From the sequence record LT598654.1: a stretch of 64,000 nt of DNA; one strand, written 5' to 3'. Position numbers and translations under genes: made by a program. Within the stretch, counting starts at the first letter, position 1, and each line of letters begins with the position of its first letter. The notes below the pieces were generated by a model. It saw only the letters and a list, made by a program, of their open reading frames with translations. It did not search any database and was not told the DNA's origin. Shown here in pieces: positions 1 to 64,000 of the stretch.

Positions 1-167
1 GTAAGGGCGGCTCTCTTGCTGTGCAAGACTTGGAAGCTCGTATCCAATCTCTGCGTAGTAAAGCTGACTCTTATGAACGTAGTGACTACTACCGTTGCTT
101 GGAAAACTCGGACAAGACTGTAGAGCAGTGTAACACTGAATTCCCTCAACGGACAGGTAACGAATAA
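1..167 (+). CDS. 3' end of a hypothetical protein (5'-truncated by window edge)
   Basis: Open frame KGGSLAVQDLEARIQ...TGNE* from base 3 to TAA 165-167, which overlaps the ATG at 167. Confidence 0.6.
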   Translation, partial: KGGSLAVQDLEARIQSLRSKADSYERSDYYRCLENSDKTVEQCNTEFPQRTGNE

Positions 168-583
168 TGGACATATTGGGTAAACTAATCTTTTGGTTAG
201 CTTACCCTCTTATCTGGCTTCTTCATCCTACACTGGTTAAGCTTAGATACGAGGGTATCAAAAACAACGAAGCTGTTAGAGGCGCGTTCTGTATTCTGGC
301 ACTGACAGCAATTACTTTCTACGCCTGCATAGCTTCGTTTATTGTTTTCAATTGGATTATTGTTGCAGCACCAGAGGCTACCTATGAGATTAAACGAGAA
401 ATACTTAGTACAAACAGGGGTATGCTCGAACAGCAACAAAGAGCGGCAGCCGCGAGTACTGTGCAAACGCAAATACAGGCAGCCGAGGTAGACTACAGTG
501 TTCCAGATACTGCACCCGCAGATGATGCACAAGACAGAATTGAATCACTGAAAAAGAAAATGCAGGAAAAGAATCCTGATTAA
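167..583 (+). CDS. Hypothetical membrane protein
   Basis: 138 aa; two hydrophobic segments followed by a Q/A-rich coiled tail; coupled to the upstream stop. Confidence 0.75.
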   Translation: MDILGKLIFWLAYPLIWLLHPTLVKLRYEGIKNNEAVRGAFCILALTAITFYACIASFIVFNWIIVAAPEATYEIKREILSTNRGMLEQQQRAAAASTVQTQIQAAEVDYSVPDTAPADDAQDRIESLKKKMQEKNPD

Positions 584-600
584 AAGGTGGGAGGTACAAA

Positions 601-1332
601 GTGGATTTAAGGAAGCTTAGCCAGTGGCAACTATATGACTACTATTCGTTCTGGTTTTTAGTCAGTGAAAAATCGCACCCATTAGGTAGCGTTCCTAACT
701 TGGCTATTGTGAGAATTACGGATGAACTGGATAGAGATATACAAGACCGTAGCCGTCATGTTATCTTTAAACAGAATAACAGCTTTACCGACATTACGTT
801 TCATCTTGGTAAAAGTATTGTATCCAGTCCAGGTAATGTTAGTACTCTTATAAAGTCTTTCAAGGATGTTATAGAGCACTACAATGTGTTTGCAGTGTTT
901 GACCATGTTTTGGATACGTCGGAAGACAATGTTCGTGCTGCATTCAATTCTCTGAAAATCCTGGCAGATAGCAATTGGGTACGCACAAAGGATCAGTTAG
1001 GATGGCCCTACTGCTTTACCCGTGGTCAGGAGAATGTCAATCCTCCTTTGTTACCTCCCGAAGTCGCACTCAGCAACAAGCTGGCTGTACGCGCACTTGG
1101 TGTTATGTTAAGTGACGACACCGACGAAATGCTATTCAATCAATCCCGTACTGGTGACAAACAGTGGTGGAATGTAGAAGCATATTATTGCTCGTATGTT
1201 CCAGGGTGTAGCAAACACTTGATAAAAACTGACCATAAAAACTTCGCTGACTTTGTATGTGTACAGCAAGACAGGTTAGCCAAACTACTAGGTGTACCGC
1301 GAAGTATGTTAGGAGAAACTCTTGATGAATAA
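601..1332 (+). CDS. Hypothetical protein
   Basis: 243 aa; GTG start with GGAGG RBS; no recognisable motif. Confidence 0.75.
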   Translation: MDLRKLSQWQLYDYYSFWFLVSEKSHPLGSVPNLAIVRITDELDRDIQDRSRHVIFKQNNSFTDITFHLGKSIVSSPGNVSTLIKSFKDVIEHYNVFAVFDHVLDTSEDNVRAAFNSLKILADSNWVRTKDQLGWPYCFTRGQENVNPPLLPPEVALSNKLAVRALGVMLSDDTDEMLFNQSRTGDKQWWNVEAYYCSYVPGCSKHLIKTDHKNFADFVCVQQDRLAKLLGVPRSMLGETLDE

Positions 1333-1774
1333 AACAAGACTGTCAATGTCAATAGGGTCACAAAGCTTGGCAGGAATCATGTTACCGAAGACATTCGAAG
1401 GTTATCCTTTAAGTCACGGTAACTACTTCTCAGTGTTAGACTTAGACTGGGTTATAAAGTACCAAGAAGGTCGTGCAACTCGCTTCCAGGTGTACGAAAA
1501 CCTTATCCGCGTTCTGAATATGAATGCGGAGAACTACCAAGCATTGGAGAAGTTCTGTCACTTTCAATCATGTGAAGCAGTTATGTACCATCAAGTTATC
1601 GAGAACGACCGCATAGTAAAATGGGCTGTTGTCTGTGACGAGAGAATTCCGAGTATCAAATGGCTAGATGAAGACTTCTGCTTTTTGAGCCACCATGTTC
1701 CACATCCTATTGTACGTCAGCAGATGGCAGATGATTACGAAAAAATACGAGAAGGGTTTCGCAATCGATGTTAG
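1322..1774 (+). CDS. Hypothetical protein
   Basis: 150 aa; overlaps both neighbours in operon fashion. Confidence 0.7.
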   Translation: MMNKTRLSMSIGSQSLAGIMLPKTFEGYPLSHGNYFSVLDLDWVIKYQEGRATRFQVYENLIRVLNMNAENYQALEKFCHFQSCEAVMYHQVIENDRIVKWAVVCDERIPSIKWLDEDFCFLSHHVPHPIVRQQMADDYEKIREGFRNRC

Positions 1775-2607
1775 ATCCTATTTTAAAATGGGTTGGTGGT
1801 AAACGTTGGATGAAAGACACTCTAACTGATCTGTGGTTAGCCAATCCGTCTGAGCGTTTTGTAGAGCCTTTTTGCGGAGCACTAGGTGCAAGCCTGTCTG
1901 TTAATCCTAAACGTGCTTTACTGAATGACTTTAACCCACACCTAATTCAGCTATTCAAAGGTATCAAACGCGGTGAAGAATTTGACATTCTTATGGAGAG
2001 TAACGAAGAACTTTTCTATCAATACCGCGAAGCATTCAATCACCTTGATTATACAGTAGGAGCAAACTGGGAAACCGCGCAACTATTCTTCTACTTGATA
2101 CAGACAGGATTCAATGGTCTGTGCCGTTACAATCTGAGTGGTGAGTTCAACGTACCTTTCGGCAAGTACAAGTCAGTAAACTACGAGCGTGACCTAGCTG
2201 CTTATCGAAAACAATTCAGGGGTTGGACGTTTAGTAACCGAGACTTTGCACAGGTTAGCATCCGACCTGGTGACTTTGTTTTTATTGATAGTCCCTACTA
2301 CGAAACGTTTAGCAGTTACACACCCCAAGGTTTTAGCTGGGAAGACCAGTTGAGATTGGTAGAGTTCGCGTCGTCAATTGAATGTCCTGTAGTATGTACA
2401 AATAATGCAGTACCTTCTTTGATGGAGGAGTATATAAGAAACGGCTTTGAAGTCAGGGTAATGTTGGCGCCGCGTAGTGTTTCATCAGACGGTAACAGGG
2501 AGGCTGCTTTTGAAATGGTAGCTACCAAGAACTTAGAACTAACTGATTTCTACCTTGCACACAGCCGAGAAGTAAAACTAAAAGTAAGTTGGTCACGGAG
2601 AAAGTAG
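1768..2607 (+). CDS. dam: DNA adenine methyltransferase (D12/Dam class)
   Basis: LKWVGGKRW, FVEPFCGA (SAM-binding motif I), LNDFN, GFNGLCRYN..G.FNVPFG, and DSPY (DPPY-type motif IV). Confidence 0.92.
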   Translation: MLDPILKWVGGKRWMKDTLTDLWLANPSERFVEPFCGALGASLSVNPKRALLNDFNPHLIQLFKGIKRGEEFDILMESNEELFYQYREAFNHLDYTVGANWETAQLFFYLIQTGFNGLCRYNLSGEFNVPFGKYKSVNYERDLAAYRKQFRGWTFSNRDFAQVSIRPGDFVFIDSPYYETFSSYTPQGFSWEDQLRLVEFASSIECPVVCTNNAVPSLMEEYIRNGFEVRVMLAPRSVSSDGNREAAFEMVATKNLELTDFYLAHSREVKLKVSWSRRK

Positions 2608-2969
2608 TGCAACAAGTATCACTCGCAATAAAATTGTTTCATGCAGGTCGGTTTACTACTTTCTTGCGTCAGTTTAGTGACTGGGATGGTAACGAGTTCT
2701 TTGGTGAAAAAGAATTTAAACACAGTCCAGAAGCACAGTACCGATTAGGCTGGAACTTAACTGACTGGCCCTGGGAATGGACTGTTACGGTGGATGCAAG
2801 CCGAAAGAATTACATTCTCATGGAAACTTCTATGGCGTATCGTGTAGAAAACATCCAACCTCAACTGGTATCTATGATGTTGGAACTACGGGCTTTTGGT
2901 GAGGTATTGAAAGAACCAGATTCTAAGTTATTAGATTTAGACGATGTGTATTCTATGTTCAACAAGTAA
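2589..2969 (+). CDS. Hypothetical protein
   Basis: 126-aa ORF continuing the operon. Confidence 0.65.
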   Translation: MVTEKVVQQVSLAIKLFHAGRFTTFLRQFSDWDGNEFFGEKEFKHSPEAQYRLGWNLTDWPWEWTVTVDASRKNYILMETSMAYRVENIQPQLVSMMLELRAFGEVLKEPDSKLLDLDDVYSMFNK

Positions 2970-2975
2970 AGCGTT

Positions 2976-2989
2976 TATAATTTTATACT
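2976..2989 (+). promoter_or_regulatory. Candidate -10 elements upstream of the HDOD gene
   Basis: TATAAT (2976-2981) and TATACT (2984-2989) in an AT-rich gap before AGGAG RBS; no clear -35. Confidence 0.35.
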
Positions 2990-3010
2990 TGTTAAACAAG
3001 GAGACCTTTT

Positions 3011-3859
3011 ATGGTTAATGAATTTAGACACTTATTTGCAATTCTGTTAGACAAGATTACCAGTGATACCCTTGTGCTTCCTACGCTACCGGAAATTGCT
3101 ATGAGAGTAAGCCAGGAGGCGAACAAACCTGACGTAGAGTTAAGGGACATTGCAGAAGTTATCAAGAATGACCCTGCGTTAACGGCACGTATTATTCGTA
3201 TCGCTAACAGTGCTCAACGCGGTAGCCGAGTTAACAAGGTAACGGACTTGAACAGAGCCCTTACCCGCATCGGCTTAATCCAAATCAAGAACGTTTCACT
3301 TGCACTAGCAATGGAACAAATCTTTGTTACCAAGAACCCTGTTATCAAGAAAGCTTTCGAAGATACTTGGAAGCGGACGTTAAAGATAAACAGTAACATG
3401 ATGGCATTACACAAAAGCTATGTTATCAATACAGGTAATCGAGATATTGCGGCGGACGAACTCGCGCTAACAGGTATGGTTCACCTTATCGGTATGCTAC
3501 CTATCATAGCAGAAGCAAACAATAACAAACAGTTTGCGGATGAAAAGTTTTTGGAGCAGGCTAACAATCTTCTAGCCAGTCGTATTGGTAAATCTATCAC
3601 AAGTACTTGGGAATTTCCATCGTCGTGTATCTATGCTGTTGAGGTATGGAACAAGTACAAGTTACGCCGGAGTGAAGTGACCTACGTTGATTTTATTCGT
3701 GGTGCTTATGCTATTGAAGACCTTATTGCAGACCGCGTAATTGCGGAGCAAGTGTTTGACGACTTGACTTCCAAAGGCATCCTACCGTCTATTGAATACA
3801 TCCAATCAGACGTTTACAAACGTGATGTTGTACTCGCTAACGAAATATACGGTGATTAA
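3011..3859 (+). CDS. Stand-alone HDOD-domain protein
   Basis: LPTLPEIA...IAEVIKNDPALTARIIRIANS...DLNRALTRIG is the HDOD N-terminal signature; GMVHLIG at the HD position; WEFP near the C-terminus. Confidence 0.88.
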   Translation: MVNEFRHLFAILLDKITSDTLVLPTLPEIAMRVSQEANKPDVELRDIAEVIKNDPALTARIIRIANSAQRGSRVNKVTDLNRALTRIGLIQIKNVSLALAMEQIFVTKNPVIKKAFEDTWKRTLKINSNMMALHKSYVINTGNRDIAADELALTGMVHLIGMLPIIAEANNNKQFADEKFLEQANNLLASRIGKSITSTWEFPSSCIYAVEVWNKYKLRRSEVTYVDFIRGAYAIEDLIADRVIAEQVFDDLTSKGILPSIEYIQSDVYKRDVVLANEIYGD

Positions 3860-3870
3860 TACTGTAAAAC

Positions 3871-3896
3871 AAAGGGAGTAATATACTCCCTTTTTT
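3871..3896 (+). terminator. Rho-independent terminator
   Basis: GGGAGTA/TACTCCC stem followed by T6, directly after the HDOD stop. Confidence 0.75.
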
Positions 3897-3908
3897 ATTA
3901 GGTGAACT

Positions 3909-4181
3909 ATGGAAATATCAACTTTAGCAATTGAACGCCTGTACAATATAATGTTGGCGCGCTACAACTTCCTGCGTCAAAAGTTAGATGCACTCAAAGG
4001 TTATCCTAAATCAGGTAACCGAATAGGTGTGTTTCAGCACATGACAGTACAGTCAGGTTTGAGCATGTTGCGCAAGTTGGAAACAGACATTGTTAACCTT
4101 GAGCAAGAAATAAAACAGCTAGAGAACGAACAAACTAGCGAAACTATCTTTTATGAATTAATGGCGAAATACGACTTATGA
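3909..4181 (+). CDS. Hypothetical coiled-coil protein
   Basis: 90 aa; AGGTG RBS; heptad-like LETDIVNLEQEIKQLE. Confidence 0.7.
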   Translation: MEISTLAIERLYNIMLARYNFLRQKLDALKGYPKSGNRIGVFQHMTVQSGLSMLRKLETDIVNLEQEIKQLENEQTSETIFYELMAKYDL

Positions 4182-5194
4182 TTACACGAATTGGAAACAC
4201 GCTGAGTAAAATTGACGCTAAAGGTACTTATCAGATTTGGTATCACGGCGGATGTAATGATGGTCTTATGAGTGCGGCTGTTACTTACAGCTGGTTACGA
4301 AACATGGGTGTGCCGAAAGAAAATATTATGGCAGAACCCGTTAGCTATCGTCATACACCGAAGCCGTTTAACAATCCTCATGGTATCTTTATTGTTGACT
4401 TCTCAATCGATCCTGAACTTCTTAATCAGTACGCACTGCAAGTTGGGGAGCAATCAGGTGGGTTTGTCCTTACTATAGATCACCACGACTCTGCGCTATC
4501 TAAACATTCTGATTGGTTGGTATCAAATCGTGCAGCAGAAAACAACCTGTTTATCTTTGATAACAATTATTCAGGTGCTGGTCTGTGCTACGCTCTTTTC
4601 TATGACAGTTATCCAGACCAATCGGTTTTGCCTGACGCGGTAGCTGATGTGCAAGACCGTGACCTGTGGAAATTTGAACGTCCGAACTCCAGAGAATTTC
4701 ATCTGTTCCTGTTGAGCCTCAAGTTAGAAGACCGTTACTCTCCCGACTATGTATCAAACTATTTTATGGATGGTACTGACAGCATGATGCAGGCTGCCTA
4801 CAACAGTGCTGTAGAAATCGGCAGTTCAATGAAAAGCATGTTCGACCTCACGGTTAGAAACATTGCGGAGGAAGCCGCAACCGGAACGTTGATCGACGGT
4901 GAAGGTAACCAAATCAAAACTATCTTTTGTAATGTTAGTGCATATATGTTCATTTCGGACACCGCTGATCATATTATCAAGTACGAACTCCTACGCAGTG
5001 ATGAACCTTTTGTGGTAATGCTGTACAACGTAGCAAAAGACGGTGCTATCAAACTCAGCTTCCGAAGTGCAGATGGGAAAAGTAACGGACTTGCTAAACG
5101 GTTTGCTGAACTGTTCGGTGGAGGTGGTCATCCAAATAGTGGTGGTGCTTACACTACACTGGAAAGACTTGCTGAACTTTTACCTAAGGATTGA
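4178..5194 (+). CDS. DHH/DHHA1 family phosphoesterase
   Basis: YHGGCNDG, IVDFS, IDHH, DRDLW, SFRS and GGGH motifs. Confidence 0.88.
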   Translation: MITRIGNTLSKIDAKGTYQIWYHGGCNDGLMSAAVTYSWLRNMGVPKENIMAEPVSYRHTPKPFNNPHGIFIVDFSIDPELLNQYALQVGEQSGGFVLTIDHHDSALSKHSDWLVSNRAAENNLFIFDNNYSGAGLCYALFYDSYPDQSVLPDAVADVQDRDLWKFERPNSREFHLFLLSLKLEDRYSPDYVSNYFMDGTDSMMQAAYNSAVEIGSSMKSMFDLTVRNIAEEAATGTLIDGEGNQIKTIFCNVSAYMFISDTADHIIKYELLRSDEPFVVMLYNVAKDGAIKLSFRSADGKSNGLAKRFAELFGGGGHPNSGGAYTTLERLAELLPKD

Positions 5195-5197
5195 CGT

Positions 5198-5452
5198 ATG
5201 CAAATTCGAACAGGTGGAATGATAATCTTTGATCTGACTGCAATTGGTGTCTTTTGCATTTTCGCATCCAAAGGCATCTACTACACAGCAGAATGGATTG
5301 ATAGCCAGTTACCAAACTTCTTCTACGGTTGGCTTTTTGTGTGCCTTTCTTTCGTGATAAACAAAGTCTACTGGCTGGATGCCTATATCAAGAAGTATTA
5401 CCCAGTGTGGTGGCACAATCGACTAAACTTCTACAAAGGGGATGAATTCTAA
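5198..5452 (+). CDS. Small hypothetical membrane protein
   Basis: 84 aa with two hydrophobic/aromatic segments. Confidence 0.6.
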   Translation: MQIRTGGMIIFDLTAIGVFCIFASKGIYYTAEWIDSQLPNFFYGWLFVCLSFVINKVYWLDAYIKKYYPVWWHNRLNFYKGDEF

Positions 5453-5871
5453 TGTCTACAGTCACAGAAAATATGGGAGTAGCCCTAGCAATGCTGTTCC
5501 CTGATGCGACACAGGAACAAGCGGCAGTATTCGAGCAGACCATTAATGCGCTGGCTGTCCAGTTCGAGGGTGAGGTCGAAGTAAGTCCTCTAGCAATATC
5601 CACACCGGCTAGTGCTAATCGTGTGTTCCAGAATCTGGTATACCTACACAACGATTTGGTAAATCAAATACGTGCCACAACAGGTCAGATGTTTGTTCAT
5701 TACAAACCTACTGCCGTGAGCAGTTCAGCAGAGTTGCTGGTTAAGATTAAAGGTCTTATCACTAGCATAAAGCAGTACCGTACTATTCTTAATACTGCAC
5801 ACACTCCGATGGATTCTTCACTTGTCGATGGTATTAACGAGGACCTTGAAACTATTTATGGCACTTCCTAA
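5452..5871 (+). CDS. Hypothetical protein
   Basis: 139 aa; start overlaps the upstream stop. Confidence 0.7.
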   Translation: MSTVTENMGVALAMLFPDATQEQAAVFEQTINALAVQFEGEVEVSPLAISTPASANRVFQNLVYLHNDLVNQIRATTGQMFVHYKPTAVSSSAELLVKIKGLITSIKQYRTILNTAHTPMDSSLVDGINEDLETIYGTS

Positions 5872-6424
5872 TCAATCGGACAAGAAGTTAATTGCGGATA
5901 TTAAAACGGAACTAACTCGAATAATCATTGAAGAAAAAGCAACGATAAACGAAGGTATGTTGGTAAAGCAAGCCCTTATGAAGGCACTTGACCAAGCACA
6001 GTACAACCAGAAGACTATCCGCACCAGACCTATGGAATGGACTGACTTGCCTTTGACGCGAAGAACTCGTATCCGAAATTGGCTTGCGTACAAGATATTT
6101 AAGCGTGAGAAGATACGTAGATTTCGTTGGTATCATCTGTTGTTTGGGTATAAAGTTCGTGCTAATGCCACTGCTAAAATCTCAATCAGTGATTTGCGCA
6201 TTAAGATTGATGTACCCGTTGCAGATAGTGATTACCAGGATTCAAGGTACAGTGAAGCACTCGCTGTCTTGAATAAGAAAATGCAGGATAGTATAGAACA
6301 GTCTGTGTTTGCAGCTATTGAAACTCCATACAATAAAGTGTGGACAGACATTGAATTGAAAAGACAGGCAGAAGTACAAACTTTGCAATTCGATTTTAAA
6401 GTAGAGGGAAAGGATGAAAGTTGA
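5858..6424 (+). CDS. Hypothetical protein
   Basis: Probable start at MALPNQ (5858) with GAGG upstream; the ORF track starts at 5822. Confidence 0.7.
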   Translation: MALPNQSDKKLIADIKTELTRIIIEEKATINEGMLVKQALMKALDQAQYNQKTIRTRPMEWTDLPLTRRTRIRNWLAYKIFKREKIRRFRWYHLLFGYKVRANATAKISISDLRIKIDVPVADSDYQDSRYSEALAVLNKKMQDSIEQSVFAAIETPYNKVWTDIELKRQAEVQTLQFDFKVEGKDES

Positions 6425-7025
6425 ATTAGTTGTAGCAAGTAACCAAGAAGGAGTAATCGGTAACTACTCTGGCGGTAAGCATACTATCCCGTGGAATGTT
6501 CCTAGTGATTTGGCTCAGTTCAAAGAGTTCACGTTGAGCAAAACCTTAATCATGGGATTCAATACTTGGCAAAGTATCGGTTGTCGTATGTTGCCTAAAC
6601 GAGACCATATCATTGTGACTTCACGCTGGTGTAGCATCAATCCTTTTGACTTTGATGAAGTGATGGCTTCTGCTCTAGGTAAAGGCATCAACGCAAAGTG
6701 GGAAACCAACAAAGAGAAAGTGAAACAAGGTAGCCTTGTATTCCTTCCAATTCACATGTTGGTTGAATACATGCGAAAGCACGACCACGATTATGTATGT
6801 TCTGGTGGTGCTCAGCTTTACAAATGGTTCTTAGACAACAACTTGGTTGACTTGGTTAGGTACACAACTATTTGTACTGGAGACACAGAGTATTCCAATC
6901 CTATTAAGTTAGATACCTCACTGTTCTCCAAGTATGAACTTGTCGGTAACCGTGAGAACTATCTTGGTGTACCCGGTAAAGACCAACATGCTTTCTTTGT
7001 AGAATATTTAAAGCCTAAAAAATAA
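6414..7025 (+). CDS. folA: Dihydrofolate reductase
   Basis: VVA...GVIG...IPWNVPSDLAQFKEFT..KTLIMGFNTWQSIG.RMLPKRDHIIVT and GGAQLY. Confidence 0.92.
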   Translation: MKVELVVASNQEGVIGNYSGGKHTIPWNVPSDLAQFKEFTLSKTLIMGFNTWQSIGCRMLPKRDHIIVTSRWCSINPFDFDEVMASALGKGINAKWETNKEKVKQGSLVFLPIHMLVEYMRKHDHDYVCSGGAQLYKWFLDNNLVDLVRYTTICTGDTEYSNPIKLDTSLFSKYELVGNRENYLGVPGKDQHAFFVEYLKPKK

Positions 7026-7142
7026 TTCAGAATTTCGATCCTTACTAATTTAAAATTGAGTTACTACTTGCTCAGTTACTCGGTTCCCGTGGCTTTTGTT
7101 TTACAATAGCCCCCGATTAGAAGTGTCTCGGGTATAATAAGA

Positions 7143-7430
7143 TACTATTCAGAACTACCTTAGTTCGCTAGCAAGACGGAGTGTATAAATTGACAGTCCG
7201 GTCAACACAAGGGCTTGCTAAACAGTAAGGTAGAAGTAAGGATCGAACAGTAGCAGTCTACATGGATGTGATTGTTTTGTTTTGGGTTGGTAATGGTTAA
7301 TTGCTGTTGAACAACGTGTCCGTTCTCAGTAAGAGGTTTTTCACAATTTCCTCTATTTAGTCTGCGTAAGCGATGGCCCAAACAAATTTACTCTTAGCGA
7401 TACGGTAACTACTGTTTTGACTTACATTCC
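7143..7430 (+). ncRNA. Candidate structured non-coding RNA
   Basis: ORF-free gap. Nested stems 7155-62/7226-33 (8 bp perfect), 7169-75/7214-20 (7 bp perfect) and 7190-94/7201-05; long-range pairs 7246-53/7409-16 (8 bp perfect) and 7277-88/7375-85. TATAAT lies just upstream. G-U pairs favour the + strand. Confidence 0.45.
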
Positions 7431-7528
7431 TTTCACCATGTCATGTCAAAATTCCTCAAGAAATTCGCAAATAAAATAATACTAATTTTTACATACGCTT
7501 CTTCACTTTCTCACGAGTACAAAGTTTT

Positions 7529-7813
7529 ATGTGGACTGATTCTAATTCACGACCCGGAATGGTTTGCTTTTCAAATCCTTCCAAAGATAACCCCATTGAT
7601 TTAAGCAGAGTGAAACCTGGAATCACTAAGCTTGCAGTAAAACCTTTTAAAGGATGTTGCGGTAGTCTTCTTGGCTTTTCCGAGTATACGATACTTGACG
7701 TAGGCGAATACAAAGACAAATCATGCACCATACCTCTTTTCAGAGTCGAAGGTAATCTTTTCTTCTCACCGGCTCAGATTTCGTATCTCATTACTCCTGA
7801 CGATTCCGAATAG
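7529..7813 (+). CDS. Hypothetical protein
   Basis: 94-aa ORF followed by a terminator; weak RBS. Confidence 0.45.
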   Translation: MWTDSNSRPGMVCFSNPSKDNPIDLSRVKPGITKLAVKPFKGCCGSLLGFSEYTILDVGEYKDKSCTIPLFRVEGNLFFSPAQISYLITPDDSE

Positions 7814-7826
7814 AATCTAACAAATC

Positions 7827-7852
7827 AACCTGACATTAGTTCAGGTTTTTTT
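7827..7852 (+). terminator. Rho-independent terminator ending the + strand block
   Basis: AACCTGA/TCAGGTT stem followed by a T-run. Confidence 0.7.
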
Positions 7853-8022
7853 GTGGCAAAATACTGAGAAAAACAGCTTTTATAGCTATCATACGTGACT
7901 AGAAAATTGAGTATAAAAGGAAGCAGGAATGCGTATGTAGGATATAGAGGAGGTAGGATTCTACGTATCTAAAATCGCTTGATTTCAACGTAGTAGGCTG
8001 ACAATTATTGAAGAATTTAACC

Positions 8023-8054
8023 AAAAAAGAAGGAGAACACGAATGCTCTCCTTC
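8023..8054 (-). terminator. Rho-independent terminator ending the - strand block
   Basis: GAAGGAGA/TCTCCTTC stem with A6 on + (U-run on -); a second hairpin lies at ~8056-8092. Confidence 0.7.
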
Positions 8055-8101
8055 AAAGGTGTCGTCGTAGAGGCTAATAAACGACGACCTTGCAGGACCA
8101 C

Positions 8102-10573
8102 CTACAACAATGTTTTAGAACCATCTAAGCTGTGCAGTTGCTTAACCGATTTAGGTTCACCGAACTTACGGTCACGAACCATTCGGATTTGAATAGTACC
8201 TTTCGGAACATCGATACCAATTACTTCCGCAGGTAAGAACACTGAACCTGATTTAATCGCGTACAGTGGAGCACCGAACGTAAGTGCTTTGGCATTGATA
8301 GACTCGTTAGATAGCTTAGCAAGTTCTTTTTCTTTCCGCGTTTTATCCGCAGGAGAAATTCCCTTACTTCGAATCTCTTCCACCAATCTCGCAATCTGTC
8401 CTTTGTTGCGCTCTCTGGTATCCAAGTTACGTTTAACTTCTAACAACTTCAAGCTACGTTCCTGCTGTTCTTTTGGAACAGTCTTCAAGGTCATAAAAAT
8501 AACAACACTGATCTTAGGAACTTCACCAGGCTTCTGACCAAGAACATCAACGCGACCTTTGATAGCCTTACCATAGATTCGTTGAATGCGAACAACAAAA
8601 TCTTTGGCTTCATTGATAAACTTCTTGTTTACCGTATCAGTGTTGAACACCAGATAGTAGAAACCTTTTGGCGATTTACGAACACGGTTACCCTTTAACT
8701 TTTTGGTATCGTGCGCAAAGATAGCTGTGAACTTCTTGTCGCGAATGATAGCTTCTTGGAGTTCTTCCATTGCAGCTTTTTCATTCCCAGGAAACACAGG
8801 TTCGTTAGGCTTCCAGTCGGTGTCATCGTAACGAGGTACTTCGATTGATTCATCGTAAACTACCAGCTTAGCAGGCTTGTAGTCTTTCTCCAACATGCGT
8901 CCCATAGTAGAGAACTTGTTGAATATAGCGCCTTTGATGTACGTAATCTTTTTACCATTAAGACGTTGAACAATATCGATAACGTCTTCGGTGTAGTAAC
9001 GAATAATCTTAGCAGTACTACCGATGTTCTTTTGGTTTTCCATGAAGCTGTTGAGGTTCTTTTTAACCTCTGCAACTGTCTCACCTTCAACTACAGCAAC
9101 CCGCTCCGGCTGATGTGCGCTAGGAACAAAGAAACCGAGTAAAGTAACAGAACGCTTTTTATTATTAGTGCGTACTGTCTTCTTTTGTATTTCTTTTTCA
9201 ATTTGTTCTTCGCCCTTCTTAACAGGTCGTCCAGGTGTAACGACTTGATTACTGGGCTTATCGATTTGTTTAATATCACCATTACCTCGCGTCAGCTTAA
9301 TTCCATCGCGCTTACCACCAAAACCTTTACACTGCTTAATAAGATTTTGTGCTTCGCGTTCACTAAGCTTCCATTCCTGACCAGGTAATTCGTCAGCAAG
9401 CGCAAGGTATACTGACTTAGCACGAGGGCTATAGCGAATACCAATAACAAGACCTGGTTCAACTTCTAAATCATAACTGCGGTTGTGCTTTTTAAAGTGT
9501 TTGCTTCGAGCACCATTGAATTTGTACCAAGCGTAGTTAAGCAAACTGAAATCTTTCTTAGCACTTTCACTTAACAGACTGGTTTGGTCTGCACTGATTT
9601 GCGAGGTACTTACAGATTCAGCAAAATCAATTGCTGCCTGTTTAGCCTGTTCGTCACCAGATACAATGAATGCACCATTGCCTTTAGGAATTGTTTCATA
9701 TCGGTCAACAGGAACAACTTTACCTTCACCTGGAGAAGGGAACTTGATAAAGACTTTGAACGTGTCTTCTGTTTCATCAACAGGTTTAACTTCAACGTCT
9801 TTGTATTCCATAATGTCAGAGTACCAGTCTTTGGTTTTCTGACAAGCATCTTCCATTGTGTTTGGTTTGAAGCCACAGCTTTCACGTTTTACTTCTGTGC
9901 CTTCACCGAAGCCGTTGATTGCTCTGTGCGACCAGCCGTACCACTTACCATCGAAACGACTTTTACCGATACTACATACCTTGTTATTGCCGCTAGCCAA
10001 CTCAGGCATAATTCCTTTTTCTTCACACAGGAACTTAGCAGTTTCGGCATCACCGATGTAGTCACCGTTAATGTTATACGCAGATACCAACTGAGTAGGG
10101 TTTTCTTTAGGGCTTCCCCAACCTAAAACACAATCCTCTTTTGCCAAATAGTAGCCGTATGCAGCAAGAGGAGAGGTATCTGTTTCGACAGTACGCTTGA
10201 ACATACCGCCTTTGTTTACGTAACCTTGTTCTTCAAGAGACTTAACGAAGCTATCAAATTCGTCTTCACTTGGATCACCGGTTGGGACATTAACAGGTGC
10301 TTCGGGTTTGCAGTTTTCATCTGTCTCGTCATCCCACTCAGACCAAAGACGGCTAGGTTCCCATACTTTAGGCTTGTGCGGAATACTTGTCTGCTGACCA
10401 ATAGGTTCTACGTCAAGTTTTTTAAACGTTTGGTCATTACGCTCAATAGATGATATTTGACTAACCGAACGGAAAGCACTGAGAGATTGGAAATCAAGTA
10501 GGTACAAGAATTGACCTGTACCTGACTCAGAACACAACCGACTATGTTTAGCCACTTGTAAAATAGGGAGCAT
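8102..10573 (-). CDS. Large multidomain basic protein, probable internal head protein
   Basis: Probable start MLPILQ (10573, AAGGA RBS). Contains a YAWYKF.G...L..CK.F.GK domain shared with ORFs 44941 and 57660, and several S-x-S-A/G motifs between domains. Confidence 0.7.
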   Translation of the reverse strand: MLPILQVAKHSRLCSESGTGQFLYLLDFQSLSAFRSVSQISSIERNDQTFKKLDVEPIGQQTSIPHKPKVWEPSRLWSEWDDETDENCKPEAPVNVPTGDPSEDEFDSFVKSLEEQGYVNKGGMFKRTVETDTSPLAAYGYYLAKEDCVLGWGSPKENPTQLVSAYNINGDYIGDAETAKFLCEEKGIMPELASGNNKVCSIGKSRFDGKWYGWSHRAINGFGEGTEVKRESCGFKPNTMEDACQKTKDWYSDIMEYKDVEVKPVDETEDTFKVFIKFPSPGEGKVVPVDRYETIPKGNGAFIVSGDEQAKQAAIDFAESVSTSQISADQTSLLSESAKKDFSLLNYAWYKFNGARSKHFKKHNRSYDLEVEPGLVIGIRYSPRAKSVYLALADELPGQEWKLSEREAQNLIKQCKGFGGKRDGIKLTRGNGDIKQIDKPSNQVVTPGRPVKKGEEQIEKEIQKKTVRTNNKKRSVTLLGFFVPSAHQPERVAVVEGETVAEVKKNLNSFMENQKNIGSTAKIIRYYTEDVIDIVQRLNGKKITYIKGAIFNKFSTMGRMLEKDYKPAKLVVYDESIEVPRYDDTDWKPNEPVFPGNEKAAMEELQEAIIRDKKFTAIFAHDTKKLKGNRVRKSPKGFYYLVFNTDTVNKKFINEAKDFVVRIQRIYGKAIKGRVDVLGQKPGEVPKISVVIFMTLKTVPKEQQERSLKLLEVKRNLDTRERNKGQIARLVEEIRSKGISPADKTRKEKELAKLSNESINAKALTFGAPLYAIKSGSVFLPAEVIGIDVPKGTIQIRMVRDRKFGEPKSVKQLHSLDGSKTLL

Positions 10574-10583
10574 AATTCGTCCT

Positions 10584-11258
10584 TTATTCTGTAGGAGTTG
10601 GAGGATTACCTTCATAAGCGGGCCAGTTAGCCCACGTTAAAGATTCTAATTCGGCAACAGTAGTACACGCAGATATTCGTGCCTTAGTTGCTCGACGTTC
10701 GCCTTCTAATTGACCAAAGAAAGTAGCAAGTGATACCTGGCTATCTGTCCAGTTGGCTATAATGGCTAACGCTAAATAATAGTAAGGGTCGCCTGTTACA
10801 TCGGCTTCACTTTTTAAAATATTGGGACACGGTACTTGTTCGTGTGTTGGTAAATCAGTTGTTGAATTCAAAGCCTGCCATTCTTCGACAGCAGTTTTAT
10901 ACTCCACCGCCGCAGCAAACTTTAATTCATAAACAGTTTTCTGAGTCAGAGGTGTAGTCTGACTTATTGTATGTAGAGCAAGCGCCTTCCTTTGAATGAT
11001 GTTGCATTCTTCCATGAGTGTAATTATCCAGGCATCGATTGTCGCAGCGACTCTGAATTCTTCAAGCTTACTGCTAGCCCATCTTGTACTATCGGAAGGA
11101 TTCTCCCATTGAAGACAATTGAACTCTGTTTGTGTTGGTAGTTTTACACACCGAACACGAATAGATGGATCTTGAATAGCAATAACCTCGACAAGAGACA
11201 GCACCCTTCTGTTTAAAGGGCTATCCCTTAGCTCGGCTGCAACGTCGTATGTGCTCAT
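10584..11258 (-). CDS. Tail-fibre assembly chaperone-like protein
   Basis: Probable start MSTYDV (11258; ATGA overlap). C-terminal YELK..AA...EADVTG...LA.AI...E.ERRATKARISACTT..EL resembles phage fibre-assembly proteins. Confidence 0.55.
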   Translation of the reverse strand: MSTYDVAAELRDSPLNRRVLSLVEVIAIQDPSIRVRCVKLPTQTEFNCLQWENPSDSTRWASSKLEEFRVAATIDAWIITLMEECNIIQRKALALHTISQTTPLTQKTVYELKFAAAVEYKTAVEEWQALNSTTDLPTHEQVPCPNILKSEADVTGDPYYYLALAIIANWTDSQVSLATFFGQLEGERRATKARISACTTVAELESLTWANWPAYEGNPPTPTE

Positions 11259-11794
11259 AGAATATCCTGATTGGTAATAGGTCGGATGCGTTTTAAAGAT
11301 ATAGAAACAGAACCGCCTACCAGATATAAGCTTACCCTTGTATTTGCATGTTGTAGCAATAGAGTAAGCCAACTCGGTTCGGTTAATCGTATTGTAGTAC
11401 TCATGGTATTCGTTGTTTCATTGGAATCACCGCTGGTTCTAACAATAGATGACGAAACAGTTTTTTGAATAACAGACCCTGTTGTGTCGGACGCAGTACC
11501 TTGAAGAATTCCACTAGACAATCTGGTGAAACGTGTTGACCAACCGGAGTTTGAAGTAGCCTCTGCTGTAACTGAATAGTTAAGCTCGTAAACTCCAGTC
11601 AGTTGCGTCCAAATCTTATAAGCATCCTGGTCTGGATCATAAAAGAAAACATCAGTATCAAGGTTTTCGATTAGGTCTAAACTTGCTGCCCAATATACAG
11701 GTATACTGTAGTTCGGTGAAATTGATAAATCATAAGGACAAACTGCTTCAAACAGAGCGTCCTTGTATTCGATCATCTTCCCATATACGTTCAT
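11255..11794 (-). CDS. C1q/TNF-like beta-sandwich protein (possible fibre tip)
   Basis: Probable start MNVYGK (GAGG RBS). FFYD...TGVYELNYSVT and the beta-rich C-terminus resemble C1q/BclA-type domains. Confidence 0.45.
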   Translation of the reverse strand: MNVYGKMIEYKDALFEAVCPYDLSISPNYSIPVYWAASLDLIENLDTDVFFYDPDQDAYKIWTQLTGVYELNYSVTAEATSNSGWSTRFTRLSSGILQGTASDTTGSVIQKTVSSSIVRTSGDSNETTNTMSTTIRLTEPSWLTLLLQHANTRVSLYLVGGSVSISLKRIRPITNQDIL

Positions 11795-12281
11795 CTTCTT
11801 CCTCTTTCTTCTTTGGTTCGAACAGCGCACGAGGACTATGTTCGTTTATATAGCTAAGTCTGCTAAACAGCATTGTAAAGCGCAAACCCTTTAAGTCAGA
11901 TGCAGGAATTTTCATTCCAACATAGTACGACTCAGTGTTCCACTTCATCTTACAGCATTCTTGTACCTTACCTTGTTTACTGACATTAAAAACGTGTTCT
12001 TGGCAAATCCACTTTTTGGTTTGCTCGTCACGATAAACGAAATAACCGATATACGTATCGAGACCTGTAACCTTTCCGTATTCAGTTGCGTACTCAGTCG
12101 GGTTAGTAGCAGGAAACTTAGCTACTAACTTACCTTTAGGAATAACGGGCAACTTAAACAGACGTAAAGGCAAGTCCCTTACATTGTAATATGTCTCAGC
12201 AAGTTCCTCGATGATTGCATCTTTCAATACCATCTTTTTAGGAGACAAGCTCAAACTGGATAGGTTCAGGTCTGCTAACAT
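11748..12281 (-). CDS. Hypothetical protein
   Basis: 177 aa; start abuts the tmk stop. Confidence 0.7.
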   Translation of the reverse strand: MLADLNLSSLSLSPKKMVLKDAIIEELAETYYNVRDLPLRLFKLPVIPKGKLVAKFPATNPTEYATEYGKVTGLDTYIGYFVYRDEQTKKWICQEHVFNVSKQGKVQECCKMKWNTESYYVGMKIPASDLKGLRFTMLFSRLSYINEHSPRALFEPKKKEEEDERIWEDDRIQGRSV

Positions 12282-12944
12282 TTATGCAACTCTCTTATTA
12301 ATAAATTCAACGACTCTTTCAAGAACCTGTTCCTGAGTTAGGTCTGACGTATCAACAACGCAGGTTGTTTCTTGGGTAGTGAATCCCATATCCGTAAAGT
12401 CGTCTAATGCCTTACGGTATGCGTTACGCAAAGCATTAAGATTACTGTACTTGGCTTCTATCTGGTCACCTTCACCATCTAAGAAGCTGCGGTCACCTAC
12501 TGCAATCGCTTTTCTTTCAGCAGCAACTTTAGGGTCAACATCAAGCAGTATATAATTGCACTCGATACCTTGTTCTTTAAACATTGCACCGAACGTATGC
12601 TCACGACACATGAGGAACAGGTCTTTGAGATTTATATTATTGTACAGAACCTGGTAGGCATAAGTACTTAGATCAAATCTGTCGGTAAGAACGATATTAC
12701 CTTTGTACAAGTAAGGTACGATAACACGCTCAACGTTCTCTACTCTGGATGCAAACATGCCGAACAAGTAGGTTAGATTGTTCAAACCTTCTGTGCCTTT
12801 CAACAAGCTGCGAATATCCATACCGAAAGGAGTACCGCCTGGCTCATTTGTGGTAATCGAGTTTTCGTAGGTCTTTGCTAAACTCATTAGTAGGCTAGAC
12901 TTACCTGTGTACTCACTACCTTCAATTATAAACAACTGCTTCAT
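12282..12944 (-). CDS. tmk: Thymidylate (dTMP) kinase
   Basis: IIEGSEYTGKSS P-loop, EPGGTPFG.DIR.LL, FASR, and LTDRF.LSTYAYQ. Confidence 0.93.
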   Translation of the reverse strand: MKQLFIIEGSEYTGKSSLLMSLAKTYENSITTNEPGGTPFGMDIRSLLKGTEGLNNLTYLFGMFASRVENVERVIVPYLYKGNIVLTDRFDLSTYAYQVLYNNINLKDLFLMCREHTFGAMFKEQGIECNYILLDVDPKVAAERKAIAVGDRSFLDGEGDQIEAKYSNLNALRNAYRKALDDFTDMGFTTQETTCVVDTSDLTQEQVLERVVEFINKRVA

Positions 12945-12964
12945 TGTGTTTCCCTATTAGTTAA

Positions 12965-13600
12965 TTATTCAAACCAAGCTAAGTCGGCTGATATTGTTCT
13001 GGCTTTGCCATATTGTTTTGTATCAGGGTTAAGAATCTTAACCTTGATCTTTTTACCGGAGTAGTCAACGGCGATAAGTCTACCACGATGTTCTTTGTTT
13101 GGCCCAATTAAAATGTCTTTGTTGAAGTTGGATTGGGCTGCTTTTGTTTTCTTTGCATTGAAGAATATTGATTTTAGTCCTTCTGCGCGTTTTAAATGAT
13201 CGGCACACCATTTACGCGCATCTTCGGACTGAGCATCAGAAATTCGATACAGGTCAGTATTAATAAAGAACGCTCTGATTGCAGGTTCTTTATCAGCAAA
13301 CACAAAAGACTGAGGTTCCATATTAGGAGCAGTTCTGCTTACCAGGTATCTGTCATGTGCTAACCGATTAATCGTAGTAACCGAGTTAGACATTTTGCTT
13401 TTCCAGATACACCGATACAAACGGGATTCATCATCATGCACCCAACTGAGCGTGACGTTACCTGAATTGTGAACTTCTTGAGGGATTACACCGCCATTCT
13501 TTTGTGCAAGTTTGCGTTTGTGGTTTATCACATAGCCACTCTTTTCCGACTCACTGACAAAACTTTGGTCGGGTATAATGCTTAACAGTTTAACTTGCAT
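12965..13600 (-). CDS. Hypothetical (probable virion) protein
   Basis: 211 aa; FVSESE motif near the N-terminus; SH3-like beta-rich C-terminus resembling the end of the 8102 protein. Confidence 0.7.
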   Translation of the reverse strand: MQVKLLSIIPDQSFVSESEKSGYVINHKRKLAQKNGGVIPQEVHNSGNVTLSWVHDDESRLYRCIWKSKMSNSVTTINRLAHDRYLVSRTAPNMEPQSFVFADKEPAIRAFFINTDLYRISDAQSEDARKWCADHLKRAEGLKSIFFNAKKTKAAQSNFNKDILIGPNKEHRGRLIAVDYSGKKIKVKILNPDTKQYGKARTISADLAWFE

Positions 13601-13633
13601 TACGATTCCTTTAATTTTATTTCTATTAAATTA

Positions 13634-13984
13634 CTACCATAGAATTTTTAGCGACCAGTACGCTGCTTGAAACTTGTCTTTGTACGCAGGTTTACCGTCT
13701 TTCTTCAAGATAGCCATATGGCGTTTTCGATAACGTGCTCTGCGTTCTTTATCTTTATGCGTTGTAAAGTCTTCATAGTCTTTGTGACCAAACTTAACAA
13801 GCTTAAAGCGGTTGCCCTTCTTTGCAAGAACAACCTTTTTATGTCGAGTCTTTCCTGGGTTATCAATAGGTTTATCGAATCCCGGGAATGTCATTCCTCG
13901 ATAGACTAGCTTCTTTCCTTTACGTTCCAGCTTTTCTACGCTTTGACCTTCTTGGTCTGCGCTTAGGCTTATCCAAAGTTGCAT
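13634..13984 (-). CDS. DUF5754-like basic protein
   Basis: Probable start MQLWISLSA (GAGG RBS). KKVV...VKFGHKDYEDFTTHKDKERRARYRKRH...AAYWSLKILW matches my recollection of the DUF5754 consensus. Confidence 0.65.
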   Translation of the reverse strand: MQLWISLSADQEGQSVEKLERKGKKLVYRGMTFPGFDKPIDNPGKTRHKKVVLAKKGNRFKLVKFGHKDYEDFTTHKDKERRARYRKRHMAILKKDGKPAYKDKFQAAYWSLKILW

Positions 13985-14720
13985 CGAGTTTTTCCTCGTT
14001 AACATTCGTTTGTTTGGTACGTAATTGCTGAATAGCTCTTTGCACACTAGGTTCCCTTAGCTTTTGTTTGAAACTACTATTTGGAAACCGTTTAAGATAT
14101 TCTTTCTGTTCAATAGTGTCTAACTTGTACAGGAAAGATAGTTCATCTATAGGTGCATCGAATTTATATTTTTCTGATAGCTGAGTAATGCCTTTATGTG
14201 GATTGAGGTTTGCAGCACAAAGACCTCCACGCCAAGCAAGTTTTGTTATCAACCATCTTCTAAGTTTACCTTCTACTTTAGAACGTCGTGCAGGAACGAC
14301 ATTGGTTAGCCAAACGGGCAACGTCTTTGTGCCTTCATCTAACCTAACTACTTCTGCATTGTAGTCCGAAGTATCAAGGATAAACAGTCCTGCTTTGTGT
14401 TCTTTACACAGGTCTTTAATGAACTGACCTTTGTCTGACTCGTACAGCCATTTAGGAATACAGAAATAAAACTTATTGCAAAAAGGTAGATACTTCTGCC
14501 ACTTACTATCAGTTGCGAAATCTTGCCAACAGCTTTTAACCTCGACAATGATAATCTCACCTTTCATATTGAAAGCAACTACGTCGGCGCGTAAATTACC
14601 TCCAGATTTAAGCCCTACTTCTTCATATACGCTGTAACCCTTACCGCAGTAATAACGAATGCAGGCTTCTGTAGACTTGTTTGTTATTGTTGCTCTACTA
14701 AAACTCTTATAGGCTTTCAT
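13920..14720 (-). CDS. mmcB: MmcB-like PD-(D/E)xK endonuclease
   Basis: LRADVVAF..KGEIIIVEVKSCWQDFATDSKWQKYLPFCNKFYF matches the MmcB pattern. Confidence 0.8.
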   Translation of the reverse strand: MKAYKSFSRATITNKSTEACIRYYCGKGYSVYEEVGLKSGGNLRADVVAFNMKGEIIIVEVKSCWQDFATDSKWQKYLPFCNKFYFCIPKWLYESDKGQFIKDLCKEHKAGLFILDTSDYNAEVVRLDEGTKTLPVWLTNVVPARRSKVEGKLRRWLITKLAWRGGLCAANLNPHKGITQLSEKYKFDAPIDELSFLYKLDTIEQKEYLKRFPNSSFKQKLREPSVQRAIQQLRTKQTNVNEEKLDATLDKPKRRPRRSKRRKAGT

Positions 14721-14726
14721 ACAAGT

Positions 14727-15914
14727 TTAGAAAATAAAATCCACTCCAAGACTAATAATCTTAATATCTCCGATGTGTGATCTCTTATCTTCTCCCCAAA
14801 CAAAGTCTGCTTTGAAATCAACACGAGGCGCAAAGTCATAACGCCAAGTAATTCCTTTGAAATCAAATTGTCTCTGTCCGAACAACGTAATGGCATATTC
14901 GCCAATAGCTAGGAGGTTAGAGTCATCAACATCAGCTAACTGTTTAAAATTATTGAAATCTTGAAAATATCGCTCAGCGTGTATCGTCACAGTATGCGAT
15001 TCATAAAGTCTATATGATGCAGCCACGTACCAAGTTTTGTTGAAGCTATCTATGCTATCGGTTAATCCATAACTGGCATATTCGGAAGCTAGTGTTAGGT
15101 CTTGGTTAATCTCGTATCTAAAACCTGTATACCAATACTGTGCCTTATCGTCAATGCTTAGTGCATCGTATAGGGCACTAACCTGATCAGGCTGTGCGCC
15201 AACTAAATCTACTTGGGGTTTTATCAGACCCGCTAGGGTGTTGTTTAATTCACCTACATCAGCATCCGATTCCCAGTAACCTCCGAAAAGAGTAAATCCG
15301 CAATCGGTACATTCAAGTTCAAAGCTAAACGACTTTATATTTGAAAGTTCCGATTCTACGTAGGTGTTGTTTATACTCTCGTACAGGTCGCCTTTCCAAG
15401 AACCATATATCCAATCGGTGCGAAGAAATAAACCGTCGGTGATAAAATGCTTGGTACTAAAATCTATGCCCTCAATAACATCGAACTCATGACCTATGTA
15501 TACCGAGATAGGAAGCCTAGCAAAATTGTGTGCGTAACCTACATGCTCATACCTAGAGTAATAAAAAATAGGCATAGCAAGGCGCCCAGCGCTTACCGAG
15601 AAGTTTTGGTTTATATCATAGTTCAGATAAGCCCACTCGGTTTTTAATTCAAAGTCCTGCTTGGCATCCGCAGTAACCTGAACAATAGCTGTTAGGTCAT
15701 CTGTAAGTGCTAGATTTGCCTGTACGCCAAAGAAAGATTCATCAAATGATATTTCGTCACTTTCTGAATAGAGACCAAGTAGCTGAGGGTTTGCTTTTTC
15801 TGAATGGAGTGTCCCTACTCTAACTGAACCATACCCACTTACAGTCAAGTTATCTACTACTTGACCTGCAAATGATAACTGAGGAAGTAAGGTTAGCAGT
15901 AATAAGTTTTTCAT
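14727..15914 (-). CDS. Outer-membrane beta-barrel (porin-like) protein
   Basis: Sec signal (MKNLLLLTLLPQLSFA); SGYGS, FGVQ, EWAYLNY and GRLAMP motifs; alternating beta pattern; C-terminal BAM-type signal SLGVDFIF. Confidence 0.85.
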   Translation of the reverse strand: MKNLLLLTLLPQLSFAGQVVDNLTVSGYGSVRVGTLHSEKANPQLLGLYSESDEISFDESFFGVQANLALTDDLTAIVQVTADAKQDFELKTEWAYLNYDINQNFSVSAGRLAMPIFYYSRYEHVGYAHNFARLPISVYIGHEFDVIEGIDFSTKHFITDGLFLRTDWIYGSWKGDLYESINNTYVESELSNIKSFSFELECTDCGFTLFGGYWESDADVGELNNTLAGLIKPQVDLVGAQPDQVSALYDALSIDDKAQYWYTGFRYEINQDLTLASEYASYGLTDSIDSFNKTWYVAASYRLYESHTVTIHAERYFQDFNNFKQLADVDDSNLLAIGEYAITLFGQRQFDFKGITWRYDFAPRVDFKADFVWGEDKRSHIGDIKIISLGVDFIF

Positions 15915-16366
15915 AAATCTATCTGCCCTGATTTGATAACCAAAACAATTCGCACATCGTTGGTAACATACTTCATAGGGACATAACCTATTGCAGTTTC
16001 GTTACTAACGACATAATCAACTACTCTGTTAGGATTATCGGTATAGATAGGAGGCTTGACTTTACCGGTGAAGACTAGCTTAGACCAAGTAGAGCCGTAA
16101 CCTTGTGTGTTAGTATCTAAGTAAGAAGCAACGTCCTCTGTCACTCCTAAGTCAGATAACATAACAACACGAATGGAAGATTTGTCTATCGGGTATCGAG
16201 TTAATCGACCCATTAAAATGTTAGTAACATCCTTCCTGCTTAACGATTCAAAGTTATATTGATTAACTATGATTGCAATGTCTTCGGAGGAATTCGGTGA
16301 AGGTTGCGCACTTGGTTGAATAGCAACAAGTGACGCAATCAAAAGCAGGTGTTTCCATTTAAACAT
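15911..16366 (-). CDS. Small periplasmic binding protein ('phosphate ABC substrate-binding'-like, single-lobe type)
   Basis: Signal peptide; IAIIVN...LSRKDVTNILMGR...WSKLVFTGK..PP...VVDYV.SNETAIGYV; 4-bp overlap with the porin gene. Confidence 0.8.
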   Translation of the reverse strand: MFKWKHLLLIASLVAIQPSAQPSPNSSEDIAIIVNQYNFESLSRKDVTNILMGRLTRYPIDKSSIRVVMLSDLGVTEDVASYLDTNTQGYGSTWSKLVFTGKVKPPIYTDNPNRVVDYVVSNETAIGYVPMKYVTNDVRIVLVIKSGQIDL

Positions 16367-16376
16367 GTTTAACCCT

Positions 16377-16826
16377 CTACGGATTAAGAGGCTTTACGTG
16401 TTCACCTGAAACTTCAATCTTCATACCAACTAATGCCTTCATATTCAGAAATGTTTTAATATCGGAATCTGTAGGTTGATACTTAACGCTAGTATGTAGA
16501 TTGAACTCAGGGTGGTAAGAATGCTTCAAGCCGAAACTTTTTGATATAGCCCAATGTCTTCGTACAAGCGCAGGACACTTTAACTTAAACACCAGTGCTT
16601 TCCATTTACCTGTGCCCATAACATCCAGACCTGTAACCTCGCAAGTGTATTTGCGATCAGGTCGTGCTTCAATTCGATGAACCTCATTTTGCTCTGGCGC
16701 GTACATGAGAGTTATGTGCATATCAGGAATTAGGTCTTTAATCATGGCATCTGTAAACACCTTTCGAATCTTTAAAATGTCGAGAGGGTTAACATTAAGT
16801 GCCATGTAGGTTCCAATTTCTTTCAT
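16377..16826 (-). CDS. acb1: 2H phosphodiesterase, Acb1/T4 gp57B-like anti-CBASS nuclease
   Basis: Two HxT/S motifs (HITLMY, HTSVKY); GTYMAL, ALVFKL...RRH and E..KPL are collinear with T4 57B; similar length. Confidence 0.75.
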   Translation of the reverse strand: MKEIGTYMALNVNPLDILKIRKVFTDAMIKDLIPDMHITLMYAPEQNEVHRIEARPDRKYTCEVTGLDVMGTGKWKALVFKLKCPALVRRHWAISKSFGLKHSYHPEFNLHTSVKYQPTDSDIKTFLNMKALVGMKIEVSGEHVKPLNP

Positions 16827-16835
16827 ATCCTATCC

Positions 16836-17207
16836 TCAGGCAAGAGTGCTTATAGGAGCAGCGTGAACCACAGTGCTTGTGACATTTTTTCCATTACTAC
16901 CTTTATAGATAACTGAATCACCTAACAAGGCGCTCGATACGCGACGGTCAACAAGGCTATCGAAAACAATGTTAGTTCCGTTGTCATCAAGTATTACCAT
17001 ATGCGTAGGCTTACCGTCAGACAGTTTACTAACCAAAGCAAATTGCATATTAGGCATACGCAAGTAGTTTTGTTTTGCGAAGTGCAAAGCCTTTGAGTAA
17101 CAGGAAGATACCAGTTTCTCTTTTCCAATAACCGCGTTGTGCAGTTGTTCAAGTCTTTCATCCAAAGACTTGGTTAGTGATATTGATATTAACATAGAGG
17201 CAAGCAT
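16836..17207 (-). CDS. Hypothetical protein (possible minimal papain-like fold)
   Basis: 123 aa; ISISL near the N-terminus; C(YSKA)...H(MV)...D order. Confidence 0.6.
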   Translation of the reverse strand: MLASMLISISLTKSLDERLEQLHNAVIGKEKLVSSCYSKALHFAKQNYLRMPNMQFALVSKLSDGKPTHMVILDDNGTNIVFDSLVDRRVSSALLGDSVIYKGSNGKNVTSTVVHAAPISTLA

Positions 17208-17234
17208 AGGGGAGACAAGCTCCCCTTTCCGTTA

Positions 17235-17762
17235 TTAGCTAAAGATTACTTCAAAATCAGTTGCAGAGTATTCACGCTGGTCAAGGTAACCACCGAGAAG
17301 TTTTAAGTCTGCTTCTGATTCTTCATCACCTGCTGTACCGAAGTAAGCAATAGGTGCATAGAAGTTTGACGTAGTAATGTCAGTGATTGTCATATTGGAC
17401 GCATCACCACCGTTTGACGTTACTGCGAACACAAACCAACCTGGAATACCTTCGTCAATATACTGGAAATCCGCAGGTGACTCAGACAGAGGCCACTGCA
17501 CCATTTTAACATTGGGGAATCGCGGAGCAAAGTCTTTGTCGTAAGCAGTTACCTGTAGACAAGTATCACCTTGAGCACTAGCCCAATTAAAGATAGCATC
17601 CATGCGAAGGTCACCGTTGCTGTTAATGTCGGCGTCTTTCATGGCATCAATGTCTGCACTTGTAGGTGGTGTACCTGTGAACATAGCCAGGATTTTAACA
17701 CCCGATGCAGAAAGGCGCGTGTAATTAGAGAAGCGAACAAAGTTATTTGAAACCTGAATCAT
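17235..17762 (-). CDS. Paralog-array virion protein, short form
   Basis: 175 aa; MFTGTPPT...GWFVF...GTAGDEESEADLKL. Confidence 0.8.
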   Translation of the reverse strand: MIQVSNNFVRFSNYTRLSASGVKILAMFTGTPPTSADIDAMKDADINSNGDLRMDAIFNWASAQGDTCLQVTAYDKDFAPRFPNVKMVQWPLSESPADFQYIDEGIPGWFVFAVTSNGGDASNMTITDITTSNFYAPIAYFGTAGDEESEADLKLLGGYLDQREYSATDFEVIFS

Positions 17763-18685
17763 AGTGTGTCCTCCACGTGCTTACCTTCTAACTCGCAGAA
17801 AATTAAACGAGCTGCCTTACCAGGTTGGATAGTAGTATTTGCTACAGTCAGTTCGGCTGGTGATAAGGCAGAACCAACGTTCATCCAAATGAAGGGCCAG
17901 TTATCAATTGCAGACGAAGCACCGTGACCCCGTAAGTCAAAGAACATCATACACCAGCTAACAGGTGTTGAAGTATCTACATTGGTTGTAGGAGCAACGT
18001 TTGAAAAGAAACGGATGTGGTGCATACGAACAACATTGGTGCTGTTGGAAGTAAATACAAAGCGAATCATATTCGTATTGTAAGTAGCCCCAAATGCGAT
18101 GCGCTGGTCGGTAGCTGCTGCGGTATCGACAGAGGTAATATCTACAAATTCTTCACCTACGCTGTCCCAATACTGAACAGTAAAGTCAGCAATGTTAAGT
18201 GCATTAGGAAAAGAGAAGTCAATACCGTCAATGTCAGCATTATAGCCGAAACCAAATTCAATGTATTCACCGGAGTTGATTGGTCCTGTGCCTTCATATT
18301 TGGATTCACCTTGCGTAACATCCTGTGTTAGTAAGTCCGTAAATTCAAATTGGGCGTCAGCATCAATAGGTAACGTGGTTGAGATTGAAGTAGGTACACA
18401 CCAATACGCACCTTCACGAGTAACGTCTTCACCAGTGCCTTTAAAATCAAGACCTACTTTATCAGAGTTAGGTCTGAACTGGATTTTACCTGTTGCACTG
18501 TCATAGCTGAGAACAGATTCAACCATTGCAACACTAGCATTGTATACGCTCAATACATCAGTTGGGTCAAAGGGAATTTCTGCTTCGGTAGCTGGAATGG
18601 TTGAGTTAAACAAAAACACTTTAACGTCTTTGTTAGACAACGCACCAAACGACTCACCTAAGCTCTTTGCTTGTTCTATGATCAT
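17759..18685 (-). CDS. Paralog-array virion protein, long form with discoidin/CBM-like insert
   Basis: 308 aa; FLFNSTIPAT..EIPFD; insert EYIEFGF...FTVQYWD...IRFVF; C-terminal SW...NVGS. Confidence 0.8.
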   Translation of the reverse strand: MIIEQAKSLGESFGALSNKDVKVFLFNSTIPATEAEIPFDPTDVLSVYNASVAMVESVLSYDSATGKIQFRPNSDKVGLDFKGTGEDVTREGAYWCVPTSISTTLPIDADAQFEFTDLLTQDVTQGESKYEGTGPINSGEYIEFGFGYNADIDGIDFSFPNALNIADFTVQYWDSVGEEFVDITSVDTAAATDQRIAFGATYNTNMIRFVFTSNSTNVVRMHHIRFFSNVAPTTNVDTSTPVSWCMMFFDLRGHGASSAIDNWPFIWMNVGSALSPAELTVANTTIQPGKAARLIFCELEGKHVEDTL

Positions 18686-18694
18686 GAGTACACC

Positions 18695-19237
18695 TTATTG
18701 ATGATGGAAAGTAAATACGCTTGGAATAATAGGCGTATCACTTGTAATTGATGTTGTAGAAATTTCTAAGTCAGCGCCTGATCCCGGATTTCCTACTGTA
18801 CCGATAGCGGTATAGAAATTCTCGTAAGCAACAGACCTGTAGTTTGCAGTAGTGACTTGATCAAATACCTGACTCAGAACAAACCATGTTGCAGTACCTT
18901 CCGCTAGGTGAGCGTAGTTAGTATTGCTACTGCTTAAATCGATTTCACTGGTCTGTGTGTCGATTGCTGTCCACAGACTTGCATCGTTAGGAGAGAAGTT
19001 ATAGTACAGTTCAGTACCGAATCCGTCACACCAGCCCATCAAAAGATGGTGATGAACCATATCATCCAAGCCGTTTGCGTTCAAAGAACCAGACAGCTTA
19101 GCTGTATTGTATTCTGCAAATGTAGGCGGTGTTCCTGAAAACAGGTGAAGCAACATTTGAAAGTTACTTCCGTTTTCCTGAGAGTACAGACGATTGTTCA
19201 TTCCTAAAAGAAAAGATTGATTAAAAATCATTATCAC
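18695..19237 (-). CDS. Paralog-array virion protein, short form
   Basis: 180 aa; LFSGTPPT...ATWFVL...GTVGNPGSGADLEI. Confidence 0.8.
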   Translation of the reverse strand: MIMIFNQSFLLGMNNRLYSQENGSNFQMLLHLFSGTPPTFAEYNTAKLSGSLNANGLDDMVHHHLLMGWCDGFGTELYYNFSPNDASLWTAIDTQTSEIDLSSSNTNYAHLAEGTATWFVLSQVFDQVTTANYRSVAYENFYTAIGTVGNPGSGADLEISTTSITSDTPIIPSVFTFHHQ

Positions 19238-20271
19238 ACCTCACGGGCTTTGAAAGTAAAGTCACCAGCCAACAAAGCGCAATCTCTTCCTCTGTCTGGA
19301 GTTTTACGACTGAAAATAAATTCAGCATCATCCTCAGGACCACCAGCCGTAGCAAGCAAGAAAGCACCTTCATGTGTGTATTGCATGTATGCGCCAAGAC
19401 CTGGTGATACAGGAATAACGATAGCCCAAGTAATCTCTTGAGAGGCAACAGGTTCAGCAGGGGTAGCACCAAAGAAGCTAAACTGATCAAGTACAGAATA
19501 GATATTAGACGAATCACCTTCATCTATTTCAATACGAAGCTTGGTAGTGACTGCTTGCTCCGCAAGAACAATAGTCTGGTTATCTACCTGTTCAATAGGG
19601 CTCAGCGTATGGATCAATACCCAATCACCCGCACCCGCATTCAGAGTTTCATCCCATTTGAATACGCGCATGTCACCTTCAAACATGTTAGTGCCAGGGC
19701 CTTTGATTTCGATAGAATCAATACCGACTTCTGTAGCAAAGTCGAGGTCGAAATAGAAACCTTCCAACAAATTCTCAGGACCTATTCCAAAGAAACATCC
19801 GTATTGATGTTTAGTTGGACCGCCAGGAATAAACAACGAATCCAGAGGACTGTAGTTGTTTGAATTATGCGGGTTAGCAGGAGTGTTCAGGTACTTACCT
19901 AAGTTAGTCTCAACTGTCTGTGGGATATGACGATACTTTGATACCGAGTAATCATAGTATCCAAGTTTAGGCAAACAGATTACAGACGAAGACTTCTGAG
20001 TAAACTGTATGGTATTAACAGAGGTAGCACCTTGATTCGCCGTCAGGTAAGAACTGGTTATCATATTGTTGTAGATACCAGCCCAGTTAAACAAACGGAA
20101 ATTTTCATCAATGTTACCGTTGAGATCTGAGTTTCCGTTTTCAATAAACATTTCAAAGGGAATGTCTTCGACGGAAGCAGGAACCGCACCACCGAATGCG
20201 TAAATGAGATAGTCTGGTCCCATTCGTGTACGCATCTGGAATTGAGGCATATATGTGTTATCAATAATCAT
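19234..20271 (-). CDS. Paralog-array virion protein, long form
   Basis: 345 aa; AFGGAVPASVEDIPF; insert containing WDETLNAGAGDW; ITWAIVIP. Confidence 0.8.
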   Translation of the reverse strand: MIIDNTYMPQFQMRTRMGPDYLIYAFGGAVPASVEDIPFEMFIENGNSDLNGNIDENFRLFNWAGIYNNMITSSYLTANQGATSVNTIQFTQKSSSVICLPKLGYYDYSVSKYRHIPQTVETNLGKYLNTPANPHNSNNYSPLDSLFIPGGPTKHQYGCFFGIGPENLLEGFYFDLDFATEVGIDSIEIKGPGTNMFEGDMRVFKWDETLNAGAGDWVLIHTLSPIEQVDNQTIVLAEQAVTTKLRIEIDEGDSSNIYSVLDQFSFFGATPAEPVASQEITWAIVIPVSPGLGAYMQYTHEGAFLLATAGGPEDDAEFIFSRKTPDRGRDCALLAGDFTFKAREV

Positions 20272-20278
20272 TACTTCC

Positions 20279-21031
20279 TCACATAGTTATAGTAGGAGTA
20301 TTGGACGGCTGAGGATTCCATTGAGTCCCCATGATAAGTTTACCTGACAGAGTAGACATAGTTAACTCTGTGGATTTCACTACCATAAACCCTACGTTCT
20401 TTTTGAAAGCTGCACCTGTTGCATCACCTACAGTAGAGATAGGTTTGTTAGAAACATACTTAACCTCAGAGCTAACGTTAACTGAATTAGGTGATGCCAG
20501 TTCAACAGGGGCTTGATGGATAAAGAATTGAGTTTCAAAATCCATATCTGCAAAGTCTAAATCAATAGGTGTGACTTCTGCATTGAACGTTAGAATCCAG
20601 GGGCGTGTATCAGGTTGACCGATACTGTTTTGAATCTCACCGTCAACAGGTTGTGAGAAATTAATATCGTTAATGGACTCTACTTCGACACCTGCGCTGT
20701 AGTCTGACGCAAGAAGATATGTATAGCTGTTTGAAATTGAATCAGCTTCCACCCCTGCATCAAAATCCATACCCGTTAAGGCTACAACAATAGAGTAACC
20801 GAACATTTCGGATTTGCTGAACTGTTGACTTTCTAACAGGTACACACCTAAGACAGTGTTTGATTCCAATAAGCTATTCTTAGAAAAATCGAAACTTTCT
20901 TCAAAGGTGTATACTGAAAAATCAGGAGTAGCGTTTCCGATAAGGGAAGACTTCTTTAAGTTCTCCCCATCGAAAACCCAAGCACCAGGGTCAAACTGAT
21001 CAGCAACGTATGGTATGATTTGTAAAAACAT
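20279..21031 (-). CDS. Hypothetical acidic protein within the array
   Basis: 250 aa; beta-rich; lacks the full array motifs (only TVGDATGA resembles them). Confidence 0.7.
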   Translation of the reverse strand: MFLQIIPYVADQFDPGAWVFDGENLKKSSLIGNATPDFSVYTFEESFDFSKNSLLESNTVLGVYLLESQQFSKSEMFGYSIVVALTGMDFDAGVEADSISNSYTYLLASDYSAGVEVESINDINFSQPVDGEIQNSIGQPDTRPWILTFNAEVTPIDLDFADMDFETQFFIHQAPVELASPNSVNVSSEVKYVSNKPISTVGDATGAAFKKNVGFMVVKSTELTMSTLSGKLIMGTQWNPQPSNTPTITM

Positions 21032-21047
21032 ACTTAGTTACCTTTTG

Positions 21048-21602
21048 TTATACAGCTGGTTGCTGTGCCTGTACGTTGATATTAAAGTTTACAGTAATAT
21101 CGTTCAACTTGTAGCTACGAGTAGTGTCAATAACTGGGTCAGTCATTTCTAAATCTGCACCCGATTCGATACCACCTACTGTACCGAAGATATGCCAGTA
21201 AGAATAGCTATCTGGGTTACCGTCTATGTGTTGGAACATCCAGAACCAAGTTGCAGTAGAACCGTCTACCAGCCCGAACGCAGATTCAGCACGTTGAGAC
21301 AAGAAGAAGTCCATTTGCTTTTGCGTAGTTAAACGTCGGTTAGTTAGGTTGTTGTAGGTCAACGAAAGCAAATTCGTGTAACTACCACCTGCTAACATAT
21401 TCGCGTTGAACTCACTGGTAACCATCCAACCGTCGGCGTGGTGAGTAACACCGTTAGCGTAACCTTCAAGTTCTGAGTAGGTAGGCATCGTACCATCGAA
21501 CAAGCGCACAGTAACACTGTCTGTACTGTTGCCGTAGTTTTCCCAAAAACGTTTTAGTGCAGATGCACGGAAATCGTCGTTAACATCAATCACGTTACTC
21601 AT
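21048..21602 (-). CDS. Paralog-array virion protein, short form
   Basis: 184 aa; LFDGTMPT...ATWFWM...GTVGGIESGADLEM. Confidence 0.8.
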   Translation of the reverse strand: MSNVIDVNDDFRASALKRFWENYGNSTDSVTVRLFDGTMPTYSELEGYANGVTHHADGWMVTSEFNANMLAGGSYTNLLSLTYNNLTNRRLTTQKQMDFFLSQRAESAFGLVDGSTATWFWMFQHIDGNPDSYSYWHIFGTVGGIESGADLEMTDPVIDTTRSYKLNDITVNFNINVQAQQPAV

Positions 21603-21636
21603 TGATTACTCCAAAGTAATTAGTCGCATGTTTAAA

Positions 21637-22704
21637 TTAAAGAGAATCTTTAAATTCAAGATTAAAGTTCTGAACGGTAGGACCTCTGAAACGATCCATA
21701 AGAGTTCTATCCAGTTCAATAGGCGCACCTGAACCTACTGTACCTACGTTACACATAATCACAGGATACCCACTAGTTGTACTCTTGTTGTAACTACTGG
21801 TGTTGTATCGTGAAAAGAAGTTGTTGTAAACAGTCTGGTAAGGATACAGCAATGCCCATGTAATATCACGAGCATCTGTATTCCACGCAGGTTGAGGTCC
21901 GATTAAGTTCAACTGGTTAAGTGCGAAAGAACCTCCACCTGTATTGTTCCAACGGAAACGGAAACGTGTAGAAGTCACAGCCGCAGGCAACTTAATAAAA
22001 CGGGTAAGGTTCTGAGAGAAATAGAACGTATCGTTAATTGAATACGTTATTGCTTCTACCCAATCACCTGCACCCTCATTAGCAGTTGCATCCCACCAAT
22101 CAAAAGTCCAAACACTAGGAGTATTACCTGCGGCCTTCCAGGTAATGTATGCAATTTCTTCTACTGTAACTTCCTGACCATCATAGTCAAAGATATAGTT
22201 ATCAGTACTAGAGTCAGCGGGTGAACCACCGTCCCAGTTATCGGTTGCTTTTGCCATCGCAGGGTCAGCAATACGCAGACGGTTATCGAAACGGTAGAAG
22301 AAATGCTGGGCACGAAGATACGTTTCATTATCGGCATGTGCGTCCGGGTTCTTAATCGTACCATCATCTTCAAAGTACAGAGAAGACATAAGACGATAAG
22401 GTGCCAAATAATACTTGTCAGTTCCCGGAAAAGGAGTATTTACCTTAACGTCAAAGCGAGTCCGAGTGGTTGCACGAATTGATGATCGGTTTACGCCCAC
22501 ATCACCATAGACCAAAGACAAAGTTTGAGCGTGAACTAAATGGCGCTGCACTTCATACAGGTCTTGGTAATCAAAAGGGATTTCATCAACTGAGTTAGGA
22601 ACAGCACCGTCGAAATAGATAGCCATCGCCATATTATCAGCGGTGCTGCTAAAGTGGTGCTTGAAGCTATTAAAAAAGCTAGTGTGTGCGTTAAACAAAA
22701 ACAT
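21637..22704 (-). CDS. Paralog-array virion protein, long form
   Basis: 355 aa; YFDGAVPNSVDEIPFD; WDATANEGAGDW; ITWALLYP; NVGTVGSGAPIEL. Confidence 0.8.
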   Translation of the reverse strand: MFLFNAHTSFFNSFKHHFSSTADNMAMAIYFDGAVPNSVDEIPFDYQDLYEVQRHLVHAQTLSLVYGDVGVNRSSIRATTRTRFDVKVNTPFPGTDKYYLAPYRLMSSLYFEDDGTIKNPDAHADNETYLRAQHFFYRFDNRLRIADPAMAKATDNWDGGSPADSSTDNYIFDYDGQEVTVEEIAYITWKAAGNTPSVWTFDWWDATANEGAGDWVEAITYSINDTFYFSQNLTRFIKLPAAVTSTRFRFRWNNTGGGSFALNQLNLIGPQPAWNTDARDITWALLYPYQTVYNNFFSRYNTSSYNKSTTSGYPVIMCNVGTVGSGAPIELDRTLMDRFRGPTVQNFNLEFKDSL

Positions 22705-23852
22705 TATACACTTACCTCAGGCTCGATGAATTCAAAGTTAATGTTCAAGATTCTAGGGAAGAAGTACCCTGGAAGCCCCGTGCTCTTTGACAGTACCAAT
22801 AGATGATCTTGGTCTAACGCATCACCTACACTACACAACATTACTGGAAGCTTACCTACTTCACTATGGCTTTCAGTATTTGCTCTGGCAAAGATGCTTT
22901 CGCGCAGGTTAATAGGCGCCGGTAACACTAGTGCCCAAGTAATATCAAGAGGTGCAGTGTTATAAGGCTCTAATGTACTCAACAGGCTAACATGACGAAT
23001 ATAGTTGTACGAATTACCAGTGTTAACACCACTTAGAATAAACTTCTTAGCAGTGATTGGAGGAATCTCAACAAAGAACTCCTTATCTGCATTAAAGTTT
23101 ATCTCGCTGGTATCGTTGATGTAATGTTGAACCCATGAAGAAGTTTCTTCATCATAATATTCAAGTGCCCACTGTGCTGAGGTGTAGCTGGTGTTGGAGT
23201 ATTGGTAAATCTCCAACGCATCTACCGTAACGTCTTGATCGAACTCCATGAACACACCCTGGTCATTAGACAGGGCATAACGTCCGCTGTAAAGAGAACC
23301 GTAGTTAGTCCAGTCTCGACCTAAGTTACCAGGTGTACCTGAATAGCGTTCATTGTACCAACAAGCTAAGTCACCGAAGTGCATCTGCCATCGATAGCTA
23401 TTGATTCCTGAGTAGTCTAATTCACCTGGACTCTGGTCGGGAAACAATCCATAGTACGTTGAACTTGCCGGATCACTAGAAGGGAATTCATTTAAGAACT
23501 CAGGGCTAAGGTCATAACGTGCCAAGTATTCGGGAGCCAGTCTGTATCTGCCTCTGCGAACATCCATAGCACTACGCTTTACCGGAACGGCGTTTAACGA
23601 GTGATCACCTTCAAGGATATTTGCATCCTCACCTGTCTTTTGGTACATAGCTGCAAAAGACATAGCCACACAGTTGCGTGAAATATCAAAAGGATTCTGA
23701 ACACTAAAAGGAACTTCGTCCAATGAATTAGGAACAGGGCCTGAAAACAAGTAACAGGCAAATACTTTACGAGTATCAGAGAAGGAATCACTAGACCCCA
23801 TTATCTCCAAAGCAGACTTAGCTAAGCTAGGTCCTGTTTTAAAAGTTAACAT
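22704..23852 (-). CDS. Paralog-array virion protein, long form
   Basis: 382 aa; LFSGPVPNSLDEVPF; MEFDQDVTVDAL; ITWALVLP; SVGD. Confidence 0.8.
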   Translation of the reverse strand: MLTFKTGPSLAKSALEIMGSSDSFSDTRKVFACYLFSGPVPNSLDEVPFSVQNPFDISRNCVAMSFAAMYQKTGEDANILEGDHSLNAVPVKRSAMDVRRGRYRLAPEYLARYDLSPEFLNEFPSSDPASSTYYGLFPDQSPGELDYSGINSYRWQMHFGDLACWYNERYSGTPGNLGRDWTNYGSLYSGRYALSNDQGVFMEFDQDVTVDALEIYQYSNTSYTSAQWALEYYDEETSSWVQHYINDTSEINFNADKEFFVEIPPITAKKFILSGVNTGNSYNYIRHVSLLSTLEPYNTAPLDITWALVLPAPINLRESIFARANTESHSEVGKLPVMLCSVGDALDQDHLLVLSKSTGLPGYFFPRILNINFEFIEPEVSV

Positions 23853-23853
23853 A

Positions 23854-24930
23854 TTACTCTCCGTAAGTTAAAGAAAAGGCGCTAAATTCTAAATCAGTTT
23901 TACCTGATAAGTTAGTAGCCGATTCTAATACGAAAACGCCACCTTTAGAGTAATCACCTACGCTACAAATCATTAGTGGAAACGTATCGTTCGCAGGATA
24001 CTCACCCGACAGAGTTAGGTTTGTGTCCCAGTCGCTTCCGTTACCTAAGTTGAGCAAACCGTACCAATAAGGCATAACGATACCCCAACCTAATGAAATA
24101 GTTTCGTTTAGGTTAGAAGGCTCAATGCTTGAATAGAAGCTAATGTACTTACAAATCCAATCTTGGCTTCCCGTGTCGCCGCCCTTCAATCTGAACTTTG
24201 TACCTACCACTTCTGAGGATAAAGTTACTTCGTTCTTTGAATTGGACTGAGAGTATGTGACGTTCACTGCTGAACCCCAACCTCCTGCACCTGCATTGAG
24301 TGTTTCATCCCAAGGCTCAAGAGTGAAGTTGGTATTCGTATAAGGATTACCTGAATGAGATTGTTGGATAGCAACGTGTGCAATGCTAACCTCTTCCTCA
24401 AACTCAATAATACTCGGATAGTTGTAGTGGCGACGGTTTGGTGAGATATAGAATTGAGGGTCAGTGTTACCTGCTTCAAATGCGTCTGGATTTCGCCACA
24501 AGATTGGAGCCCAGCTTGCTACGTAACGTAAACCGTTTACCTTAGCGTATCGGTTGTCACCACCTGCTTCTATCCCATCTACCTGTACATCGTAACATGA
24601 ATATTTAGGGAACACACGATATAGATCGTTACGTGTGCTGTCTTGGTAAGGAGTCGTAAGCATCGACACGCAGCCTGAGTTTGACGCAGGTAATTCAGCA
24701 TCAATAGACAATGTATCAACGTCTTTAGGCATATTTAAGAATGCCCAGCCCTTTGCATTAGATGAAACCTCGATAGGATTAGTTATGTCGAAGGGAATAT
24801 CATCAACACTGCTTGGCTTGTCACCTTCCATTAACCACACAATAGTACGAGGGCCACCGTTTTCAGTAGACCCAAAGAAATTCCGACTAAGATTTTCTAA
24901 TTGTGCAGCGGAGTCTTTGAATAAAAACAC
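23854..24930 (-). CDS. Paralog-array virion protein, long form
   Basis: 358 aa; LMEGDKPSSVDDIPFD; WDETLNAGAGGW; LGWGIVMP; SVGD. Confidence 0.8.
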   Translation of the reverse strand: MFLFKDSAAQLENLSRNFFGSTENGGPRTIVWLMEGDKPSSVDDIPFDITNPIEVSSNAKGWAFLNMPKDVDTLSIDAELPASNSGCVSMLTTPYQDSTRNDLYRVFPKYSCYDVQVDGIEAGGDNRYAKVNGLRYVASWAPILWRNPDAFEAGNTDPQFYISPNRRHYNYPSIIEFEEEVSIAHVAIQQSHSGNPYTNTNFTLEPWDETLNAGAGGWGSAVNVTYSQSNSKNEVTLSSEVVGTKFRLKGGDTGSQDWICKYISFYSSIEPSNLNETISLGWGIVMPYWYGLLNLGNGSDWDTNLTLSGEYPANDTFPLMICSVGDYSKGGVFVLESATNLSGKTDLEFSAFSLTYGE

Positions 24931-24931
24931 A

Positions 24932-25342
24932 TTAGTCTCCTGAGAAATAAGCTTGGGAATCCGTAGTAGCGAAGGTTACTTCTTCACTGCTACCGTAATT
25001 AAAATCCCCATAATTAAAAGAGTAGTTGTCTGCATTGCTAACTACAGAAGTAGAGCCTGCACCTTGTACATGTTTATGCGCCGTGTAGTGAGGTCCTGCC
25101 GAACTAATGTGAGTTACTGTACTGGATACAGGAGACTCTAACATAGAAATAGCAGTGGTAATACCTTGAAATACTTCCTTGTGGAAAATCTCAAGGTCTA
25201 CCTCTGTGTCTGCAACGGCTGTATAAACAAACTTACCTGTAGGCACAGCTACGGCGACTTTAAGGATACTGGGATATGGATATATCTTTCCCGGGTCTCC
25301 GTAAGAACTGTAGAAGGTATCTTGTTTAAGTAAGCTACTCAT
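24932..25342 (-). CDS. Hypothetical protein within the array
   Basis: 136 aa; tightly coupled to neighbours; lacks the array motifs. Confidence 0.7.
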   Translation of the reverse strand: MSSLLKQDTFYSSYGDPGKIYPYPSILKVAVAVPTGKFVYTAVADTEVDLEIFHKEVFQGITTAISMLESPVSSTVTHISSAGPHYTAHKHVQGAGSTSVVSNADNYSFNYGDFNYGSSEEVTFATTDSQAYFSGD

Positions 25343-25888
25343 TTACTGTACCGTTAGTGAACCTAAATCAATTGTTACACTGCTAGGTTTAATGAACATA
25401 GACTCGGTAACGTTAATGTCGAGGAACTTCAACTCACCGGAACCATCTAAGTCGCTAATGTCTCCAGTAAACACGTAATGCTGTGTTAGATAGTCAGCAG
25501 ATACGCCTCTGATAGCAAACCAACCCAGCGTACCAGAGCCATTGATATTGTTTACGTTACCATCGACTTTATATTCGTTAGCACCTCTGTTTCCAAATCC
25601 GAAGCGCAAAGTAGTTTCGTTCTGAGGGACAATGTTTTTACTAAAGTCATCCAGAACAAATCTGCGAACAACGGTCTGACTTAGAGTAGTCTGAATATAC
25701 GCATCCCATTTGGTAGCATCCATCCATCCTGTGCCTCCGTCTTGATATACATCGGCTGCCTCGATAGCTGTCTTGTCAGGTCGTGTTCCTTCATACAAGT
25801 CAAATATTACCGGGAAGCCTCTGTCTTCTCCAAACATTCTGTACAAAGTGAATGGAAATAAACTAGAGCTTGCTAGAATCGTTGACAT
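25343..25888 (-). CDS. Paralog-array virion protein, short form
   Basis: 181 aa; LYEGTRPD...LGWFAI...GDISDLDGSGELKF. Confidence 0.8.
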   Translation of the reverse strand: MSTILASSSLFPFTLYRMFGEDRGFPVIFDLYEGTRPDKTAIEAADVYQDGGTGWMDATKWDAYIQTTLSQTVVRRFVLDDFSKNIVPQNETTLRFGFGNRGANEYKVDGNVNNINGSGTLGWFAIRGVSADYLTQHYVFTGDISDLDGSGELKFLDINVTESMFIKPSSVTIDLGSLTVQ

Positions 25889-26427
25889 TAGCTAGACACT
25901 CCCTGGATATTGAAATCAATTTGAATGTCATTGAATTTGAAAGGCTTGGTAGTAACGATGTTGGTATCAGTAACTTCCATATCAGCACCACTACCGATAA
26001 GACCTACTGTACCTACGGCTGCGCAACGAACATCAGCACCTGTATAAGAGGTTGCTTCGTCGTGCTGTATCATCAAGAACCATCCAACCAATCCGTCTAC
26101 AAGAGGAGTAGATACGTCAGTGCTACGGCTAAAGCAAAAACGAACAGTGGTAAAATCAATGTGTTCAATATACGAGAAGTTACTGTAACGTTGACGTACC
26201 AGTTCAGTACTACCGTGAGTACCCGTGATCCAGTTGATGAATCCCGAACTGGGCTTAGCCCAACCGTTTGAGTGCCAGCTATCAACGTTAGCTACCAGGT
26301 CAGCTTTTGTCGGAGGTGTGCCTGTGAACAGACTTATAGTAACGTCTTCGAGGTTGTTGTTAATGTCAACAATTGTGTTTTTAAGCAATACAGATTTCAT
26401 TGCTCTGTTTGGAATAACTGTAGGCAT
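25888..26427 (-). CDS. Paralog-array virion protein, short form
   Basis: 179 aa; LFTGTPPT...VGWFLM...GTVGLIGSGADMEV. Confidence 0.8.
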   Translation of the reverse strand: MPTVIPNRAMKSVLLKNTIVDINNNLEDVTISLFTGTPPTKADLVANVDSWHSNGWAKPSSGFINWITGTHGSTELVRQRYSNFSYIEHIDFTTVRFCFSRSTDVSTPLVDGLVGWFLMIQHDEATSYTGADVRCAAVGTVGLIGSGADMEVTDTNIVTTKPFKFNDIQIDFNIQGVSS

Positions 26428-26441
26428 TCTCTAAACTCCAG

Positions 26442-27650
26442 TTAAATGTCATTAAAGTCTAATACAAAGTTAAGCAACTCAGGAACTTCACCGGGTGCTA
26501 TAGAACGTGCCTTGTTCAACGTCATAGTGTTCCCATCGTTAGGACCACCTACGTCAACAAGCAATTGAGGATACTCACGCTTGTACAAATCAGGATTCGT
26601 TAGGGCTCCGTTAGTAACCCAGAACTCACGACCATTCACAGAATAGCCATAACGATCACGAATTTCACTGAACGAGTAACTACCCATATGGAACGGGCAG
26701 ATAAGACCCCAAGTAATATCAACACTAGGTACAGCAGTAGGCGGCGTAGAGGTTAAGAAGCGTAACCAACCGATGTAACAGTCATTACCACCAGTGCCTC
26801 CGAATTTTACACGGAAAGCTTTACCCGTTACATGAGTATCAAGCTCTATGTATTGAATTTCTGTATTTTCGGCAACGTTTATAGTCTGTTCGTCTACCCA
26901 AGTCTCAGTAGCTTCATCCCAAACGTCAAGAGTGATTACAGTAGGGCTATAGTTAGCACCCGAATACCAACCCATCCAGTACTCCAAGCTATCTAACGTA
27001 ACTTCTTCGTTAAACTCGAATACAGAAGGATAGTTATATGGGTATCGACCACCTTGTGCTTGAACAGAGTACCAATCGTAACCACTACCTACGCTAGGAA
27101 TAGGTCCGTCCCTGAGGTTAAGCATACGGTCGCGTGTACGATACTTAGACCACATGCGCTGTAGACCGAAATCAACACTGCACTGTCGGTAATCGTATTT
27201 AAACAAATCCAATACAGTAAGAGACAGGCTATTGGCAGAATAATTGATATAGTACTCTGCATTAACCATCGCAGTATTGTCGTTGCGATCATCATGCCAA
27301 AACATTTCACCGACTATAACAGCAGGAGTTAACGACCACTTGCTGTACGTTTGGTCCAGGTAAGGCTGCTTGGTAGGAATCAGAGTACGTAGATGCTGAG
27401 AATCAATACGTGTAGCACCAGGACCTGCTTGACCTGTTGTGTCTACATCACTTAAAAAGTGGATAGCGGTTTCGCAGTTACGTACTACATCAATTGGACT
27501 GGTTGCATCAAAAGTAATGTCATCAAATGATGTAGGCACAGGACCTGTGAATCCGTAAAAGATATTATAGTGCTGCCAAGCTGAAACTACATCACTGCGG
27601 TGAGTAGCATAGCTGTTTGCTAAAGCAGGACCAGAAAACAAAGTATACAT
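26442..27650 (-). CDS. Paralog-array virion protein, long form
   Basis: 402 aa; GFTGPVPTSFDDITFD; FEFNEEVTLD; ITWGLICP; DVGG. Confidence 0.8.
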   Translation of the reverse strand: MYTLFSGPALANSYATHRSDVVSAWQHYNIFYGFTGPVPTSFDDITFDATSPIDVVRNCETAIHFLSDVDTTGQAGPGATRIDSQHLRTLIPTKQPYLDQTYSKWSLTPAVIVGEMFWHDDRNDNTAMVNAEYYINYSANSLSLTVLDLFKYDYRQCSVDFGLQRMWSKYRTRDRMLNLRDGPIPSVGSGYDWYSVQAQGGRYPYNYPSVFEFNEEVTLDSLEYWMGWYSGANYSPTVITLDVWDEATETWVDEQTINVAENTEIQYIELDTHVTGKAFRVKFGGTGGNDCYIGWLRFLTSTPPTAVPSVDITWGLICPFHMGSYSFSEIRDRYGYSVNGREFWVTNGALTNPDLYKREYPQLLVDVGGPNDGNTMTLNKARSIAPGEVPELLNFVLDFNDI

Positions 27651-28786
27651 TACTCACTATCCCCTTCGAATTTGATATTGAAATTAATCAAGTTAATGTC
27701 TTCGAAAGGCATTACTTGGTCTGCTCGGTTGACAATAACTGCTGCATCCGAACCTGGTTCACCTACATCGAGAATCATCAACGGGTAACCATCTTTACGA
27801 ACAGTTTCTTCATCCGTATTAACATCGTACTGGTAAAGGTTCGGGTACGTATCAAAGCTAGAATCACTTTGGTTGGCACCTGAGAACATAATAACACCCC
27901 ACGTAATATCGACAGGTGTTTGCTGGATACCAGGATCTGCTTTAGAACAGAAGTGCATGTGTCGCCAATATGGATTCGTGTTACCTGTATCACCGAAAGT
28001 TATACGAATCTTGCTTGTGGTAAATGTCTCAGCGAAATCAATCAAGCAGACTGCGTTACGTCCATTGATTAACTGAGTATCATCGAGAGTGTCTACTTGA
28101 ACCCATTGAGAAGTAGCACTATCCCAACGGTCAATTGTTGCAGTAGTTGGCGTATAGTTACCGCTTGCAGAACCTTGACCAATCCACATACTATCGATAG
28201 GTACTTCCTGATCGAAGATATACACCAAAGGATAGCGATAAGCATAACGACTTAACCCTGCACTTTTGGCATAAGTGTTCTTCAGGAGGCGTTCTTCACG
28301 GTAACGATAACCGTTGATATTATAAATATCTTGAAGTTCACGCATATACAAGAAGCTAGCTTCGTCTTGGTAGGGAGTGTTGAAGTAGGTGGAGTCTTGA
28401 GCAGATTCACCTTCTTCGAACATGTTCTCAGGACCTCTGTGCGTTCGTGCAAGAGTACCTACCGAATGATTATAGACATACCGACCGAGTTCATCAAAGT
28501 ACTTGACGCCTTTAACTGCCATGTGTGCAGCGTAGTGGGTATAGTCAAATTCGCTTGTTTCGTTTCCTGTTACTGTATGTGTACCGTAAATTTGGTTAAA
28601 CGCAACAGCGGTTTTTGCTAACTCTACAGGACTTTTCTGCAAAGCTAGAGGTATATCATCAGCACTAGTTGGAGGAGTGCCGTCGAACAGAAACAAGATA
28701 GCGTAATTGTTATAGCTATTTGTGTCTGCGTTCTGCATACTACCCCAACCATAGGTTAGAGAAGATTCAGTAAAAAGAGTATACAT
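27650..28786 (-). CDS. Paralog-array virion protein, long form
   Basis: 378 aa; LFDGTPPTSADDIP; YIFDQEVPID; ITWGVIMF; DVGEPGSDA. Confidence 0.8.
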   Translation of the reverse strand: MYTLFTESSLTYGWGSMQNADTNSYNNYAILFLFDGTPPTSADDIPLALQKSPVELAKTAVAFNQIYGTHTVTGNETSEFDYTHYAAHMAVKGVKYFDELGRYVYNHSVGTLARTHRGPENMFEEGESAQDSTYFNTPYQDEASFLYMRELQDIYNINGYRYREERLLKNTYAKSAGLSRYAYRYPLVYIFDQEVPIDSMWIGQGSASGNYTPTTATIDRWDSATSQWVQVDTLDDTQLINGRNAVCLIDFAETFTTSKIRITFGDTGNTNPYWRHMHFCSKADPGIQQTPVDITWGVIMFSGANQSDSSFDTYPNLYQYDVNTDEETVRKDGYPLMILDVGEPGSDAAVIVNRADQVMPFEDINLINFNIKFEGDSE

Positions 28787-28801
28787 TAGTGTTCCTCACA
28801 A

Positions 28802-29872
28802 CTAAGAGCCGAAGCCTTGAAAGTTAATGTTCAGTTTACTAGGCTTTGCTACACCTAAGTAGGTCACATTAGGATCAACTAGTTCTACGGTAGAACCTGA
28901 ACCTGTTGCACCTACATCGAACAAAATCATGGGAGCAGGGTAGTCCAATGCACGATAGCTAAACGTACCTGTGATAGAAGCTGCATACGAACTGAAATCA
29001 GGAAGAGGAATAAAAATTCCCCAAGTAGGTGTTCTAATGTCCGTTTCGGTTGCTGCTACGTAAGGCTGCTGGTTTGTGAACAGGGACACCGAACTAACTG
29101 ACCAGTGTGGGTTACCTACAACATCAGTTGCTTCTGCTCTTGCGGCAGCGCCTCCTCTACAGGTGAGTCTAAGCTGAGAGATACCTGTTAAACTAAGAGG
29201 TGTAGTAAGATTCAAAATACCTGTCTGCAAAACATCCGTATCGAATGTTTGATGTTGCACCCAATCGCCAGCACCTGCGTTAAGAGTTTCATCAAAGTAG
29301 TCAAGGCTAACGCTGGTTGCACGAGTCGTATCAGAACCTGAACTTCCCTGATACGTTCGGGTGTAAGTAACATTACGTTGGACAAAACCAAAACCTGTCA
29401 GAGAAATAGAACCACCCGAGCCGTCGTCTAAATCAGGAAGGTCTATAGGTATGTAAGCGCCTTCACCTGTTCCGCAATTTAGATACAACCACTCACTTTG
29501 CTCACGGAAAGCAGAGTAATGAAAGAAAGAAGACCAGTCCCAGCTTAATGGGTCTAAGGAAGCGAACTCACTAGACCAAGCATGTTTGACAGGTATAACA
29601 AAATCAGTAACACCTACAGTAGCTCCGTAAACTCCTGCTTGTTCGTTAAATGGAACTGTTACTAAACCTGGTGAGTACGAAGCAGTCTGAGGCCCGACTC
29701 GTTTTAATCCTACAAAATTTGACTCAGCAAATACTTCTTGGATAACGGTTGGGTCAAATGCTAACTCGCCTAAATTCGTCGGAACAGTACCATCAAATAA
29801 GAGAAGTGCTCCGCTAGGAACATTCTCTGTAAATGATTCGGACATTACCGAACTCAGATTAATACCTTGCAT
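28802..29872 (-). CDS. Paralog-array virion protein, long form
   Basis: 356 aa; LFDGTVPT...LAFD; FDETLNAGAGDW; PTWGIFIP; DVGATGSGSTVEL. Confidence 0.8.
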   Translation of the reverse strand: MQGINLSSVMSESFTENVPSGALLLFDGTVPTNLGELAFDPTVIQEVFAESNFVGLKRVGPQTASYSPGLVTVPFNEQAGVYGATVGVTDFVIPVKHAWSSEFASLDPLSWDWSSFFHYSAFREQSEWLYLNCGTGEGAYIPIDLPDLDDGSGGSISLTGFGFVQRNVTYTRTYQGSSGSDTTRATSVSLDYFDETLNAGAGDWVQHQTFDTDVLQTGILNLTTPLSLTGISQLRLTCRGGAAARAEATDVVGNPHWSVSSVSLFTNQQPYVAATETDIRTPTWGIFIPLPDFSSYAASITGTFSYRALDYPAPMILFDVGATGSGSTVELVDPNVTYLGVAKPSKLNINFQGFGS

Positions 29873-29880
29873 TTGTTTTC

Positions 29881-30945
29881 CTATTGCTTAAACAGAAGGT
29901 TGAATTTGTGTACCTGTGGATATTGACCATTAGGAACTGGATTGTTGATAAGTTCAATCGTTGCACCTGAACCTGCATCACCCACATCCGCAAGCATAAT
30001 CGGAACTTCTATTTGTGTGTTTTGATTTAAGTCGAAAGGTACAGTAGCGGGCCAACTATCAGAACTCCATGCGAACGATTGGTTATTAGGAACAACCAAT
30101 GCCCACGTATATGTAGGTGAGCTACTTATAACTGTTTTAGTCTGGAGCGCAAAACTACTACATGACCAATGTGGGTCACCACTAGATACGATGTAGCCGT
30201 TAAGTACAGGACCGTCTATACAACGAATACGAAGTAAGTCTCGCCCTATAATAGGTGTAGCAAGTTTCCTACTACCAAAGGAGTTAGCATCTACGTTAGT
30301 GTTTGGTCCGTTGATCCACGTACTTGTGTCCCTGTCATAATAATCCAACGATGCTACGGTACATCGAGTGTTATACGAACCGGAACCCTGCCAACTAGGA
30401 CGCTTCTGTCTGGAGTTTATTGTACGCTGCCTAAAGTTCCACGCATCAATTTGATACGTATCCTTAATAGACTCGTCCAATTTAATATATAGACAACTGC
30501 CCTCACGACCTATCCGAGTAAAGTTGCTGTTGTTGTATACATTGCTAAGTTCTTTGAACGTACCGAAATTAGTCCAGCGTGTCATCGGACCTGTTGTGTC
30601 AGCAGTACAGTACTTTATAGGTAAGTTATACAACTGAGTTTCTACTGTAGTCGTACCGCCTTCACCGTCGTCAACGGACTCACTCAATGTTGAGATTAAA
30701 CTGTCGTCGGTGAATACTTTTGGGGCTGGCTGTAAACGACTTTCACCAGGAGTATACGCTCCTGTTTTTTCGGTGTAATAGTCAATGGATAAACAATTGT
30801 CTTGGATAGCTGCTAAATCGGTATAGTCAAAAGGCAAAGAAGCTATGTCAGAAGGCATAGCTCCACCGAAGTAAAACACATAAAAACCTACTGTGTTGTT
30901 ACCCATGCCGTATGACAGTACCCTGTTTAAATTAATAGCCTGCAT
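29881..30945 (-). CDS. Paralog-array virion protein, long form
   Basis: 354 aa; YFGGAMPSDIASLPFD; YTWALVVP; DVGDAGSGATIEL. Confidence 0.8.
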   Translation of the reverse strand: MQAINLNRVLSYGMGNNTVGFYVFYFGGAMPSDIASLPFDYTDLAAIQDNCLSIDYYTEKTGAYTPGESRLQPAPKVFTDDSLISTLSESVDDGEGGTTTVETQLYNLPIKYCTADTTGPMTRWTNFGTFKELSNVYNNSNFTRIGREGSCLYIKLDESIKDTYQIDAWNFRQRTINSRQKRPSWQGSGSYNTRCTVASLDYYDRDTSTWINGPNTNVDANSFGSRKLATPIIGRDLLRIRCIDGPVLNGYIVSSGDPHWSCSSFALQTKTVISSSPTYTWALVVPNNQSFAWSSDSWPATVPFDLNQNTQIEVPIMLADVGDAGSGATIELINNPVPNGQYPQVHKFNLLFKQ

Positions 30946-30964
30946 ATTTAGCGCCTTAAAGCAG

Positions 30965-30993
30965 AAAAGGGAGGGGGCTTACGCCCTACTCCC
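30965..30993 (-). terminator. Rho-independent terminator between the fibre-base genes and the paralog array
   Basis: On -: GGGAGTAGGGC-GTAA-GCCCCCTCCC followed by TTTT, overlapping the stop of ORF 30986. Confidence 0.6.
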
Positions 30994-31402
30994 GAACCAC
31001 TGAAAATACTGCGCGACCCAACGTAGGTGTCGAGTTAAATACGATGGTTACCGTATTAGCATCTGTTGTTTCAACATCATCAGGAACTATGACTTTACCG
31101 TTCTCGTCAAAGATTTGAACGATATAAAGTTCACTGTTCATGTTGTGGGCGATAACCCAAGTAGTTGCAGCACTCTCTTGTACGTGAACAAAAGTATCTG
31201 CATTACCTGCAACGTCATCCAACAGCACAGCTTGTAAGGTTCCATCAATGTTCATCAGAATCTCACCAGCAGACAACTGAATGCCTGATAACTGACGAGG
31301 ACCTGCACCTTGACGAACAATAACAGAATTAGCAGCAACGTCTGCTGCCAGGTAGGGACGTAATGGAAGTTCCGTCTGAACGAAATCAGTAAATGCACTC
31401 AT
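30986..31402 (-). CDS. Virion/fibre-associated structural protein
   Basis: C-terminal FVHVQ..A..TWVIAHNM...VQIFD...D...DANTVTIVF...GRA is a common phage appendage beta-domain. Confidence 0.7.
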   Translation of the reverse strand: MSAFTDFVQTELPLRPYLAADVAANSVIVRQGAGPRQLSGIQLSAGEILMNIDGTLQAVLLDDVAGNADTFVHVQESAATTWVIAHNMNSELYIVQIFDENGKVIVPDDVETTDANTVTIVFNSTPTLGRAVFSVVRE

Positions 31403-33057
31403 TATTCAGTCTCCTCGAATTCAAGGATAAGAGTACCCGAAGTATTAGAACCTGCGAATGCACTATCGGAAATCCAAACGTAGTCGCCGGTAGGATCAAG
31501 GTCACCGTTGCTATCAACAATAGTGAAACCTTTCTGTACGTCAGACTTATCCGCTTGGTAAGTAAGAACGTCAGCACCCTTGTACGACACGATAACATTG
31601 TTCACATCGTATACGTTAGTACCGATTGCAACCGACTGCGAAAGAGCAGGAACAGTAAGGTCACGTTGAACAATACCAGCAACCAGATAATTTGCACCAC
31701 TTGTGAGAGTAGAGCCATCTGTGTTTGCCAGGTTGGTAATAGTCAGACCGCTGAACGTGTGGTTGCCTTTGGCTACAGAATCATCAATCGTTAAAGTAGT
31801 ACGATAACGAGAGTCAGACACCTTAGTCCAAGAACCAGACAGAGTACCGCCCGATGCTACCAAAGAAGTTGGAGCGTTCAGGAGTTTCTGGTCAGCACGT
31901 ACTTCGATTGTGTAGTCTTCACCCGCTGCGCTTGAACGCAACGAAGAAGGAGAACCAACGATAATAATCTGTGCATCAACCACATCGTTTGCAACGTCGA
32001 TTTGCAGATTAGTGGTAGATACGGCACCGTTCGCTGAACGTGTAGCGGTAACAGAAATGTTGTTGGTATCAACTTGGTAACCAATCGTTTCATCGATACG
32101 TGTAACAGTTTTGTTTGACGCATACGAATTAGGATCAGTAACACTCAATCCTGCATTTGGAGTGTACACAACTGAATCCGCATTAGATACAGTCATATCA
32201 AAGGTCATGCTTTCGTTACCCTTGATAGCCTGCTGTCCTGCTGGATAGTTTTCAGTAACAGCACCGAATGAAGGATAAACTTGGCTAACCGTCATTGTGT
32301 CTGCGCTAGTGAACGGGTCACCGTCAGTTCCTAACAAGTTAGTACCGTATGCACGAATGCTAAGTTCACCGCTACGACTTGAAACAGTAAATGAACCTGT
32401 GAATGACTTATAGCCAACACCTGCGCTATCAGCAGCGCCAAGGGTAAGGTTCTTTTCTTGACCGCTAACACCGAAGTTAACCAATGTAACAGTCTCAGCG
32501 TCGTTACCGATAACACCAGAAACAGAAACAGTGTCGCCTGCTTTTACTTCTGTTTGAGAACCAGGATAAGCACCCAAGTTCAGGTCAGTGATTTCAGGAC
32601 CGCCGATCAGGATTGTAAGAGGAACAGTGTACTCAGTACCCGTTGAACTAACAACAACAATGTCTTCTTCAAGGGCTTCTTCGTCAACTGTAATGTCTAC
32701 ATATCCGTAGAACACACGCGGGTTGGATGGATCAGCACTAATGTTAGCCGGGTCAGCAGCGATACCGTTAACAGTAACATCAACAGTGGTAGCACCTACG
32801 TTAGGCTCAGCTAAGAAATGGACACGTACATCAGCAGTGTTCGTAACTGCTCCTGACAGGTAGTAGTCAGCAGGCAGAGTACCAGCATGATATTCTTTAA
32901 GACCGACCAAGCCTCCCGAAGTAGGCTCAATGTCGATAACAAAAATACCACCGGCAGTCCGTCTGTCAACGTATTGCTTAGGCGTTGCGTGTAAATCAGA
33001 TGCAGGATCACCTGATAAAGTCGCTTGCCCAACAACTGTAGGACTATGGAGTTTCAT
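31402..33057 (-). CDS. Large Ig-like-repeat virion/fibre protein
   Basis: 551 aa; HATPKQYVD fibre-type motif near the N-terminus; T/S/V/G-rich beta repeats; GAGG RBS. Confidence 0.7.
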   Translation of the reverse strand: MKLHSPTVVGQATLSGDPASDLHATPKQYVDRRTAGGIFVIDIEPTSGGLVGLKEYHAGTLPADYYLSGAVTNTADVRVHFLAEPNVGATTVDVTVNGIAADPANISADPSNPRVFYGYVDITVDEEALEEDIVVVSSTGTEYTVPLTILIGGPEITDLNLGAYPGSQTEVKAGDTVSVSGVIGNDAETVTLVNFGVSGQEKNLTLGAADSAGVGYKSFTGSFTVSSRSGELSIRAYGTNLLGTDGDPFTSADTMTVSQVYPSFGAVTENYPAGQQAIKGNESMTFDMTVSNADSVVYTPNAGLSVTDPNSYASNKTVTRIDETIGYQVDTNNISVTATRSANGAVSTTNLQIDVANDVVDAQIIIVGSPSSLRSSAAGEDYTIEVRADQKLLNAPTSLVASGGTLSGSWTKVSDSRYRTTLTIDDSVAKGNHTFSGLTITNLANTDGSTLTSGANYLVAGIVQRDLTVPALSQSVAIGTNVYDVNNVIVSYKGADVLTYQADKSDVQKGFTIVDSNGDLDPTGDYVWISDSAFAGSNTSGTLILEFEETE

Positions 33058-33170
33058 CTATATACCTCATTAAGTGAGATTTGTATTTAACCGATTAAAT
33101 AGGAGTCAATGAGATAACACCTACTGTTAAATTAGTAAAATACTGCTCAACAATTTTATCAGACAGAGGC

Positions 33171-33196
33171 AAGAAAAGGGAGCGAATGCTCCCTTC
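33171..33196 (-). terminator. Rho-independent terminator
   Basis: AAGGGAGC/GCTCCCTT stem followed by a T-rich run on -. Confidence 0.65.
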
Positions 33197-33504
33197 TATA
33201 GAAGAAATGTTTTTAAGCCTTTGCGTTTGAGCTTCTTGTATATTCCGGGCTGGTCGGTAATGAAATAATCAAAATCCAAAGAGCTGATTGAATCTACTTT
33301 AGAAAAGTTTATACCGTGAATCTGCTGGACTCTTGTCAGTTGTGCAAATACAGGACACCCGAATTTAAACACGAAGGATACACCGGGGCTACTTATCTGC
33401 TCTCTTTCGCAAACTCGTCGCCTCAGTCGAGTAAACACCTGTTCTAAATAGGCTTGGTCGTAGTCCTTAGATTGGGAGGTTACGACGGCTACTTCTACTA
33501 ACAT
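33196..33504 (-). CDS. Hypothetical protein
   Basis: 102-aa ORF ending at the terminator. Confidence 0.6.
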   Translation of the reverse strand: MLVEVAVVTSQSKDYDQAYLEQVFTRLRRRVCEREQISSPGVSFVFKFGCPVFAQLTRVQQIHGINFSKVDSISSLDFDYFITDQPGIYKKLKRKGLKTFLL

Positions 33505-33676
33505 GTTTTCCTCGCTTTGGGTTTAAAGGGTTACGTACTGTTTTGCGCTCAGTCCAAGGACCCCACGTTCCGCACGACTCACAAGAATAAGATTCCTGAC
33601 CCATCATAGGAATGCGTGTAACCTCTTTATGGCATTGAGGACAAACAGGAATCCTAGTTCTTTTATCCGTCTTCAT
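33467..33676 (-). CDS. Small zinc-ribbon protein
   Basis: CPQC-(x17)-CESC. Confidence 0.6.
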   Translation of the reverse strand: MKTDKRTRIPVCPQCHKEVTRIPMMGQESYSCESCGTWGPWTERKTVRNPLNPKRGKHVSRSSRRNLPI

Positions 33677-33947
33677 TATCCAACTCCGACAACTCAGGTT
33701 TAGGTGGATAGTGGATACCGTAAGCAGCCAGTTTCCTTTCTAAACGTTTGATGTAAGCATTCTGTACTTTAATCTGGTCTTTCTTAGCAATCAGATCATC
33801 GATAGCCAAGTGAGCAAGCCAATGATGGTCTCCACTAGTATCAGAGAAACCTTGCATTGTTTTGGATAACTCTTGCAGATTCTTTTTGCGCATAAATAAC
33901 CTAACGGCCCTTAGGATGTACGACAACATAGGAGTTGTCACTGTCAT
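33663..33947 (-). CDS. Hypothetical protein
   Basis: 94 aa with a coiled-coil C-terminus. Confidence 0.6.
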   Translation of the reverse strand: MTVTTPMLSYILRAVRLFMRKKNLQELSKTMQGFSDTSGDHHWLAHLAIDDLIAKKDQIKVQNAYIKRLERKLAAYGIHYPPKPELSELDNEDG

Positions 33948-34428
33948 TAAATTCAGCGAGGTTTAACATAAACTCCCGCGCTCTTTCACCACGATCATTT
34001 ACAATGTGGTTTTTACTTTCTACATCAGAATTGTAATCTGCCTGTGCATACATTGATAAAGCACTGGTTGCCTGGGTTAGCATATCTTCGAGTTTATCAA
34101 TGTATACATCCCTTACCGCTAATTCCGCAGCAATATCCATTTTACGATCAAGCTTTTCAGTAGTCATTGCATGAACGTGGTTACCGTACGCACCCGGTAT
34201 TTGCTCAACGTCACGGTAGAAGTAATTCTTGCTAAGTTCGAAAGTCTCTCCGTTAACAAACACATATTTTGCATGACTGCCCTTTTCAATAACCTCCGGT
34301 AGTTCATCAGGAACTAAACGTCCCTGGAAATCTTCTAGGTCAATGTGCTGGACATTGGTGTCATGTTTGTTTTGGTACACAACGCGAACATGGCTAGGTT
34401 CTTTGATTGTTATAGTTTTTATTGACAT
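33901..34428 (-). CDS. Hypothetical phage protein
   Basis: 175 aa; HVHAMTTEKL..KMDIAAELAVRD..I..L resembles a motif I recall from many phage small proteins. Confidence 0.7.
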   Translation of the reverse strand: MSIKTITIKEPSHVRVVYQNKHDTNVQHIDLEDFQGRLVPDELPEVIEKGSHAKYVFVNGETFELSKNYFYRDVEQIPGAYGNHVHAMTTEKLDRKMDIAAELAVRDVYIDKLEDMLTQATSALSMYAQADYNSDVESKNHIVNDRGERAREFMLNLAEFNDSDNSYVVVHPKGR

Positions 34429-34724
34429 TGCTGACTACCTATTGTGTATCCTTCAAGTAAACCTTTCAAGAAGCTAACGATGGTGTCGGCGCAACCTTTC
34501 GCGTGTTCAACTTCTTGATGTGCGTTACCTTGAAGAACGTATGTTTCAAAATACGACTCGTACTCGCTGTGCTTTAAACGTCCTAACAGTCCTCGCTTAG
34601 GTACACGTTTGCGTTCTTCTACAATATGAAAGCTTCTACCGGTTGTTTTATTAACGCTATCGACAAGTACTGCAATACCTCGATGGTTAGTGGCATTCTT
34701 TCCTTCAATTGTATTTGTAGGCAT
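34419..34724 (-). CDS. Hypothetical protein
   Basis: 101-aa ORF in the operon. Confidence 0.65.
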   Translation of the reverse strand: MPTNTIEGKNATNHRGIAVLVDSVNKTTGRSFHIVEERKRVPKRGLLGRLKHSEYESYFETYVLQGNAHQEVEHAKGCADTIVSFLKGLLEGYTIGSQQCQ

Positions 34725-34744
34725 TTCCCCTCCTAGCCCTTTAT

Positions 34745-34927
34745 TTATTTATTTACAAAGGTTATTCTACTTATATGAACCCAGTCTATTTCACCGGCTC
34801 TGTCTAGGGCTACTCGATGATTCAACCAGTCGAGCGCCCAAACTCTGTACGTTCCTGCATCACCAGAAACCTTAGCGTATTGCCAAGATTCTGGTAACGG
34901 AGGCATTTTTGATTTATTCCTCGACAC
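34745..34927 (-). CDS. Small hypothetical protein (YopX-like beta fragment possible)
   Basis: 60 aa; overlaps the upstream stop. Confidence 0.5.
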   Translation of the reverse strand: MSRNKSKMPPLPESWQYAKVSGDAGTYRVWALDWLNHRVALDRAGEIDWVHISRITFVNK

Positions 34928-35978
34928 TGCTTATGCCGCCTTTTTCAAGACCTTCGCTCACGTAAACTTTACGTATACCCAATTGAGTAAGAGCATCGCG
35001 ATAGGTTTCGGTTACATACTCGGCAATATGTTCAACCGTTGTTTCAACATCCATGACAATAGCATCGCTTTCATATACTGATTGCTGCATAGTTCCACGG
35101 CTACTGGTATACTCAACAATAATACGAGGTTCTTCGCCTTCACTGCCTGGTATACGCTGCAAAATGTTTTGATCCCAGATAAACGTCTTTTGGTCGAGTT
35201 CTTTGACGATAGACTGAATTTCTGTTTCGTAAAACCAGCGTGTACCAGGAGTAGCGCGATCATGATTCTGCCAAATGCTTGCATTTAACTGGAACGCCAG
35301 GTAACTGATATGACCGTGTGCTATATTCTGACAACCGAATGAAGTAGAATGTTTAAGACCGTGCGTGTAACGGAACGTGTAACCGTGAAGTTCAGGATCA
35401 CTTAATGCAGGGAACGAAAAGTTATTGGTAAGAGTAGCAACAACTGTTATGGTTTCGCCGTCTTCTGCAAATCGTTCTTCAAGGTAACTCGCAATCTCAC
35501 ATTCAGCGGCATACACAATGTCGCGCTCAGTCAACTGAGGCAATGAAGCTAAAGAGATACAATGGCTCTGTGTGTCTTCCATGCAGTTAAGGAAGCGGAA
35601 ACAGTTTGCAGGAGCACGTAGCGTAGTGAAAGGTGTATTTACTTCGATGATCGATTCACCTGTAGGAACGCTTACTATTACACCGTTGTTTTCAACGTCC
35701 TGTGTTACGTTGATTTTGCTACAACTCAATTGCATACTAGGGTGAAGGGTAACCCAACACTTGTGGTCAAAGCCATTGCCAGTATGGTCATCAATCCACT
35801 TCTTGATGCGCTTTTTGGCAGTAGAGAAGTCAATAAGAACATTCTCCACAGGGTCTTCCTCACCTTTTAATTCCAAGTGAAGGTTGAAAGCGTTACCCAC
35901 CAGACGACCGTTAGGTAATATCATACCCAAGTCAATGTTGGTAAGATTCGCGTAATACATTTCTACTACTTTGCTCAT
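34914..35978 (-). CDS. Tandem T-fold 6-carboxytetrahydropterin synthase-like protein (COG0720/QueD family)
   Basis: IDFSTAKKRIK..ID...FDHK (domain 1); YTHGLKHS..GCQNIAHGH metal/Cys motif, ETTVEHIAEY and VSEGLEKG (domain 2). Confidence 0.75.
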   Translation of the reverse strand: MSKVVEMYYANLTNIDLGMILPNGRLVGNAFNLHLELKGEEDPVENVLIDFSTAKKRIKKWIDDHTGNGFDHKCWVTLHPSMQLSCSKINVTQDVENNGVIVSVPTGESIIEVNTPFTTLRAPANCFRFLNCMEDTQSHCISLASLPQLTERDIVYAAECEIASYLEERFAEDGETITVVATLTNNFSFPALSDPELHGYTFRYTHGLKHSTSFGCQNIAHGHISYLAFQLNASIWQNHDRATPGTRWFYETEIQSIVKELDQKTFIWDQNILQRIPGSEGEEPRIIVEYTSSRGTMQQSVYESDAIVMDVETTVEHIAEYVTETYRDALTQLGIRKVYVSEGLEKGGISSVEE

Positions 35979-36006
35979 TATAAATATCCAGTGTTTGTTT
36001 GAATAT

Positions 36007-36888
36007 AGTTTACAGTTTTAGTTTAGATTGATCACACTGCCCTTTATAGTAGTCTGACCAGAGGCTTTTAGATCCATGCTAGCGTTGGTTTTATCCGTTA
36101 TCTTTCCAGACACAGTACGCTCGTATTTACCACCTATCTTTTCTTGCATATTGCCACCAACATCAACAGTGTAGTTGTTTTTGACAATAGTGTGCATATT
36201 ACCTTGAGAGCCTCCGTAGAAACCCTGAAACGCTATCTTGCCCTGAGGGTTAGCACTTAGTTGACTTAGCACAGTTTCGGGAGCATTCAGCAGATAACCT
36301 GGTATATCGTTTTCACTATCAGTAATAACCTGCTGCAAGTTTCCTACCACTGTTTGATTAACGTCACCGAGAATAGTTAAGTTGAGGTCTCCCGCGGTAT
36401 GCAAGAATACTTCACCTGTTTTGGTATCGTTGATATAGGTAAAGCCGTTGTACAGCTTGTGCCCTAGACGATAGGGATAGTTTGTCTCAAACTCAGGTAG
36501 AGTGTTTTGCAGATCAAAAGGAACAGGGCCGTAGCTAGGATTGTTAGCATCCCCTCCGTGTCTGAAATACACAGCAACTTTGTTTCCGCGTAAGGGTATT
36601 CCGTTCTGTACTCCAGTACGGCTTACTGTATCACCACCCTGCAATCCCTGTGGATGGTTATTACCCTCGGGTACTGCCCACGGAAGCTTGGTGTCTTCAA
36701 TACTATCTTGAAACACCTCTAAACGTACACGAACCCGACTAAGCTGTTCAGGGTCATTATCATCTACAACTACACCAATGTAAGGAGTGTTAGGGTCAAG
36801 CCCTTTGCGGTGTAGAATTTTGTTTAAATCAGTTGGTGAGTGCATTAAGCTATCCCATCGTATATCTTGTGTAGAGTTTACAGTTTTA
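36007..36888 (-). repeat. 14-bp direct repeat (TAAAACTGTAAACT on -) flanking the spike gene
   Basis: Exact copies at 36007-36020 and 36875-36888, each beginning with the TAA stop of the preceding gene. Confidence 0.7.
36018..36845 (-). CDS. Baseplate central spike (gp5/VgrG-like OB fold plus beta-helix)
   Basis: YIGVVVDDNDPEQLSRVRVR...LPWA; C-terminal V.GN/V.G repeats. Confidence 0.85.
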   Translation of the reverse strand: MHSPTDLNKILHRKGLDPNTPYIGVVVDDNDPEQLSRVRVRLEVFQDSIEDTKLPWAVPEGNNHPQGLQGGDTVSRTGVQNGIPLRGNKVAVYFRHGGDANNPSYGPVPFDLQNTLPEFETNYPYRLGHKLYNGFTYINDTKTGEVFLHTAGDLNLTILGDVNQTVVGNLQQVITDSENDIPGYLLNAPETVLSQLSANPQGKIAFQGFYGGSQGNMHTIVKNNYTVDVGGNMQEKIGGKYERTVSGKITDKTNASMDLKASGQTTIKGSVINLN

Positions 36889-38889
36889 AGTATTGGTTAA
36901 ACTGATACCGGGACCATTAATAGTAGCGTTAGCAGATGCACCATTTCCATTGGCACACAATAGGTCATTAATCATGTTTTCCATCAATCGCAATTTACGA
37001 GCCAGTGTATTTTGAGGCAAGAACAAGTCCATCAATGCAAGTCTATCCAAACACTGATTAGGCAGTTCGGCAGTGTTTACCCTATCCATCAACTGTTCTT
37101 TTATCTCGCTACATTTAGAACTGATCTTTGGATTGTTTAGATAGCTACTGGGGATATTGCCTTTGTCTATCATATCATTTAGACCTGACTCAAATTCCTT
37201 AGACAGCTTATCCATCGAGGTAACACGGTCTGCCAGTATACCTACGAAACCTCCAATGTCAGGACCGACTAAATCAATTGCTGCCAACTCACTAGGAATT
37301 AGACTACTACACAAATCATCCAATTTTTTAAGAGCAGATTGGAATTCTCTACCTGCGGCTTCAATAAAGTCAGTCGCTTCACCGTATTTATCTGCAAGGT
37401 TTTCATCTGCAAAAGCTTGTCCCTGCGCCTTGAAGTCGTCCAACATGGAGTTTAGTTTATCCTGTTGGTTCTGCACAAAGTCGTTGAATGAATCGAGTAA
37501 TCCTTTTTGTTCTTCTGCATCCGCATCGTACTCACCTAATTCCTTAGCAAGTTCGGTTGCTTCTGTATCTGAACTAGACACACTCTTTATGTTAGGGTTA
37601 GTCTGGGTTGCAGCTTTCGAGTTGTTGTTAGGGTCACTCGGATTAACAGCGGTCTCCGCACTCGGCGTAGTCTTACCCGATGTATCGGTAGCACCGTCTA
37701 CTACAGGTGTAGTACCTGCTTCGGATATATAGCAGCGGTACAGTGTATAGATTTCAGCGTAGTGGCTTTCACGGATAACAACACTACGGTTACCTACAAC
37801 ATATTTGCCTGTGTACGCAGAGTTGTTTACTGTACCTGCTTTCTCTACATCGGTATGATCATACTGAACACATTGTAATAGAGGCAGCATTGTATAGTAG
37901 TCGGTTAGACCTCTGATAGACTCCGTGAACAGGCTAAGATGACGCATGTTAAGGTACTGGGCATCGTAGTAGAACTCGTGCATATTGTATGCACCAAGAG
38001 GAGCGCAACCACTGTCGAAACCCTTACCTGCTGTCAAGCTAGTGAGGTCTATCGAACCTTGAACTTCACTGTTTACAGGTAGACCCGCACCTAAACTAAT
38101 AGGGTTAGACTCCTCGAAAATATCAAGAGGGCCTTCTAAGTTATGCTGAACATGAGTATGACCGTAGTTGGATAACTTGTTGAAGAATCCGCTGGTTGTA
38201 TCCGCACTAGTTTCTCTAAAGTGAACTTTTGTATCGTGCTCGTCCACAGGTAGAATGTTATAACAACCTGCCTGTGGTTCTTGCTGTATCTCAGTAAACA
38301 GATCACGTAAGTAGAATATATTACCCCAGTCCAGCACTCCCTTAACGCAAGTCTGGTCACCAGTGTAAGCCTTCGAAACTATATCATGGACAAACGTATT
38401 ATGAGTTCTACCTATGTTTAACCAATTCATCGAATCCGTAGTTGTTAAACCCGATTCAGGTAGGTTAACTTCAATATCGTGCTCACCTAGAATTTCCTGG
38501 ATAGCAGCAACACTAGTTCCTGTACGTGCTTCACGTTTAACCTCAATCGTATATTCAGTAAGGTCAGGGATAAGAGTGGCTGTACGGGTATAACCTTGAT
38601 TGGTAGGACTGGTCTTTACCTTGCCAAACACACGACAATTTATTTCAAACGGGTCGTTGTCGTCAGAATCGTTTGCAAAGGTAAGCTGAACTTTAGTTCC
38701 GTCAACTAAGTTATAAGGGCCGCCGGAAAGAAAGTTGTGCATATCGTTTAGAGTAAGCTTAGCAACAGGTAGGTTGAAGCCGAAGCCTGAGTGTAACTCC
38801 AGTTCTTTGAACACGTTATTGGCAGGAGGTAACTCTTGGTCATTGATTTTTATTTGTAGATAAACGCCTTTTCCGACTTCTAAAGCCAT
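36886..38889 (-). CDS. Baseplate hub (gp27/VgrG-like) with C-terminal helical extension
   Basis: 667 aa; position next to the spike and LysM genes; YTGKYVVG.RSVVI at the hub C-terminus, then a low-complexity linker and helical domain. Confidence 0.65.
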   Translation of the reverse strand: MALEVGKGVYLQIKINDQELPPANNVFKELELHSGFGFNLPVAKLTLNDMHNFLSGGPYNLVDGTKVQLTFANDSDDNDPFEINCRVFGKVKTSPTNQGYTRTATLIPDLTEYTIEVKREARTGTSVAAIQEILGEHDIEVNLPESGLTTTDSMNWLNIGRTHNTFVHDIVSKAYTGDQTCVKGVLDWGNIFYLRDLFTEIQQEPQAGCYNILPVDEHDTKVHFRETSADTTSGFFNKLSNYGHTHVQHNLEGPLDIFEESNPISLGAGLPVNSEVQGSIDLTSLTAGKGFDSGCAPLGAYNMHEFYYDAQYLNMRHLSLFTESIRGLTDYYTMLPLLQCVQYDHTDVEKAGTVNNSAYTGKYVVGNRSVVIRESHYAEIYTLYRCYISEAGTTPVVDGATDTSGKTTPSAETAVNPSDPNNNSKAATQTNPNIKSVSSSDTEATELAKELGEYDADAEEQKGLLDSFNDFVQNQQDKLNSMLDDFKAQGQAFADENLADKYGEATDFIEAAGREFQSALKKLDDLCSSLIPSELAAIDLVGPDIGGFVGILADRVTSMDKLSKEFESGLNDMIDKGNIPSSYLNNPKISSKCSEIKEQLMDRVNTAELPNQCLDRLALMDLFLPQNTLARKLRLMENMINDLLCANGNGASANATINGPGISLTNT

Positions 38890-39206
38890 TACAGAGTTAC
38901 CTTATTAGTTGAAGCGTTAGTCTTTTTAACCAACGCTGTAACCTGACTGGGTTCAGGGATGCGAATTCTTTGTCCAGGTTCAATCGACATTCCATCGCAA
39001 ATACCGTTGTACGCAAGAATAACAAAGAACATTTCTACATCACCAAAGTAATCAAATGCAATTAATTGAGGATTAGATTCTTCGCTTTGCCTAACCGTGT
39101 GCTCTATATAGGATGTGATAGAATCCAGTTGAGACAATAGCTTGTGCTTTAAAGGGTCATTGCCGTACCGATCAGATACAGCATAGGTGCTAATGTTTGC
39201 TGCCAT
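38889..39206 (-). CDS. LysM/gp53-like baseplate protein
   Basis: Probable start MAANIS; PQLIAFDYFGD.EMFFVILAYNGI...IEPGQRIRIP. Confidence 0.75.
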   Translation of the reverse strand: MAANISTYAVSDRYGNDPLKHKLLSQLDSITSYIEHTVRQSEESNPQLIAFDYFGDVEMFFVILAYNGICDGMSIEPGQRIRIPEPSQVTALVKKTNASTNKVTL

Positions 39207-39208
39207 GA

Positions 39209-40003
39209 TTAGGTACCTGATTGGTTTGAACTTGTAGCAATACCGTTTCGGCTTGCAAAGAACCATGCTTCAATATCTTCTCGTGAAACAGGGTAGTAGC
39301 TTTGAAGTTGAACGTTCATAACTACGCTCATTGGTAAACCAGAGCCATGCTCAAACTGACCGTCTACTGCTGCGCTTACGTTTGTAATAACACAAGGTTC
39401 CATAAAGAAGAAGTTACCGATCGTACACTTAAAGATTTTACCCTCTAAGAAATCAGTATAATCTCCACTAACAGTACCTCCGCTTTCAGAACTAGACTTT
39501 GCTTGGTCTGCGTATTGCTCTAATCCTGACTTAATCGGGTTCGGACCTGGTACTTGTAAACGTCCTAGTCGATCAGTACTAGGTGTAACAAGTCGCATCA
39601 TGCTAACCATAGGGTCTAGTACATCAGATGCCGAACTTTCCCAGTTATTTAGCTCAAAAGGAAGCGTAAGGCTTAGATAGCTTGGGCCGTTCCAAGTCTG
39701 AGGGCTAAAGTACTTGAAAGGTTGAACACCACCAAGTGTGCGCTTACTCACTTGGTCAAGAGAACCCGTGATAGCACCGAGTCCAGGTATTGCATCACCG
39801 AGACCCCCAATTGGATCCCAGTTATTTGCTAAATCAAAAGAGAAATCCTCAGGCACATAACCTTCGAATCTGTCTTCACCATCGCTGGATACGATAGAAC
39901 TTTTATACATTCCATCAACATCAATCAGGTCACTCTTTGAACTGTTTGCTGAACTACCATTAGGTAGGGACACAGCACTACTGTCGGTGATAAGATAATT
40001 CAT
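39209..40003 (-). CDS. Baseplate tube cap/initiator (gp48/gp54-like)
   Basis: 264 aa; CVITNVSAA...G.PMSVVMNVQL; position after the tape measure. Confidence 0.55.
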   Translation of the reverse strand: MNYLITDSSAVSLPNGSSANSSKSDLIDVDGMYKSSIVSSDGEDRFEGYVPEDFSFDLANNWDPIGGLGDAIPGLGAITGSLDQVSKRTLGGVQPFKYFSPQTWNGPSYLSLTLPFELNNWESSASDVLDPMVSMMRLVTPSTDRLGRLQVPGPNPIKSGLEQYADQAKSSSESGGTVSGDYTDFLEGKIFKCTIGNFFFMEPCVITNVSAAVDGQFEHGSGLPMSVVMNVQLQSYYPVSREDIEAWFFASRNGIATSSNQSGT

Positions 40004-42546
40004 TAAATGTATCCTAAGTTAAGTAACGTGAACGCTGCATCATCTACAATGACAGGAACATTGTCTAAAGTAGGTCGGTTATTGAACGAACCTCCCTTAA
40101 CCTGTTTAGGAGCTTCGGGTCTTACCGTTTTAGCAACAACTTTGTTTTGCTTTGGCTTCTCTTTAGCTGGCTCAGGCATGTTAACTTGAGCGATAACCGT
40201 AGGCGGTTCAGGACTCGCAAGAGTTTCATCACGAATCTGTGCATTGTCCATTGCTGTAGACACAACAGGTTCGGATGCAACGATCTCAGGAACTATATCA
40301 GAGGATTGACGAGCAACAACAACATCCGGTGCAGTAGGTTGAGCAACATCACGATAAGGAACAATCGGTGTTGCGGTATCGATATTAATCTCAGGCTTAG
40401 ATGGAACAGGGTCTAACCCATAGCTTTCACGTACCTGTGCCTCTATCTTTTCAATAGGGACAGTACCCTTTGACTTATCGTACTGCTTTTGAATCTCAGC
40501 CTCTACTTGGTTGTAGCCTTCAATTCGATTGACAGAACGGTTTGCACGGTCAGCTTCTTTTAGTTCCTGCTCTAACCTATCAAACTCTAGGTCTTGTACA
40601 CGTTGTCGGTCAGCTTCAAAAGCATCTTGCGCGACACCCGTAACCTGTCCACGCCTACCGCGAGTTTGAACAACACTGGATTCGGTTGCGTCTTCTGCAC
40701 TTTGCCTTGCAACTTCTTGTGGGTCAGTACCTGTTCCTAGCTGTTGAGCGGAATCTGTTTCACCTGAACCCAAGAAACTAGATACCAGTCCCTCGACTGC
40801 TTCTTCACCTAACCAACTGCCTGCTATACCTCCTAAGATACCGCCGATAGCAGTACCGACTACAGGTACAACACTACCTAAAGCTGCACCTGCCATAGCG
40901 CCAGCAGCACCTCCTGCCAACGAACCTCCTACTCCTGCATACTGTGTGGTCTTTTCTTCCTCAGACATAGTATCATCAGAAGCAATAGATGCTGCATCCA
41001 TGCCAGCCATAACAACTGTTAAACCTGGGATTCTGCCTAACGTCTTTTTAAGCATACCGCCGGATGCGCGAGTTGCAGCACCCGGAACATTGCTAGCAGG
41101 TAAAGCAGGTGCTTTTGCAGCAGGAGTCTTGTCCGGTAACTCAGGTACTTTCTGTGTGGTAGGAGTAACTGATTTGACTTCGGGCTTTGCGTCTGGGACT
41201 GGGTCATTGCTTCCGAAGAAACCTGTAACAGAACTAGCTACAGTACCTAGCCCCGCAGTAATAAGACCTAGCTTACCGCCACCTCTGAGTCCTCGTCTAA
41301 ACAAGCTTTGTTTAGGCTTTGTTGCATCAGGTTTGGCTTTAGAAGGTTCATTCGAAGTAGCTACGTCTTCTGCCATATTAGCAGTAGCATTTCTACCTTG
41401 CAGATACTTGGTAGCACCGTATGCTGTAGCAGCAACCGTAGCAGTACCCAACGCCGCATCTGTTCCTGCATCAACAACTTCACCTACAGTTTCACCTGCG
41501 TCTGTTATACCAAAGAAGCTACCCACAGAGTTTAGCGTATCCTTAATAGTGTCACCTACTTCGCTAACAGTATCTCGAAATCCTGGAAAGAGCATATCGA
41601 TAACAGAGGTAATTGTTTCTTTCAAGAACTCACCAACTGCAATAACGGCATCGGCTAGGATTCCTGGTAACCTGGTGAACATATCGCCTAAGAAATCAAA
41701 AGCATCTGACGCAAGTTGTTTCCAATTGTCTTTTAGATAATTGAAACCGTCCGTTACTAACGTGATAAGGTCCTTACCAAAGAAGGCTTTAACCAAATCG
41801 TTTGCGAGAAGCAATATACCTGCAAGACCTGCAAAACGGGTCACTACTTTACCAAGTATACCTAGAATGCGTCCACCCTTACCGCCTAATAGACCAGCTA
41901 GTAGACCTCCTCCCAATCCAATTCCTTCATCAGGTTTAGGAGCGCGAATGTCCTCAGACTTCTCAAACACTTCTATTGGTTCACCTTCAGTGCTTGCTGC
42001 TTTTTGGTCTAAGTCAAAGTCGCGTTCTTTGGTGTAGTCTAGTGCCTGACGGTCAATGTCTTCAATACGAGCCAACATGGTATTGTTCTTATCTAAGAAG
42101 TCTACCTGCTTTTGACTTTGACGGTCTACCGTTTCAGTCAGTGCATCGAATTTAGTATCGGTTGTCTCAGCCAAACGGTCAATAGATTCCTGTAGTTCAG
42201 GATTCTCGTTTGCGAATGCCATCAAAGCTTCCGTTTCAGGAGTAGTAGGCATTTCGACACTTACGTTACGGTCTTCACCCTGAAAGTTCTCCATTACCTG
42301 TTGGAGTCTTTCAGGCATGTTACGCAAGTTCATAACTCCGTTCGCATCAGAAACACTAACTGAGTCAGGAGACATTACGGTAACACTATCTGTCTGAAAT
42401 TCCACATCCTCAAAGTCAGCATCCAAAGAATCTATCTGAGTTGACTGTGTTTGAGTACCCATCATGTTTGGGTTTGGTGATGCAGATACTCCACGCTCAG
42501 CAAGAACACCAGCGTAGTCTGTGAGTTGTTCCCATGCACTAGCCAT
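40003..42546 (-). CDS. Tape-measure-like protein
   Basis: 847 aa; helical, with glycine-rich hydrophobic segments (GGAAGAMAGAALGSVVPVVGTAIGGILGG); position in the tail module. Confidence 0.7.
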   Translation of the reverse strand: MASAWEQLTDYAGVLAERGVSASPNPNMMGTQTQSTQIDSLDADFEDVEFQTDSVTVMSPDSVSVSDANGVMNLRNMPERLQQVMENFQGEDRNVSVEMPTTPETEALMAFANENPELQESIDRLAETTDTKFDALTETVDRQSQKQVDFLDKNNTMLARIEDIDRQALDYTKERDFDLDQKAASTEGEPIEVFEKSEDIRAPKPDEGIGLGGGLLAGLLGGKGGRILGILGKVVTRFAGLAGILLLANDLVKAFFGKDLITLVTDGFNYLKDNWKQLASDAFDFLGDMFTRLPGILADAVIAVGEFLKETITSVIDMLFPGFRDTVSEVGDTIKDTLNSVGSFFGITDAGETVGEVVDAGTDAALGTATVAATAYGATKYLQGRNATANMAEDVATSNEPSKAKPDATKPKQSLFRRGLRGGGKLGLITAGLGTVASSVTGFFGSNDPVPDAKPEVKSVTPTTQKVPELPDKTPAAKAPALPASNVPGAATRASGGMLKKTLGRIPGLTVVMAGMDAASIASDDTMSEEEKTTQYAGVGGSLAGGAAGAMAGAALGSVVPVVGTAIGGILGGIAGSWLGEEAVEGLVSSFLGSGETDSAQQLGTGTDPQEVARQSAEDATESSVVQTRGRRGQVTGVAQDAFEADRQRVQDLEFDRLEQELKEADRANRSVNRIEGYNQVEAEIQKQYDKSKGTVPIEKIEAQVRESYGLDPVPSKPEINIDTATPIVPYRDVAQPTAPDVVVARQSSDIVPEIVASEPVVSTAMDNAQIRDETLASPEPPTVIAQVNMPEPAKEKPKQNKVVAKTVRPEAPKQVKGGSFNNRPTLDNVPVIVDDAAFTLLNLGYI

Positions 42547-43487
42547 TAACCAAATCTCCCACCTTTAGTAGCCTCTTTTTGTTTCTGTTCTTCTGCCTTC
42601 TTCTGCTTGTCTTTAACCAAGCTAGAATGCCAGTAGAGCAGCTTCATTGCAGGTGTGTCTTCATCGATAACAGCACCTGGAAAGTTACCAAAGATATTAT
42701 ACTGTAAGTCCATGACCGTTTGAGTTCCTATAGCAGGAAGTATTTCAAACAGGTCTGCTTGCTTGTCTATGTGGTATTCTTTTCCACAAGAGGCACATGT
42801 TAGCTTATAGAGAGTGTAAGTACCGTAACGCATAGCACGTAAAGAATCTATGGTGTGCATAGTCTGTGTAGCGTCATCGTTGTACCAATCGAATTCCTCT
42901 AAAGCTTCTGATAAACTATCCGCTTTAATCCACATCAAGTATGGGACTATAGCTTCGTTTTCTGGTTTCTCTAGCATATCCTCTGCCTCAAGTAAGTCTC
43001 TGATCAGAGGCCACTTGTATCCTTTAGGCAGTTTGAAGTTATCAGGTATTTGCTCTACCCTAGTCTTTACCTGGTAAACAATCTCAGTGTTTAGACGGTG
43101 GCAAGGTGATCGCTCATAACCTAATCGAGATAAGCTAGATGAATTGAGGTGTGCTATTCCTGCGTCACGTACAAACTCTTTAGGAAAGTCTTTAACATGG
43201 ATGCGAGGATTAACACAGCGCCAAGTAATAGTGATACTGTTTTCGGGAAAGCTTTTCTGCCGTAACCAGTGCAGTATGTATTTAAAGTCCAGCACCAAGA
43301 GTTTAGTTACATCCTGGTCTACGTGGTCTTGCATCAGGTTAATCAGAGTGTCTATACTTTTATGCCTAGTCGCATTATCTAAAACACTCAAATCACCTAC
43401 CGTTAAAGGTCGGACTTTAATTCTGTTGAAATCGTAGTGGCTAAAATCAGAGATTAAGCCACCAACGTCTAGCCACCCGGTACTCAT
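42546..43487 (-). CDS. Baseplate/tail assembly protein (gp26-like), paralog 2
   Basis: KVRPLTVGD, DFKYILHWLR, W.C and CASCG. Confidence 0.6.
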   Translation of the reverse strand: MSTGWLDVGGLISDFSHYDFNRIKVRPLTVGDLSVLDNATRHKSIDTLINLMQDHVDQDVTKLLVLDFKYILHWLRQKSFPENSITITWRCVNPRIHVKDFPKEFVRDAGIAHLNSSSLSRLGYERSPCHRLNTEIVYQVKTRVEQIPDNFKLPKGYKWPLIRDLLEAEDMLEKPENEAIVPYLMWIKADSLSEALEEFDWYNDDATQTMHTIDSLRAMRYGTYTLYKLTCASCGKEYHIDKQADLFEILPAIGTQTVMDLQYNIFGNFPGAVIDEDTPAMKLLYWHSSLVKDKQKKAEEQKQKEATKGGRFG

Positions 43488-44260
43488 ATATTTCTAAAGA
43501 AGCTTTCTGCACTTAGTTGGAACTTCTGACGTACTTGGGTTCCGCATTTAGTACAGGTGCCAATTAAAAGATTGCCGATGCCGTGTGCATACTTCTGCTG
43601 GAGTTTGCTAGCTTCGTCAAATAGTACTGTGTCTTTGTCGCCTTGACTTTGCAACCAACTAAGCTTATCGCGCAACGTGTCACCATGCTTAATCCACTGT
43701 AAGGCAGGAATCAGTTGAGCCATAGTTGGGTCTTTGGACAGACGATCATACTCAGCTACAATCTTAGCACTGGGTAATTCAAAGGCACTCGCCTCACCTA
43801 GCTCAGACATTTCATCAGGCAACTGAACTTTAATCATTTCGTCAAAAGAGAATACCTCTGTGTTGTGTTGATCACAACTAACAGGTACTAGGCGAATGTT
43901 GCGCGTGTTCACATCCATAGCCATCTTACGTGCATCAGGGGCTTTAATCAAATCATCACTATCGTTCAGGTGATACCAAAACCCGTCACATTGCCAATCC
44001 AATGACAGAGGCGTATTCATAGAGCAACGCAAGTAAGTAACTACGTAATAGAAATCACCGACCGTTAAATAGCGTATAGGCACGTTTAGCAGGCTTTGCA
44101 CACCTGCTACGAATGAATCTGGATTTTTGTTAGTAACTGCTGTAGAGAACAAACCTATTTCTTTTAGGCTTAGTCTTCCAATTTGGAGTTCAGGATACTT
44201 TACGGTATCCTCGAAACGCTTACCTTTCGACGGTAAATCGGTAAGTGCTACAGTTTTCAT
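43484..44260 (-). CDS. Baseplate/tail assembly protein (gp26/gp51-like), paralog 1
   Basis: LPSKG, LTVGDFYYVVTYLR, W.C and CTKCG. Confidence 0.65.
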   Translation of the reverse strand: MKTVALTDLPSKGKRFEDTVKYPELQIGRLSLKEIGLFSTAVTNKNPDSFVAGVQSLLNVPIRYLTVGDFYYVVTYLRCSMNTPLSLDWQCDGFWYHLNDSDDLIKAPDARKMAMDVNTRNIRLVPVSCDQHNTEVFSFDEMIKVQLPDEMSELGEASAFELPSAKIVAEYDRLSKDPTMAQLIPALQWIKHGDTLRDKLSWLQSQGDKDTVLFDEASKLQQKYAHGIGNLLIGTCTKCGTQVRQKFQLSAESFFRNI

Positions 44261-44269
44261 AGATAATCC

Positions 44270-44803
44270 TTAGGATGCTGGAACAGTTTTAGGAATAAAT
44301 GCGTCACATGCAAAGTTTACATTTAACTTCTGTCGGTCATTGTTGGTATAGGACAGAGGAAGATTCTGGATACCGAGAGGCCAACAGTTACGTACAGTTG
44401 CTTCAAAGATAACCTGATTCTTAGTATTGAGTAACATAAACTTGAGGTCTTTTTTATAATACACAGCAGGGTAGTACCCACCGGATGTTGGATTCTGGAT
44501 ATTAGCCTGCCAGTTCAGGATATAACTCATGCTCCTTGCAGCTTGGTCTTCATACAGAACCATATCGAAGGACTGTATCTGACTAGCTCCAGGGAAGAAA
44601 ATATTGGTTGCTGCTATTGCTTTTTGTTTTTCAGAAATTTGAGGAAACGGTAAATTTGCCTCCTCACAGTACATAGCAGGAATAACTTCGGTGTTGCCTA
44701 TAGTAGGAAACTCGTCTATAACCCACTTTTGTGCCAACATCGGGCCTCTGTCTCCCGACGTACCCTGAATAACATCGTCAAGGCTTATCTGTCTTCTTGG
44801 CAT
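44270..44803 (-). CDS. Tail tube-like protein (gp19/gp54 fold)
   Basis: CEEANLP...FDMVLYED...W...I.NP...ATVRNCWP...LNVNFACD, paralogous to ORF 45977. Confidence 0.7.
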   Translation of the reverse strand: MPRRQISLDDVIQGTSGDRGPMLAQKWVIDEFPTIGNTEVIPAMYCEEANLPFPQISEKQKAIAATNIFFPGASQIQSFDMVLYEDQAARSMSYILNWQANIQNPTSGGYYPAVYYKKDLKFMLLNTKNQVIFEATVRNCWPLGIQNLPLSYTNNDRQKLNVNFACDAFIPKTVPAS

Positions 44804-44940
44804 AGGAACTCCGTATCAAGGTAAATATGAGCCACGATCAAAAACGCGATGCAAATGCAGGTAAGCACATGCACCGCTGTTTTATAAAGACCCTTTAAAC
44901 AGTATTATCGAGCAATAACTAGATAAGCAAGTTCATTGGG

Positions 44941-45621
44941 TTACACATCAACCACAACAATTAAATGCCGCAGTTCACCGTGCATTTTAACAGTACCGAT
45001 TTCTACATCGACACCAGGTAAAGCTTTTTCTATAGCTTTTTCAGTATCTCTTGCCCAGTTGCCGTATTGACCAACTGGTAATCCGTGCTTGCGTCGATAA
45101 GAACGGAGTGACGAAATACCGTCATAGAAATAGTACACTTCACCCGGTAGCATTTCACGGGCCTGGATGAACTCGACTTTCTTCAATCCTGGTATACGTA
45201 AACTTTTAAGCTTGCGTGTCAGTTCTTGATCCTCATGAGGATGCTTGAAAGCACTAACTTCTACTCGGACTGAGCCTGCGCCTTTTGACTTATCTAAAGA
45301 ATTGTCAGAATCCATTCCACCGGGTGCGCCTCTTAGACTATCTTTGACAGACTTGCCCCCAACCTTACCGCTGAATTGCTTACAACGTTTTATAAGGGTT
45401 AGGGCTTCTTTCTCGGTTAGTTTGAAACGCACATCAAGGGCTTGGGATTCAACCAGATAAAACTGTCCGTTACGCTGAGGCTTTAGACCGAATACATCGC
45501 CTGACTCCAACTCAAGGTCATAATGACGGTTGTGGCTGAGGTACTTAGCACTTCGTTTGCCTAAAAATTTATACCAAGCGTATTGCTTTACGTTGATTGC
45601 AGCGGACAGTGATATAAGCAT
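44941..45621 (-). CDS. Probable internal head protein
   Basis: N-terminal MLISLSA; YAWYKF.G domain shared with ORFs 8102 and 57660. Confidence 0.7.
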   Translation of the reverse strand: MLISLSAAINVKQYAWYKFLGKRSAKYLSHNRHYDLELESGDVFGLKPQRNGQFYLVESQALDVRFKLTEKEALTLIKRCKQFSGKVGGKSVKDSLRGAPGGMDSDNSLDKSKGAGSVRVEVSAFKHPHEDQELTRKLKSLRIPGLKKVEFIQAREMLPGEVYYFYDGISSLRSYRRKHGLPVGQYGNWARDTEKAIEKALPGVDVEIGTVKMHGELRHLIVVVDV

Positions 45622-45623
45622 AG

Positions 45624-45941
45624 TTACGACTTCTTACGGGCGGTCATTTGATCAAGGCGCTGTTTAGCACGAACGTAATCTCGGTAGAAGGTACGTGATT
45701 CTTGACGAGCCTTTTGAATTTCAGCAGGCGTACCAGCACGGTCACGTACTTTATCTAAACGAGATTTTACTTTTGCTCTGAGGTTGGTTACTTCACGACG
45801 GAGTACAGAAATACGATCTCTTTTCTGTACACGCTTACGTCGAGGTCCCATACGTCTTTTAGGACGGAAGACACGGCGACGAGTTGCGCCAATGTCTTCA
45901 TAAGTAACTGACTCAGAAGGAATGTCGATAAAGATTTTCAT
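45624..45941 (-). CDS. Arg/Lys-rich probable DNA-condensing core protein
   Basis: 105 aa; ~23 R and 11 K, nearly all after a 20-aa non-basic leader containing PSES. Confidence 0.65.
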   Translation of the reverse strand: MKIFIDIPSESVTYEDIGATRRRVFRPKRRMGPRRKRVQKRDRISVLRREVTNLRAKVKSRLDKVRDRAGTPAEIQKARQESRTFYRDYVRAKQRLDQMTARKKS

Positions 45942-45976
45942 TCAGCTTCTCCTTAACGTAGAAGGTTGTCAGTTAA

Positions 45977-46492
45977 TTAGGCGTCCCGTACATCATCAAA
46001 CGCGAATTCAACAGGAACTGGAATAGCCTGTGAAGACGAACCATCGAATGACATATCAGGTACAGTCTTAGGCCAGCAATTGACGATAGTAAACTCTTTA
46101 GCAATACTACCATCCTGCTTGAAGATACGGAAAGTACCGTTCTTAGCATAGTCTTCCTTGAAATTACCAAGCTGTGTGCTGTGGTCACGACAGAAAGTAC
46201 ACCACTGTTTTAGTGGAGTGTAGGTAGCCATTTCAGAGTTCTCAACAAACTCAACAGCCATACTACCGGTAACAGTAGATTTACCTGCGTGACGTACCGT
46301 ATGACCGAATACTTCAACAAGTACTTCTTCAATAGTAATACCTGGCTTGGTAGCAGTTTTACATTGAACACGGAAAACTTCTGTAGCAGACGAGTCTACA
46401 TCAGAAGGAAGTTCCGCGAAGATAAGCTCAAAGTTATCCGATAACAAAGGATCACCAATGTTAATCGCATCATCAAGTGTAGGTTTTGGCAT
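45977..46492 (-). CDS. Tail tube protein (T4 gp19-like)
   Basis: Directly after the sheath gene; CKTATKPG...HAGK...W...KEFTIVNCWP...VEFAFD. Confidence 0.88.
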   Translation of the reverse strand: MPKPTLDDAINIGDPLLSDNFELIFAELPSDVDSSATEVFRVQCKTATKPGITIEEVLVEVFGHTVRHAGKSTVTGSMAVEFVENSEMATYTPLKQWCTFCRDHSTQLGNFKEDYAKNGTFRIFKQDGSIAKEFTIVNCWPKTVPDMSFDGSSSQAIPVPVEFAFDDVRDA

Positions 46493-46507
46493 CGTAGTAA
46501 TTCCTAT

Positions 46508-48118
46508 TTATTCATAGCTGATTGCAGACTGTAATTGACCTGTTTTAGGAACTACAGCAGTAATGTGGATACGCTTAGTATAGCGTGTTGGGTCAAGGTA
46601 AACATCAACAATAACATCACCATTAGCGATAGTATCATTGGTATTGTTTCGACGGTCACACACAACTTCATACCAGTACAGACCACGACCACGTTTGATA
46701 GGTTCAAGCAATCCGTTAAGAGTTGCAGTTTGCTTATCAAACAACGTATCGTCGATTGGACGGAATACGGCGTATTGGTTATTGATCTGAATTGCAGCGT
46801 GTAACATACAAAGCAGACGACGAATACCTACATCATTAAGAGCAGACTTAACCGTATACATTGTATCAGCACCCCATACACGGATGCCTTGACCAGAGAT
46901 ATTTCGAATAACGTTAATCTGGTTTTCAACTAATGCGTTACGGTGACCTTGCTTGTAGGTTTCTTTAAGCTCAAGAGCGCCGTTAATGTAGCCTCGTTCA
47001 ATACCTGCAGGTGCATACCACGGGGCAGCAACTTCATCAGTACGGGCGAATACGGCAGCAACGTGACCTGAGGGTGGAACCCAAATATCAATACCGTTGT
47101 CGGTGTCACGGATTTTAATATCAGGACCGTACATAGCACTCAATGAACTATTAAGTCCAAGCGTGTTACGTCGGTAATCGATAGCTGTTTGCGTTTCCTG
47201 CAAGTCGCTAGGTAAGTCGAGGATAGCGATACAATCCTGACGTACTTCACAAACGGTATCCATTTTTAATTGGATAGCAGGGTCAGAGTAACCTGCGTTA
47301 ATCAGGATATTAACGTCTAACGATTCAGGGTCAGTGTACAGGTCCCATGCTTTGATAACATCACCGGTAGTGATTGCAGCACCATTGTCACCGTTGATCA
47401 AGTGACCGTTCAATTCGTTGTTCACATCGTCACGAATACCACCACCTACAGCGTTGATTAACACTGGACGGTTAGTGTTTGCGAATTCGTAATGGTTGGT
47501 ATTAAAACGAATGCGGATGTACTTAGACTTTTTGTTTACCTGGTCTTCGATATACATCTGACGGTTGGTATCGTTGGTCTTACGGAAGCAAGTTCCAATG
47601 TAAGTCTCAACAGCAACAGTAGACTCACCGTTGTATACACGCAGAACAAAAGATTCACCAGACGCATCATCGGTATTCGGATAGAATTCAATCCAAAGAT
47701 TGTTATTCCACTCACCTTCATCGCGACCGTACACCAACATAATGTCATTGTTGCCAAGAGTAATAGTACTTGGGTCTGCAAAGCCTGCTGACAGGTGGCG
47801 AGTAGAAGAATAGTTGTTGTCGGTGAAGACAATCATAGAACCGAACAATGCGTTACGCGCAATACGAGTAAAGTACAGACGATTGGCTTCTTCAAGAAAG
47901 GCTTCGGCACAGTAATGCGCTAAACCTTGTTTTGGGTGTCGAATTCCGAAAACAGAACGGAAATCTTCGTTATCTGTAACCAGTGTGGGTACGCCGATAG
48001 GACCTTTATGAGAAGCACCAACCATAGCACCGATAGAAGTTGCTGCGGCTGTAATGCGTTGACTCAGATCATTTTCGGCAGTATATACACCAGCTGACGA
48101 GCTATTGGTAGCAAGCAT
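46508..48118 (-). CDS. Tail sheath protein
   Basis: GVYTAEND...GASHKGP; WVPPSGHVAAVFARTD...WYAPAG..RG; WGADT; LNDVGIRRL. Confidence 0.95.
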   Translation of the reverse strand: MLATNSSSAGVYTAENDLSQRITAAATSIGAMVGASHKGPIGVPTLVTDNEDFRSVFGIRHPKQGLAHYCAEAFLEEANRLYFTRIARNALFGSMIVFTDNNYSSTRHLSAGFADPSTITLGNNDIMLVYGRDEGEWNNNLWIEFYPNTDDASGESFVLRVYNGESTVAVETYIGTCFRKTNDTNRQMYIEDQVNKKSKYIRIRFNTNHYEFANTNRPVLINAVGGGIRDDVNNELNGHLINGDNGAAITTGDVIKAWDLYTDPESLDVNILINAGYSDPAIQLKMDTVCEVRQDCIAILDLPSDLQETQTAIDYRRNTLGLNSSLSAMYGPDIKIRDTDNGIDIWVPPSGHVAAVFARTDEVAAPWYAPAGIERGYINGALELKETYKQGHRNALVENQINVIRNISGQGIRVWGADTMYTVKSALNDVGIRRLLCMLHAAIQINNQYAVFRPIDDTLFDKQTATLNGLLEPIKRGRGLYWYEVVCDRRNNTNDTIANGDVIVDVYLDPTRYTKRIHITAVVPKTGQLQSAISYE

Positions 48119-48160
48119 TTATGTATTACTCCTGTTTAAACCTTATTATTAAATTACAAA

Positions 48161-48559
48161 TCAAGCGTAAGTTAAGCGTATCGTTTGTTCAATTTCGGAC
48201 TCTATTGTTAGTCGTCCTTCGAACTTACCTGCAAAGCAGAACATGCGCTTAATATCTAACTCAAGGTTATTTGATAGGGTGTGGTCGTTAAACTTCAAAG
48301 TGAAGTCATACGGAGCCTGTACCATTACAAAGTGCTTAGGATTAAACTCAGGGAGCAACCAGAAGTCTACCTTTGTAACAAGTTGGCTAATGTCGTTAAA
48401 TGGATCAGAATGCGGAACCAACGCACTAGTTGACTGACGTACCAGAACACTTCTGGCGAACACGGTTGCGCTCGTTACGCTAAAATCAAATACTAGTGTG
48501 CGTCCAACATCCTTAGGACGTTGTAGAGCAGAGTTAACCTTTACGGGTATCGTCGTCAT
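48161..48559 (-). CDS. Hypothetical virion protein
   Basis: 132 aa between the neck-like gene and the sheath gene. Confidence 0.7.
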   Translation of the reverse strand: MTTIPVKVNSALQRPKDVGRTLVFDFSVTSATVFARSVLVRQSTSALVPHSDPFNDISQLVTKVDFWLLPEFNPKHFVMVQAPYDFTLKFNDHTLSNNLELDIKRMFCFAGKFEGRLTIESEIEQTIRLTYA

Positions 48560-49206
48560 AGGTCTATTTCCATATTGTATGTGATTTCACCTTCGTTATT
48601 GAACTTAGGTACACCCTTGTGAGTACCAATACGTCCGTCAACTGAGAAAGTAAATTCGTTACGGAATATTCCAGGATTAGCTTCATCTTCTATAACGCTA
48701 GGATTAAAGTTAACCACAGGACTGTCTGAATAGATACGAGTAGTGAACGGTAAACCCTGTCCGATAGGGATAAACACTTTAACATTTAAACTCTCCGTAC
48801 CAATCAGTATAGCGAAACGCTCCAAGAACGCTAGGTTATCTAACGGGTCATTTGTTTCATACACAAGATTACATTCTATACGACACGGGAAGGTATACGC
48901 CATGTAATATAGAGTGTTACTGTCTCCTGAACCTAGTCTATCACTACCTGCTCTTTTTAACGTCTTAACGTTTTGAGCAGTCTTAACCAGTTCCAAACTA
49001 GTCATCTGCCAATAGGCAAACGGGAAAGTAATCTTATCCGTGTTAGCATCTGCTTTGTATGATCCACGAGGGTCGTCATTAACCACAAGCGGAAAGTGAG
49101 GCCACATGAAACGGTTTTTGAACGCAGTCTTGACCGCTTGAAGTGTTGCGTACAAAGGTGCGTTTGTTTGTTTAGTACCTCCGAGGAAGTCGTTAGGTAT
49201 AGCCAT
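48556..49206 (-). CDS. Probable neck/tail-completion protein
   Basis: 216 aa alpha/beta; position between capsid and sheath genes; function inferred from synteny only. Confidence 0.5.
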   Translation of the reverse strand: MAIPNDFLGGTKQTNAPLYATLQAVKTAFKNRFMWPHFPLVVNDDPRGSYKADANTDKITFPFAYWQMTSLELVKTAQNVKTLKRAGSDRLGSGDSNTLYYMAYTFPCRIECNLVYETNDPLDNLAFLERFAILIGTESLNVKVFIPIGQGLPFTTRIYSDSPVVNFNPSVIEDEANPGIFRNEFTFSVDGRIGTHKGVPKFNNEGEITYNMEIDL

Positions 49207-49276
49207 TTACGCTCCTGAAACGAAAAAACCCTATGAAATGCTAAGAAAATTCCTAACACTTGCATAGGGCTTTGGG

Positions 49277-49681
49277 TTATTTGCTGAGTTTAATACTCAA
49301 CGGAGACTTGACCGTCTGCACTGTGGATGAATCAGCTTCTAAATCTTCTTCGTCATCCGAATCCATTGATTGACTGTTAAGGTAATCAAAGTCTTCGTCG
49401 TCAGAACGTAAAGCCTGACGTTTGCGACTCGTTTCCATTCCTTCCATTACTTTACGCATTGAAGAAGAAATTGAATCCAAGTCAGAATCAGGTTTCGAAT
49501 TAGCTAAACTCTCGGCAAGTACTTGTCCGGTATAGTTACCATCAAACAAATGTCCAATAAACTCTCCTGCGTCAGGATTGCTCATAGCCAATGCAAATAA
49601 TTTTGCAGCATTGTCGAAGTCTTTACGCTGATATGCAGTGCAAGATAAAGCCATCAAATCTCTTGATGTATTATCTTTCAT
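49277..49681 (-). CDS. Hypothetical head-module protein
   Basis: 134 aa; TPR-like N-terminal helices, acidic C-terminus with S-x-S motifs; GGAG RBS. Confidence 0.7.
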   Translation of the reverse strand: MKDNTSRDLMALSCTAYQRKDFDNAAKLFALAMSNPDAGEFIGHLFDGNYTGQVLAESLANSKPDSDLDSISSSMRKVMEGMETSRKRQALRSDDEDFDYLNSQSMDSDDEEDLEADSSTVQTVKSPLSIKLSK

Positions 49682-49698
49682 GCCCTATCTCCTACACT

Positions 49699-49722
49699 AA
49701 AGAAAGGGGAGACACGCTCCCC
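49699..49722 (-). terminator. Terminator downstream of the major capsid gene
   Basis: GGGGAG/CTCCCC stem followed by TTTCTTT on -. Confidence 0.65.
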
Positions 49723-49740
49723 ACCAACAAACCTAATAGA

Positions 49741-50823
49741 TTAGATACGTTGACCTTTAGCTACAGAGCGAACGTTACCCAGTACGAATGAGAAGTTCTC
49801 ACTCATTAACCAACCTTTAGTGGTTTCGCCTGAGTTCGCACCGTCAGTAGGAGTAGAACGGATACCGCGAGTTGAGTAAGCACCGTGATGCTCTGGGTTA
49901 GACAGAACGTAGATTTCGCCTTTTTCCAGAACACGTTGGTTTTCAGCGCGGAACGCATCAGTGATCAGTTCCAGACCAACCAGTGTACCGATCTTACCGT
50001 TTAATACCAGGTCGTACTTGCTTACTGGATCAAGCAGCGCAGAGAATTCTGCGTTACCGATAATGTCTTTCCAGTAGTCGTTAGACATGATCGCAGTTGA
50101 AGCAGGCAGGTTCCAATCAGTAACTTGCTCTTGGATAGACGCCAGCATACGAGGAGTCAGTTCACCAGAGATATAAGTCAGATCGTTAGCACGGCCTACA
50201 GATGCGTCAGCAGCACGTTTCCAGATGCGGTCTTCTGCAACCATGATCGATTCCATAGCTTGGTCACGAACATTACGCAGCAGGTCGCCAGCAGATTGGT
50301 CAAGTTCAAGTTGAGATACACGAACGTTACCTTTGATTTCGTATTCACTTGGAGTGAAGTGACGATCACGGATCAGTTGGTAACCCATTTCAGTCGGTGA
50401 AGTAGAAACAACAGCTTGTACTTCGTGACGCGGCATAGGAACACGTTGGTATTCGCCTTGACGCAGAGTGTTACCTACTGCAACGTTGCGCAGGAAACCA
50501 CGACGCTCAGATTGCTCCTGGATTTCTTCTGCAATAGCAGCACCCAGAGCAGCCCAGTCTTCAACAGAACTGTTAGCCTGTGCAACCATTTCAGCTTCGG
50601 CAGCTTTCTGTTCAGCAGAAGTAACAGATTCCTGTTTGATTTCGCCTTGAGAAGCCAAAGACATAATGGTACTGATACTTTGCATCAGTTCCTGTTTGTC
50701 GTGTGCGTTGATTTCACCGTTAGATGAAAGCGCCGTCATGCCTGAGCCGTTAATTTTCAGGCTTTCGATAGAGTCGCCGTTCGCAAGTACGTGGCGAAAG
50801 TTACGTGCAGATGATTTTTGCAT
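49741..50823 (-). CDS. Major capsid protein (HK97 fold)
   Basis: 360 aa; follows scaffold and decoration genes, own terminator, strong codon bias; AIAEEIQE..ERRGFLR...EDRIWK...GKIGTLVGLELITD. Confidence 0.85.
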   Translation of the reverse strand: MQKSSARNFRHVLANGDSIESLKINGSGMTALSSNGEINAHDKQELMQSISTIMSLASQGEIKQESVTSAEQKAAEAEMVAQANSSVEDWAALGAAIAEEIQEQSERRGFLRNVAVGNTLRQGEYQRVPMPRHEVQAVVSTSPTEMGYQLIRDRHFTPSEYEIKGNVRVSQLELDQSAGDLLRNVRDQAMESIMVAEDRIWKRAADASVGRANDLTYISGELTPRMLASIQEQVTDWNLPASTAIMSNDYWKDIIGNAEFSALLDPVSKYDLVLNGKIGTLVGLELITDAFRAENQRVLEKGEIYVLSNPEHHGAYSTRGIRSTPTDGANSGETTKGWLMSENFSFVLGNVRSVAKGQRI

Positions 50824-50869
50824 TTTAGATTACTCCGAATTCGTTAACAATTTAGTTGGCTACGCAGGA

Positions 50870-51571
50870 TTAGCCGACGCGCTTAAGGGTTAAGAAAGGA
50901 GTACCAGATGAAGGACCTTCTACAACGATGTAGTTAGTCAGTTCAGTTCCAGTACCACCAACAGTCAGCAGACCGTCAGTACCCAGGCTTGGGTGGATAG
51001 CGCCAGCCCAATCAGCAGAACCATCAAAAGTAGACAGTTGAATCGGATCAGCTTCAAGGATAAGACCTACACGACCCATTTCAGCAGCAGGATCGCCACC
51101 GATAGGACCGTCACCGTGGAATGCACGAGCTTCCATTACAGTTGGTTCGTAGTGATACTGTGCGAATACAGCTTTGTCTTCGTCGTCAGCGTGGAAGATC
51201 AGTTCAGAACCGTTAAGCGTAACACCACCCGCAGCAGCAGGAGCAGAAGTACCTACGCTAATGTCGCCGTCAGCAACAGCAGTACCATTGATTTTAACCA
51301 ACAGGTTACCTTGATCAGGAACGCGAGACAGGTCGAAAGAACCGCCTTCAACAACACCTTCGTTAACCATAGGCAGGAAACCAGGTGGTACAGAACGGCT
51401 GATTGAGAAACCTGCAAAGATTTCGTCAGCAGCACCAGTAGACAGACCTACCAGGTTTTTGCCGTTGTGTTGCTTGTAAACTAACGCCAGGCCTTCATCA
51501 GTGATGGCTTCACCTGGTACGTACTCACTGTCAGACGACTTAGTGAATCGAGTATTTTGATAAATGATCAT
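50870..51571 (-). CDS. Head structural/decoration protein
   Basis: 233 aa, G/A/V-rich, immediately upstream of the MCP with similar codon bias. Confidence 0.6.
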   Translation of the reverse strand: MIIYQNTRFTKSSDSEYVPGEAITDEGLALVYKQHNGKNLVGLSTGAADEIFAGFSISRSVPPGFLPMVNEGVVEGGSFDLSRVPDQGNLLVKINGTAVADGDISVGTSAPAAAGGVTLNGSELIFHADDEDKAVFAQYHYEPTVMEARAFHGDGPIGGDPAAEMGRVGLILEADPIQLSTFDGSADWAGAIHPSLGTDGLLTVGGTGTELTNYIVVEGPSSGTPFLTLKRVG

Positions 51572-51586
51572 GTTTGCTTCTCCGGA

Positions 51587-53524
51587 TTATTTAAGACCGC
51601 TAAGAACAGAACGCGCTCTGTTTTTAAAGTTGGCACTTGATGATTGCGACTGCATTGGAGCAGCAGCAGGTTTTTGAGTTTCAACAACACGAGGTTGCAG
51701 ACGATTTTCAAAAGTCTGGCTAACAGATTGTGTACCTTCTTTACGAGCATAACTCGCAGAAGCAACCATCTGTGCGATTTCGTTTTGAGAATCCTGTGAC
51801 TTGCTTAACAGAGTTTGAGTTTGATCAACTACCATCTTGTTAAAGTTGTCAGCATTCGCCTCGAATACGTTATCAACCAGTTCGCGGGCGTTCTGGATAC
51901 CAGCAGCCTTAAGCGCACTCGCCATGCTTTCGATAAGCGGATTTGTTTTACCTGCAAACACACCACGATTGATACCCATCATAGAGGTTGCAAGTGCAGA
52001 TTGTACACGTTCCATCAATACGGAGTCGCGTTGTTCTTGAGCCTGATTGTAGCTCAGTACTTTGGCATCTGCATCACCGATGATTTGGTTGCTGATAGCA
52101 GCAGTAACAACCTGGTCGTCAAAAGCAACAGCTTTAAAACCGAATTGTTCCAAACCTTTCTGTACGCCGTCAGCAGCAATAGCATTAAGCGTTGCAGTAG
52201 CAAAGTTTTGGTTACGGAAAATATCTTTCGCCGCACCAGTAACGTTTGATTCAGAAGCAACAGCAATAGGTGTTTCACCGTGCATTGCAATCCAACGATT
52301 TTGACCAGCAACTGTACCGCAGTTAACTAACGCGATAGACTCAGCAGCAAGACCACCTTCAGTAGAGTTGGCAACAACCGACATTACATTGATAGAAGCG
52401 GTAACGTTAGAGGAATCTGATTCAACGTCATCGTCTTCATCTTCGTCTTCTTCGTCATCCAAGCCGTCGATGCCGTCATCGTCATCTTCGTCTTCTTCAT
52501 CGTCGTCTTCATCGTCGTCCAGGTCTTCATCGTCGTCCGAATCATCTTCGTCGTCATCTTCATCAGAGGAAGCAACAACTTCAAAGTCATCGTCGAGTTC
52601 TTCGTCCAGGTCGGCGTCGTCTTCGTCCAGGTCATCCAGATCGTCCAAGTCTTCATCGTCGTCCAGAAGGTCGTCGGTGTCATCGAGTTCGTCTTCGTCC
52701 AGGTCAGCATCCATAGCAAGTACAGATTGCTCCAGGTCTTGAAGTTCTTCTGGGTCAACCAACGCAGTTGAGCATGAAGGACACAGGGTAACGTCTTCGT
52801 TAGAAGAAAGAACGTGCATACCGCAAGAATCTGAATCAACACACTGGTAATAGTGAGCGTTACCGTCAAAGTCAGAAGCAAGTGCTTCCAAGTTTGCAGA
52901 ACTTTCAGAACTCAGAGCCGCTTGCTTAACTGCTTCACCGCTGAACGGAGAGAAGTTAACGTTATCCGCGCTGTTTGATACGAAAGAAGCCGCACCGTCG
53001 CGGAAGTTAACCGCACCATTGGTATCTGCCAACAGGCTGATAAACTGGCTTTGTGCTTCTTCAAATGAGCTAGCAGCTACAACGATACCTTGTTCGCCTA
53101 CGATGCCGTCTTCAACGCTAGAGTCAGATTCAAGATCGTCTTCCAATTCGCGGTCAAAGTCAACGCCAGAATGGCAAGAAGGACAGTTGGCTACAGACTC
53201 ACAGCTATCAGCGATAATGTGAGTACTACATTCACTACACATGGTGTAATGAACCGATACCACATCTTCGTTATTGCTACTGTTTGACTCGATTTCAACA
53301 TCAACAACTTTCATCGACTCTTTACCTTTAGATAAAGGGTTAAGGAAAGTGTTGTGAGAACCAGCAGTAGTAGCCAACATAAACGAACCATCAGCGGAAG
53401 CGAGAACTTCCAGGTTATTCTGTTGAGCTACAGCCGCGTAATTCTTCACAGCTTGACCTCGAGTACTCGCAGTAACAACAATGCCTGCAAAGCTAGGTTG
53501 CTGGCCTTTTTGTTTTACTGTCAT
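51587..53524 (-). CDS. Prohead scaffold/core protein with Zn-ribbons and D/E tract
   Basis: Probable start MTVKQK (GAGGAG RBS); two Cys clusters; ~100-aa D/E run; helical C-terminus; first gene of the capsid operon. Confidence 0.7.
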   Translation of the reverse strand: MTVKQKGQQPSFAGIVVTASTRGQAVKNYAAVAQQNNLEVLASADGSFMLATTAGSHNTFLNPLSKGKESMKVVDVEIESNSSNNEDVVSVHYTMCSECSTHIIADSCESVANCPSCHSGVDFDRELEDDLESDSSVEDGIVGEQGIVVAASSFEEAQSQFISLLADTNGAVNFRDGAASFVSNSADNVNFSPFSGEAVKQAALSSESSANLEALASDFDGNAHYYQCVDSDSCGMHVLSSNEDVTLCPSCSTALVDPEELQDLEQSVLAMDADLDEDELDDTDDLLDDDEDLDDLDDLDEDDADLDEELDDDFEVVASSDEDDDEDDSDDDEDLDDDEDDDEEDEDDDDGIDGLDDEEDEDEDDDVESDSSNVTASINVMSVVANSTEGGLAAESIALVNCGTVAGQNRWIAMHGETPIAVASESNVTGAAKDIFRNQNFATATLNAIAADGVQKGLEQFGFKAVAFDDQVVTAAISNQIIGDADAKVLSYNQAQEQRDSVLMERVQSALATSMMGINRGVFAGKTNPLIESMASALKAAGIQNARELVDNVFEANADNFNKMVVDQTQTLLSKSQDSQNEIAQMVASASYARKEGTQSVSQTFENRLQPRVVETQKPAAAPMQSQSSSANFKNRARSVLSGLK

Positions 53525-53714
53525 CTGAATCTCCTCAGGAGTACTGTTAATGATACAAAGACGCTTTATTTTGCTGCACAGAGCAAGAGCCCTTTGCATA
53601 CTAAAAAATTAAGTATAAACAAAAAATATATAGAGAATTTTTGAGTAAAAATAGCATGTTTTTTCAATTATTTTTTGAGTGATTTTTAGCGTATTTTTGA
53701 CAAATTTTAGCCAT

Positions 53715-53740
53715 AAAAAAGCCCCGAATTAACGAGGCTT
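53715..53740 (-). terminator. Rho-independent terminator
   Basis: AAGCC..CG/CG..GGCTT stem with A6 on +; downstream of ORF 53759. Confidence 0.6.
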
Positions 53741-53758
53741 AGAATACGTTAAAGTTTC

Positions 53759-55534
53759 TTAATCATGGAAGAAAATAATAGCCTTTGTACCTCTTTTATC
53801 AAAGGAATTTATATGTATACGCCCAGCATTAGGCAACGTTCCTTCGTACACAGTACCGCCTACTAAACTCATGGGTTTAGCCTTGAGCGAGTCTCCTACT
53901 TTAGATAAAAGTTTTGAAAGCGCAGCCTTAGTTACTTCTGTACTAAAGCCTTTGTTATCCTTATAATCGAGTCGTTTTAAAGAAGTTCCTTTAATACCGT
54001 ACTCTTTCAAAAAATTACGTGCTCTTGCATCAGCAGTAAGGTCAGCACCAGGTTTATCCGAGTTTTTAATTTCTTCACGCTTAGCTTTGATCTTGTTCTT
54101 CAACTTAAGGACTTTATCCTTTTCACTAAAGTCCCAGTTTCGGTTAGATGTACGCCGCAAGTCTGTCAATTCATCCTGTAAGCGTTTTAACTCTAGTTTA
54201 AGAGTGTCTACTGTTTTAGGTTTAGCCGAACGCTTACTTGGAGAACTCTTTGTTTTGGTAGAACGAGTTAGCGTATTACGTCCCTTACCTGTAAACGCAG
54301 CGAATTTCTTACTGTTAAGAATTTTCTTAATGATCTGCTCAGGCACGATAGGGTTCGGTAAGTCAAAACTTAAATTACCGTCGTAGGGAGAATCGACACG
54401 CTTAGAGGTATTTCCTCGCTTCTGCGTCTTACCTACACCAGCAATAACCTTTCCTTTGTAGACTTGGATAGTCATTTTAACGCTTTTCTTTGAAGGGTGT
54501 GTTATAGATATAGAACCTTCGTTGGTAGCTGTAACATCATATCCTTCAGGAAGTAACTCTTTAGCCTTCGCTGCCATAGGCTTAAAAGCACCACGCGCAG
54601 TCTTAACAGGTTGCTTGGCTTTGTCTAAAGCTTTTGACTTATCTACGCTCTTTCCAGAAGTAGGCTTATCGGCTACCTTAGGTTCACTAGGTTCAGTGCC
54701 TCCATTCTCAACAAGCGTTAGTATACGACGAGCAGAGATACGAGGACCAATGTATGCCTTAGTCATGCGAGTAGCGCCTTTAGGCAAGGAGAACATGTGC
54801 CAACCCGGAGCAAGCATATTAGGAGCGCGTTTCTTGCGTCCCATCTTTGCACCCGCAGCAGAACCGCCTCGACCGCGAGGTGCAGCAGATTCAGAATCGA
54901 TACCCGCTTGGCTGCTTGATGTAGAGAGAAACTTGTTAGCTTTAGACGGTGTATCGATAAGAATGTTCTTACGTGCCTTTTGTTCAACTACAGTCTGGGC
55001 TTCGTCTTCGTCGAGACCTAAATCTGTAAGAGAAACAACAGGGTTACGACCATTCTTAAACAATGCCTTTGCTTTAGCTAGGTCACCTTTGTCACCTGTC
55101 AAGTCTACGGAAGAACCATCTTTAAACTTGAAGAAACCGTACATAACAGGAGACTTAGCAGTAACAGCACCTTTGGCATTAAGGAATTCTTCTTCATAGC
55201 TAATAGCTTCTGCCATCAATGTATCAATAGGTTCTTGATACTCGCCGTTGCCAATCGCTTCTTCAAAAGCAGAATGCAAAGCAAGTTCTTCTGCCGAATA
55301 ATCAGATGCAATTGCTTCCATTGAACGCAAAGCAAAAATCTTTTGCTTCATGCTCGGTGTATACTTGGCTTCTTTGGAAAGGCGTACAATAGAGAACACA
55401 CCACGTGCGCTCTTTAATACATAACGACCAGGCTGTGCATAAGCAACACGCAGTTTTGGTGTACTGTTCTTAACAGCCGTATCTATAGTTTTAGGTAACG
55501 CAGGTTTCTGCGCGGAGATTGATACGATTTTCAT
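53759..55534 (-). CDS. Large basic probable internal head protein
   Basis: 591 aa, K-rich; MKIVSISA start; two domains shared with ORF 55544. Confidence 0.7.
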   Translation of the reverse strand: MKIVSISAQKPALPKTIDTAVKNSTPKLRVAYAQPGRYVLKSARGVFSIVRLSKEAKYTPSMKQKIFALRSMEAIASDYSAEELALHSAFEEAIGNGEYQEPIDTLMAEAISYEEEFLNAKGAVTAKSPVMYGFFKFKDGSSVDLTGDKGDLAKAKALFKNGRNPVVSLTDLGLDEDEAQTVVEQKARKNILIDTPSKANKFLSTSSSQAGIDSESAAPRGRGGSAAGAKMGRKKRAPNMLAPGWHMFSLPKGATRMTKAYIGPRISARRILTLVENGGTEPSEPKVADKPTSGKSVDKSKALDKAKQPVKTARGAFKPMAAKAKELLPEGYDVTATNEGSISITHPSKKSVKMTIQVYKGKVIAGVGKTQKRGNTSKRVDSPYDGNLSFDLPNPIVPEQIIKKILNSKKFAAFTGKGRNTLTRSTKTKSSPSKRSAKPKTVDTLKLELKRLQDELTDLRRTSNRNWDFSEKDKVLKLKNKIKAKREEIKNSDKPGADLTADARARNFLKEYGIKGTSLKRLDYKDNKGFSTEVTKAALSKLLSKVGDSLKAKPMSLVGGTVYEGTLPNAGRIHINSFDKRGTKAIIFFHD

Positions 55535-55543
55535 ATAAAGTCC

Positions 55544-56728
55544 TTAGCGAGTTTCTTTTATGTAGATAGCTGGAATCCAATGTCTTCTATTACGACTTCC
55601 TTGAATAGCAACTTTACCATTTTTGGCATCTACGGCAACAGCAGTCTCCCAAGAAGACCCTCCGCTAGTCCACTGGACCAGTATCTCTCGTTGCTTACCA
55701 TCGAAGTGTATGTCCTGCATCAACTTCATAATGTCTATGCGCTCGGCTGCCTCATAGTTTTGCTTATCGTGAAGGTCTCTTGCTTCTTTATTGCTTTGAG
55801 ATTTACCGCCCGCTTTAAGAAGAAGTTTAGTGAATTCAGAATAAGGAACCTGAGGGTACTTATTGTACTTATCTAGGTCAGTGTCTTGACGAGAGGCTTT
55901 AAACAGTTTACCTGTATATTGACCTATCGATTGAGCGATAAAACTTCTACCTGTCTTCTGCTGGATAAACACGATGATAGCTTGTGTGTCATCACGGCTA
56001 CGTCCGGTCGGTATGATACGTCCATAAGGAGAACTGGAGTACGTTTCAGGCGTAATGTGTTTCAGGATAGCATCAGGTTGGATAGGACCAGAGTAACGGT
56101 AACCTAGTTCACCCCACACTTTGTCTACCAGAATGTAAGAGTTATAGGTTACTGTCTCAACCTTAGGCTTTTTGGTTACCGTTTCCTTAGGCTTTGTGTT
56201 GCGACGAGAACGCTTAACGGGCGCCTCCTCTACAACCTCTTTAGGTTTACGAGAACGTCTAGTCGGTTTTTCAACAGCGTCTTCTTTTGGAACTTTACCG
56301 CCGTTGTCGATAATAGCAGACAGAACCCGTGAACCCACTGTGCGACCTAAGCTGGTTTTGATTACACGATTCGTATCTTTCAATCGAGTGAACAACCACC
56401 AGCCTGCTTCAAGCATGTTAGACGCGCGGGCTGACTCAGATTCTAAGTCTTGGTATGCACCGTTACCTATAACAGAAGCCAATAAAGAGTTGTCTCCGGC
56501 TAAAGCTTCCATTTCAGTACGAGCAAACAGAACGGCAGCCATGCGAGGTCTGTAAGTCAGAGGCTTTTTAAATCGAGCAATAACAAACTCACCTCGGGTA
56601 CTTTGTAGAACGTAACGTCCAACCTGAGAGTGCTTTACTCTAAGCTTAGGTTTGCTTTTATCGATAGTCGCCTGGATAGCTCTGGGTATAGGTGCTTTAG
56701 ACCTTGCAGAGATAGATATGATTTTCAT
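55544..56728 (-). CDS. Basic probable internal head protein, paralog of ORF 53759
   Basis: 394 aa; MKIISISA; PKLRV...GRYVL.S.RG.F and NML..GW..F...ENGG/DNGG blocks shared. Confidence 0.7.
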   Translation of the reverse strand: MKIISISARSKAPIPRAIQATIDKSKPKLRVKHSQVGRYVLQSTRGEFVIARFKKPLTYRPRMAAVLFARTEMEALAGDNSLLASVIGNGAYQDLESESARASNMLEAGWWLFTRLKDTNRVIKTSLGRTVGSRVLSAIIDNGGKVPKEDAVEKPTRRSRKPKEVVEEAPVKRSRRNTKPKETVTKKPKVETVTYNSYILVDKVWGELGYRYSGPIQPDAILKHITPETYSSSPYGRIIPTGRSRDDTQAIIVFIQQKTGRSFIAQSIGQYTGKLFKASRQDTDLDKYNKYPQVPYSEFTKLLLKAGGKSQSNKEARDLHDKQNYEAAERIDIMKLMQDIHFDGKQREILVQWTSGGSSWETAVAVDAKNGKVAIQGSRNRRHWIPAIYIKETR

Positions 56729-56730
56729 GG

Positions 56731-57201
56731 CTAACCTTTATATGTGTTGTATAGTTTTTTAAGGCCTTCCAGTTTTCCGGGATAACCTTTCTTAGTGAGA
56801 AGTGAAAAGAATTCTATAGGCTTGAGGTCACCCAGAGGATTATCATCCTTAAGTTCAGCGCGTGGATGTACATAATCCTCTACGAAGTCCTCGTAGCTTA
56901 GTTCATACTCTTTACACGTTTCGATTAGTTCAAGAAATAACTTCCATTTCTTTTCTTCGATACCGTTTAGATCAACAAGCTCGTAACCTTTAACGTCCTT
57001 TTCAGATAACTCTTTAGGATACGCCAGGATGCCGTGTCTGTAATCACGCTTATCAACGTTAGAAAATTGGGGGTATTTATGAACTTCATCTGCTTGGATG
57101 AACTCAACCGGTTGTGGATTAGTCGGTTGAGCACCTATTGAATACGGTCGAAACTTCAAACCGTAGTAAAACTTTTTACCTAGACTTATGCTGATCAGCA
57201 T
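56731..57201 (-). CDS. Protein with DarA C-terminal-like domain
   Basis: Probable start MLISISLG; YYGLKFRPYSIGAQP...RHGILAYPKELS..DVKGYELVDL resembles the 'defence against restriction A C-terminal' pattern as I recall it. Confidence 0.55.
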   Translation of the reverse strand: MLISISLGKKFYYGLKFRPYSIGAQPTNPQPVEFIQADEVHKYPQFSNVDKRDYRHGILAYPKELSEKDVKGYELVDLNGIEEKKWKLFLELIETCKEYELSYEDFVEDYVHPRAELKDDNPLGDLKPIEFFSLLTKKGYPGKLEGLKKLYNTYKG

Positions 57202-57650
57202 TGACCTATACCCTTTGTCGTGAGACCCAACCAATCATAGGCTAGGTCTTTTGTATCGAACACCTTAAAATCTATCTGTGACTCAGAAAAGATTTTCTGT
57301 ATTTGATGCCGTGAGACAGCAGTGCTATTTTCATCGAACACCATTGCTACCTTACAGCTATTTTCCATTAAGCTGTTTAACCATTTACGGAATCGAAGAA
57401 ACTCTTTGAACTTTGATTCCGCATCAGGAGTTGATATGGTCTTTCGGCTAACGTAGATACAATACTTCCAAGCACAAGTTCTATTGTTAGACAAAACTCG
57501 GTTAATTGCATCAACAATACTTGTAGCATTATCAACACCGAAGGAACCAATCAATATAATTGATATAACCAAATCCTCATAGTACACTGCATAGGTACCT
57601 TTGGGACAGCTAATTGTCTTGGCTTCATTCGAGGCACTATTCATAAACAC
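57195..57650 (-). CDS. SpoIIAA/STAS-SEC14-like small protein (bacterial type)
   Basis: G.Y.V.YED.VI.I.LIGSF...A...STPDAE...FDT.D.AYDWL resembles a gammaproteobacterial STAS-like family. Confidence 0.5.
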   Translation of the reverse strand: MFMNSASNEAKTISCPKGTYAVYYEDLVISIILIGSFGVDNATSIVDAINRVLSNNRTCAWKYCIYVSRKTISTPDAESKFKEFLRFRKWLNSLMENSCKVAMVFDENSTAVSRHQIQKIFSESQIDFKVFDTKDLAYDWLGLTTKGIGQC

Positions 57651-57659
57651 ACCCTGTTA

Positions 57660-58610
57660 CTACATAGATTCAGTGCTTCCTGAATACTCACCGTCTTTTA
57701 CAAACACATTAACAAAATACTTCTCAGCAATCTCCCAACCTAACGTAGTCGAGAATCCTCGTGCTGATCTTCCGTGTACCATAGCTTCACACATAATAGC
57801 GAAAGCTTCATCCCACCATGGGTTGTTGTAACCGGGGTGATTAAACTGGTCCTTATGTACCTGCTTAGCCGCCAACAGTTTCTTAAACTTCATCTTGTCA
57901 GAGTTACGCAAAACATTCTTAACTACGTAATGACCTAATTCGTGAGTCAAAACCTGAGCAACAACCTTTGCGTTAACTGACCCGAACAACATGGTTAACT
58001 GTCGAGGGTTAATAACAATGTACACATCATACAGGCCTGAACGCCCGTTAAAAGTATGGATAATACACGTACCCATTTCTGTACTTACACCTAACTTAAT
58101 AGGTCTTTTGAACTTAACCTTAGTACCAATCATTGTCAATGCTTTATCTGTAAGCTTAACAATGTTTGAAGTCATAGGATGAATCCAACCGAAGTCAGTG
58201 CGCTTGGCTTCTTCTAATTGAGTAACAACTAGAGGAACACTGCCGCTGATTTTAGGTCGAATGAGTTCTTCTTCCTCTGGGTCAGGGTCAGGGTTTTCGT
58301 TGGTAGCTCCAACGGGAACACTCTTGGGGAACGTTTCATTGAACGTTTCGTCACCCGCCTGAATGTCAACACCGTTGACCTTGCCTAAGAAGGGCTTACT
58401 GCTGGTAACCAAGAGTTCAGCTTGACCTCTGTCCAGTTCAATACGCTGTTCCATATCTTTAGTGAACAGAAAGAACTTGTCTTTGTTCTGAACCAGAGAA
58501 TATACATGACGCATACCGATTATAATCTTGGTATTCTTGCTTTCGTATGATACCGGAGAGGTTCCGATATAACGAAACCATCTGCCTGTTGCTAGTACGT
58601 TCACTTTCAT
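57660..58610 (-). CDS. Zincin-like metallopeptidase with N-terminal virion domain
   Basis: VLTHELGHYV (HExxH) with downstream DEAFA; the N-terminal WFRYIG...L...SKPF.GK domain is shared with ORFs 8102 and 44941. Confidence 0.75.
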   Translation of the reverse strand: MKVNVLATGRWFRYIGTSPVSYESKNTKIIIGMRHVYSLVQNKDKFFLFTKDMEQRIELDRGQAELLVTSSKPFLGKVNGVDIQAGDETFNETFPKSVPVGATNENPDPDPEEEELIRPKISGSVPLVVTQLEEAKRTDFGWIHPMTSNIVKLTDKALTMIGTKVKFKRPIKLGVSTEMGTCIIHTFNGRSGLYDVYIVINPRQLTMLFGSVNAKVVAQVLTHELGHYVVKNVLRNSDKMKFKKLLAAKQVHKDQFNHPGYNNPWWDEAFAIMCEAMVHGRSARGFSTTLGWEIAEKYFVNVFVKDGEYSGSTESM

Positions 58611-58624
58611 ACATTACATCCAAT

Positions 58625-60310
58625 TTACTTTTCGTATTTTAATAAATTAGCTTGCTTTTCGATACTAGCAGGCATTCTAACACCAACTTGGTCGTAGAAA
58701 TCTTCAAGAATTCCAGGATCGATATAGTTAGCAATAGCGGTGTTAACAGTAAGCTTGCCATTAGAGAAGTGTCCAAGTTCTTTAGCTACTTTCTCCAGCG
58801 CACCCTTCAACCATTTATTAACTACAGCACTAGATGGAGTGGTCTTTCTAGTTAACAACGGACTCTTATCCAAAATCTGCTTAGCCATTCGGGTGCCCCT
58901 CAAAGTTCTGAACTTGTGTACGGTCACACCTTTTGGCATTCCCAGAGATTCAAGGAAACGATTCAAAGCATTGCCTGTAACACCCTTACCTCTGAAAGTA
59001 ATAAGGAGGTCTTTGCGCTGTTTGCCTTCAGCTAACGCATCAAGTGCAGCAATAACAAGTTTTAGATTTGGATTAGACGCAACGAGCTTGTGTTTTTGAA
59101 CCTGCGCTTTCTTTCCTTCGTACTCGATAAGCCTATCGCGACCCCGCTTTTTATACTGACCGCAGAGCAGAGTAGTAATACCGTAAGTCTTCTGACCTTT
59201 AGTTTTATTACCCTTGCTTCCGATACGAGCACTTGTTTGGTAAACAAGTTCAGCCAACATTGCAAGAACACCATCTTTAGTGTCAATACCGTCCGCTTTG
59301 AATTTAGCTAACCAACGTTTACGGATTGAGTCTGCTTTCTTATCAAACTCGGCAACCTTTTCGAACTTAGCTTTGGTAGTGTTTGACTTATACGCTAGGG
59401 TATACACTCGGCTATAGTTCTGAGCCATAGGGGCTTTGGTTTCGCATACATAGGTATTGTCTTCTTTAGGGTCGTAAGATGGGTTCATCTTAACATCACC
59501 TACAGGAGTACCGTTCAATTGAAGACCTGTTACAGTATAGTAACGCATGTTGTCATCAATCATGCCATCGAATTCCGCGGGAACAGGATGGTGTGCGATA
59601 CCTGCACTCTTTAATTCTTCGTATACCTTGCGAACAGGAAGATAAGGCTTACCTGAACTACGCACAAGATTCATAACAAAATCTTTAGGTACAGCATTCA
59701 TTGCAGAGCGTAACCGGTTGTACTCTTTGAGTAGAGGAGTACCTTTATGTGCGCTCCGGGTATCAGCATCAATGCTAATATCAGTACCGCCTAGTTCAGC
59801 AGTAACCTTTTTAAGCTTGTTCACTACGCTTGCTTGGTTACCTACCTCAGCAGTAAATGCCTTGCTCAGAGAAATGTCATTCAAGGCACTGACGTTTTTC
59901 TCCATAGATTTGACAGCACGGTGTCTAGTGCTTTCGTTATCCGATAGAGCGACGGTATTGAAGTTTTTAATCAAACCGAGTTCTTCTCTGGACACAGCCG
60001 TTTCATTATCCAAAGAAGTTTTCATTACTTTACGCAAAGACCTAGCCAAGTCCATTGCTGCATCAACCATATCCTGGTCTTCAACAAGAGTACGTCCAGC
60101 CAACAAGTCTTCGGTCATATCTTCCCAAGCCTCTATGTCCAAGTCGAACTTAGCAACAAAGCTTTTAGCATCTTTAACCCACTTGGGTAATTGTGCTTTA
60201 ATATCAGGACTTAGTTTAAAGCCTTCGGTGTCACTGTAGGCCGTTACGACCAACACTTTAGTAAATGACTTACTAGTGACACGGGCTACCCTTGACAATG
60301 TGATTAACAT
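58625..60310 (-). CDS. DNA topoisomerase IB with N-terminal extension
   Basis: Probable start MLITLS. Catalytic pentad in order: TSARIG (R), KK (K), HKFRTLRG (R), LGH (H), NYIDP (Y). Confidence 0.9.
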   Translation of the reverse strand: MLITLSRVARVTSKSFTKVLVVTAYSDTEGFKLSPDIKAQLPKWVKDAKSFVAKFDLDIEAWEDMTEDLLAGRTLVEDQDMVDAAMDLARSLRKVMKTSLDNETAVSREELGLIKNFNTVALSDNESTRHRAVKSMEKNVSALNDISLSKAFTAEVGNQASVVNKLKKVTAELGGTDISIDADTRSAHKGTPLLKEYNRLRSAMNAVPKDFVMNLVRSSGKPYLPVRKVYEELKSAGIAHHPVPAEFDGMIDDNMRYYTVTGLQLNGTPVGDVKMNPSYDPKEDNTYVCETKAPMAQNYSRVYTLAYKSNTTKAKFEKVAEFDKKADSIRKRWLAKFKADGIDTKDGVLAMLAELVYQTSARIGSKGNKTKGQKTYGITTLLCGQYKKRGRDRLIEYEGKKAQVQKHKLVASNPNLKLVIAALDALAEGKQRKDLLITFRGKGVTGNALNRFLESLGMPKGVTVHKFRTLRGTRMAKQILDKSPLLTRKTTPSSAVVNKWLKGALEKVAKELGHFSNGKLTVNTAIANYIDPGILEDFYDQVGVRMPASIEKQANLLKYEK

Positions 60311-60318
60311 AAAATACC

Positions 60319-60837
60319 TTACCAAATGTTTCCATCAAGCGCGAAAGGATCTCTGCGCTTAAAATTAACTTTATTACCGTTTCGTTTTTCGATGTAGTCT
60401 ACCAAGTCTTTGTAGTCTCGCATCAACAAGGGGAAGCTTAAACGGAAAATAGCTCCAGGTGTATAGAAGTTTGCGAACTCGTCGGGTACATGAGACATTG
60501 CATAAGCAACCAGTTCACTACAGAACCAGGCATCAGGTGCATGAGTAAACGTTCTAAAGAAAATTCCTCTGAGTCCGTGTAAGTCAAAAGGCTGCCCTAC
60601 TAAGGATTCAGCCTTTTCGATACTTCCTGCTACAAAACGGAAAGTAATCTGCCTGTAACGCAATTGGAATTCTTCTAAAGGAATAGAGTGTACACCGTTA
60701 CCACCCATTGCTTCTATCACACGTAGATTCTCAGGGTCTCGGTCATCAAGGATACCGCAGTGAGACCAAATAGAACCTGTTCTTACTCTGATTGTTTTTG
60801 AAATCCAGTGAGAGTTATTCCCAAATACCAATATCAT
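60319..60837 (-). CDS. Permuted papain-like NlpC/P60 (YiiX/YebB) protein
   Basis: WSHCGI precedes VIEA...GQPFD...WFCSELV (His before Cys). Confidence 0.85.
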   Translation of the reverse strand: MILVFGNNSHWISKTIRVRTGSIWSHCGILDDRDPENLRVIEAMGGNGVHSIPLEEFQLRYRQITFRFVAGSIEKAESLVGQPFDLHGLRGIFFRTFTHAPDAWFCSELVAYAMSHVPDEFANFYTPGAIFRLSFPLLMRDYKDLVDYIEKRNGNKVNFKRRDPFALDGNIW

Positions 60838-60856
60838 TAGATTACTTCCGATAGAG

Positions 60857-61333
60857 TTAGCGGTCTGTTAAAGACACGCCTACCTCGCGAACGAGTTCAT
60901 TAAAGGCCTTGACTCGTTTACCTCGAGGTAGGGATTTAATGTAATCGCTATTCTGGATTACGTTCAATACTGCCGTACCTGCTTCGTCCAAAAGGTTCTG
61001 TTTGCTGATTTGCGCAACAGCCTGGTCAATCAACACACGAACAGACAACTTGCTTTTACCAGGACCTTCGTCATAGCAGCTATCTACAAAGTCTAAGTCT
61101 ACTGGGTCATCAGCCTCAGTAATCTGTTCAAAGCGTTTGTAGTGCTTAATAAACAAAGCATGTGCAGAAGTAACAGGTCTTGATTCGGCAACGTCCTGCA
61201 CAAACTTTGATACTGCGGCACGGTACTCGCTTTCTGCATTAGGTCTGCCTAAAAACATTTTTTGGTATGCAACCAAAATAGCAAGAAACGCAGGGTCATA
61301 GGAATTTTTAGATTCACTTAGAAACACTTTCAT
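60857..61333 (-). CDS. Hypothetical probable head protein
   Basis: 158 aa; MKVFLSES start. Confidence 0.7.
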   Translation of the reverse strand: MKVFLSESKNSYDPAFLAILVAYQKMFLGRPNAESEYRAAVSKFVQDVAESRPVTSAHALFIKHYKRFEQITEADDPVDLDFVDSCYDEGPGKSKLSVRVLIDQAVAQISKQNLLDEAGTAVLNVIQNSDYIKSLPRGKRVKAFNELVREVGVSLTDR

Positions 61334-61335
61334 AC

Positions 61336-62124
61336 TTACCTCATGGACATTACTTGATTAGCGTTATGGTGATTTGATACGTATGCTGGATCTTCAACAG
61401 CACTGTTCTCAAAACCTGTAATCATCTGTACTTTACGGAAAGCAAGACGACCACCCATTTCATAAGTAGGTTTATTAATTACAGTGTGGCTACATGTTGC
61501 ACGTAAATTTTCTTTACGTACAGTGTGACCGCAGATACTACAAGTATATGCCTGATACCACATACCGATTGAATATGTGTTCAGTTCGTTAGTCAGTATA
61601 CGATTAGCAAGAACAGGGTCTTTAGTACGGTCAAACGCCAACAATTGAATGACACGAGCATGGTTACCTACGAAATTAGGCATACCCTTCATATAAACAT
61701 CAAGGATAACACCTTTAGCTTTGGTAATATCTTTGTTGTCGTGTTCTTGGTGAGTGGGCTTACCTTTCCAAGTTTTGTACGCCAACATACCTAAGTCAGG
61801 ACGGAAACGTAATGCTTCTGCCGTAGTCAAGCAATCGCCGTTTGTATTCGGAATGTCCGTAACAACAGAGGGAACCGGAACCATAACGTAATCGCTAAGG
61901 CGAGGACTTAACAGGTAATGCTCAGCAGCCATAGGCAACCAAACGTTTGCATCGATAACGATGTTGTCGTCTGCACCTGTTGCGCTAGGTTTAAAAGTAA
62001 TCTCTTTACCCTTACCTGCGTCTTTTAACTCAATTGGTTTCTTGAACGCGCTAATGTCAAACGAAGAACTTTGGAAACTGTTTTCTTCATTAACAATTAA
62101 CTGCTCTGCAATGTTCATTTTCAT
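61336..62124 (-). CDS. Prohead maturation protease (HK97/herpes-like fold, Zn-finger insert)
   Basis: PNTNGD, WKGKPTHQEH, YSIG, CSICG...CSH and FENSAVEDPA, the motif order of large-phage prohead proteases. Confidence 0.7.
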   Translation of the reverse strand: MKMNIAEQLIVNEENSFQSSSFDISAFKKPIELKDAGKGKEITFKPSATGADDNIVIDANVWLPMAAEHYLLSPRLSDYVMVPVPSVVTDIPNTNGDCLTTAEALRFRPDLGMLAYKTWKGKPTHQEHDNKDITKAKGVILDVYMKGMPNFVGNHARVIQLLAFDRTKDPVLANRILTNELNTYSIGMWYQAYTCSICGHTVRKENLRATCSHTVINKPTYEMGGRLAFRKVQMITGFENSAVEDPAYVSNHHNANQVMSMR

Positions 62125-62133
62125 AGTGTTTCC

Positions 62134-62781
62134 TTAACACGCAAGATAGTTATCAATGTCGGTGCCTTCGATAAACCAAACTCCATCTTCTTTGATTTCA
62201 TGGGAGCGTGATTTACCTGCAATAAAGCTTGCGTCAATAGAGTACAGCTTAGACAAACCGGGAATAAAGTTCTCTTGCAGGATAGTAGTTGCAACAGCGA
62301 GGTCTTCAAACATATAAATGTCAGACGTAGCAGATTCAGCAAACGTACCTGTTAAGTCAACAAGGTATCCGCCTACGAATTTACGCTGAGGGAAAGTATC
62401 AATGTAGACTCGCAGGTTACGAACAAAGGTACTAATCTTCTTGGTACTGTCTACCTCAAACTTTTCCAATGCACGGTCTAAAGAGTCCAGGCAGATAGTG
62501 ATGTTCTGCAATGCAGCCTGGTCATAGCGAGAAATATAACCTGACACGGCATCCATACAGTGGCTAAGTTCACTGACTAATTCGTCGTAGCTAACCTGGT
62601 CAAGAAGGTCTACACCACGCTTCTCATTACCGTCTTCGTCTTTAATCGCGCTATCACGCATAGCTTTTGTATAAGCATAGAAAGTAGCGAACGTTCTGAG
62701 CGCACCTGAAAGGTAATAACAAGAGGCAAACTTCTTGTGGGGAAACGCACTCTCGGCGGCTAAAGTTAATTGGACTTTCAT
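62134..62781 (-). CDS. Hypothetical protein
   Basis: 215 aa; MKVQLTLAAESA start. Confidence 0.7.
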   Translation of the reverse strand: MKVQLTLAAESAFPHKKFASCYYLSGALRTFATFYAYTKAMRDSAIKDEDGNEKRGVDLLDQVSYDELVSELSHCMDAVSGYISRYDQAALQNITICLDSLDRALEKFEVDSTKKISTFVRNLRVYIDTFPQRKFVGGYLVDLTGTFAESATSDIYMFEDLAVATTILQENFIPGLSKLYSIDASFIAGKSRSHEIKEDGVWFIEGTDIDNYLAC

Positions 62782-62790
62782 AAAGAACCC

Positions 62791-63114
62791 TTAGAGTTTA
62801 AAATAGTCAACAATGGTCTGTAGAACAGAAACAAGAGCTTTTTTAGACTTAGTGTTACTAACAGAGGATATTCGAACACGATTTCCTTTGCCTGTTAGAA
62901 TAACAATATTCCCTGAATCAATGTTTCTTCCTACTCTGAGTTCTTTACCTTTTAGTAGAACTTCAACACCTACATACTTAGAAGTATTAGACGGGTTAGG
63001 GTGATCGAATTCAGATAGTGTAGTAGGTACGTCAACACCTAATGCAACTAAATTGGCAGCCAAGTCTTTTAAAAACAGGTTACCGTTGCCAGTGGACTTT
63101 AAATTCACCTTCAT
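62791..63114 (-). CDS. Hypothetical protein
   Basis: 107-aa ORF in the operon. Confidence 0.65.
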   Translation of the reverse strand: MKVNLKSTGNGNLFLKDLAANLVALGVDVPTTLSEFDHPNPSNTSKYVGVEVLLKGKELRVGRNIDSGNIVILTGKGNRVRISSVSNTKSKKALVSVLQTIVDYFKL

Positions 63115-64000
63115 AACATTTCCTTAACTAGTGAATGCCTAATCCAGGTACGACATTCATCAAAAGTTTGTCGAATAGGATTTAATAAAACAACTTGGTT
63201 TGAATTAACAACGGTATAGGGCTGTGAACTATCACGACCAGACCTGTAAGCACTTTCGTTGAAGCCTTCAAATAATTTGATAACCCAACTACGACGCGAC
63301 TTACCGTTACCGTTAATCTTTGGATCAGATTCAACCTGACCGATCTGTCTACCAGAAAACATTACATCGTAGCGAGTACGGTCTGCATGTGCAGTTCGCT
63401 TTTGTGCAGGACAGACTTTAAAACTGATTCGAGGAATAGCACCTGATTCAGACTCCAACATATCCAATTCACCTGGAATGTCAATCTCGTCCTCTTCATC
63501 ATCCTCCAGTTCAGAGTCAATGTCTTCTTGGCTAGGCTTGTACCCTTCTTCAATCATTTCATACCTTGACTGTAAGAGGGCTACTTTCTCACTCAGACTG
63601 TTAATATCGATCTGTTTGAACCAATCCAAGTAACGTTGGATAAAGGTATCTAAGGTATCGAGTACTTTGGGGTCTTCGTCTTCGAATTCCTCGTCTTCCT
63701 CAGGTTCCTCTTCCTCAGCACTCAAGCTTCGTAACCTAACGTCAACCATTGAGTCGAACCATTGCGTTATGTCAGATAGCCATTGGTTTTCTTCTGTGTC
63801 TTTTCTGACACTAGAGTTAGATTCCATTTGAGGCTGGTCTGCACCCACTACGTCTTTGAGTTCTTTGTAATTGGTAGGCCCCATAAATATACTAAGAAGT
63901 ACGTGACCTACTGTTTTACCTGTTGAAGCGTATCGCTGTCTACCTAAAAGGTTTTCAGTGATAGAGTCAAGAATCTTGGTTGCTTTACGTGCTCCTGCTT
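63111..64000 (-). CDS. C-terminal part of a larger acidic protein (5'-truncated by window edge)
   Basis: The frame of the 63884 ATG stays open to base 64000 (AGARKATKILDSITENLLG...SIFMGPT); acidic tracts and ESNSS/SLSA/ESESG motifs. Confidence 0.7.
   Translation of the reverse strand, partial: AGARKATKILDSITENLLGRQRYASTGKTVGHVLLSIFMGPTNYKELKDVVGADQPQMESNSSVRKDTEENQWLSDITQWFDSMVDVRLRSLSAEEEEPEEDEEFEDEDPKVLDTLDTFIQRYLDWFKQIDINSLSEKVALLQSRYEMIEEGYKPSQEDIDSELEDDEEDEIDIPGELDMLESESGAIPRISFKVCPAQKRTAHADRTRYDVMFSGRQIGQVESDPKINGNGKSRRSWVIKLFEGFNESAYRSGRDSSQPYTVVNSNQVVLLNPIRQTFDECRTWIRHSLVKEML

Follow-up and report, generated by a model that had tools for sequence, protein, structure and literature searches.

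What is encoded by the long run of tightly packed genes that follows the tail genes of Phage NCTB (LT598654), a marine jumbo phage from a metagenome assembly? In the window, that is, the whole 64-kb stretch of DNA that was analyzed, the minus strand leads downstream from the sheath through the tube, the tape measure, a gp5-like spike, a 551-aa protein, and a 138-aa Ig-like protein to an array at 17235-30945, whose position and orientation are continuous with the tail genes. According to the ORF listing, the array consists of 16 co-oriented ORFs with overlapping or near-abutting frames (inter-gene gaps of -4 to 34 bp). It lies 40 bp from the 138-aa gene, and the anti-CBASS gene Acb1 is among the next genes downstream, placing the array at a module boundary. 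The explanation that we favor, if by no wide measure, is that the array supplies 14 paralogous "bead" subunits for a chain-like tail fiber or garland. The genes are listed in Table 1.

Table 1. Genes of the array and the two genes upstream of it.
Slot	Product	Coordinates	Strand	Family or evidence
	551-aa protein directly upstream of the array, possible anchor	31402..33057	-	phiKZ gp145 / PaBG gp093 family
1	138-aa protein, C-terminal Ig-like domain	30986..31402	-	weak Pfam FlgD_ig; PHROG matches
2	354-aa long form	29881..30945	-	module HMMs N 7e-20, insert 2e-19, C 1e-20
3	356-aa long form	28802..29872	-	module HMMs N 3e-17, insert 5e-18, C 1e-16
4	378-aa long form	27650..28786	-	module HMMs N 6e-30, insert 6e-38, C 7e-22
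5	402-aa long form, modeled	26442..27650	-	AF2 model, Foldseek
6	179-aa short form, modeled bead	25888..26427	-	phrog_17152, phrog_3758; AF2, Foldseek
7	181-aa short form	25343..25888	-	short-form HMM E 3.8e-5 uniterated, 2e-43 iterated
8	136-aa non-family gene	24932..25342	-	hhalign <1% vs both family profiles
9	358-aa long form	23854..24930	-	module HMMs N 3e-27, insert 2e-37, C 3e-19
10	382-aa long form	22704..23852	-	module HMMs N 1e-31, insert 8e-35, C 7e-20
11	355-aa long form	21637..22704	-	module HMMs N 5e-30, insert 3e-28, C 8e-26
12	184-aa short form	21048..21602	-	phrog_17152; BLASTP to 179-aa form E 1.8e-21
13	250-aa non-family gene	20279..21031	-	hhalign <1% vs both family profiles
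14	345-aa long form	19234..20271	-	module HMMs N 2e-24, insert 5e-26, C 1e-14
15	180-aa short form, GTG start	18695..19237	-	phrog_17152 E 2e-9
16	308-aa long form	17759..18685	-	long-form HMM E 5.7e-15; module HMMs N 4e-28, insert 1e-25, C 2e-16
17	175-aa short form, last array gene	17235..17762	-	phrog_17152 E 6e-15

Fourteen of the 16 array genes belong to one family. BLASTP, HMMs, and iterated module HMMs run on all six-frame ORFs found exactly 14 members in the window, all within the array: five short forms (175, 180, 184, 181, and 179 aa) and nine long forms (308, 345, 355, 382, 358, 402, 378, 356, and 354 aa). These searches bear out the initial annotation, made from the letters alone, of a tandem array of 14 paralogs, five short and nine long, although two unrelated genes (250 and 136 aa) are interspersed among them. 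That annotation is silent on these two ORFs (slots 13 and 8). The terminal motifs that it noted were recovered as well: [FY]-x-G-x-x-P occurs in 12 of the 14 members, in none of five neighboring ORFs, and in two of 52 background ORFs, and most members have the C-terminal W / VG..SGA frame.

The short and long forms share one scaffold. In profile-profile comparisons with parts of the long-form alignment, the short-form alignment (A5, 74 sequences) matches both the N-terminal part (probability 74%, E 2.8e-5) and the C-terminal part (94.6%, E 6.7e-8), but not the insert (1.3%), and therefore the scaffold split by an insert is real; the module HMMs agree with the proposed single family of short and insert-bearing forms. 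For instance, the iterated short-form profile matches both flanks of the slot 4 protein (residues 23-88 and 215-376) and residues 170-355 of the slot 11 protein (2e-32). The proteins of slots 3 and 2 match each other in BLASTP with E 2e-20. The picture of a constant scaffold carrying nine different, highly divergent inserts was overstated, since the insert has diverged to no greater extent than the scaffold: paralog identity is 18% in the N scaffold, 21% in the insert, and 21% in the C scaffold, and the identity to orthologs in the related phage L002 is 56%, 61%, and 58%, respectively. By these alignments, the nine inserts represent one homologous domain that was inserted once, in a loop of the scaffold.

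The scaffold itself has relatives of solved structure. The profile of short-form relatives (A6, 83 sequences) matches 44nx_B (147 aa) over its full length with E 5.7e-8. PDB entry 44NX contains fiber I gp40 (147 aa) and fiber II gp41 of the Pseudomonas podophage A1002, in which eleven dimers of the paralogs gp40 and gp41 are arranged in tandem on the nozzle-rope protein gp39 via beta-augmentation; similar fibers occur in GP4 and VP1, and these chains run along the tail in A1002 or up to the capsid in GP4 (PMC13730344). The model of the 179-aa short form (AF2, pLDDT 76.5, pTM 0.77, N-terminal 24 residues of low confidence) has one significant Foldseek match in PDB, 9rkv_A (139 aa; E 8.4e-6, probability 1.0), with moderate TM-scores of 0.46 and 0.56. 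The entry 9rkv, "Agrobacterium phage 7-7-1 tail fibers", comprises a long fiber, a short fiber, and the small garland protein gp014 (PMC12796354), and 9rkv_A is, by elimination on size, probably the garland protein. Thus A1002 gp40 is a sequence relative of the NCTB short form, and the 7-7-1 chain is a relative of its predicted fold. In phage Milano, two paralogs that share about 30% identity and are separated by a candidate string gene make up the garland, which the authors likened to the beads-on-a-string of T4 gp8 and A511 gp105 (PMC10811340). GP4 (8JOU), T4 gp8, and A511 gp105 are absent from the short-form Foldseek matches better than E 0.02, their links to the bead fold being statements of the respective papers. 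The short-form family numbers 559 cluster representatives at E <= 1e-3, in line with the initial assignment to a widespread phage family, and phrog_3758, "virion structural protein", is a weak match.

By analogy with A1002, GP4, VP1, Milano, and A511, each NCTB paralog would form a dimer, and the dimers would line up along an extended "rope" polypeptide, attached to it by beta-sheet augmentation. As all 14 paralogs have been retained, a separate position on the rope is likely for each, and the product would be a heteromeric fiber or garland, fixed in composition, at the periphery of the tail. Of the heteropolymeric fiber built from one polymerizing fold that had been proposed initially, the heteromeric part is retained, as the solved relatives are beads of heteromeric chain-like fibers or garlands. 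The self-polymerizing part is not: in the solved homologs the dimers dock on a separate rope protein (PMC13730344).

Where such a chain would sit on the virion is a separate matter. The array proteins could be the "hairs" of the hairy myoviruses (Y3, JA, AD1), that is, chains of beads anchored at the baseplate or neck and lying along the sheath; we regard this as possible but doubtful. It concerns location and is compatible with the bead-on-rope mechanism. In its favor, Y3 and Alexandra contain analogous arrays, each of about 19 genes with eight or more detectable members, in line with the tie to Y3-like phages suggested initially; by tblastn, the family is found in 52 jumbo-phage records of Erwinia, Dickeya, and Yersinia. 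PaBG, by description an ordinary myovirus of type A1 whose tail end bears small appendages, is without the array in its syntenic region and has no tblastn match; moreover, the solved chain-like fibers of A1002 and GP4 follow the tail or reach the capsid. On the other hand, no family member was found by seven profiles (E <= 0.01) in the whole 280-kb genome of Lu11, reported to have hairy morphology, and the other hairy lineage, CBB / Rak2-like, has no tblastn match. Furthermore, in the myoviruses 7-7-1 and Milano the beads form a garland at the baseplate rather than along the sheath (PMC12796354, PMC10811340). Analogous arrays also occur in unrelated phage contigs. The homologous genes of Y3 and Alexandra are all annotated "hypothetical". 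The genes of this family are candidates to encode the hairs, so far unexplained, of related phages.

The likeness of the insert to CBM32 and discoidin domains, noticed from sequence patterns, was borne out at the fold level. The AF2 model of the 402-aa protein, of moderate confidence (pLDDT 71.6, pTM 0.78; linker regions below pLDDT 50), consists of scaffold N (~1-130), a linker (~131-204), the CBM32-like insert (~205-302), and scaffold C (~306-402). It has 123 Foldseek matches in PDB at E <= 1e-3, headed by CBM32 and F5/8 type C domains (for instance, 2v72, E 1.1e-5), with discoidin and APC10 domains also among the top ones, and the best-scoring are sugar-bound CBM32 modules. The long-form profile A4 matches the CBM32 entry 7blg with E 0.036, and sub-threshold Pfam F5_F8_type_C matches (14-15 bits vs a threshold of 28) map to the insert of several members and orthologs, such as residues 198-283 of the slot 10 protein (E 0.03); the slot 16 protein has a sub-threshold F5_F8_type_C_2 match. 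The insert is thus a putative domain of sugar-binding type, with a predicted F5-8 type C / CBM32 fold. A different phage contig encodes this bead domain in fusion with two lectin-type domains, both Laminin_G_3 (E 5e-21). With nine lectin-type copies, the array probably builds a multi-lectin fiber or garland. By the same analogy, the nine inserts could make many weak, different contacts with the surface polysaccharide of a marine host during first, reversible attachment.

The inserts might instead be protein-protein contact modules rather than glycan binders, and the array a purely architectural connector of the tail-fiber network, or a garland. We consider this unlikely. The Milano garland proteins, to which no receptor role is assigned, were likened to BW3-TFN connectors (PMC10811340), APC10/Doc1 among the top Foldseek matches is a protein-binding module of the same fold, and both the strict retention of all 14 slots and an insert as conserved as the scaffold would fit structural constraint. 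However, sugar-bound modules lead the fold matches, elsewhere this scaffold occurs in fusion with ConA-like lectin domains, the array has diverged far more than the core tail proteins, as host-contact proteins do, and the authors of the A1002 structure proposed receptor recognition by both dimer types (PMC13730344).

Four related metagenomic phages (L002, L004, L005, and L018) carry all 16 genes in colinear order at 30-80% identity, and thus the duplications are old and fixed. The best matches are in the same slot, except for the first two long-form slots and one short form; the first two array slots are poorly conserved or replaced, with slot 2 being the least conserved (its best L002 match is 26% identical and lies in a neighboring slot). 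The identity to L004 and L005 is 30-50% in the array and 67-76% in its upstream neighbors, so the array diverges faster, which is typical of peripheral adsorption proteins. An array that is ancient and positionally fixed in five genomes is less in keeping with a continuing expansion of host range by duplication, as initially envisaged, than with an obligate multi-part structure. We find it improbable, too, that the paralogs form a repertoire of alternative receptor-binding proteins, with one or a few per virion and the rest kept as spare specificities to broaden or change host range. A large tandem family of lectin folds adjoining tail genes and the turnover in the first two slots would suit such a repertoire, but no DGR, invertible segment or arms, or long direct or inverted DNA repeats were found at the array, all genes are co-oriented in abutting or overlapping frames, every slot, including the five insert-less short forms, keeps its order in five genomes, and the solved homologs place all paralogs into one fiber (PMC13730344). 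Finally, it is very improbable that the products are not virion parts, such as lectin-like proteins made during infection: although all are annotated hypothetical and the nearby Acb1 marks a module boundary, they have sequence and fold homology to solved virion proteins and the phrog_3758 match, find no match in PADLOC, and continue the tail genes.

If the paralogs are beads on a rope, the 250-aa and 136-aa array genes are speculative candidates for the rope or an adaptor; alternatively, the rope could be the 551-aa and 138-aa pair upstream or a baseplate protein from another locus. The 250-aa, 136-aa, and 551-aa proteins have no internal repeats and are of ordinary composition, and no homologs of the 250-aa and 136-aa genes were detected in the arrays of Y3, Alexandra, L016, and L017. 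The 250-aa protein, without a match in database searches, has orthologs in the same slot of L002, L004, L005, and L018, with the N-terminal ~27 aa and the C-terminal tip conserved and the middle variable. The slot 8 product, without a match in Pfam, PHROG, and PADLOC, varies in length, with 136 aa in NCTB and 131 aa in L002 against 453-459 aa in L004, L005, and L018; conservation covers the N-terminal ~30 aa, and the long and short versions share the first ~110 residues (E 1.9e-38).

The gene upstream of the array had been taken for an Ig-rich fiber gene. The 551-aa protein is phiKZ gp145-like (tblastn, 40% identity to PaBG and 28% to phiKZ gp145; phrog_15433, E 3e-80), has no Pfam-detectable Ig domain, and is 69-76% conserved in the relatives, far above the array; the Ig-like domain is in the adjacent 138-aa gene. 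The database annotation of the 551-aa protein as "tail sheath" or "tail assembly" was not supported: it lacks a Pfam sheath domain and matches the real sheath (46508-48118) in BLASTP with E 0.19. PHROG matches of the 138-aa protein are Ig-like ends of virion and decoration proteins, and its HMM matches Y3_097, Y3_095, the C-terminus of Y3_098, Alexandra gp098 and gp096, the 207-aa and 74-aa ORFs of L016, and PaBG gp092; an Ig-like domain of this type heads the analogous arrays of Y3, Alexandra, and locus L016.

Individual paralogs differ in conservation. Slot 7 is the most divergent short paralog (orthologs 44-64% identical) and slot 12 the best conserved one (82% to L002). Slot 16, the shortest long form, is the best conserved across lineages and the best match of the 313-aa protein of L016, and the terminal short forms of L016 and of Y3_081 have their best cross-lineage counterpart in slot 17. 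The longer start of the slot 15 gene, yielding 180 aa vs 153 aa in GenBank, is supported by its orthologs of 179-184 aa.

Fourteen paralogous proteins of the bead family, that is, small proteins that form the dimers of chain-like phage fibers, are encoded by a fixed set of genes next to the tail genes of phage NCTB, and nine of them carry a lectin-fold head. The gene order on the minus strand is tail sheath, tube genes, tape measure, gp5-like spike, a 551-aa protein, a 138-aa protein with an Ig-like end, the array, a 123-aa gene, and the Acb1 gene. The array itself comprises 16 ORFs, with frames overlapping or almost abutting. All-against-all BLASTP, HMMs of the short and long groups, and iterated module HMMs applied to every six-frame ORF assign exactly 14 of them to one family within the 64-kb window, which confirms the array described in the initial annotation. 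Five members are short forms (175, 180, 184, 181, and 179 aa) and nine are long forms (308-402 aa); the N-terminal motif noticed earlier is present in 12 of the 14, in none of five neighbors, and in two of 52 background ORFs. The two remaining ORFs, of 250 and 136 aa, were considered as diverged family members and rejected (hhalign probability below 1%).

Positions of the array, its neighbors, and related features (window coordinates unless a contig is named; slots are gene positions counted downstream from the 138-aa gene, slot 1)
Feature	Location	Strand	Remarks
Acb1-type anti-CBASS phosphodiesterase	16377-16826	-	PF23474, E 4e-11; second gene downstream of the array, after the 123-aa ORF
Array, 16 ORFs	17235-30945	-	slots 2-17
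Array gene	18695-19237	-	late GenBank start
Array gene	19234-20271	-	late GenBank start
39-nt stretch	19618-19656		in a long form
250-aa ORF	20279-21031	-	slot 13
39-nt stretch	22057-22095		in a long form
39-nt stretch	24274-24312		in a long form
136-aa ORF	24932-25342	-	slot 8
Array gene	25343-25888	-	late GenBank start
Array gene	27650-28786	-	late GenBank start
Long form	28802-29872	-	slot 3
39-nt stretch	29258-29296		in a long form
Long form	29881-30945	-	slot 2; late GenBank start
551-aa protein	31402-33057	-	phiKZ gp145 / PaBG gp093 homolog; phrog_15433
QueD-like gene	34914-35978	-	
gp5-like spike	36018-36845	-	
Sheath	46508-48118	-	Pfam PF04984, E 1.9e-18
Bead-Laminin_G_3 fusion	L016, 10001-11836		611 aa; bead domain N-terminal, two Laminin_G_3 lectin-type domains behind
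Long slot-8 version	L004, 12326-13705		453-459 aa, extra globular region
Long slot-8 version	L005, 12335-13714		453-459 aa, extra globular region
Long slot-8 version	L018, 5314-6672		453-459 aa, extra globular region
Lu11_0103-Lu11_0110	Lu11 piece L011, 25761-34093		eight co-oriented genes

The source record, LT598654.1, is a circular sequence of 257,877 bp labelled 'surface water' and has 100% identity to the window (the window position is the record position minus 124,000). NCTB has been treated as a metagenome-derived jumbo phage and grouped with PaBG, Lu11, and the phages Y3, Yoloswag, Alexandra, JA11-33, and AD1 of Erwinia and Dickeya (PMC7412058; PMC6143709). All genes considered in this finding are annotated in GenBank as 'hypothetical protein'. 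For at least five array genes, the GenBank start lies 7-30 codons downstream of an ORF start backed by ortholog lengths in four relatives; for instance, annotated lengths of 153 and 151 aa correspond to ORFs of 180 and 181 aa. For the array proteins as a whole, Pfam, PHROGs, and PADLOC gave no matches other than to phrog_17152 (unknown function), weakly to phrog_3758, and below threshold to F5_F8_type_C. Word-indexed protein searches returned nothing beyond close relatives from jumbo-phage contigs, cluster look-ups gave no informative names, tblastn with one long form against the phage collection found no match outside NCTB, and a promoter and terminator scan found nothing above chance.

The short form belongs to a widespread phage family, as had been supposed: its profile retrieved 559 proteins at E <= 1e-3, most of them of 160-190 aa, when 1.84 billion cluster representatives were scanned in full with HMMER. 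Among 74 aligned members, 63 match phrog_17152 and eight match phrog_3758 ('virion structural protein'). The AF2 model of a short form is of moderate confidence (pLDDT 76.5, pTM 0.77), with low confidence in the N-terminal 24 residues, and its sole Foldseek match in PDB at E <= 1e-3 is the 139-aa chain 9rkv_A, 'Agrobacterium phage 7-7-1 tail fibers' (E 8.4e-6, probability 1.00, TM 0.46 and 0.56). The 9RKV entry contains a long fiber, a short fiber, and the small 'garland' protein gp014 (PMC12796354), and the size of the matched chain suggests that it is the garland protein; PDB sequence searches with the short-form profiles gave no match to 9RKV. At the sequence level, the broader short-form profile (83 sequences) matches 44nx_B, a chain of 147 aa, with E 5.7e-8 and over the full length (profile positions 1-167 to chain positions 1-144), and the narrower profile (74 sequences) matches the same chain with E 0.0016. 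The 44NX structure comes from the Pseudomonas podophage A1002, which has six 'chain-like fibers'; in each, two small paralogs make up the 11 dimers, gp40 (147 aa) forming dimers 1-7 and gp41 (171 aa) dimers 8-11 (PMC13730344). By length, 44nx_B is gp40. Similar fibers are present in phages GP4 and VP1 (PMC13730344). In phage Milano, small paralogous dimers form a garland around the fiber tips and have been likened to T4 gp8 and A511 gp105, which are threaded 'like beads on a string' (PMC10811340). Because of the matches to 44nx_B and 9rkv_A, together with the published A1002 and Milano structures, the short form is assigned to the bead family of chain-like fibers and garlands; the direct homology to 44nx_B concerns the short forms, to which the long forms are connected by hhalign. 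The five short forms fit the size class of the beads (about 140-170 aa, single domain), and the nine long forms are larger by about 170 aa, which comprise a nested domain and its linker. The matches listed by Foldseek for the short-form model did not include GP4 8JOU, and the connections to GP4, T4 gp8, and A511 gp105 are taken from the literature, not from matches found here. The BFVD fold search returned uncharacterized proteins only.

The initial annotation described a constant scaffold with nine different inserts. The split of the scaffold by an insert is borne out by hhalign comparison of the short-form profile (74 sequences) with separate parts of the long forms: the N part is matched with probability 74% (E 2.8e-5) and the C part with probability 94.6% (E 6.7e-8), and the middle part gave no match (probability 1.3%). 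The AF2 models of the short and long forms have the same strand order, and in the long form an all-beta block of about 170 residues is nested before the conserved Trp strand. The rest of the description did not hold, as the nine inserts are one homologous domain, through which the long forms align with common motifs, and the scaffold is not constant. Identity between paralogs is 18% in the N scaffold, 21% in the insert, and 21% in the C scaffold. The corresponding values for orthologs are 56%, 61%, and 58% in L002 and 33%, 41%, and 38% in L004, two metagenomic relatives of NCTB. The insert has diverged no further than the scaffold, and one ancient insertion with subsequent duplication accounts for the long forms.

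At the level of fold, the proposed similarity of the insert to CBM32 domains was recovered. Foldseek with the model of the 402-aa long form (moderate confidence; pLDDT 71.6, pTM 0.78) gave 123 PDB matches at E <= 1e-3, led by galactose-bound CBM32 modules, F5/8 type C and discoidin domains, and APC10/Doc1; the top insert matches (2v72, 2v5d, 7blg, 2j1a, and 3nng) cover about 95-120 columns each. Weak sequence signals agree: the long-form profile matches the CBM32 entry 7blg with E 0.036, and the inserts of two NCTB paralogs and of orthologs have sub-threshold matches to Pfam F5_F8_type_C. The best scores, 14.9 and 14.4 bits, are below the curated cut-offs of PF00754 and PF22633 (28.2 and 27.8), and F5_F8_type_C matches at E <= 0.1 are absent from seven of the nine long forms. 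The assignment of the modeled insert to the CBM32 / F5-8C beta-sandwich fold is sound, while membership by Pfam threshold fails. The insert differs from CBM32 in lying within another domain and not being attached to an enzyme. Four of the nine long forms, with an overall protein identity of only about 20%, have in common a 39-nt stretch at 79-85% nucleotide identity. The stretch codes for an additional Gly/Ala-rich loop flanked by two conserved Trp of the insert and could reflect strong constraint or local gene conversion.

In L016, an unrelated 80-kb phage contig, two Laminin_G_3 (ConA-like) domains are joined to the bead domain in one protein, and therefore the scaffold carries lectin-type modules more than once. 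The gene of this fusion protein is located inside an array of at least ten members, beside collagen-repeat and Calx-beta proteins.

Four metagenomic relatives, L002 (Tara) and L004, L005, and L018 (IMG/VR), have an identical complement and order of the 16 genes, with best matches falling in the same slot except for the first two long-form slots and one short form. Identity of the array proteins is 50-80% to L002 and 30-50% to L004 and L005, and that of the upstream 551-aa and 138-aa proteins to the relatives is 67-76%. Duplication rather than a diversity-generating system or inversion had been proposed for the array, and a repeat scan found neither template/variable repeats nor flanking inverted repeats. 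Diversity-generating or invertible cassettes were rejected, the scan having found only an imperfect inverted pair of 24 nt and direct repeats of 20-47 nt, the latter over conserved motifs, with no inverted arms. Since the relatives are colinear at 30-80% identity and the DNA repeats are only 20-47-nt remnants, the duplications are old. Each paralog has been retained, with the set evolving rapidly as a whole. Conservation relative to L002, L004, and L005 is lowest in the first two long-form slots: slot 2 has no same-slot best match in L002, and the slot-3 protein is 356 aa in NCTB versus 439-460 aa in L004 and L005. Turnover seems to be concentrated at the upstream end of the array.

Chain-like fibers of beads docked on an extended rope protein were solved only recently and only in small phages, and the first report of a fiber with two bead types dates from November 2026 (PMC13730344). 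The beads A1002 gp40/gp41, GP4 gp80 (8JOU), and VP1 gp11 are small single-domain proteins of 140-171 aa from the same sequence family as the NCTB short form. Further likenesses are the coexistence of 16%-identical paralogs in one A1002 fiber, the N-terminal ~30 residues disordered or absent in A1002 gp41, matching the low-confidence N-terminus of the NCTB model, and the location of bead genes next to tail genes. The podophages A1002, GP4, and VP1 have one or two bead genes, whereas NCTB, a relative of jumbo myoviruses, has 14, and the loop-inserted lectin-fold domain of nine NCTB beads occurs in none of the solved beads. The garland proteins 7-7-1 gp014 (9RKV) and Milano gp125/gp127 share the myovirus context with NCTB, but they are encoded by one or two genes without an inserted domain, and their position at the distal fiber ends has been shown. 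T4 gp8 and A511 gp105, connectors of the BW3-TFN type, are dimeric and share their fold with the garland proteins of Milano, and three gp105 dimers of A511 are threaded bead-like on an extended chain (PMC10811340); they sit near the baseplate and connect fibers rather than form one. Neither occurs among the Foldseek PDB matches better than E 0.02 or in the PDB sequence searches; because Foldseek gave no such match, their link to NCTB is indirect.

By analogy with the solved homologs, the NCTB beads would dimerize and be strung on an extended rope polypeptide, giving a heteromeric fiber or garland. Its composition would be fixed, because each paralog is proposed to have its own docking segment. 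The lectin-fold heads may in turn make many weak contacts with the host surface polysaccharide. Bead-on-rope fibers and garlands are already known; we did not find descriptions, in the papers and database records retrieved, of 14 fixed paralogs, of a CBM32 fold nested in nine of them, or of mixed short/long arrays across lineages. In a jumbo-phage lineage the bead family has grown to 14 fixed paralogs, most of which have become carriers of a lectin fold via domain insertion, and the same design is seen in unrelated phages with other lectin-type domains.

The rope is gp39 in A1002 and is also known in GP4, whereas NCTB has candidates only. In Milano, two paralogs about 30% identical flank the non-family gp126, a candidate string located between gp125 and gp127 (PMC10811340), and the NCTB array likewise contains two interspersed non-family genes, of 250 and 136 aa, which are by this analogy attractive as rope candidates. 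The N-terminal ~27-30 residues of both proteins are conserved and the remainder is variable. The 250-aa, 136-aa, and 551-aa proteins, considered as ropes, have no internal repeats, an ordinary composition, and no homology to a known rope, and the repeat search and composition speak neither for nor against this role; homologs of the first two were not found in the Y3, Alexandra, L016, L017, PaBG, or Lu11 loci. The slot-8 protein, 136 aa in NCTB and 131 aa in L002, is 453-459 aa in L004, L005, and L018. A motif block occurs twice in the extra ~330 residues of the long version, for which Pfam gave no match, and the NCTB protein resembles the two ends of the long version without the middle.

Analogous arrays are present in other lineages. 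Family members were found by tblastn in 52 records of Erwinia, Dickeya, and Yersinia jumbo phages, and the NCTB-derived profiles detect at least eight members each in runs of about 19 genes in Y3 (Y3_079-Y3_097) and Alexandra (gp079-gp098). The unrelated phage contigs L016 and L017 have at least ten and four members, respectively, adjoining fibre-like or lysis genes. Like the NCTB array, these four are tandem mixtures of short and long forms preceded by a protein of ~540-570 aa and by small Ig-like-domain proteins, but the large protein is not homologous to the 551-aa protein of NCTB. The terminal long-short-long-short quartet recurs in the NCTB, Y3/Alexandra, L016, and L017 lineages; its members, which are the best cross-lineage matches, may represent the ancestral core. 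PaBG has the pair of 551-aa and 138-aa genes and no array at the syntenic site.

A hairy morphology has been reported for Y3, JA, AD1, and Lu11, and the responsible proteins are stated to be unknown in the literature. A variant of the bead reading that differs in location would identify the array proteins with these hairs. The distribution of the array is partly consistent with it, since Y3-like phages have one and the syntenic region of PaBG, whose published description does not include hairs, has none (the profile scan covered this 41-kb region, and the rest of PaBG was searched by tblastn); besides, solved chain-like fibers run along tails. On the other hand, seven profiles detected no member at E <= 0.01 in the whole genome of the hairy phage Lu11, although remote homologs can escape HMMs and an ORF cut at a 50-kb chunk boundary could be missed, and the solved myovirus homologs are located at the baseplate. 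On balance we consider the identity with hairs unlikely. Lu11 has a run of eight genes (Lu11_0103-Lu11_0110) of ~255-430 aa, mostly alternating between ~290 and ~400 aa, which resembles a different paralog array and matches none of the NCTB family profiles. A yet bolder version, which we regard as distinctly improbable, is that the 14 bead dimers all differ, with a distinct lectin-fold head on each of nine, and occupy fixed ordered positions on ropes encoded by the 250-aa and 136-aa genes, that the gene order is the assembly order, and that the resulting fiber is the 'hair' of Y3/JA-type myoviruses. Were it true, this hair would be by far the most complex chain-like fiber known, compared with two bead types in A1002. 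The preferred reading, a bead fiber or garland encoded beside the tail genes, would give a concrete structural role to ~14 kb of 'hypothetical' NCTB genes and to the ~19-gene runs of Erwinia and Dickeya jumbo phages, and the composition of hairs becomes a question answerable in already cultured phages.

The 551-aa protein is annotated as 'Phage tail assembly', and its homologs in the PaBG gp093 and phiKZ gp145 family as 'tail sheath'. It was rejected as a second sheath, with no Pfam sheath match at E <= 1 and a BLASTP E of 0.19 against the real sheath protein; it also has no PDB sequence match. This annotation may be the basis of published statements that the phage group of NCTB has 'two tail sheath proteins'. 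A gene annotated as QueD-like 6-pyruvoyl-tetrahydropterin synthase is located in the middle of the tail/baseplate gene block, and L004 also has a QueD-like gene, with a faint match to PF01242. The Acb1 gene downstream of the array is found at the same place in L002.
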